From: an uncultured Poribacteria bacterium
GTDB taxonomy: Bacteria; Poribacteria; WGA-4E; WGA-3G
Direction of reading: 5' to 3'
Assembly (NCBI GenBank): GCA_951813565.1
Contig: OX638351.1
Span: 3,680,001 to 3,744,000, forward strand
Length of the DNA stretch: 64,000 nucleotides
Of the stretch, positions 1 to 64,000 are shown piece by piece (the first letter of the stretch is position 1; the number at the start of each line of letters is the position of its first letter). The position numbers and the translations under genes were made by a program. The notes beneath the pieces are model-generated. The model ran no database searches. It was not told the DNA's origin and saw only the letters and a list, made by a program, of their open reading frames with translations.

Positions 1-1
1 G

Positions 2-292
2 GAACTCCTTGCCGATCCAATTACGCAAGTCTTCACCTTTGACTCTGATAACGAAAACACGAGAGATTGGACGGTTGAAGTGCAATTCAAAGCTGGTGTT
101 ACTGACGCAGTCGGAGACAGTACAGTCAAAGGCATCAAAGACCTTGGTGTTGCTGGTGTCAACACTGTTCGCACAGGACAAAAGTATTGGCTCAGCGGCA
201 CCTTGGATGCAGAAATAATGCGGACTATTGCCCAACGTCTTCTGATGAATGATGTTATCCAAACTTTCTCTTACCAGGTACCGCAAGGGTAA
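2..292 (+). CDS. purS: PurS-like phosphoribosylformylglycinamidine synthase subunit, 5'-truncated by the window edge; looks like tandem PurS domains
   Basis: Frame open from base 2: ELLADPITQ...VEVQFKAGVTDAVG...VRTGQKY...LLMNDVIQ; two LL(A/M)(D/N)(P/D)(I/V) motifs typical of PurS C-termini. Confidence 0.7.
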   Translation, partial: ELLADPITQVFTFDSDNENTRDWTVEVQFKAGVTDAVGDSTVKGIKDLGVAGVNTVRTGQKYWLSGTLDAEIMRTIAQRLLMNDVIQTFSYQVPQG

Positions 293-306
293 TAGGTATC
301 ATCTAA

Positions 307-494
307 TACCATTTCTAAAAAATGAGACTTCATTGTGAAATTATCGGTTCAAGCTGTTGAAGAATGTCCGAGGCGCCAAATGCCAAACGCGCATTTGGCG
401 TTGATTTGGCAATGAATTGCGCTTGGTGAATGTACGTATGACATTCACATTAAACGGGTTTTTGTTAATGAAAGGCGATCAATTAGAAATGTTA
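307..494. mobile_element. MITE with TACCATTTCT termini and TAA target duplication
   Basis: TAA|taccatttctaa...ttagaaatgtta|TAA; near-identical inverted copy at 22693-22860. Confidence 0.8.
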
Positions 495-614
495 TAACTT
501 GGTATTAATTAGACGCGTTGTGCCAGTTAACATTTGGTATATTTATATTTCACATGTTCCTCTTGTTTGGGTTTGCGTTCCGCAACAACTTTTCCGATAG
601 CTGCTGTCCTCAAG

Positions 615-679
615 GTAGGAGGGAACTCCGATTCCCGACTATTAGTGGTTTCGTCGCGATTCGGAGATCGCTCCTACAG
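615..679. repeat. Inverted pair of GTAG REP-like palindromes (REPIN-like)
   Basis: gtaggagggaactccgattcccgac...gtcgcgattcggagatcgctcctac; related copies at about 11911-12000, 40812-40872 and 59292-59357. Confidence 0.75.
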
Positions 680-714
680 AATATATGTGAACTTATTTAC
701 ATAATTTACTATAA

Positions 715-1686
715 TTAGAATAACGGCAATCCTTGTGCTTCCACATATACTGAATAGAGAGATTGGCTACCTGTCATAAAAAGCCTATTGCGTTTCACGC
801 CACCAAAACAGAGATTCGCACAAATTTCTGGGAGGTGAATCTTCCCGATAAGCGTGCCATCTGGCGCAAAAATATGGACACCGTCGTACCCATCGCCAAC
901 CCAACCGGCACTTGCCCATAGATTACCATCAACATCACACCGGATACCGTCAGCAATGCCCGGTGCCATATCACAAAATACTTGTTTGTTGTCTAATCGC
1001 TCGCCGTTTACGACATCAAAGACATAAATGTGTCTTGGTGTTCCCTCTTTATGTGTAACCCCTGTATCTACGACATACAGTTTTTCATAATCAGGCGAAA
1101 AGCATATCCCATTCGGTTTTTCGAGTTCATCCGTAACAACAGTGGCTTCTTTGGTATCCGGGTCAAGACGATAAACAGAAGTCGGTAATTCAAATTCAGC
1201 AATATGTCCTTCATAATTGAGCATAATACCGTATCCTGGATCAGTAAACCAGATATTTCCATCAGGGTGAACAGTAACATCGTTTGGTGCGTTGAGGCGT
1301 TTTCCTCCGAAGTTATCCATCAGCACGGTAACCGTCCCGTCATATTCGGTTCGCGTGACGCGGCGTGTGCCGTGTTCACAACTGATAAGTCTTCCCTGCC
1401 GATCTCTTGTATGCCCATTACTATAGTTAGACGGTTTACGGTATACACTCACTTTACCTGTGGCTTCGTCCCATTTTAGAATACGGTTGTTTGGAATATC
1501 GCTCCATAGCAGATATCCACCATCTCCAAACCATACAGGTCCTTCAGACCACCGCGCACCTGTCCATAACCGTTCAACGACAGAATTGCCGATTTTGTAT
1601 CTCGCAAAACGGGGATCAATCGTTTCAATTGCTGGGTCAGGGTATCGGGTAATTGTTCCGTCCCATTCTCTTTCTGAACCATTCAT
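715..1686 (-). CDS. SMP-30/gluconolactonase/LRE family protein
   Basis: W-SEGPVW, LNAPND, PNGICFSPD and DGIRCD motifs; GGAGG RBS before ATG 1686. Confidence 0.92.
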   Translation of the reverse strand: MNGSEREWDGTITRYPDPAIETIDPRFARYKIGNSVVERLWTGARWSEGPVWFGDGGYLLWSDIPNNRILKWDEATGKVSVYRKPSNYSNGHTRDRQGRLISCEHGTRRVTRTEYDGTVTVLMDNFGGKRLNAPNDVTVHPDGNIWFTDPGYGIMLNYEGHIAEFELPTSVYRLDPDTKEATVVTDELEKPNGICFSPDYEKLYVVDTGVTHKEGTPRHIYVFDVVNGERLDNKQVFCDMAPGIADGIRCDVDGNLWASAGWVGDGYDGVHIFAPDGTLIGKIHLPEICANLCFGGVKRNRLFMTGSQSLYSVYVEAQGLPLF

Positions 1687-2005
1687 ACAGTTTCCTCCAC
1701 AAATCGGTAAAATCCACAGATAGTATAGCACAAATTGCGAATTGGATGCATAAAATATTCAAGTAGAACAGGGCATTCAATTGTCAAGTTTTCTAATCCA
1801 AAAATAAAAATTAGCGTTTCCGAAGGTTAAAAGAGGCGACGAATGCCATAAGCGCATTTGGCGTTGATTTGGCAATAAATGCACATAGTGAATGTGCGTC
1901 CGACATTCACATTAAACACTTTTGTTGTTAAAGCGGGCTTACAAAGTTCTCCCACAAGAGGACTCAGCGACAATTGAATGGTTCTGCCAAAACTTTACAC
2001 ACCCC

Positions 2006-2034
2006 TTGACACAGTCACAGTTTTAAATTAAAAT
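2006..2034 (+). promoter_or_regulatory. sigma70-type promoter upstream of bioD
   Basis: TTGACA-17 nt-TAAAAT. Confidence 0.6.
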
Positions 2035-2127
2035 GTAAATGCAGAATTTATTGAGTTTTTCAACATTTAACACTCATCTAATATTTCTATTAACACATAA
2101 AGATTTCAGCAAATCTTTTGCGGATAA

Positions 2128-2856
<729 letters not shown>

Positions 2857-2889
2857 CAAACTAAATATTATGAAAACAAACTAAATATT

Positions 2890-4260
2890 ATGAACAACGC
2901 TATTGTTTTAGCTGCAGGATTAGGACGTAAAGTTTGGCCTTATGGTGAATTCCGCCAGAAATGTACGATTCCTGTCGCAAATATACCTATAATTCGTAGA
3001 ATAGTCAATAATCTCAATGAAGTAGGAATAGAACATATTATTGTTGTGGTGGGACATTATGCGCAACAGGTGCGTGGTGCTGTCGCAGACATTCCAAATG
3101 TTGAATTTGTAACCCAACACCCGGTTGAAGGTACTGCAGATGCAGTTTTGACTGCTTTAAAAAAACTAAATGATGAAAATTTTCTTGTAATTTACGGTGA
3201 TGTTGTAACCAGTTCTGAAAATTTTCGTAAACTTATTAAAGCGTTTAACTGTCAGAATGCAGAAGCAGCTGCGTTAATTCAGCCACTTGGCGATGAGGAC
3301 GCGAACAATTGGCTTTGTGCCAAAGCTACTGACGGGTGTTTATCTGGTATTGAAGGACATCCACGAGGTGGTTTACATCGTCTATGTGGGATCTATGCTT
3401 TTAAAACGACGGCAACACCCTATTTATTACGGAACCCCGGCATTGTTACACAAGTTCCTGTCGGCGGGATGCCACCGCCTGAAGCCGAAATCGCACAATC
3501 TCTCCAACTCATGATTAATGACGGGATAGAGGTGTTAGCAGTCGAAACAACTGGCTTTTTCGTTGACGTTGATAAACCGTGGCATGTTTTAGAAGCAAAT
3601 CGTCGGTTAGTAGACTATCTCGCAAAACAAATTGATGAAAACAACATAGCAGCGAGTGCTAAAATTTCCGATGCTGCCGAAATCAACGGACACGTGGTAT
3701 TAGGGGAAAATACATTTATTGGTCCACGTGTTGTTGTAAACGGTACACTTGTAGCCGGCGCAAATAACAACATTACGAATGGCGCAATTTTACATGGAAA
3801 CACATACATCGGCGATCAGTGCCGTATTAGCGACTATTGTGATATTCAGAGCAGCAGCATCGGAAATAGATGCATCGTAGGACACGGCGCAGAAATGTCC
3901 GGCGTCATGTTTGACAAGGTTTATCTATATCACTACTGCGAAATGTCCGGTGTTTTTGGATGCGCGACAGATATTGGCGCTGCTACAGTGTGTGGAACGT
4001 TACGATTTGACGACAGAGATACATCAATTCAGATAGAAGGACGCTACGAAATTCCAACTTACGGTGCAAACGCTACCTACATGGGTGACTACTGCCGCAC
4101 TGGTGTCAATGCAATGATAATGCCGGGCAGACGTATCGGTTCTTATAGCGTTGTAGGCCCAGGGGTAATTCTATACGAAGATGTTCCAAGCAAGACCATG
4201 GTCATGGCAAAACAAGAATTGATAACGAAGCCGTGGGGACCAGAACGATATGGATGGTGA
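2890..4260 (+). CDS. GlmU-like sugar-phosphate nucleotidyltransferase with C-terminal hexapeptide (LbH) domain
   Basis: AIVLAAGLG..K NTP-transferase N-terminus, YGD motif, hexapeptide repeats, GDYCRTGVNAMIMPG. Confidence 0.85.
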   Translation: MNNAIVLAAGLGRKVWPYGEFRQKCTIPVANIPIIRRIVNNLNEVGIEHIIVVVGHYAQQVRGAVADIPNVEFVTQHPVEGTADAVLTALKKLNDENFLVIYGDVVTSSENFRKLIKAFNCQNAEAAALIQPLGDEDANNWLCAKATDGCLSGIEGHPRGGLHRLCGIYAFKTTATPYLLRNPGIVTQVPVGGMPPPEAEIAQSLQLMINDGIEVLAVETTGFFVDVDKPWHVLEANRRLVDYLAKQIDENNIAASAKISDAAEINGHVVLGENTFIGPRVVVNGTLVAGANNNITNGAILHGNTYIGDQCRISDYCDIQSSSIGNRCIVGHGAEMSGVMFDKVYLYHYCEMSGVFGCATDIGAATVCGTLRFDDRDTSIQIEGRYEIPTYGANATYMGDYCRTGVNAMIMPGRRIGSYSVVGPGVILYEDVPSKTMVMAKQELITKPWGPERYGW

Positions 4261-4298
4261 GCATAAAATTATTGCAACGCCTTTGAGTATGAGGTATA

Positions 4299-4685
4299 TT
4301 AATCTCCCAGAAGTTCCTTCAGTAGAGATGTGAGTTCCTCGTTTCCAGCAGCAAGTTCAAAAGCACGTTTCTTTTTATTTTCACGGGAATCTTCTGGTTG
4401 GTTAGAGCCCCCTGGTTCCCAGAGCACTTCAAGGTCTTTTGGATTTAAACGGTCGTAGGTTACTTTGACAATCGTGAGCAGATAATCTTCCGGAATTAGG
4501 ACAATCCAGTCAATCGTTTCGCCACGGGCTGAGTACTGTCTATCCACAGTCAGTTTCGTTTCTTGATGTGGCACGTTTTTCTTAACCCACTGTTTGCGGC
4601 CGAGTGAGTCAACTTCAAAAGCACCGACCTCAAGCCAATTGCGGCCTGCACCGTTAGGTTTTGTTGTAACTTCAATACGTTCCAT
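4299..4685 (-). CDS. Hypothetical protein
   Basis: 128-aa ORF filling the gap between flanking genes; no recognisable motif. Confidence 0.6.
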   Translation of the reverse strand: MERIEVTTKPNGAGRNWLEVGAFEVDSLGRKQWVKKNVPHQETKLTVDRQYSARGETIDWIVLIPEDYLLTIVKVTYDRLNPKDLEVLWEPGGSNQPEDSRENKKKRAFELAAGNEELTSLLKELLGD

Positions 4686-4809
4686 GTGTATTTAAATTCT
4701 CCGTTTTGAATTCTATTCTCAAACCTTTTGCAGGTTCTACGGAAAGCATGTATAATTTAGCATGCGTTTTAAAAAATTTCAAGTTGATATGTGATCCGAA
4801 ATGGAAATA

Positions 4810-4838
4810 TTGACATCTAATGTCAGGTATGTTACACT
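4810..4838 (+). promoter_or_regulatory. sigma70-type promoter for larA with overlapping inverted repeat
   Basis: TTGACA-17-TACACT with extended -10 TG; TGACAT-cta-ATGTCA palindrome over the -35. Confidence 0.6.
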
Positions 4839-4942
4839 CTAAATTAGTATTCACGATTACTCGATTTTAAGTTTCACGATATTTTCAATATGGCATCATA
4901 ATATTTTCAACTTAAATTACACGTTTTGAAGGAAATTTAATC

Positions 4943-6226
4943 ATGCAAGTCGAGATGAGATACGGTCACAGCACAGTTGCGGTAGAGATACCTGACAAAA
5001 ATTTAGCAAGGGTCTTGGAAACAGCGCAAAGCACACCGTTAGCTGATGCCGACAAAGCGGTTCGGCAAGCGATTTCGCAGCCTATTGCTTCACCCGCCTT
5101 AGCAGAAGTAGCAAAAGGCAAAAACTCTGCCTGCATTGTAATTTCCGATATAACGCGTCCAGTCCCAAATCAGGTGATTTTGCCACCGATATTAGAAACG
5201 CTTGAACAGGCGGGATTGCCACGCGAGGATATTACTATCCTCATCGCCACAGGTATCCACCGTCCCAATGAGGGAAAAGAACTTGAGGAATTGGTTGGTC
5301 GTTCAATCATGGATTCGTACTGTATTGTCAACCATTTTTCTCAAAAGCCAGAGACCCATACATATCTCGGCAAGACGCACAAAGGTACACCCGTTTACAT
5401 TGATCAGACGTACCTCGCAGCGGACCTGAAGATTATAACTGGGTTGATTGAGCCGCACTTGATGGCAGGGTACTCTGGGGGACGGAAGGCAATCTGTCCT
5501 GGGCTCGCATCTATTGAAACAATGAAGGTTATGCATGGCCCTGAATTAATGGAACATCCAAAATCCGCCGTTGGCATTTTGGATGGAAATCCATTTCACA
5601 TGGAAGCAACCGAGATCGCTAAGATGGCAGGTGTTAATTTTAACCTTAACGTTGCTATTGACAAACAAAGACAGATAACAGGTGTTTTTGCAGGGGATAT
5701 GGTTGAATCTCATCTTGCTGGCACACAGTTCGTAGAAAAACATGCCAAGGTTACGATACCATCCCCGGTTGATGCGGTTGTTGTCTCCAGTGCGGGATAT
5801 CCCTTGGACACTACGTTCTATCAGGCGATAAAAGGTTTACTTACTGCTGTTGAAATCGTCAAACAAGGCGGCAGTATTCTGCTTGTAGCTGCTTGTAATG
5901 AAGGCATTGGTAGCAAACCATTTACCGATTTATTATTTAAAACTGACGACCTAACTGCTTTTGTTCAAGGACTTTACAATCCTGCGAACTTCGTTATTGA
6001 TCAGTGGCAATTGGAAGAATTGGCCAAAGTCGCGCGTAAAGCTGATATCTATTTTTATACAGATGGTATTCCGTATCAACAACGATCTAAACTGTTTGTA
6101 CATCCATTGAAAAAACCGCAGGAAGGGATTGAACAGTTTTTGGTACGTTATGGGGAAGATGTTCAAATAGCCGTGATTCCTGAAGGACCTTATGTTTTAG
6201 CTAAAGTTGAGAACGATTCTGTATAA
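4943..6226 (+). CDS. larA: Nickel-pincer-dependent lactate racemase family (LarA) protein
   Basis: SDITRP, ATGIHR, EPHLMAGYSGGRK and FYQAIKG motifs. Confidence 0.9.
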   Translation: MQVEMRYGHSTVAVEIPDKNLARVLETAQSTPLADADKAVRQAISQPIASPALAEVAKGKNSACIVISDITRPVPNQVILPPILETLEQAGLPREDITILIATGIHRPNEGKELEELVGRSIMDSYCIVNHFSQKPETHTYLGKTHKGTPVYIDQTYLAADLKIITGLIEPHLMAGYSGGRKAICPGLASIETMKVMHGPELMEHPKSAVGILDGNPFHMEATEIAKMAGVNFNLNVAIDKQRQITGVFAGDMVESHLAGTQFVEKHAKVTIPSPVDAVVVSSAGYPLDTTFYQAIKGLLTAVEIVKQGGSILLVAACNEGIGSKPFTDLLFKTDDLTAFVQGLYNPANFVIDQWQLEELAKVARKADIYFYTDGIPYQQRSKLFVHPLKKPQEGIEQFLVRYGEDVQIAVIPEGPYVLAKVENDSV

Positions 6227-6303
6227 ATCAGTTGTATTCAAATTGTTTACTACTACAATGAGTTACTGCTTAGCAGGACAAAATAGTTTCGTGTGTGATA
6301 AAT

Positions 6304-6975
6304 ATGGAAAATTCAATCGTGAAACTCAGAGGATATAAGGATGGTTTGCATCTTATAATCAATCCGAAAGTCTCGCTGACTGAGGTTGAGACAGCAATTC
6401 AGGAGTTGCTGGACAGCATGAATCAACCGTTGGCAGGGACTTCTATTCATATTGATATGAGGCCATTGCCCCTATCATCTGAAGATCTGAAAAAATTAGA
6501 AACACACTTGACTGAAAACTACGATCTTGTTGTCAGCGGTGTCAACGTTTTTGATGAAAAAGATGAATCCCCAATCTTGGCAGCACCTGCAACGCATAGT
6601 ATTTCACAGAGTTTGACGAACGATAATCAACCGGATTTTGAACAATCTCAAATCGTCCGTCAAACGATTCGATCGGGACAGACAACATCTTGTTTATCAG
6701 GCAGTATGATTATCTATGGAGATGTTAATCCTGGTGGTGAAGTTGTTGCTGCAGAAGATATAATAGTACTCGGTGCTCTGCGTGGTAACGCACATGCCGG
6801 CGCTCATGGACGCCTTTCTTCTGTTATTATTGCAATGGAGTTGGTACCATTACAACTTCAGATCGGTTCGTATGTGAATCGTCCACCAGTAGGTCAAAAG
6901 CCGAGAGGGTATCCCGAAATTGCTCGGGTTGGGGCTGAAGATATTATTATCGTAGAGGAATTTATCAAATTCTAA
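6304..6975 (+). CDS. minC: Septum site-determining protein MinC
   Basis: TIRSGQ, GDVNPGGEVVA, GALRGNAHAG; synteny with minDE. Confidence 0.93.
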   Translation: MENSIVKLRGYKDGLHLIINPKVSLTEVETAIQELLDSMNQPLAGTSIHIDMRPLPLSSEDLKKLETHLTENYDLVVSGVNVFDEKDESPILAAPATHSISQSLTNDNQPDFEQSQIVRQTIRSGQTTSCLSGSMIIYGDVNPGGEVVAAEDIIVLGALRGNAHAGAHGRLSSVIIAMELVPLQLQIGSYVNRPPVGQKPRGYPEIARVGAEDIIIVEEFIKF

Positions 6976-6993
6976 AATAAGGAAGGGTTGACT

Positions 6994-7788
6994 ATGGGTA
7001 AGGTTATCGTGATTACTTCTGGAAAGGGGGGAGTCGGTAAAACGACATCAACTGCCAACCTTGGTACTGCATTAGCGATGATCGGTAAAACGGTCGTAAT
7101 GATTGATGCCGATGTTGGATTGCGTAATCTTGATGTCGTAATGGGATTAGAGAGTCGAGTCGTTTATACGTCTATGGATGTAATTGAAAAGCGATGCGAT
7201 CTTGATAAAGCTCTTGTGAAAGACCGACGTGTTGAAGATTTGATGTTACTGGCTGCTTCACAACGGAACAGAAAAGACGATATCAAGCCAGAACAGATGC
7301 AGGAAATTTGTGAAAAACTGAAACAAGAATATGATTTTGTTCTTATTGACTCTCCCGCTGGGATAGAACAAGGATTTCGCAATGCTGCTGCTGGTGCAGA
7401 TGAAGCTGTCATTATCACGACCCCCGACGTATCAGCCATTCGAGATGCTGACCGCATCATTGGTCTCTTGCAACACCAAGGGATTGCATCAATTAACCTT
7501 GTACTAAATAGATTGTCGCCAGCACTCGTTAAAAAAGGAAACATGATTAGTAAGAATGACGTATTAGACATTCTGAACATTGATCTGCTTGGTGTTGTTC
7601 CTGAAGATACCGGTATCATCGCCTCTACAAATCGCGGTGTTCCCCTTGTGCATAACAATGGGTCTCCTGGTGCTGAGGCGTATATGCGGATCGCACGGCG
7701 TATGACCGGACAACGCATACCAATTCCTGAAATGCGTGAAGAAAACTTTTTTTCTCAAATAGCCAACTGGTTTTCAAGAAATAAGTAG
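6994..7788 (+). CDS. minD: Septum site-determining ATPase MinD
   Basis: SGKGGVGKTT, GLRNLD, DSPAGIE, C-terminal amphipathic helix. Confidence 0.97.
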   Translation: MGKVIVITSGKGGVGKTTSTANLGTALAMIGKTVVMIDADVGLRNLDVVMGLESRVVYTSMDVIEKRCDLDKALVKDRRVEDLMLLAASQRNRKDDIKPEQMQEICEKLKQEYDFVLIDSPAGIEQGFRNAAAGADEAVIITTPDVSAIRDADRIIGLLQHQGIASINLVLNRLSPALVKKGNMISKNDVLDILNIDLLGVVPEDTGIIASTNRGVPLVHNNGSPGAEAYMRIARRMTGQRIPIPEMREENFFSQIANWFSRNK

Positions 7789-7796
7789 AGGATACC

Positions 7797-8054
7797 ATGG
7801 ATTTTAGAAGTTTATTCACTCGTAAATCGAAATCAAGTAATATCGCTACGCAACGTCTACAACTCATTCTCACACAAGACCGGTTTGAGGTGAGTGAGGA
7901 TTCAATGAAAAAACTACAGTTTGAATTAACCGAAGTGTTGGCAAAATACTTTGAATTTACGATGAACTCTGTCAGTATGTCCTTAAAACGGGAAGGCAAT
8001 TCTTACGTATTAATGGCAGATTTTCCGTATAATAGGTCTAATAAAACTCGTTAA
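7797..8054 (+). CDS. minE: Cell division topological specificity factor MinE
   Basis: S..IA.QRLQLIL..DR, VLAKY; follows minD. Confidence 0.93.
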   Translation: MDFRSLFTRKSKSSNIATQRLQLILTQDRFEVSEDSMKKLQFELTEVLAKYFEFTMNSVSMSLKREGNSYVLMADFPYNRSNKTR

Positions 8055-8106
8055 CTTCGTAGTTGTTGCTTTAGAAGGATTCAATATACGGATCCATCCT
8101 CTTGTA

Positions 8107-8913
8107 TTACAGAATTAATTCCCATATCGCTTTGGCAACACCGTTCTCATCGTTGGTGACAGTCGTGTGATCCGCGCAGTCTTTAATGGGAGCGACAGCG
8201 TTTCCCATTGCTATGCCAAATCCTGCTGTCTTGAGCAAGCTTTCGTCGTTGTAACTATCGCCAAAAGCGACAACCGAATCTATCGGAATGTTGAACTGTT
8301 TTGCAAGTGCTGTCAGCGCGCGTCCTTTGGTTACTTCCGGATTCATGAATTCAATGTATTCCGGTTGTGTCTGTGTTACGTAAAGTTTCCCTACATATCC
8401 TGATTTGAAACTATCTAAAAGCGGTGGCAATTTTTCTGGTGGATGAATAATAAGCAGTTTAGTTGGCGTTTCACCAGCCAACTGTTTAAGATCGCCTATC
8501 GGTGTAGCAGGAACCCCCGTTCGAGTTTCATAAAGTTCACTCCACTTATTCCTTTCCGATACAAAAAGCTCATCGTTCAAGCAAAAATTAATATGCAAAT
8601 TCTGGTTAACGCAGTCGTCAACTATTGCCATAGCATAATCTGCGGGAACCGGCGTGTGGTGATATACCTCACCAGTAGTTGCATGTTTCACCATCCCCCC
8701 ATTATACGAAATTATTGGGTTTTCTAAACCAATCTGATCGCTGATCGGCTGAATAGATCGGTGCATTCTTCCAGAAACCAAAACAACAAGGATTTCATTC
8801 TCCGCAAGTTGTTGAAGTGCTTCACAGTTCTCAGGTGATAACTTGTGTTCACTATTCAATAATGTTCCGTCTAAATCGAAAGCTGCTAAACCACACGGTA
8901 TTTTTTTATTCAT
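8107..8913 (-). CDS. Cof-type HAD-IIB hydrolase
   Basis: DLDGTLL, SGR, KG.AL, FGDSYND motifs. Confidence 0.93.
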   Translation of the reverse strand: MNKKIPCGLAAFDLDGTLLNSEHKLSPENCEALQQLAENEILVVLVSGRMHRSIQPISDQIGLENPIISYNGGMVKHATTGEVYHHTPVPADYAMAIVDDCVNQNLHINFCLNDELFVSERNKWSELYETRTGVPATPIGDLKQLAGETPTKLLIIHPPEKLPPLLDSFKSGYVGKLYVTQTQPEYIEFMNPEVTKGRALTALAKQFNIPIDSVVAFGDSYNDESLLKTAGFGIAMGNAVAPIKDCADHTTVTNDENGVAKAIWELIL

Positions 8914-9125
8914 AATTATACTAAAGTTTGGACAATTTATGATTGTTTCATGGTGAGTTTCAAGTATTTTCTTCCAGTCAAATGTTTTATCTATTTCTAA
9001 AAGGATAACCTCTTTTTTGCTTTTGTCTCTAAAAATATTAAATTGTTCAAACTTTAGTATGATTATATCACTTCAATAATTCATTGTCAATTCTTTCGTT
9101 ACACACCCTCGAGTCCACCTATTAC

Positions 9126-9154
9126 TTGACAATTAGTTCTTAAATAGGTATCAT
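9126..9154 (+). promoter_or_regulatory. sigma70-type promoter upstream of the methyltransferase
   Basis: TTGACA-17-TATCAT. Confidence 0.55.
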
Positions 9155-9182
9155 AAAATCAATTCATCAGAGGAATTGAATT

Positions 9183-10052
9183 GTGGAAACATCATTAAAT
9201 CCATTTTACACCAAGCAAGAAGTTGCTGCATCATGTTGGAAATACTTTTCGGAAACACTGCCATCCGTTAACCGAACTGTCAATGAAATGTTCTTTGTGG
9301 AACCTTCCGCTGGCACAGGTGCATTTTACAATTGCTTGCCACCGCAACGTAGGTTTGGCATAGATATCCTTCCAAAATGCAAAAATGTAATAACACAAGA
9401 CTTTTTTATGGTCACCCGTTTTCCTTATGCCCCTAAGGACACTGCTATCATAGGCAATCCGCCATTTGGGAAGCGCGGAAAAATGGCGATTGCATTTTTT
9501 AATCACGCTGCTGAATTAGCGGATATTGTCGCTTTTATTGTTCCCGTCAATTTCAGAAAATATATTGTCCATAAACAGCTTGATACGAGTATGCGGTTTA
9601 TTAGAAAATTGGCACTACCGAGAGATGCCTTCTACCTTGATTCTGGTAAATCATTTTCGGTTAATACAGAGTTTCAGATATGGACCCGCCTGCCAAGTGC
9701 TCATCAAGATATGCGCCAATATAAACCGTTACCCATACGGCATCAAGATTTTCAAATATGGCAATATAATAATACACCCGCCGCGCTAAAAGTCTTTGAA
9801 AACAATTTTGATTTTGCCATTCCCTGTCAAGGATGGCAAGACTATTCCCGCAAAGAGATAGACGAAAAGCAGTGCGAACGAAATAAACAGTGGATTCTGC
9901 TAAAAGCGAACGATCCTAACATCTTAGCAAAATTAAAACAGATTGACTATGCACGGTTAGCCAGAGAATGTGGCACCGCCGTTCCTGGCTTTCGGAAAGG
10001 TGATCTTGTGAAAGCGTATTCAGAATATTCTTCTGTACAGCCACAACGGTAG
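9183..10052 (+). CDS. Orphan amino-(N6A/N4C)-type SAM-dependent DNA methyltransferase
   Basis: FYT, VEPSAGTGAF (motif I), GIDI, IGNPPFG (motif IV). Confidence 0.8.
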   Translation: METSLNPFYTKQEVAASCWKYFSETLPSVNRTVNEMFFVEPSAGTGAFYNCLPPQRRFGIDILPKCKNVITQDFFMVTRFPYAPKDTAIIGNPPFGKRGKMAIAFFNHAAELADIVAFIVPVNFRKYIVHKQLDTSMRFIRKLALPRDAFYLDSGKSFSVNTEFQIWTRLPSAHQDMRQYKPLPIRHQDFQIWQYNNTPAALKVFENNFDFAIPCQGWQDYSRKEIDEKQCERNKQWILLKANDPNILAKLKQIDYARLARECGTAVPGFRKGDLVKAYSEYSSVQPQR

Positions 10053-10058
10053 GGAAAA

Positions 10059-11045
10059 TTGAATAAAAAGCGACTCCTGAGGATTGCCAGAATTGCTTTG
10101 CCGACCAGTTTAGCAGTTGTTATCTCATTTTTCGTATTAAAAGAAATTGATCTTAATGAAACATCCAAAATTCTGAGTCGGATGTCAATTAAGGCTATAT
10201 TAATTGGGTTCGGATGCTATTGTTTACTTGTGTTAGCTAAAACCCTAAGATTCCGAACTTTACTCGGTTTAGACTCCAATGTGCACAGTATTTTCCCTAT
10301 TCTTGCTTTGCACACATTTTGGGGTAATTTTCTTCCGATGCGGACAGGGGATATTTCCTATGTCTACCTCATGCAACGGCGGCAAAAAGTTGATGCGACG
10401 CAGGGAATTGCCACATTAATGGTGGCAAGTATCATCGACTTAGTGTTATTAACTGTTTTAATGGCTGCCACTGCGATCCTACTGCTTCCGGAACTGGGTG
10501 GGAGCCATTCTTGGACGGTGCTTTATCTGACTCTATTGGTTATTGGCACGGGATTAACGATGCTGATGGTTTTGGCATGCGTCGCACCTAATTTCTTTGT
10601 CTCCCTTGCACAGAATTGGGCAAAACCGTTATTGCGTCTGGAGAAAAAACCAATAACTTGGTTTGTCAACAAATGTCTGGTAATCGTTGAGGAAATCACA
10701 GCATTTCGATTAAACTTACGCTTTTTGAAAGTCTGGGGATATTCTTTATTATGTCTTATAATCCGTTTCGGATTTCAGTGTTATCTTGTCGTTGAGATGG
10801 GTGTTGATATTCCTTTGATCGAAGTGCTTTTTGCACTTGCATTTACAAACGGTTTTAACCTTTTGCCGATCCAAAATTTCGGTAACTTTGGAACAACAGA
10901 ATTTCCGTTTAGAGAATTGCTACACCGTCTTGGAACTTCAAAAAAAGATGGGTTTGACACCGGATTTAGTTTGCACCTTCTGATCCTACTTTACTGTATA
11001 CCTTTAGGTATTTACGGATTCTTTAGAAAACCTAAGGAGGAGTAA
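10059..11045 (+). CDS. Lysylphosphatidylglycerol-synthase-TM / flippase-like (UPF0104) membrane protein
   Basis: Multiple TM segments; NFLPMRTGD and LPI...G.FGT.E motifs. Confidence 0.8.
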   Translation: MNKKRLLRIARIALPTSLAVVISFFVLKEIDLNETSKILSRMSIKAILIGFGCYCLLVLAKTLRFRTLLGLDSNVHSIFPILALHTFWGNFLPMRTGDISYVYLMQRRQKVDATQGIATLMVASIIDLVLLTVLMAATAILLLPELGGSHSWTVLYLTLLVIGTGLTMLMVLACVAPNFFVSLAQNWAKPLLRLEKKPITWFVNKCLVIVEEITAFRLNLRFLKVWGYSLLCLIIRFGFQCYLVVEMGVDIPLIEVLFALAFTNGFNLLPIQNFGNFGTTEFPFRELLHRLGTSKKDGFDTGFSLHLLILLYCIPLGIYGFFRKPKEE

Positions 11046-11046
11046 T

Positions 11047-11865
11047 ATGAAAATTATCGACCCGCATGTTCACGTCTGGAAAAACGATCCAAGATTCCCA
11101 TGGGCACCCAATAGAAGAAATCCACCTGCAGAGGATGCTGCACCTGAAATGTTACTTGAATTAATGGAAGCGAACGGTGTTGAAAGAACTGTCCTCGTAC
11201 AGGTTATCCACTATCTATGGGATAATAGTTATGCTGCGGATGCTATGAAAAGATACCCTGACAAATTTATGGGTGTTTGTAGAATTAACCCTGAAGACCC
11301 GGATGCCCCGGATCATCTCAGTCGCTGGACAGAGGAGGAAAGCTTTCATGGCGTGCGTTTGAGTCCCTCTGTCGGTTCTGATGGAGATTGGTTTGCTGGC
11401 CCATTGATACCGCCTATCTTTAGCCGCGCAGAATCTCTCGGTGTGCCGATGCTACTCCTTACAAGAGCGGAGCGGTTAGTTGACCTTGTACCGCTTTTAG
11501 AACAACACCCTGACCTTGATGTCGTAATTGACCACATGGCAGACTGTTCCCCTGACGATCCAGAAAAACTGCAGTTATTGCTCAATCTCGCTCGGTTTCC
11601 TCGCGTTTATGTCAAGATTAGCCATACGTGGTCTATTTCCAAGGTGAGTTATCCGTGGGCAGACACACATGAACTGGTTAAAGAGGTATATCATACCTTC
11701 GGTGGATCACGCATAATGTGGGGAACGGATTGGCCCGTCTGTTTAAGTCGCGCGACTTACGCGCAAACGCTATCTGTTGTCCGTGATGAAATGGATTTCT
11801 TCACACCTGAAGATAGAGAGTGGGTGTTAGGAAAAACTGCACTACAACTCTGGCAGTTTGCTTAA
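11047..11865 (+). CDS. Amidohydrolase_2 family protein
   Basis: IIDPHVH, VIDH, MWGTDWP. Confidence 0.9.
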   Translation: MKIIDPHVHVWKNDPRFPWAPNRRNPPAEDAAPEMLLELMEANGVERTVLVQVIHYLWDNSYAADAMKRYPDKFMGVCRINPEDPDAPDHLSRWTEEESFHGVRLSPSVGSDGDWFAGPLIPPIFSRAESLGVPMLLLTRAERLVDLVPLLEQHPDLDVVIDHMADCSPDDPEKLQLLLNLARFPRVYVKISHTWSISKVSYPWADTHELVKEVYHTFGGSRIMWGTDWPVCLSRATYAQTLSVVRDEMDFFTPEDREWVLGKTALQLWQFA

Positions 11866-12489
11866 CAGCGGCTTTCAATTTACATGTTTTTTATCCGTTC
11901 AAGTTGTAAAGTCGCGATTCGGAGATCGCTCCTACAGAAAGAGATCGCGATTCGGAGATCGTTCCTACAGATGCAGGTTGTGATCCGGAGATCGTTCCTC
12001 CTTAAAAAGTTACCATACGGTATGTTTTTTCATACCATGGTAACTTTTCTAAATTCGCTATAACACCAGTTCCTGTATGGGTTTATAGGTGTTTTTCTTG
12101 TTTTCAATAAATTTTAATTTTTCTATTACCCATCTGTATTGAGAATTTACGGTTTCCTCTTGTTGTAGATATTTGATTTGATAAGTTTTGCGTTGTCGTC
12201 TTGCATTTGGATAGTTGTTTGCGATTTTCAGGGTATCTGATTGTTTTGTGTTTGGGATCGGTTTTGTTTTTCATACTGATATTATACCTAATTCTGTGTG
12301 GTGATCAGAAGTTTTTGTGGTTTGCCGGACAATAGATATCCAATATATTTACAATAAGTTTGCCGGAAAAGTTGGGATTGACGCGATGAATTGCACATGG
12401 TGAATGTGCGTCCGACATTCACATTAAACGCTTCTGTTGTTAAATCGGTCGGACCAAGCCCTCCTAAAAGAGTGCTTGGTGGCAATTGA

Positions 12490-12747
12490 ATGGCTCTGTA
12501 CTCCCAATATATTTCTCTTGACAACCATACCGTTTCATGGCAAAATCCAACCCAAAAAACCAAACGGAGAAATCTATATCACATCCCGAATGAAATTCAA
12601 GAAAAGGTGCTTGAATCCTTTCGTTTACGCAAGCGCGTCAAAGACCTCTTGGAATATGCCAAATGCGCAGTTGAAATTGCAATTGAGCAGGACGAACAGA
12701 CCGCTATAAACTGGTTGGATTCTGTTTCATATGAGACTGATATTTAA
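12490..12747 (+). pseudogene. C-terminal remnant of a restriction-modification specificity (S) subunit-like protein
   Basis: IQEKVLESFRLRKRVKDLLEYAKCAVEIAIEQDEQTAINWL resembles S-subunit C-termini; no intact upstream part. Confidence 0.55.
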
Positions 12748-12838
12748 AGTTTAAGGAATAAGGTATATTTGCAATTTTTATCTTGTTATGATAGAATCTG
12801 TATAATACTTGTTGCAACGCCAATACCTGAAGAGTGTC

Positions 12839-13182
12839 ATGATAGAGATTGAAAATAGCATACTCAGAAATCTGGAGGCTCATCGGATTCAAAGAGAAGA
12901 GACCCAAAGAGAATTGAGTAGGGTTGAGTCACGCTTTGAAAATCGGATTAGTGAGGTTAAAATGGATTTTGGAAAAGACATCACACAAGTCAGTGGAGAG
13001 GTTGCACAAGTTAAAACGGACATGAAAAAAGACATCAGGGAAGTCCAAATAGACCTTAGAGATGACATCAAGGCATAAGAGCACACATTACGGCATTAAC
13101 TGTTCTCGGCGTTACAAGTCTTCTTACACTGATAGGTCTCATTATTACCGTATTACTAAATAATATTCAACATAGGAGATGA
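12839..13182 (+). pseudogene. Coiled-coil protein with C-terminal TM (DUF1640/CCDC90/Bdr-like), frameshifted near 13071
   Basis: 11-residue-like coiled repeats; the -1 frame continues GIRAHITALTVLGVTSLLTLIGLIITVLLNNIQHRR* and ends directly before the next ATG. Confidence 0.65.
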
Positions 13183-13485
13183 ATGATGTCCGAAAAAGCA
13201 CCTGGCTTTGAAGAATACACCCCATCCCGGTTAGAATGGTTAGCAATGATGTTAAATTCATTTTTGCCATATACGAACATACCACTTACCGGAACACTTA
13301 AGTATGATATTTGTTCCAGGGGCGATGGAAAAACGCTTATATTAAGGGTACGTTATTCTAAAGACACAGACTCTGAGATAGTGCAACAATACATAGAGAA
13401 TGGGAAGTTAAGCGTTAAAGAATTTGCCGCTATATATAAATGGGATTCTTGGGTTCAGATTCAAGTGGAACGCGATGCTGAGTAA
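13183..13485 (+). CDS. Hypothetical protein
   Basis: AGGAG RBS, 100-aa ORF. Confidence 0.7.
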   Translation: MMSEKAPGFEEYTPSRLEWLAMMLNSFLPYTNIPLTGTLKYDICSRGDGKTLILRVRYSKDTDSEIVQQYIENGKLSVKEFAAIYKWDSWVQIQVERDAE

Positions 13486-13506
13486 ATAATCCATGAGGAG
13501 AAAATT

Positions 13507-13854
13507 ATGCCGTTTTGTCCGCAATGCAAAACTGAATATGGGGAAGATGTCTTGACTTGTTCAGAATGTCAGGAGGATCTTCTTCCTGGCTTAGTTCCTG
13601 CACAAGTTCCGGAGGCAGTTGACTGGTACGTTGTCCAATCTGTACCGAATGAAGTCGCCGGACATATCCTCAAAAGTGTGTTAGAGGATGAAGGGATTGA
13701 TGTCTATTTGCGAACTCATGAAATGCCAGCTCTCGGTGGAATAAAAGGTAACGTTGGCAAGTCTGAATGTGGAGATATTCTTGTACCAGGTTTTAGTGTG
13801 CAACGGGCCCGGGAATGTCTCAAAGCATATTTCGATTCGCTGAAAGAAGCTTAG
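13507..13854 (+). CDS. Zinc-ribbon plus DUF2007 (putative signal-transducing) protein
   Basis: MPFCPQC..EY...C..C...L; A.ILKSVLEDEGI; GAGGAG RBS. Confidence 0.8.
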   Translation: MPFCPQCKTEYGEDVLTCSECQEDLLPGLVPAQVPEAVDWYVVQSVPNEVAGHILKSVLEDEGIDVYLRTHEMPALGGIKGNVGKSECGDILVPGFSVQRARECLKAYFDSLKEA

Positions 13855-13930
13855 CATTCGTAGAAAGGTCCCATAGCGTATGGGTAATATGCTGCTATGC
13901 AGGCAAAGCAAATCTACCTTATCTAAGACA

Positions 13931-14113
13931 ATGAAACCTCATATTGATACGAGCGGAAAAGTTTACGTTAATGGATACCGTCGATGTGGTGGTACTTACG
14001 TCAAACCCTATTGGCGAAAGCAGCCAACGAGACAGATTGGTGCGCGTAAACATGTCCCAATAAGGAAAGAGCAACTTGCACTTTTTAAATTAAGTGTTCC
14101 GTTAGATAAGTAA
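13931..14113 (+). CDS. Small basic protein with V-x-GY-x-R-x-x-GTYV-x-P-x-x-R motif
   Basis: VYVNGYRRCGGTYVKPYWRK matches a recurrent short basic module; short ORF. Confidence 0.45.
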   Translation: MKPHIDTSGKVYVNGYRRCGGTYVKPYWRKQPTRQIGARKHVPIRKEQLALFKLSVPLDK

Positions 14114-14154
14114 GCAAATATTAAAAATATATCAAAAATCTATTAGGATAAATT

Positions 14155-15375
14155 ATGACGTGTTTTTTGCGAAGCTTGCAAGTTGCCTATCTCACTTCGC
14201 GTCGCTTGCAAGCTGCAACAATATTACTGTTTTTGATTACAAGCACCTCGCTCTTTGGTGATGTTTACCGCATTAAGAAAGGGGATAGCCTATTAATTGC
14301 AGTAATTGGACAGCCAGAATATTCACAGTCGGTGATGGTTCGAGAAGATGGACGAATTAGTTACTTCGGCGGCGATTTGCAGGTTGCTGGAAAAACAACT
14401 GAAGAAGTTAATCGGATTATCCAAAACTTTCTATTAAAAGAGAGCCTTGTTAATAATCCGGTAATTATGGTCTCTCCGATATCTCAAGAGAATAGTGTCT
14501 ATGTCGGCGGCGCGGTAACCACTCCTGGCCGCTATGGTATATCCCCAGAAACTGATATTGACTTATCTCGCGCAATCGCTCTCGCTGGTGGGATGACAGA
14601 GAACGCTGACGTTCAACAGGTTCAATTAATACGTTTTAATGCTATTACACAACAAGAAAAAATCACTCAGAACACTCCTTCAGAAGATGGAACTGAGAAA
14701 AAACCTGCCGCACCTATTGAAACTTACGACCTGTCAACAAACCAACCTTACCGTGATATTCGTGTAAATACCAACGATTTGGTGTTTGTAATGCCGCTCA
14801 GTGTAATTGAAGTCCAAGGGGAAGTAAAGACGTCAGGAAAACTATTTATCCGAGAAAAAATCAGCATAGCTGATGCATTAGCAAGAGCTGGCGGATTCAC
14901 TGAGGCGGCTGATTTGACTGTCCTGGTGAAAATTAATAAGGAAGGTATACTCACTGAATTGAGTGTCACCGAACAATTTTGGAAACCGACTGATAAAAAC
15001 GGGACAGAAATCTCTCTATCCGATGGTGACGTTCTATTTGTTCCGAATGCGTTTAAAATAGAACCTATTTATGTCACAGGTTATGTGCGTACACCCGGTG
15101 CGCAACGCGTTCGAGGTCCGCTGACGTTACAGAAAGCAATTGCATTGGCAGGAGGCCTTGACAAAGAAGCAAACCGAGAAAAGTTTCATATCCATCGCCA
15201 CGATGGCACAACTACAGAACATCTTTTGAAACCCGGCACAGACACTACTTTACTCTATCCTGGTGACATCTTGGAGATACATAAGCGGTTTCAACTGAAT
15301 TGGGGATTGATTAGCACCATATCCTCTACTGTTATTGCAATAACATATTTCATCGTTAACCTAACTGGCGACTAA
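14155..15375 (+). CDS. Polysaccharide export (Wza-like) protein with SLBB domains
   Basis: Y.I..GD.L.I.V, VREDGRIS, three V.G.V..PG / A.A.AGG SLBB repeats, C-terminal hydrophobic helix. Confidence 0.85.
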   Translation: MTCFLRSLQVAYLTSRRLQAATILLFLITSTSLFGDVYRIKKGDSLLIAVIGQPEYSQSVMVREDGRISYFGGDLQVAGKTTEEVNRIIQNFLLKESLVNNPVIMVSPISQENSVYVGGAVTTPGRYGISPETDIDLSRAIALAGGMTENADVQQVQLIRFNAITQQEKITQNTPSEDGTEKKPAAPIETYDLSTNQPYRDIRVNTNDLVFVMPLSVIEVQGEVKTSGKLFIREKISIADALARAGGFTEAADLTVLVKINKEGILTELSVTEQFWKPTDKNGTEISLSDGDVLFVPNAFKIEPIYVTGYVRTPGAQRVRGPLTLQKAIALAGGLDKEANREKFHIHRHDGTTTEHLLKPGTDTTLLYPGDILEIHKRFQLNWGLISTISSTVIAITYFIVNLTGD

Positions 15376-15409
15376 TGCTACGTGCTTTCTCACAAATCGC
15401 TGGTGGTGT

Positions 15410-17230
15410 TTAGGAAATGACTAATAGTTTGCCTTGTTGTGGGTCAAAGGTCCGATTCAGATACGTCTTTCCGTTCGCTTTCCAAAAAGTTAACGGTATC
15501 TGTTCTCCTGTCTGTAAAAGCCACTCTTCAACCACTTGTGCTTCACCATCTATCTCGACCAATGTTTCAATCTGCTTTTCTCTGGTGTTGAACAGATAAA
15601 ACGTTTGGTATTTTCCATGCGTTCTGTGATGTACCCGCAATGTTTCCGTTGGTTGTTTCTTCTGCTCTGTATAAATAGAAATGGTTGGCGTAATCCATTT
15701 ACTGAGAAATTTCCTGAGATCCGTTTCCCTTTCTCCTTGCGGACCATCTAATATAGTGGTACGGTGTTTGTAAATTAGGCGTTCCAGTAGATACGGTTCA
15801 AGTCCAACTCGTCCATTAAGTAAGTACGGGATAGGTGCGTTGACAATAAGTCTTCCTTTTGCTTTCAAAAATTCTGTTAAACGTTGTACAGTCATTTCGT
15901 GCAAGGATAGGCAACTGGGAAGTAGCACAAGACGATATTTCTTTCCATTGAGACAGATCACTCCTTCCTTGTTTTCTACGGTGGCATCAAAGAGTTGTGC
16001 TTCAGAGACAATATCAAAATCATAACCCATGTTCCACACTGTCTGGCACAGCCACGCCCAGGCTTTTGTTATGCTGTTCCAATGTTGTTCTTCTGGTTTC
16101 ATCCAGAGACTCTGCGTTGGTGATAACATTAAAATTGGACGTTTTGGATGCCCAACCTGCAACAATTGGACAAAAGAGTCATGTGGATAGGTATCGGAAT
16201 GGTTCTGCCCCACGCGATTTGCTACCCACTGATTAAATCCGAGGGTAGCATCACTGAGGGATTCGGAAGATGTGTGTGTCTCTTTTCTGAAAATTCCGGC
16301 ATGCTGTGTATTACTACACATCGACTTAGCAACAACAAAACGCCTCGGCGTGTCCAACTCCGATGTAATGAGAATTGAACAATCCGCTTGCTCCAAAAGT
16401 GTCCCCAATTCATATTGTAGTGACCTTGCACTTTCTGTTAGTGTTACCGCTAACCTTAAGTTGTGCTGATGACAGAAATTTTTTATTCCTCCCAAGAAAC
16501 ACTTCGCAAATTGTGATGTCAATTCTTGCCAGAAAACACTTCTGATAACTGACGAATTATAGGTTTCAGTAAAAAGAATAGGTAGGAAACTTCCACGCTC
16601 GCCCGAGGAAGTTCTGTGATTATCTTTGAAGTTTTCTTCTTTAATTCGCTCCAGTAGCGTGCCACTCCATGGTACTGATGTTGCATCCGCTTCAAGCACA
16701 GATAAGAAACGTGGCAGTTCAATAGCAAAACCGATTACGGCATCTGTGCCATAAGACTCTACATAACTTGTTAGAACCCGTTTTACAAAGGTTTTAACAC
16801 CAGAGTCGCTAAGTAAGTCATCAGTGTTTTCTTCAGACTGATAAATGTAAAGAATTGTTCTACCACGTAACCGTTCTGCGACTGAAATGTCCTTTGCTAT
16901 ACAACGTTGAATGTAATCAGTGATGTTATAAAATAACGCATCTGTATGTGGTTCTGCAACCAGATAGAATTGATTAAAAAATGCCTCATCGTTTTCATAA
17001 ACATTTCGTAAGTATCCTTGGATAGATGCAGCTGTTTCTGATGCCTTAAAATGAAACTCTATAACCCGTAGTCGGTACCGCGTCTGAATTATTGCAGAAT
17101 CCAATTGGATCCATGCCTGCTTTCTAAACCGAGCAAGTTTGGCTAACGCATCTTGATGTGCTTTTGATTTTTCTATACTTGGATAAGATAGCAAAGCACC
17201 GTTTGGAATATAGGTGAAATTCGTTTTCAC
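15410..17230 (-). CDS. Divergent glycoside-hydrolase-associated protein (GH106/GH42-like GATase trimerisation domain in the C-terminal half)
   Basis: GYDFDIVSE, YRLVLLPSC, L.EF...G.LI, FYLFN; N-terminal part not recognisable. Confidence 0.5.
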   Translation of the reverse strand: MKTNFTYIPNGALLSYPSIEKSKAHQDALAKLARFRKQAWIQLDSAIIQTRYRLRVIEFHFKASETAASIQGYLRNVYENDEAFFNQFYLVAEPHTDALFYNITDYIQRCIAKDISVAERLRGRTILYIYQSEENTDDLLSDSGVKTFVKRVLTSYVESYGTDAVIGFAIELPRFLSVLEADATSVPWSGTLLERIKEENFKDNHRTSSGERGSFLPILFTETYNSSVIRSVFWQELTSQFAKCFLGGIKNFCHQHNLRLAVTLTESARSLQYELGTLLEQADCSILITSELDTPRRFVVAKSMCSNTQHAGIFRKETHTSSESLSDATLGFNQWVANRVGQNHSDTYPHDSFVQLLQVGHPKRPILMLSPTQSLWMKPEEQHWNSITKAWAWLCQTVWNMGYDFDIVSEAQLFDATVENKEGVICLNGKKYRLVLLPSCLSLHEMTVQRLTEFLKAKGRLIVNAPIPYLLNGRVGLEPYLLERLIYKHRTTILDGPQGERETDLRKFLSKWITPTISIYTEQKKQPTETLRVHHRTHGKYQTFYLFNTREKQIETLVEIDGEAQVVEEWLLQTGEQIPLTFWKANGKTYLNRTFDPQQGKLLVIS

Positions 17231-17417
17231 AACTGATATATCTCCAAGAAATTTGCATATTTGTTGGTTTTGTAGTATACTTTAGAATATGTATTGATTG
17301 GAATCTGTTGCCATTTTAACACGTTTTGTTGACAGATGCAATGCGTTAGTTGTCAACTTGCAAATTCCGTTTGTGGTGAAATACAAAATATAAACAGCTA
17401 CCGGTAGGCGCGCTTTG

Positions 17418-17531
17418 ATGAAGTTAAAAAAAATAAATCGGTAATTTAGCGAGGTTAGAAAACCTCGCCAGCAGCGGGCACATCTGCCTCGTGCGGACAG
17501 AAAATTACCGAAAGAATAAGTTAATCTTCAT
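17418..17531. mobile_element. MITE with ATGAAG...CTTCAT termini inserted in a GTAGGCGCG REP-like palindrome
   Basis: atgaagttaa..tcggtaattt / aaattaccga..ttaatcttcat imperfect ~30-bp IRs; same right end at about 26262-26289. Confidence 0.6.
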
Positions 17532-17604
17532 GTAAGCGCTCAGTAAAGTGTATCGTTAATCATAAATCTGCTATATCGTTTGTAGTTATATATTCATTTT
17601 GAAA

Positions 17605-18846
17605 ATGAGAATTTTAGAGAACCTAATCACAGCATTTTCAGCACTTCGGGCAAGCAAACTCCGTACAATTCTGACGCTCTTAGGGATTACAATCGGAATT
17701 GCAGGTGTGATAGCGATGATGTCGTTAGGTGCTGGCGCCGAAAAACTCATCATGTTGGAATTTGAAAAGATTGGCGGGCCCAGTATGTTTGGTGTCTATC
17801 GTCCAGGAATGATTAGGCGTAATCATCGATGGCAACGCAACACAAGCCCACATTATCTAAATATGACGGATCTACGCGATATTATAGAACAGTGTCCATC
17901 CGTTGAAGTTGCCACCGTGGAAGGCAGTTATTACATCAACTTTGATATTGAGGGAAAACACCGACCTACCTACATGCGTGCAACCACAGTTGAATATCAA
18001 GCAGTTCGCCAATGGCATACCGAAGTAGGTAGATTTCTCGCCGATACAGACATGGACCTCTGGAATAAGGTTTGTGTCATCGGTTCACGAGTTTGGAAAG
18101 AACAGTTCAAGGGGATGGATCCGATCGGGAAAGAAGTTGGAATCAATAACAAACGTTTTACTGTTATCGGAATTATGGAAAGCCGCGGTCCAGGGTTAGA
18201 GGCAGGCAAAAGTGACGATAATATGATTTTCATTCCGATTACAACTGCCCAAACTCGGTTTTGGGGACATGATAACGTTGGACACATTATGGTTCGTGCA
18301 AAAAGTCCGCTTGTGGTAGACCAAGCGGTTAAAGAGGTGCAAACCGTAATTAGACGCAACCACGGTGGGGACGACACCTTTTTTAGAACATGGCAAGCGC
18401 AAAAAGGCATTGAAAGCGCGAAAAAGACGATCTTTATTATTGAGTTGGTGTTAGTTATTATTGCTTCTGTTTCGTTGATTGTTGGCGGCATCGGTATTCT
18501 AAATATTATGCTCGTTTCGGTTACAGAGCGAATACCGGAGATTGGATTACGAAAAGCTGTCGGTGCAAAAAACTACCAAATTCGGTTCCAATTTCTAACG
18601 GAATCGATCCTCCTATGTCTCATTGGCAGTTTGCTCGGTATTGCCTTAGGAGCATTAGTCGGACAAGGTTTTGCGTGGGCAGTCGGCAAATTCATGAGGG
18701 GAATGATCGGATGGCCTTCTGTTGTCACCATAAAATCTGTGCTTATTTCTGTTGCAGCAGGTACTGCTGTTGGCATATTTTTCGGTTATTACCCCGCCAG
18801 TCAAGCAGCAAAATTAAGTCCAATTGATGCTATCCGACATACATAG
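17605..18846 (+). CDS. MacB/FtsX-family ABC transporter permease
   Basis: LRT.LT.LGI.IG, GGIGI.NIMLVSVTER..EIGLRKAVGA, PA..AA.L.PI.A.R. Confidence 0.93.
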   Translation: MRILENLITAFSALRASKLRTILTLLGITIGIAGVIAMMSLGAGAEKLIMLEFEKIGGPSMFGVYRPGMIRRNHRWQRNTSPHYLNMTDLRDIIEQCPSVEVATVEGSYYINFDIEGKHRPTYMRATTVEYQAVRQWHTEVGRFLADTDMDLWNKVCVIGSRVWKEQFKGMDPIGKEVGINNKRFTVIGIMESRGPGLEAGKSDDNMIFIPITTAQTRFWGHDNVGHIMVRAKSPLVVDQAVKEVQTVIRRNHGGDDTFFRTWQAQKGIESAKKTIFIIELVLVIIASVSLIVGGIGILNIMLVSVTERIPEIGLRKAVGAKNYQIRFQFLTESILLCLIGSLLGIALGALVGQGFAWAVGKFMRGMIGWPSVVTIKSVLISVAAGTAVGIFFGYYPASQAAKLSPIDAIRHT

Positions 18847-19030
18847 TAATACCTGTTTTGACTGATGATTCTCATTAACAAAAGACGCGTTTGTAGTCGA
18901 GCAATTCATTGCGCCTCTTCCTGTGAATCAACGCCAAATAAGTGTTTGGTATTTGTCGGGAGCGAGTTCCAGCTCGCGACTTTACCGAGAAATGGCAAAA
19001 AACGCGGAAACTAAATAGCCTTATGGATGC

Positions 19031-19852
19031 ATGAATGGAACAAGAGCCGTGGAAAAACTTGGCATTATCGCAGGAGCAGGTGAACTTCCAATCCTTGTTG
19101 CGAAAAACGCGGCAGCACAAGGACGAAAACCGATAATCATACAGATCACAAAAACGGATGAACAACGTTTTACTGAAATACAGTGTGAAGTCCATTCTTA
19201 CGGTGTAGGACAGATCCAGAAAATAACACAGAAACTTCTCGATTTAAACATAAAAGAACTCGTCGTAATTGGAAAAATTGAGCCAAGTATCTTGTTACGT
19301 CCCTTCCAAGTTGATGCAACCGCACTCAAGATTTTGGCACAGAATCGTAGCCAAAGCCCCACCTCACTCGTTTCAGCAGTCCTTGAACACTTTCAAAACG
19401 CGGGACTCTCTATCCTAAATCAAGATCATTTTCTATTTGATTTATTACCTGAACCCGGTGTACTCACAAAACGCAAACCGAATGATGCACAGTGGGACGA
19501 TATAAAAATGGGCATAGCGATAGCACGACAGATAGCGAACCTTGATATTGGACAAACTGTTATCATCAAAAATCAGATTATTCTTGCGATTGAGGCTATT
19601 GAAGGAACAGATGCCACAATTTATAGAGGTGGAGACTTAGGTGGGAAAGGCGTTGTGGTTGCCAAAGCCGCATCTGAAAACCACGATTTTCGTATTGATG
19701 TCCCAACAGTAGGTATGCAAACACTTCAGACACTGCATGCTGTCAAAGGAAGCGTTTTGGCAGTTGAAGCAAGACGAACCTTTGTTATGGAGCCAGAGAT
19801 CCTATTTGAACAGGCTGACCGTTGGAAGATTTCGATTGTTGCTGTGGAATAA
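19031..19852 (+). CDS. lpxI: UDP-2,3-diacylglucosamine diphosphatase LpxI
   Basis: LGIIAGAGELP, DIGQTV, AIEAIEGTD, DFRIDVPTVG. Confidence 0.92.
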   Translation: MNGTRAVEKLGIIAGAGELPILVAKNAAAQGRKPIIIQITKTDEQRFTEIQCEVHSYGVGQIQKITQKLLDLNIKELVVIGKIEPSILLRPFQVDATALKILAQNRSQSPTSLVSAVLEHFQNAGLSILNQDHFLFDLLPEPGVLTKRKPNDAQWDDIKMGIAIARQIANLDIGQTVIIKNQIILAIEAIEGTDATIYRGGDLGGKGVVVAKAASENHDFRIDVPTVGMQTLQTLHAVKGSVLAVEARRTFVMEPEILFEQADRWKISIVAVE

Positions 19853-19911
19853 CGAATTCTAAAAGTTATTTGATAAGATAGGTGTAGACACCATCGGAAT
19901 CTGAATAATAT

Positions 19912-19940
19912 TTGACAAACAAAATCGTATATGGTATTAT
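19912..19940 (+). promoter_or_regulatory. sigma70-type promoter for ferredoxin
   Basis: TTGACA-17-TATTAT with extended -10 TG. Confidence 0.55.
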
Positions 19941-20010
19941 TGAAGTTAGAATAGCCCAACGCTCATGAGGCGAAATTGGTATAAAGTCTAACGAAAGGAG
20001 AATTTATACA

Positions 20011-20274
20011 ATGACTTATGTAATTTGTGAGCCTTGTATTGACCTCAAGGACAACGCTTGTGTTGATGTTTGCCCGGTGGACTGCATTCATCCGCATCCA
20101 ACTGATGCTCCCGACGAATATGAAGAGGTGAATCAACTGTTTATCGACCCCGAAGAATGCATCGATTGTAGTGTGTGTGAACCGGAATGTCCCGTTGAAG
20201 CGATCTTTATGGAAGAAGATGTCCCTGAAGAATGGGAACATTTCACACAAATCAATGCAGATTACTTTCTTTAA
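20011..20274 (+). CDS. FdxA-type (7Fe/8Fe) ferredoxin
   Basis: MTYVI.EPC..KD.ACVDVCPVDCI...IDPEECIDC..CEP.CPV.AI; AAGGAG RBS. Confidence 0.95.
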   Translation: MTYVICEPCIDLKDNACVDVCPVDCIHPHPTDAPDEYEEVNQLFIDPEECIDCSVCEPECPVEAIFMEEDVPEEWEHFTQINADYFL

Positions 20275-20355
20275 TCTCAAAAAGAGGGCGAACGGGTTTG
20301 TTAATTAGGTTTCCTTATCTAACGTCCTGAAAATTAACATCCGTTTTGACTCCAA

Positions 20356-20670
20356 ATGCTGGAATTTCAACCCACCGAAATCAAACGTTTGCCGCATAGT
20401 TTATCAATTCAATGGAAGGATGGACATCGGAGTGAACACACATACCGATTACTCCGAGAGAGTTGTCCGTGTGCACGGTGTGATGCGATAAGACAAGAAA
20501 ATGACCCGTTTAGGATGGTACCATCGGAAGAATATTGGGAAAAATTACATTTGGTGGGGATTCAACGTGTTGGACGCTATGCTATACAGTTAATGTGGAG
20601 CGACGGACACAAGACTGGAATTTATACATTCACCTTTTTACGCGAACTCTCTGACTCAAAGGTTACTTAA
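20356..20670 (+). CDS. DUF971 / GBBH-like N-terminal domain protein
   Basis: W.DGH...LR..CPCA.C...VG.YA....WSDGH.TGIY. Confidence 0.92.
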   Translation: MLEFQPTEIKRLPHSLSIQWKDGHRSEHTYRLLRESCPCARCDAIRQENDPFRMVPSEEYWEKLHLVGIQRVGRYAIQLMWSDGHKTGIYTFTFLRELSDSKVT

Positions 20671-20727
20671 GTCACTTTTCTCGCCTCTTTCAACCTGCCA
20701 GTTTTTTTAATCATGATCAATCTAACA

Positions 20728-21333
20728 TTACTCCTCTAACAACTGGGCAACCAAATAACAGTTAGGTGTTTTCTGAACAGCACCGAGTGCCTCGCTAAGT
20801 TTTTTGCACCTTTGCCAATAGTCGGCATACTTCACAGGTTCATAGTTTTTACGTTGTCCGATGAAAGTTTTTTTACAGCAAGCCAATTCCTTGCCGTTAT
20901 CAATTGGATAGCCCCATACACGACATATCACTGGGCGATGTTCATAAACAGAGCATACTCCACCAATAAGCATCGGACATTCGCCAGAAGTTTTCCCTTT
21001 GACCACTTCAATCGCTTCTATACCTGAATCTTTTATCATATTTTCAGCGGTATAACCCTCCGCTTCTAATACTTTGATAGTCCGCTGTGCTTTTTGACGA
21101 ATATGTTCGCGTATCTGTTTTGGAAGTGCGTCCAATGCGGTTTTGAGATCGCGTGCTTCCACTTCACTAATTGGTATTGTTGAAGTGTTAAGGCAGCATT
21201 GAAAACAATTTGTCGGACAAGGAACCCGACCGTATTCTTCTCGTACCCGTTGCACATCTCTATCAATTTCCGCAACAAGTTCGTGATAGACAGTCATTAC
21301 ATGTTCAATTACCTGTTCAGGTTGCGTTTCCAT
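20728..21333 (-). CDS. YkgJ-family cysteine cluster (CxxCxxCC) protein
   Basis: CPTNCFQCC, CPML...CSVYEHRPVICR; GAGGAG RBS. Confidence 0.88.
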   Translation of the reverse strand: METQPEQVIEHVMTVYHELVAEIDRDVQRVREEYGRVPCPTNCFQCCLNTSTIPISEVEARDLKTALDALPKQIREHIRQKAQRTIKVLEAEGYTAENMIKDSGIEAIEVVKGKTSGECPMLIGGVCSVYEHRPVICRVWGYPIDNGKELACCKKTFIGQRKNYEPVKYADYWQRCKKLSEALGAVQKTPNCYLVAQLLEE

Positions 21334-22267
21334 CTTGTTTCTCCTCTTCAACAACAGTAAACTCACAGATAGCATGTCGAAAAACTACGACCTTAGAACC
21401 GTTTTTCAACACCATTTTGATTTCATACGGACTGATCCAGTCAACTGTGCCTTGAAAAATTTCGCCTTCACGAAGGATTATTTCAATTGAATTCCCATCT
21501 TTCCGAGCGTGCCGAATTGTTTCTGGATCAATGATATATCCTTCATCTTGAGAGAGAGCGGGTTTGAGTTGTTTCGCTTTAATGTCTTCATTATAGCGAA
21601 GAAGCGCAATTACGTTTTCTGCGTCAACGTCCTTATAGCAATACTTCACCTCAGTTTTTGGTACAATTTTTTCCTTACCGTTACAATTAAGTGTTAATCC
21701 TGAAAGCGTCATTTCTAACACAATAGCAGGCAATTGTACATCATTATAAAGCGCAAAAAACATCGGTGTTTCAAAATTAATTTGCTTAAGGATATATAGG
21801 TCACCGAAACTAAGTTGTCTGGAAGTTTGTTCCTTCTCTTCTGTTACCGTTTCGGTTTGTGTGGTAGAACTTTCACTTTGAGGTCGTTTTCGCGATTGTT
21901 CTTGTGTATATTTAGCATTCGTATTAGAATCCTTGTCCTTTGTTTTATCGGAAAACGACTTATCTTCATCAAAGAACTGATCCTGATTTTGGGCTGGAAA
22001 TCCAGAGTAGCCGCGTGGAATAATAGTTTTACCTTGTCGTAACCACCTTCGTTCTGTCGGTGTTAGCAACACTTCAACGTTTTTAGCGACTAAACCTTTT
22101 TCGCCTTCAACAACGCTATACTTTACGCGTTGCCCAACCCGAAGTTCCTCGTATTCTGCATACTTAATCGCGGAACTATGTAAGAAGACATCTTCCTCAC
22201 TGCTATCTTGTGCGATAAATCCGAATCCTTTATCCAAATTGTAATACTTAATTCGTCCTGTAGGCAT
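21317..22267 (-). CDS. Cold-shock-domain protein with two C-terminal Hfq/Sm-like domains
   Basis: N-terminal KGFGFI/VFLH RNP motifs; C-terminal VVFRHAICEF resembles Hfq YKHAIST. Confidence 0.8.
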   Translation of the reverse strand: MPTGRIKYYNLDKGFGFIAQDSSEEDVFLHSSAIKYAEYEELRVGQRVKYSVVEGEKGLVAKNVEVLLTPTERRWLRQGKTIIPRGYSGFPAQNQDQFFDEDKSFSDKTKDKDSNTNAKYTQEQSRKRPQSESSTTQTETVTEEKEQTSRQLSFGDLYILKQINFETPMFFALYNDVQLPAIVLEMTLSGLTLNCNGKEKIVPKTEVKYCYKDVDAENVIALLRYNEDIKAKQLKPALSQDEGYIIDPETIRHARKDGNSIEIILREGEIFQGTVDWISPYEIKMVLKNGSKVVVFRHAICEFTVVEEEKQDGNAT

Positions 22268-22692
22268 TATCTGCTCCTGGGTTTTTCCTCCGCATCGGGA
22301 AGATGCCTATAACCATTCGCGTTCCTGCGCCCAGCATTTAATTGTGGCTGCCTCAAAATGATTAAAAATCTGAAAACAACAAAATAGTACACAACGAGAA
22401 TTTGCCTCGCAACTGAATTGTATGTTTCTTTTGACATAACAACACTTTTTATCTATAATGTAAGCATAGACGTTCTGAACGTTTAAACGTAAATGTCTAC
22501 TTTTTTCTATATCGAATCTTGCTGGAAACAAGAAAACATTTCAAGGCATACTATAGTACATCATAATCTAATGTATTTGTCAAGTATGATTTTTTATTTA
22601 ACATAATTATTCCATAATTCAACCACTTTGACGGAAAACAACTTTCCACCTTGCCCGACCACTACACTGCATCTTAGGAAACAACAAACTAA

Positions 22693-22860
22693 TACCATTT
22701 CTATTTGATCGCCTTTCATTTACAAAAAACACGTTTGTAGTCGCGCAATTCATTGCCAAATCAACGCCAAATGCGCGTTTGGCATTTGGCGCCTCGGACA
22801 TTCTTCAACTCAGCTTGAACCGATAATTTCACAATGAAGTCTCATTTTTGAGAAATGGTA
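22693..22860. mobile_element. MITE, inverted copy of 307-494, TAA target duplication
   Basis: TAA|taccatttct...agaaatggta|TAA. Confidence 0.8.
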
Positions 22861-22863
22861 TAA

Positions 22864-23088
22864 TACCAAATTACCCTAAATCGTAGGGGCGGGTCTCTGT
22901 GCCCGCCCTTACCATCGGCAATGAAAACAATGCAATTCTCGTTAATTTGGTATAAGATGTCGCGAGCTGGAGCTCGCTCCTACAGGAAGAAGGAAGTAAT
23001 ACCAAATTACCCTAAATCGTAGGGGCGGGTCTCTGTGCCCGCCCTTACCATCGGCAATGAAAACAATGCAATTCTCGTTAATTTGGTA
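22864..23088. mobile_element. Two identical 89-bp MITEs (22864-22952 and 23000-23088) with TACCAAATT termini and TAA duplications, each carrying a GTAGGGGCGGG REP
   Basis: Direct comparison of the two copies; a further REP lies between them. Confidence 0.85.
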
Positions 23089-23138
23089 TAACTCATTCCT
23101 AACGCCTACTATTCAAAAGTCTACATAAGGAGAATTTC

Positions 23139-24428
23139 ATGGCAACAGATTTGACACATCACATTCAGTCTATCCGTTTAGTTGATACACATGAACACAT
23201 GCGGCGTGAAAACGACTGGGTAGAGAATGGTCCCGATATCTTGCAAGACCTATTCGGAAATTATGTGCCAGCAGACCTACATACCGCCGGTGCTACGCCA
23301 CAGGCAATGGAAAATCTGATGGACTCATCTAAAGACATCAAGTCACGGTTTGAAGGTGTCCGAGAAGCATGGGAAGCGACACAATTTACTGGATACGGCG
23401 AAGCAGTCAGTCTTATCGCTAAACATATCTACGGACTTGACGAACTGACTGGTGATGGACTTGCTCAGGCACAAGATAAACTCAAGACAATTCGCACTCC
23501 CGGAAAACGTTATCATATTTTACACGACCTTGCGAATTTAGACCATATCCAAACAGATGATTTCAGCTGGCCGTGTACCCTCGACACCTCTGGCCCCGAT
23601 TTTTTCTTATACGATCTTTCATGGGCAACTTTCTGCAATGGTCAAATTGATCCGAATGCTATCCATGCTGAAACGGGTATTGAAGTCAAGGACCTCGCGT
23701 CGTTGAAAAGCGGCATGGAGGCGATTTTTGCCAAACATGCCTCCTGCGCAATCGCAGTAAAAGCACAACACGCTTACAACCGTACACTTCACTGGATCGA
23801 ACGGAGTGATGCCGATGCTTCCGCAGCGCTCAATGCAGTGCTAATAAAACCAGCCAAAGAAATTGATGAAGCAACACGTCTTTGTCTTGGCGATTGGTGT
23901 TGGGCACGTGGTGTTGAACTCACAATTGAACACAATCTCCCGTTCAAAATACATACTGGCTACTATGCAGGCAACAATCGGATGCCGTTAAGCCGTATTC
24001 CAGCAGGCAATATGTGTGCCTTATTTGCTCGCTATCTGGATGCAAAGTTTGTTCTAATGCACATTGCATATCCCTACAACGATGAATTGGTAGCACTTGC
24101 AAAGCACTATCGCAACATTTGGGTTGATTTTTGCTGGGCATGGAGTATAGACCCTTATAGTTCGCGCGATTTTTTGCGTCGGTGCATTCATGCGGTACCA
24201 TCAAATAAGTTGTTTGCCTTTGGAGGCGATACTGGATGGCCTACAAGTGCAATGGCTTATGCAATTCAGGCACGAAACGAAATTCGACGTGCGCTTGAAG
24301 CCGAAATAGCAGATGGATATCTTACCGAAAAACAAGCGATGACGTTTGCTACGCAGATTATGCATACAAATCAGTACGCTTGCTTTGATGTCAACGGCAC
24401 CCGTGCTAATATTGCCAAAGCAGCATAG
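23139..24428 (+). CDS. Amidohydrolase superfamily protein (uronate-isomerase-like)
   Basis: VDTHEH, KIHTG, LMHIAYPY, FAFGGD. Confidence 0.85.
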   Translation: MATDLTHHIQSIRLVDTHEHMRRENDWVENGPDILQDLFGNYVPADLHTAGATPQAMENLMDSSKDIKSRFEGVREAWEATQFTGYGEAVSLIAKHIYGLDELTGDGLAQAQDKLKTIRTPGKRYHILHDLANLDHIQTDDFSWPCTLDTSGPDFFLYDLSWATFCNGQIDPNAIHAETGIEVKDLASLKSGMEAIFAKHASCAIAVKAQHAYNRTLHWIERSDADASAALNAVLIKPAKEIDEATRLCLGDWCWARGVELTIEHNLPFKIHTGYYAGNNRMPLSRIPAGNMCALFARYLDAKFVLMHIAYPYNDELVALAKHYRNIWVDFCWAWSIDPYSSRDFLRRCIHAVPSNKLFAFGGDTGWPTSAMAYAIQARNEIRRALEAEIADGYLTEKQAMTFATQIMHTNQYACFDVNGTRANIAKAA

Positions 24429-24533
24429 TGCTACTGAGCTTACAATTAAATCTAAAAGTACCGATACATTTTCGGTGCTTGTAGTCGCGCAATTCATCGC
24501 GCCTCTTACATTTACAGTAATGCGTTGAAATTA

Positions 24534-24643
24534 TAGTAAAATTCACAATTACCTTTACATTGGCGAGGTTAGGAAACCTCGCCAGCGCATGCGTGTGGGA
24601 ATTGCTGTTCATTGAAATGTGAACATATTATTGGATTTTACTA
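24534..24643. mobile_element. IS630-type MITE, TA-flanked, carrying a REP-like hairpin
   Basis: TA|tagtaaaattcacaatta...tattattggattttacta|TA; termini resemble those of the IS630 element at 48392. Confidence 0.7.
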
Positions 24644-24693
24644 TAAAAGTGGACCGAAATATATTCATAATTATGTGTTTTCTATAAACGTAA

Positions 24694-25734
24694 TTACGAG
24701 TCGCGCAATTCCTTCAAGCTTTCTGTATAAGGCGCGTGTGCTACACCCTTTTCGGTAATAATTGCCGTGACTAATGAAGCTGGTGTAACGTCAAAAGCAG
24801 GGCTATAGACCTTTACACCCTTAGGTGCGGTCAACTTGCCGAAGCCTTCTGTCACCTCTTCTGCTGAACGTTGCTCAATCGGAATCTCTGCACCGGTTGC
24901 CAGTGCAAAATCTAACGTTGATGTCGGGGCAGCGACATAAAAAGGGATGTCGTGTGCCTGTGCAAGAATGGCAACATTATAGGTGCCGATTTTGTTCGCA
25001 GTGTCTCCGTTTGCAGCAATCCGATCTGCACCAACAATAACGCACTGGATTTTACCCTCTTTCATAACTTGCGCAGCCATATTATCACAGATAAGTGTTA
25101 CGTCAATGCCTGCTTGCATTAGTTCCCACGTTGTAAGGCGTGCACCTTGTAACAAGGGGCGTGTCTCATCAGCGTAAACCTGAATCTGCTTACCAGCTTC
25201 GTGTGCACTGAACATTACGGCTAACGCTGTGCCGTAGTCGGACGTGGCTAATCCACCAGCATTACAATGCGTCAAAATCGTATCGTTTTCATTGAGCAAT
25301 GCCATACCGTGTTGCCCAATAGCACGGCACATCGCTTTATCCTCTTCAATAATTTTCTCTGCCTCTGCAAGCAGTACCGCTTTGAGTTCAGAGACAGAAA
25401 GATGACTATTTTCTTCAGCTGTTTTTGTAATTCTATCAAGTGCCCAAAAGAGATTAACAGCTGTTGGTCGGGACGTTGCAAGATAATCGGTTGCAGATTT
25501 TAGTTCTGCTGCAAATGTTTCATAAGTTTTCGCAGTGGAATTCCATATCCCAAGCACTGCACCCAATGCCCCAGCGATGCCAATTGCGGGCGCACCTCGG
25601 ACGCGCAATGATTTAATCGCCTCCCAAATAGATGGGAGGTCATCACAATAAATCTGTTTGAATTCATTGGGCAACAGTGTTTGATCTATTAACTTAATCC
25701 TACCGTCTGCCCATTCAATTGTTGAAACTGCCAT
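24694..25734 (-). CDS. mtnA: S-methyl-5-thioribose-1-phosphate isomerase
   Basis: VRGAPAIG, SRPTAVNL, THCNAG.LAT, ETRP.LQGARLT, ANKIGTY. Confidence 0.96.
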   Translation of the reverse strand: MAVSTIEWADGRIKLIDQTLLPNEFKQIYCDDLPSIWEAIKSLRVRGAPAIGIAGALGAVLGIWNSTAKTYETFAAELKSATDYLATSRPTAVNLFWALDRITKTAEENSHLSVSELKAVLLAEAEKIIEEDKAMCRAIGQHGMALLNENDTILTHCNAGGLATSDYGTALAVMFSAHEAGKQIQVYADETRPLLQGARLTTWELMQAGIDVTLICDNMAAQVMKEGKIQCVIVGADRIAANGDTANKIGTYNVAILAQAHDIPFYVAAPTSTLDFALATGAEIPIEQRSAEEVTEGFGKLTAPKGVKVYSPAFDVTPASLVTAIITEKGVAHAPYTESLKELRDS

Positions 25735-25940
25735 TTTTGCGTTAGTATCCTCCTCTTATAGTGAAACCCATAATTATTTTTACGTTCTTATTCTTATGTG
25801 GATTTCAAACACAAGATAAATTTAAGAGGCGCAATGAATTGCGCGACTACAAACACCGCTAACCGTCAGAAACGAAATTGCTGGATTATCTCTTGTAGGA
25901 AGGTTTACAAAGCTTTCCACCACCCCTGGTAGGCGCGTTT

Positions 25941-26850
25941 TGTAAACGCGCCGTTTATTGTGTCTTAGGTCTGGGCCCGGCGCGTTTACAAAACACCAAA
26001 TCAACGCTATGAATGCCTTTATGGCATTCCCCGTATGGCATGCTGCCAAATCAACGCAGCATGCGCCAAATCAAGAAATCAACGGTATGAATCATGGCGA
26101 ATCATGTAGAATACCAAAAGCGTATTCTACCAAGCGCATTCGTCTTTAGTCATTCACCGGGTATGAATGCCTTATGGCATTCCCCGTATGGCATTTGTCG
26201 GGACTAAAGAGTGTGTCCGCAACGTTTTCTATAAACATATCGTCCCTACGGGACTAAGGAAAATACCGAATTTATTTTTTAATCTTCATGTAAACGCGCC
26301 GTTTATTGTGTCTTAGGTCTGGGTCCGGCGCGTTTACAAAACACCAAATCAACGCTATGAATGCCTTATACCAAATTCATTTGATTCATCGTCTTTACAT
26401 ACCGCTCCGCTGGAGCGGAAGACAGAAAACTCCACGTGCTATAAACATACCGCTCCGCTGGAGCGGAAGAGTAGAAAAAACACTGGAAAAACAAGACGAA
26501 TTCCGTTAATTTGGTATTATGGCATTCCCCGTATGGCATGCTGCCAAATCAACGCAGCATGCGCCAAATCAACGCTATGAATGCCTTATGGCATTCCCCG
26601 TCCGGCATGCTGCCAAATCAACGCAGCATGCGCCAAATCAACGCTATGAATGCCTTATGGCATTCCCCGTCCGGCATTCATCCAAATCAACGCAGCATGC
26701 GCGTATGGCATGCTGCCAAATCAACGCTGAATGCGCGTGTAGGCATTCAGCGGGGTTGAAAACCCGCCAAATGCCAAAAAGCGCATTTGGCGTTGATTCA
26801 CTCCCACAAGAAAGTGTATTCTTAAGTTGACACTTATGGGTAGAGCGAAA
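25941..26850. repeat. Composite nested hairpin/MITE repeat region including a 69-bp tandem unit
   Basis: Direct repeat starting at 25941 and 26289; 69-bp period from 26517; several AATCAAC hairpins. Confidence 0.85.
26369..26516. mobile_element. MITE with TACCAAATT termini and TTA duplication, inserted in a hairpin loop
   Basis: gaatgcc TTA|taccaaatt...aatttggta|TTA tggcattc; uninterrupted allele at about 26011-26030. Confidence 0.85.
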
Positions 26851-26888
26851 CACACACCCATCAAATCCATAACTCATCTTTGCGATCA

Positions 26889-28526
26889 TCAAATTGGGCA
26901 GGTCAACTGACCAAGTTCATTCGTTAACCGAAGGTTTTCAGCATAATTTACCGGACAATCAATAACCGAAGGCACATTTTGACTGAATGCATCTTTTAAT
27001 ATTGGAACAAGCTCGTCGCTGCCTTCAACTCGATAACCTTTAGCTCCAAAAGCATCTGCGTACTTGACAAAATCAGGATTTGTGAAATCAATGTATGCTG
27101 GCCTACCAAAACCGTTCATCTGTTTCCATTCAATCAGTCCATAAGCTTCATCGTTGAAGATGAGTGTAACAAACGGCACACCTGTTCGTGTAGCCGTTTC
27201 AAGTTCCTGAGAGTTCATCAAGAATCCACCATCACCGCACACGGCGAGACATTTCCGCTCCGGATAGATGAGTTTTGCTACGAAAGCACCCGGAACAGCG
27301 ATGCCCATAGACGCAAACCCATTTGAAATAATGCATGTATTCGGTTGAGAACACGGATACATACGGGCAATCCACATTTTATGTGCACCAACATCGGAGA
27401 TGAGTATATCGTCTTCTGCGAGTACGGAACGGATATCGCTTAAGATTTTTTGCGGTTTCATCGGGAACTCTTTATCATCGCGATGCTCAGTAAGTTGATC
27501 GAGAATTATTTTCCGCAAGGTGTTTGAAGCATACTCAGAATCTTTTGGATAAATTTCTTGTGCCATTAAATGCCTGATACTCTGTCTAATATTCCCCACC
27601 ATTTCCACATCAGTAACATAAGATGCATCGCTTTCGCTCGGTTCTGTATCAATATGGATCAGTTTTTTGTCGTGATTAGGATTCCATAAGCGCGGATGGT
27701 ATTCCACAATATCGTACCCGATAGCGATGACGAGGTCTGCCCGGTCGAACCCGCATGAGACAAAATCGTTTGCTTGAAGTCCAACGCTGAGGAGGGAGAG
27801 TCGGTGCGTCCACGGAATGCTGCCTTTGCCCATAAAAGTGTGCGCGACAGGGATATTTGTCATCTCGGCAAATTGCGTTAGAATTCGAGAAGCATTTTGG
27901 CGAACAACGCCATTCCCTGCAAGGATAATCGGTTGTTTTGCATCATTGATCAGTTGTGCTGCCCGTTGGAGACAGGACACCACAGGCTCTGCTTCACTGG
28001 GGAAATCATGCCGCATAGGTTCGGCTTCTATTTGCATCTTTGCCACGTCTTCTGGCAAGTCAATGTGTGTTGCGCCAGGTTTTTCACCTACTGCAGTTTT
28101 GAAGGCTTTGCTGATTGATTCAGGAATAATTTCAGGTAGATGAACAAGCGTATTCCATTTTGTCATCGGTTTGAAGACTGAAACCACGTCCATGTATTGA
28201 TGCGATTCTTTGTGCATTCTGTCTAAACTCGCTTGCCCTGTGATAGCAACGAGAGGTGCTCTATCCATATTCGCATCAGCAACACCAGTTACAAGGTTCA
28301 TTGCACCGGGGCCAAGTGTAGCAAGACATACTCCTGCCCTACCAGTTAGACGACCGTAGACATCTGCCATGAATGCGGCACCGCGTTCATCGCGTGTTTG
28401 AATGAATTGGATCTTGGATTCTAACAGAGCATCCATCAAATCCATATTCTCTTCACCCGGTATTCCAAAAATATATTCAACGTCCTCATTCTCCAAACAT
28501 TTCACAATCAGTTCTGATGCTTTCAT
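26889..28526 (-). CDS. Acetolactate synthase large subunit (ThDP-dependent)
   Basis: FGIPGEEN, TLGPGA.N, GDGGFLMNSQE ThDP motif; AGGAG RBS. Confidence 0.93.
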   Translation of the reverse strand: MKASELIVKCLENEDVEYIFGIPGEENMDLMDALLESKIQFIQTRDERGAAFMADVYGRLTGRAGVCLATLGPGAMNLVTGVADANMDRAPLVAITGQASLDRMHKESHQYMDVVSVFKPMTKWNTLVHLPEIIPESISKAFKTAVGEKPGATHIDLPEDVAKMQIEAEPMRHDFPSEAEPVVSCLQRAAQLINDAKQPIILAGNGVVRQNASRILTQFAEMTNIPVAHTFMGKGSIPWTHRLSLLSVGLQANDFVSCGFDRADLVIAIGYDIVEYHPRLWNPNHDKKLIHIDTEPSESDASYVTDVEMVGNIRQSIRHLMAQEIYPKDSEYASNTLRKIILDQLTEHRDDKEFPMKPQKILSDIRSVLAEDDILISDVGAHKMWIARMYPCSQPNTCIISNGFASMGIAVPGAFVAKLIYPERKCLAVCGDGGFLMNSQELETATRTGVPFVTLIFNDEAYGLIEWKQMNGFGRPAYIDFTNPDFVKYADAFGAKGYRVEGSDELVPILKDAFSQNVPSVIDCPVNYAENLRLTNELGQLTCPI

Positions 28527-28729
28527 GGTATTACTCCTGAGCACAGCGATAAAAGTTGTTTTTCCTACGCGGATTCAATACAATTAACTATAACAGATTA
28601 AATTTGAAATTGCAATTTTATTGGTTCGTAATAACGCATTCATCACCATTTAAGATTACATTTTACTTTTCTGAAGAAAAAACAGTAGGTTCACAACAAA
28701 AAGGATTAAACGGAAGGTTTTGCTAATCT

Positions 28730-31700
28730 ATGAGGAATTATTCTATTTATTTTTATTTTATTATACTTCTAATATGTTTGCTGAGTAGTATCACGACCAA
28801 GGCTTCAGAACAAATTATCGGTTCATCTCAAACCGATTCAGATTCACATAATCTCTATGAGATAACCCACACACCAAGAGAACTCGTTGTCCGTTTACAT
28901 TCCACTACCTCTTTTGTGCAGTTCAGGGCATTCAGCAAAAAATTAGGTGCAGCATCCGTTTCCCCTGTTTTTCCTCCAACTACTCCTGCGGGGCGACATC
29001 CGTTGCTCAATCGTATTTATCTCGTCCGATTTCCTACCATTTCGCAGTTAGAACAGTTGAAGCAAAAGTATGCGGAACATGCATTAGTTGAAGACGTTGA
29101 AATGAACAGACTCAACCGGTTCTGTGCAGAGACGATCCCTAACGACCCACGATATAATGAACAGTGGAATCTGAAGGCGATGAATTTGCCAAAAGCATGG
29201 CGCATTGAACAGGGAAAACCAAATGTGGTTGTAGCAGTTGTGGATAGCGGTATAAAGAAAGAACATCCTGAGTTTCGTAATCAGCTTTGGCGGAACCATG
29301 GCGAAATTGCTGATAATGGCATTGATGACGATGGAAACGGCTACATTGACGATATTAACGGGTGGGATTTTAGCGATGCACCCACACTCCCAGGACACGG
29401 TGATTGGAAAGAGCGCGATAACGAACCCGATGATGAGACGGGGCACGGCACACATGTTTCTGGAATTATCGCTGCGGAGACAAATAACGGTCTCGGAATT
29501 GCTGGGATCGCTTGGCAGTGTCGTCTGATGCCGCTACGAGCGGGATTTCGGATTGGTGCAGGCGCGTTCCTACAAAATGATGATGTCGCTGCAGCTATTG
29601 TTTATGCCGCTGATAACGGTGCTGATGTTATCAATCTGAGTTTAGGGGATACTGTGAACGCATTTTTAATTCAAGATGCAGTTGATTACGCCTACAATCG
29701 CGGGTGTATCCTTGTTGGTGCTGCCGGAAATTCGCCGGAGCCAGGAGCGTATTATCCTGCTGCGTTGAACACCGTCCTATCTGTTGCTTCGCTGGATAGA
29801 AATCTCCAATTGGGAAACTCCAATTTCGGTGCATCAATAGATATCGCTGCACCAGGTGAAGAAATTTTGAGCACGGATCTCAATACTGGTCAATCTTCTC
29901 CTGGATACGGATATAATTACCGATCTGGCACTTCAATGGCTGCAGCGCATATCTCTGGTGTCGTGGCGTTGTTGGTTTCTGCGAATCCATCGTGCAGCCA
30001 TACAGAAATTCAGCAATGGTTGACGGGTACGGCGAGAGAACTGTCCATAACACATCTCGTGGGAGCAGGACTTGTTGATGCCTACGCTGCATTGACAGAA
30101 CATATCGGACTCACCGCGCATATTACTATTACACCGCCCTCGCAAACTGAAGTATCAGGGAATAACAGCACGATTGAGATTTTTGGGAGTGCTGGAGGCT
30201 CTGGATTTACACAATATTGGCTTGAATACGGTGTTACCGAAACACCTGACCTCTGGTTTCGTATAGGGTTTCCGCAAACCGAACCGAAGTATAACACCGT
30301 TCTTCACGAGTGGGATACCTCAGCGTTGGAGGAAGGCACTTACACATTACGTCTTAGCGTTAAGGCTAAAGATGGAAAATCTATCAGAGACAAAATAGTT
30401 GTTGAAATCTATCATACGCTTCCCCGAATTTCCAAACATGAAGCAGGGATATGGCTTTCAGGAAACTATTATGATACGACTATTATTTGGCAGACAGATG
30501 TGCTAACTGCTGGGGCAGTTGAAATCTTTTCAAAAACAGAAAATCACACAATTATATCCAATAATTCACCGCTACGGGTTGCGCGTTCGGATTCGGTGAA
30601 TCTTCAGCATATCGTTTATTTGTCCGAGTTAGGGTTACCGTCAGGTGAATACATGTACCGTCTGAAGACACAAAACCAAACTGGGGTTATACGGATTGAT
30701 GATAATGAGAGGCAATTATATCCGATTACAGTGCGCGACGAACAAATTCAACCATCTCATCTACTTCAAACAACGTCTGCACAGTTCGGTTTGCACGGGA
30801 TTGTAACATCTAAAGATATAAACGGAAATGGGAAGTTAGAACTGATCGCTGTCGAAACAGGCACATCTTCTACCCATGTTTTTGAAACAGATCAAAATGG
30901 AAATCCAGTAATGATTTTTTTATTAAATCAACCAGTATCGCGACTATGGGCAACCGCAGACACAGATGGTGATGGACTCATAGAACTTTTAGCCAACGAA
31001 TCAGAAGATACATTTTTATTAGAACAATCTGCACCAGGGCAATTCCCGAACGTGCGAATCTGGGATGCTGAGGGAATTTGGGGTGGAACGATCGCGGATT
31101 TGGATTTGGACGGTAAACCAGAAATCTTTTCACGTCATGATGCCACAGATTCTATCTGGGTCTACGAATCAGACGCAAATAACAGTCATAACAACATTGC
31201 AATACTTGAAAATCCAACGCAAGGAAAAAACAAGATTCCAACAAGATTCGCCACGGGTGATTTTGATGCGGATGGACAGAGAGAAATTTTAGCGGGAGAT
31301 AATGATGGCTCACTATTTATATATGAAAATGTGGGAAATAACCAATACCAACAAACGTGGATTGGCACACTTCCGGATGTTATACCGCATCTTTTTGCCG
31401 CGGGAGATTTGGACGGTGATGACATCCCAGAATTTGTTGTTGGTGCAAAGGTTTGGACAACAGAATTTGATCTTCCGCGTCAACATTGGCTTTTTACAAT
31501 TTTCACATCAAACGGCAACGATTCCTATGATATAGTATGGCATCAACGAATTCGCGAACTTCAAGATGGTGAAAGTGGAATAACAATTGCGGACGCTAAC
31601 AACGATGGTAGAAATGAATTGTGTATCGCTGTTTCCCCAAACTTTTACCTCGTTCAATATGATGGGATTACTTTCCGTCCTATTTGGCATCATCCCGCAA

Positions 31701-32470
31701 CCAGTACATTCAATCCAATTGTCGCTGATATTGATAACGATAATAACAATGAATTGCTGTTTAATACTGAAGGCGCGTTGAGCATTTTTAAGAATTCTCA
31801 CGGTAATGTCTCACAAAGTGAAAGCGGCGAAGTTTCAAGTCAATCTGATCCAGTATCTGTCATTCCGACTGCACCGCCGCAAATGACTTCAGCTGTCTAT
31901 TCTCCACCACATCAACTCCTATTAACGTTTAACAAACCGATGCATATTACTGTAGCAAGCCCTTCGCGTTACCAGCTGCACAGACAAAAAAAGCAGGACG
32001 GCAGCGGAACAGAAGTTAGTAACACGGATAAATATGTGCCGCAATCTGCTATTTTTGATAGATCACGCAAAAGGGTCGTGTTAACGTTTTCTACTAATGT
32101 ATTCAATGCAGATAACTATTATGAGATTGAAACGTTTCAACTTTCCGACATATATGGAACTGAGATTCCTAAAGACAAAGGAACGTTGGCGGTAGAATTT
32201 CCTATACAATCTCACGTAGAAATGATTGTTTATCCAAATCCTGCACGAAATAATCAAGTTACGTTTGATAGATTACCTGCAGGTAGCAGTGTTTACATTT
32301 ACGATGTGTCGGGGAACCGTATCGCATCCCTTATTCCAACTGAAGATGACATAGCAGGGAATAGGTGCAGAAAAGTCTGGTCGTTAGATGGAGTCAGCAG
32401 TGGTGTGTATATTTATGTATTAGAAACTGAAACGGGGCAGCAGGTTGGTAAACTTTCTGTTATTCGATAA
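28730..32470 (+). CDS. Secreted S8 (subtilisin-like) protease with FG-GAP-type repeats and a C-terminal YPNP sorting-like domain
   Basis: Signal peptide; VAVVDSG / HGTHVSG / SGTSMA triad; repeated D.DGDG..E; VYPNP...IYDVSG...SSGVYIY tail. Confidence 0.9.
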   Translation: MRNYSIYFYFIILLICLLSSITTKASEQIIGSSQTDSDSHNLYEITHTPRELVVRLHSTTSFVQFRAFSKKLGAASVSPVFPPTTPAGRHPLLNRIYLVRFPTISQLEQLKQKYAEHALVEDVEMNRLNRFCAETIPNDPRYNEQWNLKAMNLPKAWRIEQGKPNVVVAVVDSGIKKEHPEFRNQLWRNHGEIADNGIDDDGNGYIDDINGWDFSDAPTLPGHGDWKERDNEPDDETGHGTHVSGIIAAETNNGLGIAGIAWQCRLMPLRAGFRIGAGAFLQNDDVAAAIVYAADNGADVINLSLGDTVNAFLIQDAVDYAYNRGCILVGAAGNSPEPGAYYPAALNTVLSVASLDRNLQLGNSNFGASIDIAAPGEEILSTDLNTGQSSPGYGYNYRSGTSMAAAHISGVVALLVSANPSCSHTEIQQWLTGTARELSITHLVGAGLVDAYAALTEHIGLTAHITITPPSQTEVSGNNSTIEIFGSAGGSGFTQYWLEYGVTETPDLWFRIGFPQTEPKYNTVLHEWDTSALEEGTYTLRLSVKAKDGKSIRDKIVVEIYHTLPRISKHEAGIWLSGNYYDTTIIWQTDVLTAGAVEIFSKTENHTIISNNSPLRVARSDSVNLQHIVYLSELGLPSGEYMYRLKTQNQTGVIRIDDNERQLYPITVRDEQIQPSHLLQTTSAQFGLHGIVTSKDINGNGKLELIAVETGTSSTHVFETDQNGNPVMIFLLNQPVSRLWATADTDGDGLIELLANESEDTFLLEQSAPGQFPNVRIWDAEGIWGGTIADLDLDGKPEIFSRHDATDSIWVYESDANNSHNNIAILENPTQGKNKIPTRFATGDFDADGQREILAGDNDGSLFIYENVGNNQYQQTWIGTLPDVIPHLFAAGDLDGDDIPEFVVGAKVWTTEFDLPRQHWLFTIFTSNGNDSYDIVWHQRIRELQDGESGITIADANNDGRNELCIAVSPNFYLVQYDGITFRPIWHHPATSTFNPIVADIDNDNNNELLFNTEGALSIFKNSHGNVSQSESGEVSSQSDPVSVIPTAPPQMTSAVYSPPHQLLLTFNKPMHITVASPSRYQLHRQKKQDGSGTEVSNTDKYVPQSAIFDRSRKRVVLTFSTNVFNADNYYEIETFQLSDIYGTEIPKDKGTLAVEFPIQSHVEMIVYPNPARNNQVTFDRLPAGSSVYIYDVSGNRIASLIPTEDDIAGNRCRKVWSLDGVSSGVYIYVLETETGQQVGKLSVIR

Positions 32471-32548
32471 ATTTATAGTAAGTCTATATTTTACCAACCG
32501 TAGGCGCGATTTTAAATCACGCCTACAAGAGAGTGTTTTTATATTTTA

Positions 32549-33058
32549 ACGTGAACTTGATAATTAGAATGAATATAAATGTCCGTTGGGTAGAGCGAAG
32601 CGAAACCCATAAATCAACACTATGAATGCCTGAATCAACGCCAAATGCGCCTGTGGCATTTGGCGCATGCTGCGTTGATTTGGATTTTCTGCTTGAATCT
32701 CGTTCAATCGGGCGGACAAGGTCTCCCTCCCACAATGTCTGAGTATTCTATCGGGCTTAGAAAGCCCTCCCACAATGTCTGAGTATTCTATCGGGCTTAG
32801 AAAGCCCTCCCACAAGAAAAAATCCAGCATTTTTTTCTTAAGTTTACACCTATGGGTAGAGCGAAGCGAAACCCAACAATTCAACCGTCTTGAGAGTCCT
32901 AAAGAGTTGGGTTTCACTTATTTTTTCGGAAATATCGTCCTCAATAGCTCAACAACCTCTCTTTACGGTCTGTTTTTATTGTCCATTTCCGTTCTACCCC
33001 ACCGAATGCCATAGGCGCATTCGGTGTTGATTCCCTACGGGATTTATCAAACTCACGT
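32549..33058. mobile_element. TA-flanked MITE shell (ACGTGA-type termini) containing nested elements
   Basis: TA|acgtgaacttgataa...ttatcaaactcacgt|TA. Confidence 0.7.
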
Positions 33059-33135
33059 TATTTTAAATTCTATTACGTTGCAAATCAAAGAATATCTTGA
33101 GAAGGGCAACCAAACTGAAACACAATCAGTCCGAA

Positions 33136-35019
33136 TTACTTTTTTATCCCGCGTAGATTTAGAAATGAGGAACTGAAACGAGGAATTTTCTGAGAATCTG
33201 TCTCGTAAATATGAGATAAGACACCTAATATTCCTGGTCGTGATTTCCTTGTATGGCGCATCTTTTTTACAAGTGCGTTTTGAATAACTTTAGCACCTAT
33301 ATCCGGATGCTTAGATTGTTGGACGATCTCTGCCAAGTGATAGTGAGCCGGAACATAATCGCTTTGGAGTCGGATAGCTTGTTCTAAAACGTTTGTTGCC
33401 TTATTCAATCGACCACTCTTACCGATAACCCACCCCAACGTATCGTGATAAGAAGGAACATCCGAATTAAGCCTAACTGCGGCGTATGCAAGTGCTTCAG
33501 TAAGCAGATGTTTCTGCTGATACCCATCTGAATAGAGTTGCGCAAGATTGTTGTAGGCTTCTGCTTCGTTAGGGGCAATTTCTATGGCGGTTTCATACGC
33601 AAGCCGTGCTTTGTGAAGATGCCCAAGACGTTTGTACGCTGTACCGAGAATGTTATAGGTCTTATAATCGGATGAAACTTTCTTTTCGTGCGCCGCTCCG
33701 TTAGATGGATACGATGCTTCAGCAACAAATGGCTGATACACTTGAGTTCCCCGAGTCTGCAGATAGAATTCGTATGCCTCCACTGCAAGGGCGTATTGGT
33801 TTTCCTGAAAATGTGCAAATCCCAGATTCTTATATAAGACAGGATCCATTGAATCAATTCCTCGGATAAGTTCAAACATTTCAATTGCACTGCGGTAGTC
33901 CGATTGTTGTATGAAGAAACTTCCGGCATCTAAATAGTGTTGAGGATTTTCCACAAAAGCAATTTCTGTACTGGGAAGATACGGTGGGCGAGGACGCCGT
34001 TGCATTTGCGAATACACCAGGGCGACTGTTGCAGCAGCGAGCAAACAAAATAAGACAAGATAGAGCCGCGTGCGTGAGACCAATTGCTTTGAGAGATACG
34101 CATTAGGTCGCAACATAATAGCGAAAACGCTCGGATTAAATTTTTGATCCTCTTGTTCATAAATGACAACAGAAGTATTTGGGACCAGGACCGGTAGTGC
34201 AGGTGTAGAACTATGCTTATGAAGCGTTTTTACTTTTGGTGGTGAATCTTTGGGGGGATCAGTATCCTCTTTTATCTCGGTTGCGTAAGTTTCTGAAGAC
34301 GCTGCGGAGTCAGAGGGTTCTTCGGGTGTTGTTTCATCAGTTTTTGGTGTTTGTTCTATTACTAAATCAATTATCGGTGTTTCAATTTCCTCATCCGGAG
34401 GGATATTTTCTCCAGCATGAGGCAAGGGTTCGGCGGTATCTTCAATAATTAATTCATCAGAACTCGGTGACAACTCGTCGGAATAGTCTTCGCTTTCAAC
34501 TACGTTTTGGCTGGTAGTTGTTTGGTCCGACGTTGGTTGTTCTAATTCAAAATCGTATGAGTCGCTAAGATCCTGCGTATCTGGAGGATCGCTAATTTCC
34601 GCTGTCGTTTCTGCGGTGTCTGTTTCTGGATGTCTGGCGACGATTAGGTCTACGCTTTTCTGAACTTCCCTACGAGTTAAAGGTGAAACTTCTGTTCTTA
34701 AAAGAGATTCAAGTGTTGGCAGCGCATCTGCAGTACCTATGCTTCCAAGTGCTTCAATGAGAGTCCAGCGAGTTAAATCGCTATCTTCTTTTTTTAAGGC
34801 ATCTACAAGCGCGGATGTTGCCTCTGAGAAATTGCATTTCTGCAGTGCATTCGCTGCTTCGCGCCGCACACCAGAAGCAACATCGGACAACGCTTTCAGG
34901 AGAAAAGGCAGAACTGTGGTGCCGCCTATTTCTGCAATTTCTAAAACCGCTGCTCTACGAGTCGCTATTGGCTGCGAGGTATCTGTTATATTCTGTGTGA
35001 GTTTTTCAAATGATGCCAT
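33136..35019 (-). CDS. HEAT-repeat, acidic linker, single TM, TPR-repeat protein
   Basis: VRREAA.AL and R...IEALG.IG HEAT repeats; hydrophobic LYLVLFCLLAAATVALVY; YNNLA/LG.AY TPRs. Confidence 0.85.
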   Translation of the reverse strand: MASFEKLTQNITDTSQPIATRRAAVLEIAEIGGTTVLPFLLKALSDVASGVRREAANALQKCNFSEATSALVDALKKEDSDLTRWTLIEALGSIGTADALPTLESLLRTEVSPLTRREVQKSVDLIVARHPETDTAETTAEISDPPDTQDLSDSYDFELEQPTSDQTTTSQNVVESEDYSDELSPSSDELIIEDTAEPLPHAGENIPPDEEIETPIIDLVIEQTPKTDETTPEEPSDSAASSETYATEIKEDTDPPKDSPPKVKTLHKHSSTPALPVLVPNTSVVIYEQEDQKFNPSVFAIMLRPNAYLSKQLVSRTRLYLVLFCLLAAATVALVYSQMQRRPRPPYLPSTEIAFVENPQHYLDAGSFFIQQSDYRSAIEMFELIRGIDSMDPVLYKNLGFAHFQENQYALAVEAYEFYLQTRGTQVYQPFVAEASYPSNGAAHEKKVSSDYKTYNILGTAYKRLGHLHKARLAYETAIEIAPNEAEAYNNLAQLYSDGYQQKHLLTEALAYAAVRLNSDVPSYHDTLGWVIGKSGRLNKATNVLEQAIRLQSDYVPAHYHLAEIVQQSKHPDIGAKVIQNALVKKMRHTRKSRPGILGVLSHIYETDSQKIPRFSSSFLNLRGIKK

Positions 35020-35519
35020 AATTTATTTACAGGTACATCTTGTGCGTCCATTTACAGCATTGCAAATGGAACTGATACGATTCTCACATAATTTACTCTA
35101 ATATCTCTATTAGGTCGCACTGTGCTGAATCTGTATAAATGTTATTCCTAATAAAACGATTTCTTACGCAAAAAGATACACCTTTTGCCAATATCATCTC
35201 TTTACCCTTTATGTAGGTTGGGTTTCGCTTCGCTCTACCCATAACTGTCAACTTAGGGAAATATTTCTTGTGGGAGTGAGTCAACACCAATGCGCTTTTT
35301 GGCATTTGTCGGGCTTACCATAACTGTCAATTTAAGGTATTGAATCCGTTTTTAACGGTTGTTATAGCCTCGTAGAGGCGGTATGTTTATAGAAAAGGCG
35401 TTGTCCTGTGTTCTTGAACCTCGTAGAGGCGGTATGTGTATAACTTATATGTCGCTCCTACGGAGCTCAATCAGAAATATAGAAAACTAAAAACCCTGTC
35501 TCTCTTGACTATAATTGAC

Positions 35520-35548
35520 TTGACATTTCCAAAAAATATCTATATCAT
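35520..35548 (+). promoter_or_regulatory. sigma70-type promoter for the peptide-binding protein gene
   Basis: TTGACA-17-TATCAT. Confidence 0.55.
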
Positions 35549-35580
35549 GAAACATATCTTTTAGGTCATTGGAGAGATTT

Positions 35581-37239
35581 ATGACACAAAAACTTTTTGA
35601 ATGTTTTTTTAATCAAGGGGTCAGAAAAAATCACAATATTTCTTGTCTGTTGTTAAGATTATCCCTAATAATTTTTCTGTTATCAACCCTTGCGCTATCG
35701 ACGGTTTTCTTATCTTTGCCAGCAGAAGCCGACTCTCACGCAAAGGGAGGCACATTTATTTTTGGTCGTGGTGGCGACTCTGTTGGATTAGACCCAGCCC
35801 TTGAGGAAGATGGAGAATCTTTCAAAGTCTGCGATAACATCTACGATACACTTGTTCAATATAAAGATGGAAGCACTGAAATTGAACCCGGTCTCGCTAC
35901 GAGTTGGAAAAGTTCAGAGGACGGTTTGACATGGACATTTCACCTGCGTAAAGGCGTAACTTTCCATGACGGAACTCCTTTTAACGCTGAAGCAGTTCTT
36001 TTTTCGCTTAACCGACAACATGATAAAACACACGCCTTTCATGATGTTGGTGGAAGTTATGTTTACTGGATTGCTACAGGGTTAGCAGAGATTGTAGATA
36101 AAATTATTGCTGTTGACGAGTTTACAGTCCAAATCCACCTTAAAACTGCTTATGCACCTTTTATTTATACCATTGCGATAACTTCCTTTTCCATTGTCAG
36201 TCCAACAGCAGTTAAAGAATTAGGCGATGAATATTCTAACAATCCAGTTGGCACGGGTCCCTTCAAGTTTGTTCAGTGGGATAGGGGCGATAAAATAGTG
36301 CTTGCAGCAAACGATAATTATTGGGGTGGACGACCAAAGTTAGATAGAGTGATTTTCCGTTCTATTCCCGATAACGCTGTAAGACTCATTGAACTACAGC
36401 GAGGGGGTCTCCATGCGATGGAGTTCCCAAATCCAGATGATTTGCAACAAATTCAAGATGATGAAACGCTTGAGCTGCTATCTCAACCGGGGACGAATAT
36501 CGGTTATTTAGCAATGAACCTGGACAAACCACCTTTGGATAACCTTAAGGTGAGACTTGCAATTAACCATGCCATTAACAAATCCGAGATAATCAAGCAT
36601 CTTTATCAAGGACTCGGCATACCAGCGAAGAATCCGATCCCACCGACAATGTGGAGTTATGACGATACAATTGAGGATTTCAACTATAATCCGAAATTGG
36701 CAAAACAACTTCTCGCCGAAGCAGGATATCCGAATGGCTTTGAAACGACACTCTGGGCATTACCTGTTCCACGTCCCTATATTCCTGACGGACGCGCACT
36801 TGCAGAAGTTCTTCAGTCTGAACTTCGAAATGTTGGTATTGAGACGAAAATCGTAACTTATGACTGGGGCACATATCTTGAGAAAACCAAAAATGGCGAG
36901 CACGATATGGCAATGCTCGGCTGGAGTGCCGACCTCGGTGACCCAGATAACTTTTTCTATTTTCTCTTGAGTAAATCTTCAGCGGAAAAACCCGCAGGAA
37001 ATATCGCTTTTTATCGTAGTGATGCGATGCAAAATGTTTTGGAACAGGCAAGAGCAACCTCAGATAAAGAGAAGCGAATATCACTATATCAACAAGCACA
37101 GCAGATATTTCACAAAGATGTGCCGTGGGTACCGTTAGCACACGTAAAACAGATTTTAGTCGTAAATAAAAAGGTAAAGAATCTTACACTTCATCCATTA
37201 AATTGGAAATATTTCCGAAATGTTTCACTTGAAAGGTAA
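35581..37239 (+). CDS. DppA-like ABC transporter peptide-binding protein (SBP family 5)
   Basis: LDPA, LA.SW..S.DG..WTF.LR.GV.FHDG, PVGTGPFKF, PRPY.P. Confidence 0.92.
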   Translation: MTQKLFECFFNQGVRKNHNISCLLLRLSLIIFLLSTLALSTVFLSLPAEADSHAKGGTFIFGRGGDSVGLDPALEEDGESFKVCDNIYDTLVQYKDGSTEIEPGLATSWKSSEDGLTWTFHLRKGVTFHDGTPFNAEAVLFSLNRQHDKTHAFHDVGGSYVYWIATGLAEIVDKIIAVDEFTVQIHLKTAYAPFIYTIAITSFSIVSPTAVKELGDEYSNNPVGTGPFKFVQWDRGDKIVLAANDNYWGGRPKLDRVIFRSIPDNAVRLIELQRGGLHAMEFPNPDDLQQIQDDETLELLSQPGTNIGYLAMNLDKPPLDNLKVRLAINHAINKSEIIKHLYQGLGIPAKNPIPPTMWSYDDTIEDFNYNPKLAKQLLAEAGYPNGFETTLWALPVPRPYIPDGRALAEVLQSELRNVGIETKIVTYDWGTYLEKTKNGEHDMAMLGWSADLGDPDNFFYFLLSKSSAEKPAGNIAFYRSDAMQNVLEQARATSDKEKRISLYQQAQQIFHKDVPWVPLAHVKQILVVNKKVKNLTLHPLNWKYFRNVSLER

Positions 37240-37242
37240 AGT

Positions 37243-38952
37243 ATAAAGAAAATAACTTTTGTTGTAATAATACTCGCTTTTTCATTTCTGTTATTAACAG
37301 GAATGAATGCACAAAACGGAACCGTCCCAGGTGATGTTAACGGGGATGGTGTCGTGAACATCCTTGATTTGACCTACGTCGCCTCACATTTCGGTGAAAG
37401 TTTTGACCCAACACAAACACCGAACCCTGATGTCAACGGTGACAGCATTGTCAATATCTTAGACTTAGAGCGTATTTCATAAATCTTATGTAGGGCGAGG
37501 TCCCTGTGCCTCGCCATCTCTCAAAAGTGCAAACAACGGGCGGGCACAGGGACCCGCCCCTACAATAGAAGTGCGTGTTAGAAAAAACAGGGCGAAATCT
37601 AACAAAATTATATTTATGAGATACGCTCTAGTTATTGTTGCCAGTATGATAGGTAAAAGCGAACCCGAAATAAGCGCCCTGATTTTTGGGCGGGGTGGTG
37701 ATTCTATTACGCTTGACCCATCACAGATGCTTGACGGGGAATCAGCGAAAGTTTGTGATATGGTCTACGATACACTTGTCCAATATAGGGATAATACAAC
37801 CGATATTGAACCCGCATTAGCGGAAATGTGGGAAAGTTCTGCAGATGGTTTAACGTGGACTTTTCGCTTACGACAAGGAGTCGAATTCCACGATGGCACT
37901 CCGTTAAACGCTAACGCAGTCGTCTTTTCATTGACTCGCCCAAATGCACTGTCCGGTAGTTTTTACGAAGAATTTATAGATCGGATTACGCCGTTAGATG
38001 ATTTGATTGTTCAGATTTCTCTCAAAACACCTTTTGGGCAGGGAAACCAGCGATCAACAGACTTATCTTCCGATCTATTCCTGATAATGCTGACAGACTT
38101 ATGGAACTCCAGCAAGGTAATATCCATGTTATGGAATTTCCGAACCCTGATGAATTGGCAATGATTCGCGGTGACGCAAGGCTTGAACTCTTAATGTAAC
38201 CGAGTCTGAATGTTGGCTATTTGGCGATGAACATGGAAAAACCACCGTTTGATAATCTAAAGGTACGACTCGCGATTAACCATGCAATCAACAAAGCCGA
38301 GATTATTGAAAGCCTATATCAGGGCACAGGTGTCCCCGCGAAAAATCCAATTCCACCGACATTATGGAGTTATGATGATTCAATTGAAGATTATGCCTAC
38401 GATCCGGAACTCGCGAAACAACTGCTCGCTGAAGCTGGTTATCCCAATGGATTTGAGACGACACTCTGGGCACTCCCTGTGCCACGTCCCTACATCCCGA
38501 ACGGACAGGCACTTGCAGAGGCACTGCAATCTGACCTCCGAAACATCGGCATTGAGGCAAATATCGTAACTTACGACTGGAACACCTATATTGAAAAGAC
38601 CAAATACGGTGAACACGATATGGCAATGCTTGGCTGGAGTGCTGGTGGTGATCCTGATAGTTTTCTCTACTATCTTTTGAGTAAAACGACAGCGCAGAAA
38701 CCGGCACTCAATATAGCCTTCTATCAAAGCGATGAGATGCAGGATGTGTTGGACCGCGCAAGGATGAGCACAGATAGAAGTGAACGCATTGAACTTTATC
38801 AACAAGCACAAGCAATTTTCCATAGAGATGTACCGTGGGTGCCGCTGGCACATGCACAACGACTTTTGGTCATTGATAGAAGTGTTAAGAATATCAAACT
38901 TGCGCCTGTCGGATGTAAATATCTCCGTCGTGTATCGCTTGAATCGGAATAA
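37243..38952 (+). pseudogene. Pseudogene of a signal peptide-dockerin-DppA fusion
   Basis: ATA in place of a start; two DVNGD..VNILDL repeats; MITE at 37468-37628; deletion/frameshift near 38035; TAA at 38197. Confidence 0.88.
37468..37628. mobile_element. 161-bp TA-duplicating MITE carrying an inverted REP pair
   Basis: TA|gagcgtatttcataaat...atttatgagatacgctc|TA (16/17 IR); removal restores NILDL-VIVASMIG. Confidence 0.92.
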
Positions 38953-39287
38953 GAATTTTCCAAAGTATCCTAACAAGATTACTATAGTTTGGACAATTCT
39001 TGTCTCGTGAAAGTTGAGTTTTCAATGGAAGTCTATTTTCTACGAGTTTTGCATATCGGTGGAACATCATGAAAAATGCCGCACTCCAGCGAAGTGCTAT
39101 GCGTCGGAAATCACGGACCGCTCCGCTGGAGCGGATATGTCCGTTCATAATGTGGCTATAAACATATTGCTCCGCTGGAGCAAAGAGGTTCTGTTTTGTT
39201 CGTTGTGTCTTGATTTGGTGAAAAAATTAGTGAACTAATTCCTTATATCAACTCACGTTTAAAAAATTGTCCAAAGTTTAGTAACAA

Positions 39288-39510
39288 CCTACATTCCGCA
39301 CTTCGAATTTCCGATTTTCGATATTTATTTCTCAAACCTGCGTGGCACCTACATCGAGCAAGCAAGTTCAGGTGAATTAGAGAAAAAGAAAAGTGACAAG
39401 TGGAATCTTAATTCACGGCACCAAATCTCTATTATCCGTTACGGATCCTTTCGTGACACGGGTTTGTCCTATAAATATTAAATTCTGATTAAACAACTGC
39501 GGAATGTGGG
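39288..39510 (-). mobile_element. Non-autonomous IS1634-derived MITE with 6-bp duplication TAACAA
   Basis: cctacattccgca...tgcggaatgtggg; the right ~40 bp match the left end of the IS at 46333. Confidence 0.88.
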
Positions 39511-39534
39511 TAACAAAATTAATAGGAATAATAA

Positions 39535-40560
39535 ATGTCAGAACCCGAATTTCGCGTAGGTATAACGCGCGACTTCCTCAAACCTGACGGAAGTTCAGAT
39601 TTAGATAACATTGCCGGTCCACTATTTGAAAAAGCAGGTTTGGACTGGGAATATATTGCAGAAAATACACCCGCATTATCCGCTGCACAGGTGAAAGATT
39701 ACGACGCGCTCTTGGTGTTGGGCGCGGGCATCACAGCAGAAACGTTTACCGATGTTGACAAATTGGCAATCATAGCAAGGTTTGGAGTCGGATACGATAA
39801 GGTAGATGTGCAAGCCTGCACCGAAAACGGAGTTTTATTGACAATCGCACCGGATGGCGTACGCAGACCGGTTGCCACTTCTATCCTCACTTTTGTTCTG
39901 TCCCTAAGCCATCAGTTGTTGATAAAAGACCGACTTACCCGAACCGGCAGATGGACAGATACCAAAGACTATATGGGCATGGGTTTAGTCGGTAGAACAC
40001 TCGGTCTTGTCGGAATGGGCAATATCGGAAAAGAGACATTTAAACTGGCAAAACCTTTCGGCATGCGCCATATCACTTTTGATCCCTACGTCACACCGTC
40101 TGACGCTGCTGAAGTCGGGGCAGAAATAGTAGACTTGGATACCTTGATGCAAACTGCTGATTTTGTCTGTGTCTGCTGCCCGTTAACTGAAGAAACGCGG
40201 CGACTTGTTGATGCCAGATGTATCGGGTTGATGAAACCGACCGCTTACCTAATAAACACCGCACGCGGTCCGATTGTTGACCAGAAAGCACTCACTGATG
40301 CACTTCAAAACGGACGCATACAAGGCGCAGGCCTTGATGTCTTTGAGCAGGAGCCGATCAGCGATGATGATCCACTCTTAAGTCTGGATAACGTAATCGT
40401 TACCCCACACAGTATCTGTTGGACAGATGAGTGTTTTGATGGTAACGGTAAGAGCGCGTGTGAAAGTATTATCACCGTTGCTTCTGGGCAAATGCCAACG
40501 TGGATTGTGAACCGAGATGTTATAGATAGTCCAAAACTGCAGAAAAAGTTGGCACGATGA
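39535..40560 (+). CDS. D-isomer-specific 2-hydroxyacid dehydrogenase
   Basis: RFGVGYD, GLVGMGNIG, INTARG, LDVFEQEP, TPH. Confidence 0.93.
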   Translation: MSEPEFRVGITRDFLKPDGSSDLDNIAGPLFEKAGLDWEYIAENTPALSAAQVKDYDALLVLGAGITAETFTDVDKLAIIARFGVGYDKVDVQACTENGVLLTIAPDGVRRPVATSILTFVLSLSHQLLIKDRLTRTGRWTDTKDYMGMGLVGRTLGLVGMGNIGKETFKLAKPFGMRHITFDPYVTPSDAAEVGAEIVDLDTLMQTADFVCVCCPLTEETRRLVDARCIGLMKPTAYLINTARGPIVDQKALTDALQNGRIQGAGLDVFEQEPISDDDPLLSLDNVIVTPHSICWTDECFDGNGKSACESIITVASGQMPTWIVNRDVIDSPKLQKKLAR

Positions 40561-41297
40561 GTTTTGTGTTAAGAACACAGTAGGATTTACATGTGTCTTA
40601 ATAAGGGTGATTTAGGGTAATCTATAGCATACAAGATACAGTAAGTTGACCTACACGCACAGTAGTACTTCCCACCCACAACAATATCTACTCTCTCAAA
40701 GGTTGATGCTGCTTCGGTAATATGTTTTTCCCAACTTGCAGAATTATGCAACCTTTTCCTCGCCATTCGCGTCACTATAGTGAACTTTGAAAATAAAGAG
40801 ACATATTTTCTGTAGGAGCGATCTCCGAATCGCGACGAATCTCACTGATAGTCGGGAATCGGAGTTCCCTCCCGCCAAATGCCAAACGCGCATTTGGCGT
40901 TGATTCACATCTCAAAATGTCTCGTTAATTCTAAAGCTTATACCATTTCTAAATTATAACTTCCCATTTACAAAAAACGCGTTTAATGTGAATGTCGGAC
41001 GCACATTCACCAAGCGCAATTCATTGCGCCTCTTATCAGGGTTATTTAGTTTTCTATATTACTGACGCATTTTATCACATGTGTTAATGCTTTATAATAG
41101 TATCGTCCGTTGGGTAGAGCAACAGCGAAACCCATAACTGTCAACTTAAGAAAAAATGCTGGATTTTCTCTTGTGGGAGGGGTTCGTGACAATTGAATGC
41201 CTCTGCCCTTAATAGTTACTACATTTGACTACTTTCCCCAAATATGGTATTATTTAAAAAATGAAAACTTGTTGTGCGTATTTCCGCACCTGTAAAG

Positions 41298-41501
41298 TTA
41301 GTCGGTAGTCGGACGTGGTGGGTTACCCCAGAGGCCGCTGATATAGCCAACGCGGTTGAAATCAGATACTTGGTGTGTGGTCAACACATTTGGATTCTTG
41401 GAAATGCTTGGGTAAAATTGGAGTTCACGACCCATTTCAGCGAGTTGTGCTGGAGTCGGCATAATTTTATCTGTTTTATAAGAGACCCGTTGGGTTGACA
41501 T
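41298..41501 (-). pseudogene. Probable internally deleted phytanoyl-CoA dioxygenase (PhyH-like) remnant
   Basis: LT..QV..FN..GYI N-terminal signature joined directly to WGNPPRPTTD*; no catalytic H-x-D core. Confidence 0.55.
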
Positions 41502-41594
41502 TGTTGTTTTACCTAATCTAAATTTTGAATTCATTTTACCATAAACACATCCAAAGTAGAAGAACTATAATACATTTTGAATTGAGGTTAATTA

Positions 41595-42719
41595 ATGGCG
41601 CATGCATATACCCCCGGACTTAAGGTCACGGAGGGGACGACAATTGAGAAAAAACGTAGGCTCCCGCTTGAAGGCGAAGTCCTTGTTGAAACTGGTGCTG
41701 CGGTTAAGGCTGAGGATATCGTGGCAAAGGCAGATTTGCCGGGCAACGTGCAGTTGCTAAACGTTGCCAATCTACTCAGTGTTCCACCGGAAGAAATCGC
41801 AGAATACATGCTCAAACCTGTAGGCGAAACTGTCTCAGAAGACGAAATTATCGCTACAACAAAAGGACTTTTCGGACTTTTCAAATCGCAGGCACATTCA
41901 CCGATTAGCGGCACGATTGAATCAATGTCCGATGTCACAGGACAAGTTATCCTTCGCGAACCTCCTATCCCTGTTGAACTCAAAGCATATACTGATGGCA
42001 CTGTGACTGAGACTATCCCAAAAGAAGGTGTCACTGTAGAAACTTATGGCACTTACATCCAAGGCATCTTCGGTGTTGGCGGTGAAACTTTAGGCGACTT
42101 AGTTATTGCGGTCAATTCTTCAAGTAAGGAGTTGACTGAAGAACAGATTTTGCCAGAACACAAAGACAGAATCCTCGTTGGCGGTGCACTCGTCACAACA
42201 GACGCAATTCAGAAAGCGATCCAACTTGGCGTCCAAGGCATCATCGCGGGCGGTATTGATGATGCGGATCTACGGCAACTTCTCGGCTATGAACTCGGCG
42301 TGGCAATTACCGGTTCTGAAGAACTCGGCATTACACTTGTCATCACCGAAGGATTTGGAAGTATCGAAATGGCGGAACACACTTTTGCACTGCTCAAGGA
42401 GCGCGAAGGCATGAAAACTTCCATCAACGGTGCAACCCAAATCCGGGCGGGTGTTGTTCGTCCGGAGATTGTTATCCCGTTCGTTTCCGAAGATGAAGAC
42501 ACAACCGCTGATGCTCTCGTAGGAATGTTAGAGATCGGCAGTCCTGTACGTGTTATTCGTGAACCGCATTTCGGAAAATTGGGACGCGTCACTGAATTGC
42601 CTATTGAACTACAACAATTGGAAACGGAAGCAGAAGTGCGGGTGCTTCAGGTTGAATTTGAAGACGGAGAAAAAATAACGCTGCCACGTGCTAACGTTGA
42701 AACAATTGAAAAGAGATAA
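41595..42719 (+). CDS. Conserved hypothetical protein (barrel-sandwich-hybrid-like segments, C-terminal KOW-like motif)
   Basis: MAHAYTPGL; GE.LV..G..V repeats; NGATQIRAGV.RPE; G..VRVIREP.FG.LG.V; GAGG RBS. Confidence 0.75.
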   Translation: MAHAYTPGLKVTEGTTIEKKRRLPLEGEVLVETGAAVKAEDIVAKADLPGNVQLLNVANLLSVPPEEIAEYMLKPVGETVSEDEIIATTKGLFGLFKSQAHSPISGTIESMSDVTGQVILREPPIPVELKAYTDGTVTETIPKEGVTVETYGTYIQGIFGVGGETLGDLVIAVNSSSKELTEEQILPEHKDRILVGGALVTTDAIQKAIQLGVQGIIAGGIDDADLRQLLGYELGVAITGSEELGITLVITEGFGSIEMAEHTFALLKEREGMKTSINGATQIRAGVVRPEIVIPFVSEDEDTTADALVGMLEIGSPVRVIREPHFGKLGRVTELPIELQQLETEAEVRVLQVEFEDGEKITLPRANVETIEKR

Positions 42720-42742
42720 GCCATCTTAACTGGAGATACGCC

Positions 42743-43153
42743 ATGCCAGACACAAACGAAAACACACAAGAACCCCAACAGCGAATTAATCGGCATTTCT
42801 TACGTTATCTACGTGAAGACGCCAAACTTACACGGGAACAACTTGCACAGGAAATGGATGTCGAAACCGAGTTAGTCCATCACTGGGAATCGGGAAGACG
42901 ACAACCGAGCCAAAGACACCAATTTGATTTAGAAAAATTGTTCGGTATTGAAGCAGGCGCACTCTGCCTCGAAATGCCACAACTCCTCATTGAAGATTTC
43001 AGCGCCGCATATTTTGGCGATGAAGACGCACGCGCAAGAATTGATTGGGTAGATGAGAAAAAACGATTAGCACAAGTACTTTCTATAATTCCGTCCACGA
43101 AAAAATTGCCAACCGCAGAACTTGTCACAGCGTTGCTCGAAGAACTCCTATAG
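42743..43153 (+). CDS. Xre/HTH_3 transcriptional regulator
   Basis: LRYLRE...LT.EQLA......LV.HWESGRRQP. Confidence 0.85.
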   Translation: MPDTNENTQEPQQRINRHFLRYLREDAKLTREQLAQEMDVETELVHHWESGRRQPSQRHQFDLEKLFGIEAGALCLEMPQLLIEDFSAAYFGDEDARARIDWVDEKKRLAQVLSIIPSTKKLPTAELVTALLEELL

Positions 43154-43304
43154 CGAATATTCACACTGCCCCACTGTTTTTTCCTTTTTGGGTGAATTTA
43201 GCAGAATTGATTGAAAATCCTAACCCCTAAAATTTCCTTTTAACGCAACTTTTTACATAATTTGCATAATTGTTGTCAAAAAACTATAATTTATTGTTAA
43301 TTAC

Positions 43305-43396
43305 TTGACATTTATTGATTATTTATGTATAATTATTGTTAATATAACGCAATTCAGTGTTAATTGCTTGACATTTGATTGCATCTATTGTATAAT
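43305..43396 (+). promoter_or_regulatory. Two tandem perfect-consensus sigma70 promoters
   Basis: TTGACA(43305)-17-TATAAT(43328) and TTGACA(43368)-17-TATAAT(43391). Confidence 0.8.
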
Positions 43397-43544
43397 TATT
43401 GTTAATCACTGAGAGATAACGCACTAAAAAGAGACGCGCATGGTGCGCGTCCTCCACTGACGAGTGAAAAACCACGGTGCATCGAGCAAACTCTCATAAC
43501 AGGCATGCCGTTGTGGCATGTTGCACAACAATCGGAGGTTATAG

Positions 43545-44327
43545 ATGACTCGAGACATCATCACTAATAAATGGTTTATTGGTGCTATTGCCCTCCTGAT
43601 AATAATTGCTGGTGCGTGTTATTTATGGTACCGATATGACACGGCACCTTATAGACAAGAGGCAGCCGAATCCGCTAAGTTACTCCGTCAACGGGAAGCA
43701 ACCCAAAAAGCGGAGACTGAGAACGCGGAAAAACAGGCAGCCGATGTGACACCTGCGGAAAGCACAACGCCAACCGCAGAGAAATCTATCAACGGGTCAA
43801 CCGCTGAAGTGGAAAATAACACCGAAGCGGACAAACAACAGTCAGATACGCCAGCGGAAACACAGGCCGCAGCGGATGTGCACACCTCACTATACGGGTT
43901 AGGTGCTTATCCTGAGATCCCGAAGGGGTTTTATTCTCAGGATCCGGAAGTCGTATTTGGTGGCGGTAGTATCGAATTTGAATTAATGGCGCGTGTTCGT
44001 ATAGAACTATTTAAACGCGGTATAATCACGACGAGTGTGACAATGAGTGATCAAACAGGTTTAGTATATCCTATTGTAGAAGGTGAAGTTTATGTAAGTT
44101 GGGGATACGGTAATTTTCCCGGTATAGGCGAGCAAAGATACGCTGTAGAAATTTCGGGTTCCCGTAAAACGATGAGTAGGATCAGAAATAATGTAAGGAA
44201 TCGGGAGTCACCGCTTCCTGTAGAAATTCGGCAAATTACCGAGCTTGATATTCCACAAGATGTCGTTGTCAAAACGGTTCAGGAAGGCATAGAACCGTAT
44301 AAATTTCTGAGTCTAAAACAACCTTAA
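43545..44327 (+). CDS. N-terminally membrane-anchored hypothetical protein (cassette gene A1)
   Basis: GGAGG RBS; TM at about residues 10-29; paralog at 45304. Confidence 0.85.
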   Translation: MTRDIITNKWFIGAIALLIIIAGACYLWYRYDTAPYRQEAAESAKLLRQREATQKAETENAEKQAADVTPAESTTPTAEKSINGSTAEVENNTEADKQQSDTPAETQAAADVHTSLYGLGAYPEIPKGFYSQDPEVVFGGGSIEFELMARVRIELFKRGIITTSVTMSDQTGLVYPIVEGEVYVSWGYGNFPGIGEQRYAVEISGSRKTMSRIRNNVRNRESPLPVEIRQITELDIPQDVVVKTVQEGIEPYKFLSLKQP

Positions 44328-44355
44328 CCTTAAATCCAAAATAAGGAGTATTTCG

Positions 44356-44880
44356 ATGAAGAGATTCTTAATTTTCACAACAATTGCAATAAGCCTATTT
44401 TCTATTGCATACATTTCAGTAGCTAGAAACAATGGTGGATCGGGATGGGCTCCCATTAATATGGGTAGATATACAGGATCAGTAGCGTGGGGACATGATG
44501 CGGGTATAGATTTATATTCTAATGCTTATACAGGAGTATTTAGACGCGCTGCGGATCCAGATAGTGAGATCGAAGCTGAACGAAAGGTCGTCTACAATTG
44601 GTCTGCATCTGCTAATGTTGGGTATAACGGAAATGATGAAAGTACTAAAGGTGACTATAGCGTACATGCTAAAATACTCACTTATTCTCAAGATAGATCC
44701 GGCAAATGGGATGGTGGAGACCTTGATATAAATGGAGGATTTTATGTGCAAATGTCTCCACCACCAGATGGCGTTGTTCTTGATAGAAATGATTGTTCGT
44801 CATATGGTGGGGCTAATAGAAGACGAGGCTTGCTAGGAAAAGTTGTAGATTACACAGTGGCATTTGTTAATTACCCTTAG
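44356..44880 (+). CDS. Secreted hypothetical protein (cassette gene B1)
   Basis: AAGGAG RBS; MKRFLIF...ISVA signal peptide; Gly/Tyr/Asn-rich. Confidence 0.8.
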   Translation: MKRFLIFTTIAISLFSIAYISVARNNGGSGWAPINMGRYTGSVAWGHDAGIDLYSNAYTGVFRRAADPDSEIEAERKVVYNWSASANVGYNGNDESTKGDYSVHAKILTYSQDRSGKWDGGDLDINGGFYVQMSPPPDGVVLDRNDCSSYGGANRRRGLLGKVVDYTVAFVNYP

Positions 44881-44936
44881 TACTGAAGTTGTATGGTACC
44901 AGTGTTTACATACTCTGGTAGTATTTATCGTAACAC

Positions 44937-44974
44937 AGGCAGGTATCCGCTTGGGTATCTGCCTTTACTTTTTT
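44937..44974 (+). terminator. Rho-independent terminator after cassette 1
   Basis: aggcaggtatcc-gctt-gggtatctgcct stem followed by ttactttttt. Confidence 0.75.
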
Positions 44975-45303
44975 ACCTACCTTCCAGTTTTTTATTACGT
45001 TTTTGTTCCCTAAATCTCTGCTATAAATTTAGTGGCGATTTCACCATACCCACAATATCAGAAAAATAGCACAACTTCGCATAATATCCCATCACCCGTT
45101 TCACATAAATTATTGTTAATTGCTTGAGCATTTTGTTTCAGTTCTTGTATAATTGTTGTTAATTACTGAAGATACCTCACCGAACACACAAAGCGCATGG
45201 TGCGCGTCCTGCACTGACAAGTGGAAAACCACGGTGCATCACAAAAAATCTCTCATAACAGACATGCCGTTGTGGCATGTTGCACAACAATCGGAGGTTA
45301 TAG

Positions 45304-46029
45304 ATGACTCGAGACATCATCACTAATAAATGGTTTATTGGTGCTATTGCCCTCCTGATAATAATTGCTGGTGCGTGTTATTTATGGTACCAACACGATA
45401 CGGCACCCTATAGGCAAGAGGCAGCCGAAACCGCTAAGTTACTCCGTCAACGGGAAGCAACCCAAAAAGCGGTAAACAACGAGGCAGAACAAGCAGCCGA
45501 TGTGACACCTGTGGAAAGCACAACGCCAACCGCAGAGAAACCTATAACCGAAATGACTGATGAAGTGTTGGAAATAGGTGCGAAAACCGATACTGCAGTG
45601 GAGAATGTTTCTGCCTCTAAGCAGGGAACGGAAAACGCTGAAGAAGTACGCGTTTCTCCTCACGGTTTTGGACCTTATCCAGAGGTACCAGAGGATTTTC
45701 CTAAAAACGTTGATTGGTCTGACTATGAAAATGACCTCCCCATCTATGAATTAATGATACGCGTACGAATCAAATTATGGAAACAAGGACACCGTACTGC
45801 AGGTATCGGTGAAGAAAATGGGTTGCTGTATCCTATCATGCGCGGTACCGCTTACATCCAGTGGAGTGATGATGGCAAAGAAATAATCGGAATCACAGGA
45901 CATCCAGAGGATATGTCTGACACTGTTGTTGATCAAATATACGAGTCTGGCACATTTCCAGCGTGGCTTACAGTTATTAATCGTGAAAAAGCGGGTATAG
46001 ACCCGTATAAATTTCTTAACCTACAATAA
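45304..46029 (+). CDS. N-terminally membrane-anchored hypothetical protein (cassette gene A2)
   Basis: First ~80 aa nearly identical to A1; shared G.G.YPE.P, ELM.RVRI.L.K.G, GL.YPI..G and GI.PYKFL.L motifs. Confidence 0.85.
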   Translation: MTRDIITNKWFIGAIALLIIIAGACYLWYQHDTAPYRQEAAETAKLLRQREATQKAVNNEAEQAADVTPVESTTPTAEKPITEMTDEVLEIGAKTDTAVENVSASKQGTENAEEVRVSPHGFGPYPEVPEDFPKNVDWSDYENDLPIYELMIRVRIKLWKQGHRTAGIGEENGLLYPIMRGTAYIQWSDDGKEIIGITGHPEDMSDTVVDQIYESGTFPAWLTVINREKAGIDPYKFLNLQ

Positions 46030-46045
46030 CAAGGAGTCAATTCTT

Positions 46046-46332
46046 ATGAAAAGGATTTTCAGTTTTCTCATTCTCGTTTTGATAAGTAGTACTGTTTTTT
46101 CTCACCACAAACCGTGGGAAAATCGGGTGCAACACGATTACGACACATATACACGAGATAATACTTACGCAACGGCAATTGATCAGTACCCTCTTAATAC
46201 TGCTCCAATACTCAGGTCACGTGCTCGGACATCAGCCAAGAATAATAATGATGAAAATTATCATCGATGGGTAGCAACCTCGGATGTAAGGTGCAATAAC
46301 GATGAATATAAAGGTCATTGGGGTTTTAGTAA
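46046..46332 (+). pseudogene. Secreted hypothetical protein (cassette gene B2) truncated by IS1634
   Basis: AAGGAG RBS, signal peptide; reading frame runs into the IS left end and stops at 46354. Confidence 0.75.
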
Positions 46333-48052
46333 CCTACACTCCGCAGTTGTTTAATCAGATTTTGAGTATTTATGTTATACTCTTTATATCTTGCATATAA
46401 GGAGGTAATATCATTACTCAACCTACTTTTACAACTCAGCGTTTAGATCACCTCGGCATAGTTGCCGGTGTGTGTGATCGTATTGGCTTGATAGACACGA
46501 TTGATACTTTTATTGGTCCAACGAAACGGAAAGTTTCAGTGGGTGAAGCTGTGTCCGCAATGATCTTGAATGCTTTAGGTTTTGTTTCACGCCCTCTCTA
46601 CTTGACACCAGAGTTTTTTGAAAATAAACCTGTAGACCTGTTGATCCGTCCTCACCTCTGTGCTGCCGATTTTACGGACGATAGTCTGGGGCGTGCCTTA
46701 GATACACTTTATGAAAATGGGGTCACTGAACTTTTTGCGACGATTGCGTCCAAGGCGTTATCAACATTTGACATAGACCATCGTTTTGTTCATCTGGATA
46801 GCACTACTTTTAGTTTTCATGGGAACTATGATACCGAAACAGATGATGAACACGCGATCCAAATCACTCACGGGTATAGTCGTGATCAGCGCCCTGATCT
46901 CAAACAAGTGGTTGTTCAACTTCTATGTTCTTATCGGTCTCAGTTCCCTGTATGGTTCAAAGCACTTGATGGAAATCAGGCTGATAAAACAAGTTTTCCT
47001 GACACGATCCGAGCGTATCTGGCTCAAATGCGTGGCAGTGATGCGCCCTATTTTGTAGCGGATAGTGCGCTTTATACTGCCCGTAACATTGCTGTGCTCA
47101 GTGATGTGCGTTTCATTACGCGTGTTCCTGAAACACTCAAAGCTGTCAAAGAACTTTATCAAACTATCTCTACTGAAGATATGCAGCCAGCACCGCTTGA
47201 GGGGTATCGTTATCTTTCGGTGGATAGCAGCTATGGAGATATCCCGCAAAGATGGCTAATTGTTTATTCCGAAGCAGCGTATCATCGTGAAGTGGCGACT
47301 TTAGAAAAAAAGATTGCCAAAGCACAGACTGTTGCTGAAACATCTCTCAAACGCTTGCGAAATAAATCGTTTGATACCAACTCAGCGGTTGAAGCTGCCG
47401 TGTCAGAAATATCCAAGTCTTGGAAGTATCATAAACCATGCGTCTCCATTATCTCTGTTCCACATTACACAACATCGGGACGACCGAAAAAAACAGATAA
47501 CCCCACACACTTTCGTTATCGTATTGAGGGCGAAGCTGTTGCGAATATAGAAGCGATTGAAAAACTCAAACGCAGCAAAGGCAGATTTGTGTTAGCTACC
47601 AATGAGTTAGATACAACTTTACTTGACGATGCCACTATTCTTGAAGCCTATAAAGCACAGAACATCTCTGTGGAACGCGGTTTTCGGTTTTTGAAAGACC
47701 CTTTATTCTTTGCCAATAGTCTATATTTAGAAAAACCCCAACGGATCATGGCATTACTGATGGTGATGGGACTTTCGCTACTTGTTTATGCGCTTGCGGA
47801 ACAATGGGTTCGGTTGGAATTAGAAAAACAGGAACAAACAATACCCAACCAAGTCGGTAAACCCACGCAAACCCCAACGCTCCGACGCATCTTTCAAATG
47901 TTTGAAAATATTGACGTATTATTGATAGAACAAAACGATCATATACAACGCACTATCGTAAACCTAAATGTAATACAGTCTAAGATTATCAACATATTAG
48001 GAATAGAAGTCAAAAATGTTTATTTTCCAGATCCATAACTGCGGAGTGTAGG
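46333..48052 (+). mobile_element. IS1634-family insertion sequence
   Basis: Perfect IR cctacactccgcagtt / aactgcggagtgtagg around a DDE transposase; no target duplication visible. Confidence 0.92.
46413..48038 (+). CDS. IS1634-family transposase (probable ATT start)
   Basis: RLDHLGIVAG, HLDSTTF, GYSRD.RPDLKQ, VADSALY, Y..Q..VERGFRFLKDP. Confidence 0.92.
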   Translation: MTQPTFTTQRLDHLGIVAGVCDRIGLIDTIDTFIGPTKRKVSVGEAVSAMILNALGFVSRPLYLTPEFFENKPVDLLIRPHLCAADFTDDSLGRALDTLYENGVTELFATIASKALSTFDIDHRFVHLDSTTFSFHGNYDTETDDEHAIQITHGYSRDQRPDLKQVVVQLLCSYRSQFPVWFKALDGNQADKTSFPDTIRAYLAQMRGSDAPYFVADSALYTARNIAVLSDVRFITRVPETLKAVKELYQTISTEDMQPAPLEGYRYLSVDSSYGDIPQRWLIVYSEAAYHREVATLEKKIAKAQTVAETSLKRLRNKSFDTNSAVEAAVSEISKSWKYHKPCVSIISVPHYTTSGRPKKTDNPTHFRYRIEGEAVANIEAIEKLKRSKGRFVLATNELDTTLLDDATILEAYKAQNISVERGFRFLKDPLFFANSLYLEKPQRIMALLMVMGLSLLVYALAEQWVRLELEKQEQTIPNQVGKPTQTPTLRRIFQMFENIDVLLIEQNDHIQRTIVNLNVIQSKIINILGIEVKNVYFPDP

Positions 48053-48391
48053 TTTAAACTAATATTTCTACATAAATTGCATAAATTGTCGCATAACGTT
48101 ACCTCTCTAAACCATAACTCTGAGTAACACACATTAACTAAAAATTCTTAAAACTAAATAACCCTGGTTGGTATTGCTTTTGTTTGAATCTCGGATTATT
48201 GAGGAAGGCTCTATAGTGCGTCTTAAGAAAAAGGCGTTTGTAGTCGCGCAATTGATTGCGCCTCTTACACATATACATGTGAACGTGGCAACTTGAATGT
48301 CTCTGAAATAAAGGTTGAAATCTGGGAAGAAAATAAAGTGAAACCCAACATTACCGTTTATTTATGTGATGGAACGATATGTTGAGTTTTA

Positions 48392-49299
48392 TAGTAAATC
48401 CCGTAATTACTTATACACTTTTATAATATCATCAATAGAGGTCTCAGCGTTGTATTGACGTATCCGCTTGATGTTGGCGAAATCCTTCTCAATCGGGTTC
48501 AACTCCGGTGAATACGGCGGTAAAAACAACAAACTCGCACCGCAATCCCGGATCAATGCCGCCGTCTGTGAACCTTTGTGGAAAGACGCATTATCCATAA
48601 TCACAACATGGCTATCGTCAAGCAATGGACACAACATTTCCGAAAGCCAACTGTTGAAGGCGACCGCGTCGCAACTGCCCTCGAAAAGCACAGGTGCTGT
48701 GAAACATCCATCAAGCCTTGCAGCAATCAGCGTCGTGGTGGTATACCGATGGCTTGGCACTTTATCTTCAACACGGACACCTTTCGGGGCATAAGCATAC
48801 CGACGGAAAGTGGTTTCAGTGAAACCACTTTCGTCAAGATAAACCGGTGTTTTGCCATGCGCCTGTGTCTCTTGTTGAAGTGCCGAAAGATACTCTTGGC
48901 GTTTTATCGGACACTGTTCTTTGTAGGTCGTGGTCTTTTTTTTCGCGTGATATTGAGTTTTGAGAAGGCATAAAAGATGCCATTTGTTGAAACACCGAAG
49001 TGTTTAGCACGTTCGGCGAGTGTGGAATCTGGGAAATCGGCAACATGTTGCTGAAGTGCGTCATAATCAATATCTCGGGGCCCTTTGGGTCCCGGTTTTT
49101 CACAGGCGAAGGGGTCTTCTGCTTCCAACCAGTTATAGATCGTTCTTCTTGAGACACGAAAAGTGCGTTCTGCGGCGGCTTTACTGCCACCATTATTGAT
49201 GAAATCAAGCACGCGTTTGCGTAAATCTGTTGAATATGCCATAATTATAAAGGCTAGCATAAATCCCAGAAAATGTAAACTTATTTTCAATATCTACTA
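48392..49299 (-). mobile_element. IS630-family insertion sequence with TA duplication
   Basis: TA|tagtaaat...atctacta|TA flanking a split transposase. Confidence 0.9.
48407..49242 (-). CDS. IS630 transposase, two frames joined by a -1 shift at A8G (48935-48943)
   Basis: MAYSTDLR HTH ORF; the shifted frame gives YLDESGF, MDNASFH and LPPYSPELNPIE with no stop. Confidence 0.9.
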
Positions 49300-49345
49300 T
49301 AATAGTACGAACTTCTCCGTGGACCTACGGTTAGTATCGGATACA

Positions 49346-50209
49346 TCAAGAGGTTCCATCTTCACTATCAGCGACTTGCGTCCGAAGTCGTTCTAACTCA
49401 GCTTCTAACGCCTGTCGCCGTTCAGCTTCCTGTTTAGCAAGTGTCTCTGCTGCTTGTCGACGCTCTGCTGCTTCTGCTGCCATTGCCTCTGCTTGCTCTC
49501 GCAGGTGTTGCTCTTGTTCTCTGAGTTGTTTTTCTTGCTTACGGAGTTGTTGTTCTTCCATAGAAGTCGTTATCGGTGTGCCATCAGGAAGGGACGGGCG
49601 CAATAGTCTTACATGTGTCAATAGGTCATCTTTCCATCGAAACCAGAGATTTAACGCATTACTGAACAATCCACCTTCGGCATCAGGCACAATCTCAGTA
49701 TAACTCCCAGAAGTACTCCGCTGCCAACCGCGAAATTCCGCTGGTTTCTCCATTTCAGGTTGATGGATAAAGTATTCTTGAACACCTATTTCAGTCATAT
49801 ACAAGTCTACTTTTTTCTGACGATCCAGATGTGCAATTGAGTCAGAGAGAAATTCAAAAACAGCAACGGGCACCGCACCTTCTGCCCACGTATAGAAACT
49901 ACGGCGCAATGGGTATTTATCAACACCAAACACGATGTGGATATCGGGGGCAACACATTTTGTGATGTCACCTTCGCTATAATAGATAAAACTGTCAACG
50001 GCAATGTGAACCAGATCGTTGATTGCGAAATATCGCTTGAGTTGGTCAGATAACGTAGTTATCTGTTCAGCATGAAAATCGGTTTCAGCCATAGGTTCGT
50101 CGTCCTCACACGGATAACCTTCTATGTAAATGGTCAGTTTTCCACTCGCTTTTGGAAAAACTGGCATATACTTTTTTTGTTTAATTCTGAAATCGTTTAG
50201 AGTATCCAT
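49346..50209 (-). CDS. Uma2-family (PD-(D/E)xK) endonuclease with coiled-coil tail
   Basis: PMAETDFH, VAPD, FEFLS, K..LY...GV.EYF; E/Q/A-rich tail; GGAG RBS. Confidence 0.88.
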   Translation of the reverse strand: MDTLNDFRIKQKKYMPVFPKASGKLTIYIEGYPCEDDEPMAETDFHAEQITTLSDQLKRYFAINDLVHIAVDSFIYYSEGDITKCVAPDIHIVFGVDKYPLRRSFYTWAEGAVPVAVFEFLSDSIAHLDRQKKVDLYMTEIGVQEYFIHQPEMEKPAEFRGWQRSTSGSYTEIVPDAEGGLFSNALNLWFRWKDDLLTHVRLLRPSLPDGTPITTSMEEQQLRKQEKQLREQEQHLREQAEAMAAEAAERRQAAETLAKQEAERRQALEAELERLRTQVADSEDGTS

Positions 50210-50454
50210 GATTTTCTCCGTTGTGTATTCAGGGCAAGAACTATTTAAGGAACACTCAGGCTGTTTGAAAATATCACAAAACAGTCTTATCATTTCTTTT
50301 GATTTTAACAGAAAATACATGATTTTTCAAGGTAATTGTGAACGGGTGTGTAAAGTTTTTGTAGAAATCCGCACAACTCCTATTGTAGGGGCGGGACTCT
50401 GTGCCCGCCCGTTGTTTGGAAACATCAGTTAAGGCGAGGCACAGGGACCCCGCC

Positions 50455-50587
50455 CATAGGCGTCAATTTAAGCACACAATTACCAGATTGCCTCTTGTGG
50501 GAGGGCTTTATAAGCCCGATTTATATGTATTTATCGGGGTTGAAAACCCCTCCCACAAGAGGGTATATCCTTAAATTGACGGCTATG
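50455..50587. mobile_element. MITE with CATAGGCGTCAATTTAAG termini inserted in a REP palindrome
   Basis: 17/18 IR; flanks duplicate ggcac(a)gggaccccgc, the right copy being interrupted by a 35-nt hairpin. Confidence 0.8.
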
Positions 50588-50777
50588 GGGCACCAAATCA
50601 ACGGTATGAATGCCTTATGGCATTCCCCGGGACCCCGCTCTACAGTGGAAAACGCCGCGTAATCATTGCAAATTGAACCTATGTAACCAAATATTTACAC
50701 ACCCATGTGAACAAAAAACGCGAGGTACAACAACCTCGCCCTACAAGTTTTCCAAGATTTGTATAATGGTTAATAGC

Positions 50778-53648
50778 CTACGCAAGATGTTCCTTCAAAA
50801 ATCTTCCAGTGAAAGACTTACGCACCTTCGCAATTTCCTCTGGCGTGCCTTGCGCTAAAACCTGTCCACCCTTATGTCCGCCTTCCGGACCAAGGTCAAT
50901 CACATAATCAGCAGTCTTAATCACGTCCAAATGATGTTCAATCACAATCACCGTATGACCAGAATCTACCAGTCGTCCGATACTATCCAAAAGTTTTTGA
51001 ATATCGGCAAGATGCAGCCCAGTCGTCGGTTCATCAAGGATATAAAGATTATGTTTCCCGCGCTTGATTTTGCTCAGTTCGTTAGCGAGTTTAATCCGTT
51101 GCGCTTCACCACCTGAAAGGATAGGCGCAGGATGCCCAATTTTGAGATAGCCGAGACCGAGTTCATTCATAACACCTAATTTATGGCAAATCAGACGTTG
51201 GTCAACAAAGAATTCAACCCCATCCTCAATTGACATCTCAAGGATTTCGGAGATATTCTTGTCGTTATAGGTAACTTCAAGCGTATCTTCATTGTAGCGT
51301 GCACCCTTACACGTTGGGCAAATCACTTCAACATCCGGCATAAAGTGTAGTTGCGTAGTGATTGTGCCTTCACCGTGGCATTCTTCGCATCGTCCACCTT
51401 TGACATTAAAGCTGAATCGTGAGGCTGTATAGCCACGTAATTCTGCTGCTGGTGTGCTTGCAAAAAGCTTGCGGATATTGTCGTAGAAACCGATGTAGGT
51501 CGCAGGGTTAGAACGTGGCGAACGTCCAATCGGGGATTGGTCAATGTTAATTACATCGCTGATGTTTTCGTGCCCTTCAAGTTCATCGTGCTCGCCATAG
51601 AGTGTGCGACTATCGTGGTAAATAGAATAGAGCCTTTTGTAGATAATCTCGTTGAGAAGCGTGCTTTTACCCGATCCAGATGCACCGGTAATACAGATAA
51701 ACGCACCTAACGGAATATTAACACTGATATTTTGCAGATTATTTTCTCTGGCGCCAGTAACGCTGAGAAATTTGCCGTTTAAGGCGCGGCGTTCAACAGG
51801 CATCGGAATCTCGCGCTTCCCGCTCATATACAGCCCCGTCAAGGAATCATCGCTTTTAATAATCTTTTCAAATGGACCTTGGATGACAACATGCCCACCA
51901 TGGACACCTGGACCAGGCCCCATCTCAATGATATGGTCTGCAGCGCGAATCGTGCCTTCATCGTGTTCAACGACAATTACTGTGTTGCCAATATCGCGCA
52001 GTTTACGTAGAGTCTCAATCATCTTCACATTGTCTTTCGGATGTAAGCCGATACTCGGTTCATCAAGCACATACAGCATGCCCATTAACCCCGATCCGAT
52101 TTGTGTTGAGAGACGGATACGTTGCGATTCACCGCCAGAAAGCGTCGCGGAACGCCGATTGAGATTTAGATAGTCAAGACCGATACCAAGTAGTAATTCA
52201 ATGCGGTTGACCAATTCTCTAATAACCCGTTCTCCCGCTTCGCGCTGTTTTTCAGGTAAGTCCGTAATTTCAGATAAGAAATCACGTAACTGTTCAAAAT
52301 GTAATTCGCCAACATCATGGATAGTCTTGTCATCAATAGTAACAAGGAGTCGTTGTCGCTTAAGTTTCATGCCGTGGCAATCGGGACAGGTGTGCTCAAC
52401 CATCACTTTTCGGAGGTAATCCTCCATACCTGAATGTGCCTCACCCTGCTTTCTATAACGCCTATAACGTCTGTCAATACGAGTGATAATTCCATCAAAT
52501 CGGACAGGCATACCGATGTGTCGTTCCTGCATCGGTTTTGCGTCTTCTGCCTGACAGAGCGGAAATTCCTCGCCGCGTGTGCCGTAAAACACAATATCTA
52601 CAATCTCGTCTGGAAGATCGGCAAAAGGCATATTCAGATCAATTTTATAGTGTTGTGCCAGACTATACATCATCCGACCATCCCATCTATCTGGTTCATA
52701 GTTGAAGGCTTGCTTTACAAACGCACCATCTGCAATGCTTCTTGTTTTGTCGGGGACGAGTAGATTGGGATGCACCTGTAGGTAAGTACCGAGACCGGAG
52801 CAAGTTACACAAGCACCAGTCGGTTCATTAAAGGTAAAATGATGTGGTCCCAATTGACACATCAATACGCCGTGTTCAGCACAGCCAAAATCTTTCAGCA
52901 GTTCATCAACGTTTGTATCTTCGCCATCAGGCAGTTGCACATGAAAACGCATAAAACCTTCACCGACCAACATAGCATGCTCAAGCGCAGCTAAAACCTG
53001 TTTATCAACGTCTTTTTTGATAAAAAATTTGTCAACGATAACCTGAATATCGTATACCTTATCTTGGTCTAATTCGATTTCTTCACTAATGTCGTGTTCA
53101 ACACCGTCAATACGAACATGTCGGCAACCTTTAGTCCTTATATCGTCAAAGAGGTATTCATAATCTTCGCCATAAATTTTGAAGACAGGCGCATGAATCT
53201 CTACTTCGGTGTCGTCTGGAAATGAAAGGAGTCGTTCCAAAATTTGATAGTGCGATCGGATCGGGATTTCTTTTTCACAATAAGGGCAATGTGATACACC
53301 GATAGTCGCGAAAAGCATTCGCAGGTAGTCTTGCAAATCGGTCATTGTTCCCACGGTAGAACGCGGGTTCGCTGTGATTGTTTTTTGCTCAATAGAAACA
53401 ACAGGCGACAACCCGTCAATAAAATCAACGTCCGGTTTTTTCAGCTGCGTGATAAACCGTTTGGCGTAAGTAGACATTGATTCAAGGAATCGGCGTTGCC
53501 CCTCAGCATACACAGTGTCAAATGCTAATGAGGATTTACCTGATCCGCTAATACCTGTAACAACAACGAGTTGATCGCGTGGGATCTCTAATTCTATATT
53601 TTGCAGGTTATTTTCTCGCGCGCCTTTAACTGAGACCGTTTGCCTCAT
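50778..53648 (-). CDS. uvrA: Excinuclease ABC subunit A
   Basis: Two ABC cassettes ([23 protein letters not shown]), zinc fingers, YAEGQRR. Confidence 0.96.
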
Positions 53649-53911
53649 GTGTTTCCTCCTTGCTTACCAATAAATTCAAATAGATAAAAAATTAGTACGG
53701 GTGAATGGTCTTTTTATATGCAGTTATTGAAATGGGAATTATCTGATTTATTCCATGCAAAATTACGATAAAATAACTCGTATAGTTACGTGGGAGTTTG
53801 TAAAAAATCAATGCTAAATGTGCACTTAAAAGTAGTAGGCACGCTCCGCGTGCCGTAAACTAGTTCAACAATGCGTAATAAATTATGCTAATGCTCTCAA
53901 CCAACGATCTT

Positions 53912-54153
53912 TCATCTGCGACCTTCGTTTTTCCATTCCATTATCTCTTCAACCGTGCCAACAGGATGTTCGGCTATCAATTCAATTAATCTTGAGTATG
54001 CTTCCTCTGCATCTTTTTTCGCAATATCAGAGGGCGGCATCATGACCGCGACCACTTTCCCTTTATTCGTAATTGAAAAACTTTCACCATTTTCAACCCG
54101 CTTTAGAAGACTTAATAAATGGGTCATTGCTTCATTAACGCCTATTCAGTCAT
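53912..54153 (-). pseudogene. Phd/YefM-family antitoxin with a 1-bp deletion after codon 3; no intact toxin downstream
   Basis: AAGGAG-ATG ACT GAA TAG; adding one A gives MTEIGVNEAMTHLLSLLKRVENGESFSIT.KGK.VA. Confidence 0.7.
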
Positions 54154-54184
54154 TTTATACTCCTTATTTTAACAGATATGGAAA

Positions 54185-56470
54185 TTATTCAACATCCAAC
54201 TCTCGTATTATAGATGTTAGATCCCATAAAAGCATTGTATCATCAAAGCCAAAACTGGCAAGTGTTTTCCCATCATCACTAAAAGATAAACCTGTAATTT
54301 TTCTTGAATGTCCAGGAAGTGTTTTTATACTTTCTCCAGTACGTAAATCCCATAGGTTTATAATGTCACTATCGGATCTCGAATTCATCCTGGCGACTTC
54401 AGTTGCCAATGGTAAACCGTTAGGGTAAAACATAACATACCAGAAAATATGTTCATCGCCAGAAATTGATTGTATTTGTTGTCCGTTATCTATATTCCAT
54501 AAACGGACAGTTCCGTCTTTTCCCGTACTTGCTATTGAACGTCCATCAGGACTAAAGTTTATACTGGTAATAGCATCTGCATGACCATCTAATGTCAGTA
54601 CCTTTTTCCATGTAGAAACATCCCATAGATGGATAATTCCCTTCTTATCACCGGTGGCAAGTCTACTACTATCTGAATTAAACATTAAGACCATTATCGA
54701 ATCAGAATGTGTTTCGCGCTGGGATTCTACCCCCTGATCCGTGAGAGTCTTCTTAAGTTTTCCTGTACTTATATCCCATATTAAGATCGTTCCGTCTTGC
54801 CCTCCACTGATAAGTGTCTCTCCATCAGGACTAAATGCCACACTTTCTATTAGATTATTATGACCTGTTAGCGTCTGTGTGTGTCTACCGGTAGCAACAT
54901 TCCACAGACAAATTCCCTTATCTTCGCGTGAAAAACTCCAACTTGCGAGTAGACTACCATCCATACTAAACACAACTCGGTTAATCCGTCCTTTATAGCC
55001 TTTTATTGTTCGCTTGTGTTCACCTGTAATGGCATTCCAAAACCGAATTAACCCATCCTTACTTGCATTCCAACTCGCTATTGTTTCTCCATCTGGACTA
55101 AGCAGAACATCATTTGGCCATGTGCCATTAGAGCTATTCGTCTTCCCCATAAGTGTATGCAACCGTTTCGTAGCGGTATCCAACAGAGATATAGCTCCGT
55201 CAGCTTCTGAAATGATTGCTTTCTCTCCATTAGGAGTGAAAGCAATATAATAGGTATCATACTGTATATGATGAGAATTATCTCTTGGATTAAAATTTGA
55301 AATAGTTCTCTTAAGTTTCCCTGTCGCAATATCCCATATACGAATTTCCCCTGGATAATCTACAGTTGCCAGAGTCTTTCCATCAGGACTATAAGATGCA
55401 TTCGTAAGGTAACCGGTATATCCCGTGAAACGTCTACGTTTACCTGTTGCTATATCCCACATTCGAATTTCGTAACCGTTAACCAAACTAAGAATCGATT
55501 TTCCATCTGGACTAAACAGAATATTTTCTACTCCTCTTACATAACCTGTCTCCTTGCTGTCTTCATTTTTTTCGGAAAAAGTCTGTTTAAGTTTACCAGT
55601 CGTTGTGTCCCACAAGTGTATCGTTCTGGATTCACCAGTAGTAACGAGTATACTTTTATCAGGACTGAAAAACGTCCTTTTTATCTTTTCATTTTGAAAA
55701 TTCTTATCGGAAATAACACCTTGAATTGCAAATGGTAGTTTTAGTTCCCTTGAGACAATATCCCAAAAATTAATCGTCATATCACTGCTTCCGCTAATTA
55801 GTGTGCTTCCATCCGGACTGAATGATAAGAAAGTAATATTATCCTGGTGACCTGTTAGCGTTCGTATGTGCTTCCCTGTTTTAACATCCCACAAACGGAC
55901 TGTCTGATCCTTACTCCCACTTGCAATGATCTTGCTATCTGGACTATAAGACAAACAGCCAATATAGTCTTCATGTCCTTTGAGTATGTGTTTGGAAGTG
56001 TTTGTCTTAGAATCCCGTATATGAATTTCCTTGAAACTTATAGTTGCAAAAGTGTTTCCGTCTGAACTGGATGGCCCATAGCGTGGAAAATCATGCTTCT
56101 TTTTTGACGATTTTTCTATTTCCGGTAAAGTAACATCCCAACGCGTGATTTTATGGCTGAACCTTTCCATACCTATAAGAACTGTCCCATCACCATTAAA
56201 ATACACTTTCTCCATTTCCTGATGACTTCGAGTAAACAGTTTCCGTTCCTGATATGTTTCAGTATCATATAACCAAATACCAATAGTAGTAGCAACTGCC
56301 AGTATTGTTCCATCAGGTGAATATTCCATATCATTGATCCGTCCCTTTCCAAGACGGGCGATTGCACCATCAGGTAACTCCCATTGTGTGTACCCTTGAG
56401 CATATATATTGAGTATGCCGATTTGAAGAAGGTGTAACAAGCTAATTATAGATAGTACTGTTTTTATCAT
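54185..56470 (-). CDS. Secreted WD40-repeat protein
   Basis: Signal peptide, WELPDGAIARLGKG, many GH...FSPDG...WD repeats. Confidence 0.92.
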   Translation of the reverse strand: MIKTVLSIISLLHLLQIGILNIYAQGYTQWELPDGAIARLGKGRINDMEYSPDGTILAVATTIGIWLYDTETYQERKLFTRSHQEMEKVYFNGDGTVLIGMERFSHKITRWDVTLPEIEKSSKKKHDFPRYGPSSSDGNTFATISFKEIHIRDSKTNTSKHILKGHEDYIGCLSYSPDSKIIASGSKDQTVRLWDVKTGKHIRTLTGHQDNITFLSFSPDGSTLISGSSDMTINFWDIVSRELKLPFAIQGVISDKNFQNEKIKRTFFSPDKSILVTTGESRTIHLWDTTTGKLKQTFSEKNEDSKETGYVRGVENILFSPDGKSILSLVNGYEIRMWDIATGKRRRFTGYTGYLTNASYSPDGKTLATVDYPGEIRIWDIATGKLKRTISNFNPRDNSHHIQYDTYYIAFTPNGEKAIISEADGAISLLDTATKRLHTLMGKTNSSNGTWPNDVLLSPDGETIASWNASKDGLIRFWNAITGEHKRTIKGYKGRINRVVFSMDGSLLASWSFSREDKGICLWNVATGRHTQTLTGHNNLIESVAFSPDGETLISGGQDGTILIWDISTGKLKKTLTDQGVESQRETHSDSIMVLMFNSDSSRLATGDKKGIIHLWDVSTWKKVLTLDGHADAITSINFSPDGRSIASTGKDGTVRLWNIDNGQQIQSISGDEHIFWYVMFYPNGLPLATEVARMNSRSDSDIINLWDLRTGESIKTLPGHSRKITGLSFSDDGKTLASFGFDDTMLLWDLTSIIRELDVE

Positions 56471-56529
56471 TTGTAAAACCTCCCATTACATTCTCTTCAT
56501 AACGATATGTTCCGACTATGTTATTTTAG

Positions 56530-56650
56530 CAGGACTTACGCAAAAATGAAATAGACGGTAAAATTGCACACATACCGCCAAAGAACGCACAATGAATTGT
56601 GCTACTACAAACGCTGTAACGCTTGAAAACCTGTAAATGCGTAAGTCATG
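56530..56650. mobile_element. MITE with CAGGACTTACGCA termini and TTTAG duplication, carrying a REP
   Basis: tttag|caggacttacgca...tgcgtaagtcatg|tttag. Confidence 0.78.
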
Positions 56651-56651
56651 T

Positions 56652-58769
56652 TTAGTTTCCCAACTCCGTGTTCTCGTCATTGTTCGTCTGAGATAACACT
56701 GTCAAATCCCATAAGAGTGTTGTGCCATCATTACCAGAACTCACAAGCGTTTGTCCATCTGAACTGAATTTTAGGTAAGTAACATGACCAACATGCCCCG
56801 TAAAAGTCTTAATTCGTTTCCCTGTAGTAACATCCCATACATTGATCACACCATCAACACGTCCGCCTACAAGGATAGTACCATCAGGACTAAACGACAA
56901 CTGAACGATCTGCCTTATGGCGTCTTTACTATGTCCACCGATTATATATTGATTGTTAAGGATACTTATTTCTTCTCCAGTATCAACATTCCACAAATAG
57001 ATACTTCCATCTATATCTGCCTTCACCAACATTTTATATTCTGAATTTAAAGCTAAAAAACTAAACATACTTGGTTTTTCAGGAATTATCTTTTTCTGTT
57101 TGCTTGTAGTAACATCCCACACAACAATTTCTGAATCAGTACAATATGCAAGTATACTCCCATCAGAACTGATTGGTAGATTAGCAGGAAAATGAATTGT
57201 GTATATAACCTGTTTGGATAATGTTATATGTGATCCTGTCTCTAAATCCCACAGATAAAGGGAGTATGGTTGATCTTTATTATTCTTTCTTGAAAGTGCG
57301 AAATTACCATCTGGACTGAACCCTATATCCTGACTATATACACCTACTCTAAAACTAAACTTCTGTCTACCCTTTATAACATCCCATAGACGAACCATCT
57401 TGTCATTCCCATAACTAATAAGTGTTTCATCATCTTTGAACATAACATGTGAAACTTGATCAGTATGTCCTCTTAACGTCTTTTTATGTTCCCCTGTGGT
57501 AACTGTCCATAGCCGAATAGTCTTATCCATACTCCCACTTGCCAGAGTCTTTCCATCTGAACTGAAGGATAGACTAATCACCCGCTTCTTATGACCGGTA
57601 AGTACAGTCTGTGCTTCTTGTGTGTTTACATCATAGATAATTATGTGATTGTTTCCATAAGTCGTTGCAGCTGTAATTTTATCTTTACTAAACACTATAT
57701 TCTTTGAAGCAAATCCACCACCATGTCCAACAATAGTCCTCTTATGTTTCCCTTTGTTTAGATTCCACTGATGGATAATTCCATACAAACTTGCGCTTGC
57801 TAAAGTTTCTCCGTTTGGACTGAAGGAGATTCTATGTAGATATTTAGAATTTGTCTTGAAAGTATGCTTCCGTCTTCCCGTGGCAACATGCCATACACGT
57901 ACTGTTTTGTCTTCACTTGTGCTTGCAATGCTACTCCCATCATGACTGAAAGTTAAACTCAAGATAGGTTTCCTGTGTCCTTTTAGGGTCTTATGTAATG
58001 TTTCTGTTTCAGCATTCCACAGACGCACCGTCTTATCCCTACTTCCAGAGGCAATCATTGTCCCATCAGGACTGAATGAGACACATGTGATACTCTCCTT
58101 ATGTGCATCATTTATTTTCTTTTGCGTTTTAGTTCCTAAATCCCTGAATTGGATTGTCTTGTAATTTCCATTAACCACCGATATCCGATCTGAGTGGAAT
58201 GTGATATCAGATAGGCTTTCTAAATGCGTATTCAATAAAGACACATTCAAATCCCTTATATACACACTTTTTTCTTTATCCCAAATATGCAAACCATGAT
58301 TACTCCAACAAGCTAATGTCGTACCATCAGGATTAAAATATAATCCGATAATATCATACCTATGTCCCATAAATGTATGCATGAGTTTACGGGTTTCAAC
58401 ATTCCATAGTCGAACCAATTTATTTCCACATGCAGCCGCAAGTGTTTTTCCGTCATGACTGAAGCTAACAGAATTCGTGCCTTCTCTGTTCTTTGTAAGG
58501 AGTGCGAGTTCATTACCACTATTCGAATCATAAAGCCAAGTTCCTGTTGAACTGGCAACAGCGAGTATAGTACTGTCTGGAGAATACGCCAAGTCTTTTA
58601 CAGTCCCCTTACCGATACGTGCTTTCACACCTTCCGGTAAATGCCATTGTGGAGTATTTAATTGTGCCGTATTCACATTAAGTAGATCCGGTGGTGAAGG
58701 ATAACGAAATAGCCAAATAGTTACAACTATGACGATAACCAAAAATATGATAACTAATGCATTTTTCAT
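56652..58769 (-). CDS. Membrane-anchored WD40-repeat protein
   Basis: N-terminal TM, WHLPEGVKARIGKG, multiple WD40 repeats. Confidence 0.92.
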   Translation of the reverse strand: MKNALVIIFLVIVIVVTIWLFRYPSPPDLLNVNTAQLNTPQWHLPEGVKARIGKGTVKDLAYSPDSTILAVASSTGTWLYDSNSGNELALLTKNREGTNSVSFSHDGKTLAAACGNKLVRLWNVETRKLMHTFMGHRYDIIGLYFNPDGTTLACWSNHGLHIWDKEKSVYIRDLNVSLLNTHLESLSDITFHSDRISVVNGNYKTIQFRDLGTKTQKKINDAHKESITCVSFSPDGTMIASGSRDKTVRLWNAETETLHKTLKGHRKPILSLTFSHDGSSIASTSEDKTVRVWHVATGRRKHTFKTNSKYLHRISFSPNGETLASASLYGIIHQWNLNKGKHKRTIVGHGGGFASKNIVFSKDKITAATTYGNNHIIIYDVNTQEAQTVLTGHKKRVISLSFSSDGKTLASGSMDKTIRLWTVTTGEHKKTLRGHTDQVSHVMFKDDETLISYGNDKMVRLWDVIKGRQKFSFRVGVYSQDIGFSPDGNFALSRKNNKDQPYSLYLWDLETGSHITLSKQVIYTIHFPANLPISSDGSILAYCTDSEIVVWDVTTSKQKKIIPEKPSMFSFLALNSEYKMLVKADIDGSIYLWNVDTGEEISILNNQYIIGGHSKDAIRQIVQLSFSPDGTILVGGRVDGVINVWDVTTGKRIKTFTGHVGHVTYLKFSSDGQTLVSSGNDGTTLLWDLTVLSQTNNDENTELGN

Positions 58770-58816
58770 CTCATTACATCCTTTACAAACCATACTTCTT
58801 AGTTCAATTATCTTGA

Positions 58817-59050
58817 TTATAGCAATATTTCTATCTTGTGTCTAACCCAATACTTAGTAACCGTTTTGTTGGCTGATTGTGGAATATCCCAAAGTAATAT
58901 TGTACCATCCCAACTTGCGCTTGCGATAGTTTGTCCATCTGGACTCAACAAGACATCGATCCCATAGATATATGTCCATTAAATATCTTCTTGAGTTTTC
59001 CAGAGTAAACATCCCATAATTGGACTGTGTCATCAGAACTCACACTCCAA
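58817..59050 (-). pseudogene. 3' remnant of a third WD40 gene, frameshifted
   Basis: SSDDTVQLWDVYSGKLKKIFNGH then, in a shifted frame, SPDGQTIASASWDGTILLWDI. Confidence 0.75.
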
Positions 59051-59425
59051 AGAAGTCTCACAATCGCTACTACGACTGCAAATGCGGTTTCAAATACCAT
59101 AGAGACGGTATTGGGCGATGAACATACGCAAAAAGTATCTGGGACATCTCGGTGTCCCCGTAGTGGCGGACATAACACCGCCCGTCGGATTTCGTTTAGA
59201 AACACGATGTGGCACTGCTTGAGCAGGGAATGATCCCACGAGGAACAAAAGAATCACTAGTGGAGTGTCTACCGAAATTTTGCGGGTAAAGGTCGCGATT
59301 CGGAGATCGCTCCTACAGAACACCCCTCTTTGTAGGAGGGAACTCCGATTCCCGACTACTGACACGAATCGCAATTTTAGTGTAGACAGAACACTAGCGC
59401 TTTAGTACGGTGAGTATGTCAATAC

Positions 59426-61300
59426 TTACAAAAAAGGATTTTCAATATCGTAATAATATGCAGGCTCTTCCACCGAAACTTTACTGTCCTTAGTTAGTCG
59501 GATAGGGGAAGAAAATTGCTCCAGAATCTCCTTATGCACCAGCCATTCACACGCCATATTAATCCACAATCTACGACTACCGAAATGATCATGGATATCA
59601 GATAACGAACACTCACCTCCCGACTCCTCTAAAAAATCGAGTAACGGCTTAAAAAAAGTCTGCACATTATCTTCTAAGTATGTGTCAATCTCTTGTAACA
59701 CCTTGCCAAGGTTTTCCTCATTTTTCTGTATATTGATAATATCGGTGAAAATCGCATTAAAAAACTTCGGATTGTGCTTGATCGCTTGATAGATGACCTT
59801 CCGTTTTGGGGTTTCATCATGCATGATGGTTTCAATACCAGCTAATTGCTTGACTGCAAACATTAAATAGTAAAATGTATAATCGTAATCCTTTTTGACA
59901 TAGTACCACTTTTCTGTTTTGGCAAGTATCGTAGTTACAAAACTCGCTGTGTTAAATAACTGTGATTGTTTATCCCGTTCACCAATAATATCCAAGTCCT
60001 TATGCAAATCAGCAAGCGTTGGGTCTTTAGAATGGAGAATTTCACTTTGAGCAAGAATAGAATGGATATTACTACCCTGCAAGTTCCTTTCCAACATTTT
60101 TTTATAAGCATTTCGAGTATGAAGTCTAACCCGAATCGGCACCCCTTCCTCGATTAATTGACACTCTCTTTGATGAAACTTCGTCCCGTCTCTCATAATA
60201 AGCGTAATATGGACATTTGTCTTCTCCCACACGTTGTCTTCAGCCAAATTACTTGTGAGAATAGCAGCAACGATGTACCGATCCTCGGCAATAGTATCTG
60301 TAAACTTTTCTACTGCATTTTCAATATCGGGATGAATATCAGATTTGAGACGAGGTGGATGCAATTCTGGTTCGGTATCATCGCAGTAATAAGCGGGTTC
60401 TTCCAATGCTATTTGGCTTTTCGCGGTAAGTTTCATCGGGGCAGATACCTGCTTGATAATACCTTTCCATGTCAACCATTGGCATATCACATCAACAGAC
60501 GCATCGCGGAATTTAGAATGGAAATAGGCATTCATCTCTGAGTTTGTCCGAGGCCCTTTTTGTTCTGCGAAGTAATCAAGAATCGGTTGGAAAATAAACA
60601 GACGTTCGTCAATGTAGGCATTGATTGCATCAAGTGCCTCTTGAATAACTGCTTCGCTCTTTTCGCAATTTATCAGATCAGTATAAACATACTTGAAGAA
60701 ATCCGGATTGTAGTTGAGGGCTGGTTGGATGACTTCTCGCGCAGGAATCTCGTTGTTCAATAGTACCTCTATTCGTGCTAATCCTTCTACAACAGACAGA
60801 AGCGATAAGAAAGAGGTTATTATATCATTATTAACGTAAAACTGCTTTTCGGCATAGATAAGTGTTGGCAGGGTCTCGGCAATAACGTTCAACACTTGAA
60901 GCTGCTTATCACGTTCACCGATACTATCACGACTCGCGTTCTTATCATACCATTCCTTGATAGAATCATCTCGTGAAAAGAGAAGCGTGCTGTGAGAAAA
61001 ATAGGAATGCATGAACGAGCCCTGTTGAGCACTCTCTATATTTCGTTTAAAGGAGCTACGCGGTGACAAACCCGCATGTATGTTCACACCATTTTCAACA
61101 AGCGAGAAGAACGATTGTGTCGGACGAATGTCGTCTTTTCCTATGATTTCAACGTCCAAATCCGATTTCTCCCATACCTGTGCATAAGAAAAACTTCCGG
61201 CAACTATCGCTGCGAGGATGTACGGATCTTCCTGTACCTTTTCAACAAGTGAATCTACTGCTTCATAATACTGTTGTTCGACAGCATCTTGGGATTTCAT
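59426..61300 (-). CDS. Internally duplicated nucleotidyltransferase-like (YgxA-like) protein
   Basis: Two ~300-aa homologous halves (VWEKS/T, IGERDKQ, EEPAYY); GS...SDLD only in the first half. Confidence 0.75.
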   Translation of the reverse strand: MKSQDAVEQQYYEAVDSLVEKVQEDPYILAAIVAGSFSYAQVWEKSDLDVEIIGKDDIRPTQSFFSLVENGVNIHAGLSPRSSFKRNIESAQQGSFMHSYFSHSTLLFSRDDSIKEWYDKNASRDSIGERDKQLQVLNVIAETLPTLIYAEKQFYVNNDIITSFLSLLSVVEGLARIEVLLNNEIPAREVIQPALNYNPDFFKYVYTDLINCEKSEAVIQEALDAINAYIDERLFIFQPILDYFAEQKGPRTNSEMNAYFHSKFRDASVDVICQWLTWKGIIKQVSAPMKLTAKSQIALEEPAYYCDDTEPELHPPRLKSDIHPDIENAVEKFTDTIAEDRYIVAAILTSNLAEDNVWEKTNVHITLIMRDGTKFHQRECQLIEEGVPIRVRLHTRNAYKKMLERNLQGSNIHSILAQSEILHSKDPTLADLHKDLDIIGERDKQSQLFNTASFVTTILAKTEKWYYVKKDYDYTFYYLMFAVKQLAGIETIMHDETPKRKVIYQAIKHNPKFFNAIFTDIINIQKNEENLGKVLQEIDTYLEDNVQTFFKPLLDFLEESGGECSLSDIHDHFGSRRLWINMACEWLVHKEILEQFSSPIRLTKDSKVSVEEPAYYYDIENPFL

Positions 61301-61483
61301 GATTCGTTCTCCTATTCCTATTCAACATCTTATGTGTCAGCGAGTATAGAAATCAATAGACATTATTGTGAGTTAAGGCGTTTGTAGTAGCGCAATTCAT
61401 TGCGCCTCTTCAAACTCAACAACGGCACGCGGAGCTTGCCTACTACTTTTAAGGTATATTTGACATTGAATTATTTACACACC

Positions 61484-62635
61484 TCAGATAATTGTATGCT
61501 TCTGCCGATATACCTTACCTCCTTTAATAACAACGATAGGTTCAAGTTTTTGTCTACAGGTTTTAGCCTTACCACTTGCATCAACCAATTGGAATTCACC
61601 CTCGCGCATCTCAAATACAACGGCATCTCCCCAAGCACCTGCTGCTAACGTTCCAACCTGTCCCGGCATTAAAATAGTGTCTGCAGGTACACTGGTCACT
61701 TTCGCCAATGCATCGTCAAGCGACATGCCGAGGTAAAGGAATTTATTTACGACATTGACCAGATCGTATACCGGACCGTTGATATTATAAACATGCAAGT
61801 CTGATGAGATAGTTGTAGGTTCAACACCTTGTTCCATCGCTTTTTCAACTACATCCCAACTGAAAGAACCGGCACCGTGCCCAACGTCAAAGATAACACC
61901 GCGTTCAATCGCAGCGTGTACGGAATCTCGAATTTTACCATTTTCACCTAAAATACCGCATGCCATATCGTGGAAGCAGTGCGTAAGTATGTCCCGCTTA
62001 CCCATCACTGCCAGTATATCATCTATAGACTGACACCAAGCATCTTGTGGGTGAACCATCATCGGAAGTCCAGCAGCGTCTGCAGCCTCGCGCGCTTTGT
62101 GCAGCGGTTGCATGCCAGCGCGTTCTCCAACAATTGATTCGCGTGTCAATCGCACCTTAACTCCTAAGATTATATCACGGTGCTGTTCTATCATTCGGCA
62201 TGCTTTGTCAACATCCGCATAGTCTGGATTTTCTAATTCGCCAATTTCCCGTGTCAGCATACCTTGTGAAGAGATGTTCAATTGCGCCAAGATTCGAGTG
62301 TCGCTTACATCTATAACGTATTTACGAAAGCCAGGAAACGTGTCTGCCCCTGCCGACCCAGCATCAACAACCGTCGTCGCGCCCCGTGCTAAACAAGTGG
62401 GATCGGGTTCAATACCGAAATGGCTGACACCGTGAAAGACATGAACATGCAAATCAATTAAACCCGGCGTGACATAACACCCATCTGCGTTCACAACATC
62501 TCGTGCCTCCGATGAGGGGATGTCATCACTGACGGTTGAAACGCAACCATCTGTAAATGCTACATCTTTTGGAGCATGGATACCTTGTGTTGGATCAATT
62601 AAAGTTCCACTTTTGATAATCAGATCATAATTCAT
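61484..62635 (-). CDS. Dihydroorotase-like amidohydrolase/deacetylase metallohydrolase
   Basis: PGLIDLHVH, VDAGSAG, GVKVR, THCF, DVGHGAGSF, ISSDLH. Confidence 0.9.
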   Translation of the reverse strand: MNYDLIIKSGTLIDPTQGIHAPKDVAFTDGCVSTVSDDIPSSEARDVVNADGCYVTPGLIDLHVHVFHGVSHFGIEPDPTCLARGATTVVDAGSAGADTFPGFRKYVIDVSDTRILAQLNISSQGMLTREIGELENPDYADVDKACRMIEQHRDIILGVKVRLTRESIVGERAGMQPLHKAREAADAAGLPMMVHPQDAWCQSIDDILAVMGKRDILTHCFHDMACGILGENGKIRDSVHAAIERGVIFDVGHGAGSFSWDVVEKAMEQGVEPTTISSDLHVYNINGPVYDLVNVVNKFLYLGMSLDDALAKVTSVPADTILMPGQVGTLAAGAWGDAVVFEMREGEFQLVDASGKAKTCRQKLEPIVVIKGGKVYRQKHTII

Positions 62636-63393
62636 TCGTGATTGTTCTCATTTTCTTCAATAGGTAGTTTCAAATGTGTCCGAACTGCTTGGCGCACTTC
62701 TCCACAGATCTGCATCGCATGCTCAGCATCTTCAGCAGTCGGCAATTGTCCTAAGTAACGTGTATCCACAGCATGTTTTGATAATTCTGCAAGATCAGCT
62801 TTCCAAGAATTCCAAGAAGGTTGTGAGGGTAGAATCAGACCCAATAATTCTACTAAATTGTGTGTCCTTGAAGCAGGGATATTCGCCTCTTGAAGCCATG
62901 CTTTTAGATATTTTTCTGCACATTGCTGAGCATGAAAGCAGATAATACGATATATCGGATTCGGACCTTGCTGAATTTGCTTTGCAGCATCGTAATCGCC
63001 TTCAGCTATTTCTACCCATTCCAAAGTTATTGGATTCAATTCAGTATTCTCTTTTTTAAGAGGTTTAACATAAAAATCTTCAGATTCATATAGCACTTCC
63101 CCTTTTTCAGTGACTTCGCGGAGAAACCAATCGTTGTGTGAAATGCGATAAGCGATCTCTTCTGGTGAACGTACGAGAAGGTCCATGCTGAATCGGCGCG
63201 GAATCCGTTCCCGAATCTCTGATGCTTGGCGGCGCGCTTCCGATTTCTCTACCGGCATCACGACTAACAGATCTACATCAGAATATTCCGAAGGCGTGCC
63301 ATACGCATAGGAACCAAAAAGAATAACTTGCAGCGGCGCAAACTCACGCACGATGTCATCACATGTGGCTTGAATGTCTTTGCGGCTAACCAT
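62632..63393 (-). CDS. Fused minimal nucleotidyltransferase (MNT) plus HEPN domain protein
   Basis: LFGSYAYG....SDVDLLV; FHAQQCAEKYLKA, RTHNL, TRY. Confidence 0.9.
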   Translation of the reverse strand: MVSRKDIQATCDDIVREFAPLQVILFGSYAYGTPSEYSDVDLLVVMPVEKSEARRQASEIRERIPRRFSMDLLVRSPEEIAYRISHNDWFLREVTEKGEVLYESEDFYVKPLKKENTELNPITLEWVEIAEGDYDAAKQIQQGPNPIYRIICFHAQQCAEKYLKAWLQEANIPASRTHNLVELLGLILPSQPSWNSWKADLAELSKHAVDTRYLGQLPTAEDAEHAMQICGEVRQAVRTHLKLPIEENENNHE

Positions 63394-63428
63394 CTATTTG
63401 CCTCTGCTTGCAATGAATTTATTAGGTT

Positions 63429-63771
63429 TACAGTAAAATCTAAAAACACCTGGACATTTTCTTAAGGTTAGCGGCGTTTAATGTGAATGCCATACGGGGA
63501 ATGCCAAAAGGCATTCATACCCGGTGAATGACTAAAGACGAATGTGCTTGGTAGAATACGCTTTTGGTATTCTACATGATTCGCCATGATTCATACCGTT
63601 GATTTCTTGATTTGGCGCATTCACCAAGCGCAATTCATTGCCAAATCAACGCCAAGCGCACTTGGGCGAATACGCGTATGGTATTCGCCATGACTTGTCG
63701 CCTCGGACATTTATGGTGTGTTTGAAATCCGCATAAGAACAGAATGTCCAAATAATTATGGGTTTCACTAT
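63429..63771. repeat. IS630-type MITE shell filled with nested hairpins; inner ~130 bp is an inverted copy of about 26063-26195
   Basis: tacagtaaaatc...gggtttcactata termini; direct reverse-complement match. Confidence 0.75.
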
Positions 63772-63787
63772 AATACCCCAACATCGG

Positions 63788-64000
63788 CTATACATGTGGC
63801 GCTTTTTCAGGATTTGCCAACTGATTAATATACGCTTCTTGGTAGGTTCCCCAATTTTCAGTGGGTGGAATATCAAAAAGACCAGAGGTCCAAACTTGGG
63901 GCTTCTTTTGAATCCGCATCAACATATCGCGAGCATTGAGGCAACGGCAATAATCATGAAGGTTTTCAATAGTAATGTTTTTATCAAGAAATTTTTGTAG
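63788..64000 (-). CDS. C-terminal part of a hypothetical protein running off the window
   Basis: Open frame from 64000: ...PQVWTSGLFDIPPTENWGTYQEAYINQLANPEKAPHV*; not in the ORF track. Confidence 0.6.
   Translation of the reverse strand, partial: LQKFLDKNITIENLHDYCRCLNARDMLMRIQKKPQVWTSGLFDIPPTENWGTYQEAYINQLANPEKAPHV

Follow-up and report, generated by a model that had tools for sequence, protein, structure and literature searches.

AATCAAC-tagged hairpins of 33-36 nt as very small mobile units in Candidatus Poribacteria

Can a hairpin of about 35 nt move independently, and if so, what moves it? The question is raised by a 64,000-nt stretch of DNA from an uncultured Poribacteria bacterium (hereafter, the window), which lies within a single 5.43-Mb contig of the genome that we call G000; G006 and similar handles denote the genomes of relatives. 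The first-pass annotation of the window had proposed that its AATCAAC-anchored hairpins are ultra-short elements, inserted without target duplication into REPs and into each other, and moved in trans by an HUH enzyme encoded elsewhere.

The hairpin unit and its copies

The unit is non-coding and 33-36 nt long, and consists of a variable head (CA, or a single G or A), the tag AATCAAC, a stem and a loop. Its hairpin has a 9-bp covarying stem, a 7-8-nt loop and a closing G paired with the last C of the tag. A G directly follows the 3' end of 803 of the 833 arrays in all loci examined; this base closes the stem and seems to be part of the unit rather than of the target. Among the 121 site clusters described below, a pyrimidine stands at position -2 in 108, a purine at position -1 in 115 and a G after the stem in 107. 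The spacer between neighbouring units is CA in 151 of 154 pairs. Positions in the stem covary across 220 distinct simple units, with 178, 190 and 190 paired where shuffling gave means of 104, 107 and 137; these counts should not be read as probabilities because the units are related and were chosen partly on their arms. Folding of representative units gave a hairpin on either strand (z -2.8 to -3.6), and no Rfam score for the unit came near the gathering threshold. Simple and bulged units both occur in G000 (436 and 178, respectively, in the loose call). In genus g9 (e.g. G147, G109 and G123), the typical unit variant has a left arm that is one base longer.

In the window, AATCAACG occurs 26 times against 3.79 expected, and none of 100 shuffles reached 26. 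All 11 stretches listed in the first-pass annotation are present to within 1-2 bases. The copies are given below, where class I denotes a clean insertion of a CA-headed unit at C^G, and class II a left junction with loss of 1-4 target bases beside a fixed right junction.

375..408, minus strand: CA-headed simple unit, 34 nt, class I; empty host present 35 times
1838..1871, minus strand: CA-headed simple unit, 34 nt, in a diverged copy of the host REP of 375..408; no copies of the exact empty host
18925..18958, plus strand: class II unit, G-unit-G replacing A in the GTAG tag of a RAYT-type REP (host GTAGG, filled GTG-unit-GGG)
22757..22790, plus strand: CA-headed simple unit, 34 nt, class I; same host as 375..408, empty 35 times
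25997..26032, plus strand: bulged-type unit, 36 nt (CA head, AATCAAC, hairpin), then the right half of an A-type host hairpin
26047..26199, plus strand: nested composite of an A-type left arm, a bulged unit split within its own tag by a GA-headed composite (26075-26159), and a closing hybrid right arm
directly after 26047..26199: right half of a GTCCCTACGGGAC-type REP
26345..26369, plus strand: truncated bulged-type unit
26545..26613, plus strand: A-type host unit, its loop split by the insert 26565-26599
26565..26599, plus strand: bulged-type unit, 35 nt, clean class I at C^G of the host loop; exact empty allele present 17 times in the genome
26614..26682, plus strand: 69-bp tandem duplicate of host and insert (insert at 26634-26668)
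26683..26716, plus strand: uninterrupted A-type unit, 34 nt
26717..26751, plus strand: simple unit, 35 nt, head-to-tail tandem, then G and a REP hairpin
26766..26800, minus strand: TG-headed simple unit, 35 nt, clean in a GTGG-tagged REP; empty host present 11 times
32631..32682, both strands: TG-headed simple unit back to back with an opposite-strand A-type unit, a truncated bulged unit lying just upstream
33001..33034, minus strand: GG-headed simple unit with a compensated stem, one of 23 copies amplified on one host; absent from the first-pass list
35277..35309, plus strand: degenerate unit (AGTCAAC head) in a GTGG-tagged REP
40873..40906, minus strand: class II-type unit in a REP, at its GTAG tag; no copies of the exact empty host
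50594..50628, plus strand: bulged-type unit, 35 nt, in a REP loop; clean removal would give a host one base shorter than the lone empty copy
63480..63710 (limits approximate), both strands: multi-level nested composite with units on both strands

The region 25995-26800 is a nest in which bulged units occupy A-type loops, one host with its insert is duplicated in tandem, other units follow head to tail, and a GTGG-tagged REP holds a unit on the opposite strand. The reading of 26565-26599 as an ultra-short unit sitting in the loop of another hairpin was borne out, since it splits an A-type host between the GC and GTCCG of the loop. The hairpin at 26691-26715, which had been taken for the same host in its empty state, has a different loop (GCGTATG), whereas the exact empty allele is found elsewhere in the genome in the 17 copies noted above. 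The inserts at 26565-26599 and 26634-26668 represent one insertion that was duplicated together with its host as a 69-bp tandem repeat (family D7).

Loose calling in G000 gave 614 units in 523 arrays, and a strict filter gave 577 units and 486 arrays in 121 site clusters, so that the total is about 580 units at about 110-120 (108-121) distinct site types. Single units account for 465 of the 523 arrays, the remainder being head-to-tail. The largest site classes hold 60, 49, 29 and 23 copies, each class with one common host, and co-amplification therefore explains much of the unit count; much of the copy number arose after insertion, by amplification with the host repeat and by array slippage. 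Only 28 of the 614 loosely called units, many of them by chance, lie in ORFs of at least 150 aa, which make up 81% of the genome, and the unit is a high-copy, mostly extragenic palindrome in the 20-50-nt range by which REPs are recognized. Strand bias was not significant (262 of 486 arrays, p 0.09; GC skew is too weak to place the origin or terminus), and orientation relative to transcription showed no clear bias.

A degenerate pattern of the unit matches 85 of the 103 genomes of the family, with a maximum of 434 matches in G000. Outside the family, two of 47 genomes from other families in the order and one of 17 beyond the order (20-genome test) gave a single match each, and the reversed-pattern control gave 0-1 matches. 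Among the matches listed in a scan of genomes, 79 of 80 loci belong to Ca. Poribacteria, and viral contigs gave no unit matches. The bearers of the unit are a family of sponge-symbiont bacteria.

Filled and empty sites, junctions and targets

The unit is a real and very small mobile hairpin that is family-wide; it has two junction classes, both reproducible, and uses sites recurrently. The idea of very short, non-autonomous single-hairpin units that move independently is supported by filled and empty orthologues in genes, by a recurrent site and by the 108-121 site classes, and we regard it as highly probable that the unit is a genuine independent mobile element. Within G000, an exact empty site exists for 243 of 488 simple units, in 208 cases by removing the sequence from head through stem. 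In addition, five non-repeat (coding or unique) sites were resolved across species, each filled in some relatives and empty in others. A lipoate-ligase-like gene has gained 36 nt in frame in G000, G006 and G102, and is empty in 11 of 13 congener loci. A second gene, at G000:1292617, carries an extra 33 nt in G000 and G006 and is empty in four congeners; near the start of a 320-aa ORF at G000:4444600, 33 nt are present in G000 and G102 and absent from G152, the three genomes that could be resolved there of six. The fourth site lies in an ISAs1 transposase. Three G000 copies of this gene are filled, as is that of G063, which holds a different variant of the unit, and 12 of 13 other loci are empty. 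The flanks of the filled G063 copy are 99.3% identical over 140 nt to an empty copy in G012, and the nearest empty copy to those of G000 is in G006 (94%); therefore, these look like two events at one site.

The fifth site, in a gene of genus g9, carries an extra 30 nt in seven of 30 loci. In the gene tree, the filled alleles require at least three changes and fall in three clades, and a single clade was rejected (p-AU 4.7e-10). For two of these three groups, a single gain with later losses is an alternative, and filled alleles may also have passed between species by patch transfer. At four of the five non-repeat sites, every filled allele is in frame, as selection would require; the exception is the G063 transposase copy (+35).

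The site classes of 60, 49, 29 and 23 copies on common hosts could also be taken to mean that units are fixed parts of larger mosaic repeats and spread only with them. However, the single-copy genes with empty orthologues, together with 19 arrays that have unique DNA on either side, contradict this as a full explanation, and we give it almost no probability.

Comparison within the species covered contigs from four of nine listed runs, over window positions 17600-37500. There the right junction at 18926 (unit 18925..18958), the sole readable site in contigs that break at repeats, is filled in all four conspecific runs, and none of 15 joints (of 108) in conspecific contigs skips exactly one unit. 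Neither a circle nor an excision product was observed in contigs. We also compared intergenic orthologues with congeners (about 85% identity), among which turnover of the host repeats leaves the window's own sites with no orthologous empty state. Of six small orthologue searches, two gave a usable junction. Separately, window 19852-19906 is strain-variable: one contig of run X2 has about 2.07 kb extra, a contig of run X1 departs at 19852, and runs X6 and X8 match the window.

We next consider the junctions. The set comprised 361 contexts, 178 of them with an empty homologue; after dereplication there were 131, of which 72 were resolved and 59 were not. The resolved contexts include 30 clean class I insertions, seven clean insertions with another head, and 35 that are not clean (37 versus 35). 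Thus, the first-pass claim of precise insertion without duplication stands as regards duplication, since the target is nowhere seen duplicated (at most, one base is ambiguous), and precision is confined to about half of the resolved contexts. In the commonest non-clean form (13 contexts), G-unit-G stands in place of one A. Fourteen other contexts lose 2-4 bases, five swap a single A or C for a two-base head, and three add unit-G after A. Class I sites share only the C^G itself (G follows in 45 of 51 CA-headed clusters), other positions being variable, and the unit's own head end has no constant final dinucleotide.

The class II change from GTAGG to GTG-unit-GGG occurred repeatedly in REP tags and destroys the tag. 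Within G000, three REP families have 325 empty copies with (G/A)TAGG and none with (G/A)TGGG, against 23 filled copies with GTG-unit-GGG and none with GTA; these counts led us to reject, for the three families, the notion that class II merely reflects GTGG host variants. Five REP families of relatives gave 463 empty A forms against one G form, with 35 filled copies. Copies within a family may share ancestry, and therefore the number of events is nearer to the number of contexts. Loss of target bases is also seen in coding sites (the g9 gene and G000:1292617); the A replaced at each of the two +33 coding sites is in a wobble position, where the ancestral base may have been G. Taken together, the lack of duplication, a fixed right end and a base-losing left end contradict a strict IS200/IS605 reading.

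The targets are REPs of several RAYT families, the unit itself (as head-to-tail arrays and in loops), and genes when the frame survives; insertions lie in the loop, in a stem arm, ahead of the hairpin, within the GTAG tag or within the unit's own tag. The suggested preference for other hairpins was upheld in a moderate form by a fold energy test at 108 sites. Empty sites, as reconstructed, have a median fold energy of -5.3 kcal/mol, a stronger fold than the -3.7 kcal/mol of matched intergenic controls (p 2e-6), and 42% of the 108 sites have a fold energy of -6 or lower, compared with 24% of 500 controls. The preference is not absolute because plain coding sites are also hit: four coding targets gave unremarkable folds of -3.5 to -5.5 kcal/mol. 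Given that about 31% of the intergenic DNA is itself repeated, and that frameshifting insertions in genes are purged, part of the apparent preference for REPs reflects survival.

Candidate enzymes and routes of insertion

A TnpA or RAYT gene flanked by the same hairpin, as the first-pass annotation had envisaged, was not found: the 74 Y1 hits, a number that counts duplicates and fragments and includes metagenome loci, comprise 16 with a unit on one side, no more than 500 nt away, and none flanked on both sides. The congener sample consisted of 60 regions from lower-scoring matches, and represents a part of the genus's Y1 loci from which congener TnpA loci are mostly left out. The Y1 hits mostly sort by subfamily, each subfamily with its own different REP. 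Five TnpA genes of the IS200/IS605 type, four of them next to TnpB, are present in G000 together with five other Y1 genes, and other repeats occupy their flanks; by eye, the ends of the five TnpA loci show no likeness to the unit, and a home-made Y1 profile found no further Y1 gene in this genome. Y1 genes occur in 36 of 40 genomes of the genus, including all nine highest-copy genomes, and unit copy number does not correlate with Y1 count (Spearman 0.18, p 0.29, 38 genomes). No Y1 match was obtained in G023 (one contig, 49 unit matches) or G010 (26 unit matches).

Other enzymes were also considered. IS110 gave no matches in G000. No mobile-element enzyme other than cas1 was recognized, by eye from the N-terminal sequence, among ORFs flanked by units on either side or among the neighbours of the longest arrays. 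The idea of a master locus was rejected: 30 loci of low-copy genomes are scattered old insertions with no common neighbour gene. As side observations, one of the two reverse transcriptase (RT) genes of G000 lies beside cas1 and a CRISPR array (G000:C1:3988991-3996000), with RT matches of similar size in several congeners, and the other is a stand-alone gene of 515 aa (G000:C1:811737-813281), which resembles a defence-type RT.

As the mover, we tentatively favour resident RAYT-type enzymes that would act in trans by Y1 HUH strand transfer, at a probability somewhat short of even. The unit would travel as a folded single strand, which a Y1 HUH enzyme supplied in trans would cut and join. This activity would most likely come not from a dedicated gene but from the resident RAYT-type enzymes as they act at their own REPs. 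Each junction would result from a strand-transfer step of its own; with two cuts made separately, a few of the bases between them could be lost from the target. We favour this reading because of the tagged hairpin, the lack of duplication, the modest preference for hairpin targets, the concentration in REPs, and the fit of the cut positions to CT and CC. On the opposite strand, class II cuts fall after CT and most class I cuts after CC, and PMC8266576 describes one TnpA-REP that cleaves at CT and CC with GTAG and GTGG guides. The cut positions of the unit would match this cleavage, which does not cover the variability of the head. A further idea is a four-base guide, AACG, for which the expected cuts on the tag strand would lie after CG and CT; this fits some class II junctions and not class I. 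Against a RAYT or HUH mover stand the lack of any Y1 gene flanked on both sides, the absence of copy-number tracking, and the unit-bearing genomes without a Y1 match (G023 and G010). Loss of target bases, which is not expected in conservative IS200/IS605-type transfer, also counts against it. In a bolder form of the same proposal, one hairpin of 33 nt would be sufficient as a mobile substrate; it would hijack the RAYT enzymes of other repeats, land where these cut, and overwrite the GTAG guide by replacement-type strand transfer. We consider this rather doubtful; to our knowledge, such a transfer has not been described for HUH enzymes. If it is true, then the unit would be a minimal REP parasite and the first natural record of single-hairpin insertion products, with a target choice precise enough to strike one gene nucleotide repeatedly.

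The ragged left junction could also arise from RNA. In this route, a stable RNA fragment ending at the base of the hairpin would be copied into nicked DNA by a reverse transcriptase (target-primed). The junction at the RNA 3' end would then be exact, the 5' junction would be ragged, with small deletions, and the heads would vary. The exact right and variable left junctions, the purine-start heads and a 3' end at the stem base agree with this, and an RNA route has reportedly been proposed for the Nostoc SDRs. However, six of the nine highest-copy genomes, including the single-contig G017, have no RVT_1 match, and RT presence is not associated with unit copy number (p 0.98, 38 genomes; many RT matches are on short contigs that may be host DNA). 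The two RTs of G000 are the one beside cas1 and the CRISPR array and one other, and mismatches favour G.T on the opposite strand (86 versus 45, confounded by hybrid arms), so that we see this route as somewhat unlikely. Small deletions are also typical of repair, and host replication or repair alone might copy the unit where forks stall or hairpins form, through template switching or the capture of single strands. The finding of no linked gene accords with this, as do the ABABAB-type arrays and the 69-bp duplication, which show slippage. On the other hand, the right end fixed in 803 of 833 arrays, the tag conserved family-wide, the same A-to-G-unit-G outcome in 13 contexts and the repeated use of one gene nucleotide imply specific recognition, which makes repair alone an unlikely source.

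The mover might also be a dedicated HUH enzyme or other recombinase that is too divergent for PF01797 or survives in few lineages. One REP motif has 238 copies in G000, and its cognate Y1 subfamily, present in G003 and G041, was not detected in G000; therefore, repeats can outlast their enzyme here. CGTC REPs are likewise described in PMC3733652 as lacking a linked transposase. Nevertheless, the 30 single-copy loci in low-copy genomes reveal no master locus beside a common gene, no Y1 gene has units on both sides at any locus examined, metagenome loci included, and we judge a dedicated enzyme improbable. As for an integron-type tyrosine recombinase acting on the folded unit as a minimal attC-like site, the tag AATCAAC and its complement resemble what we take to be the attC core consensus with one mismatch, and a few double-headed copies of the unit exist. 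However, G000 has a single PF00589 (tyrosine recombinase) match and the junctions are not at the attC crossover position, and we regard this route as very unlikely.

Relation to known repeats

The SDRs of Nostocaceae, as Elhai et al. reportedly described them in 2008, are 21-27 nt long, nest in their own copies and have a covarying structure. The Poribacteria unit is similarly very short and lineage-restricted, with precise insertion into palindromes, nesting in its own copies and a covarying hairpin; SDR5 is described in a passage of PMC4390886 as inserting precisely into the palindrome HIP1. In contrast, and in a comparison drawn from the SDR description only, the unit belongs to a different phylum, is 33-36 nt long, and has two junction classes, one of which deletes target bases. 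The GTAG/CGTC-tagged REPs (Di Nocera 2013, PMC3733652) are reported there to have a tag and an 8-9-bp stem, with some families found in palindromes and in frame in genes. The unit shares with them a tag and a stem of similar size, insertion into palindromes and in frame into genes, and, with the CGTC type, the lack of a flanked transposase. However, its 7-nt tag (AATCAAC) is unrelated, it has no GT(A/G)G or CGTC foot tag, and it is mostly single or head-to-tail rather than in head-to-head dimers; it parasitises GTAG REPs and destroys their tag.

Like REPs and REPINs with a RAYT, the unit is a 5'-tagged hairpin with hundreds of extragenic copies, no duplication, and cuts that fit CT and CC, whereas no REPtron of AATCAAC units was found among the 74 Y1 hits. 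Unlike a REPIN or BIME, the moving unit is a single hairpin, including single units in genes, and not an inverted doublet; in a passage of PMC3116915, the doublet is argued to move and singlet excision is said not to have been found. With the non-autonomous derivatives of IS200/IS605, the unit shares the absence of target duplication, and a hairpin-based single-strand logic is plausible. It differs from them in having one hairpin instead of two subterminal ends and no conserved 4-5-nt target, in the loss of target bases in class II, and in ends that, by eye, are unlike those of the resident IS605-type copies. The unit therefore resembles the Nostoc SDRs and the tagged REPs without a linked transposase, and falls outside the definitions of IS200/IS605 derivatives and of GTAG/CGTC REPs with a RAYT. 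No title or abstract opening among the papers that literature searches listed describes it, and the supplementary REP tables of PMC6006769 and PMC3733652 could list a similar hairpin. Because similar tiny repeats are known, we do not propose a new category.

The spread of REP-sized repeats is described as unresolved in a passage of PMC8266576. The unit family offers what REPs rarely do, namely many filled and empty pairs, readable junctions, single-copy genes and a recurrent site, and with so many readable pairs the mechanism is directly testable with 35-base oligonucleotides and a few small enzymes. In-frame units add 10-12 residues to proteins, and thus provide a small route of protein change. 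If an enzyme does insert so short a cargo at chosen single-stranded sites, then it may be a useful tool.

Several further observations concern the same genomes. The Poribacteria of the genus of G000 have about ten Y1 subfamilies, each with its own REP family, which is an unusually rich set for studying guide and cleavage rules. G000 also carries internally deleted IS605-type copies that keep the left end (G000:C1:989523, 3243733, 3139188, 3438083, 4328636 and 870292), and the left-end motif of its IS605-type element has 27 copies in all. Window 22861-23091 holds a REP between two identical MITE-like palindromes of 95 nt, which are spaced 136 nt apart, and a further copy of this palindrome lies inside a deleted IS605-type remnant near G000:2684000. 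Finally, window 54185-59000 contains two long ORFs of many diverged repeats, which are presumably WD40-like.
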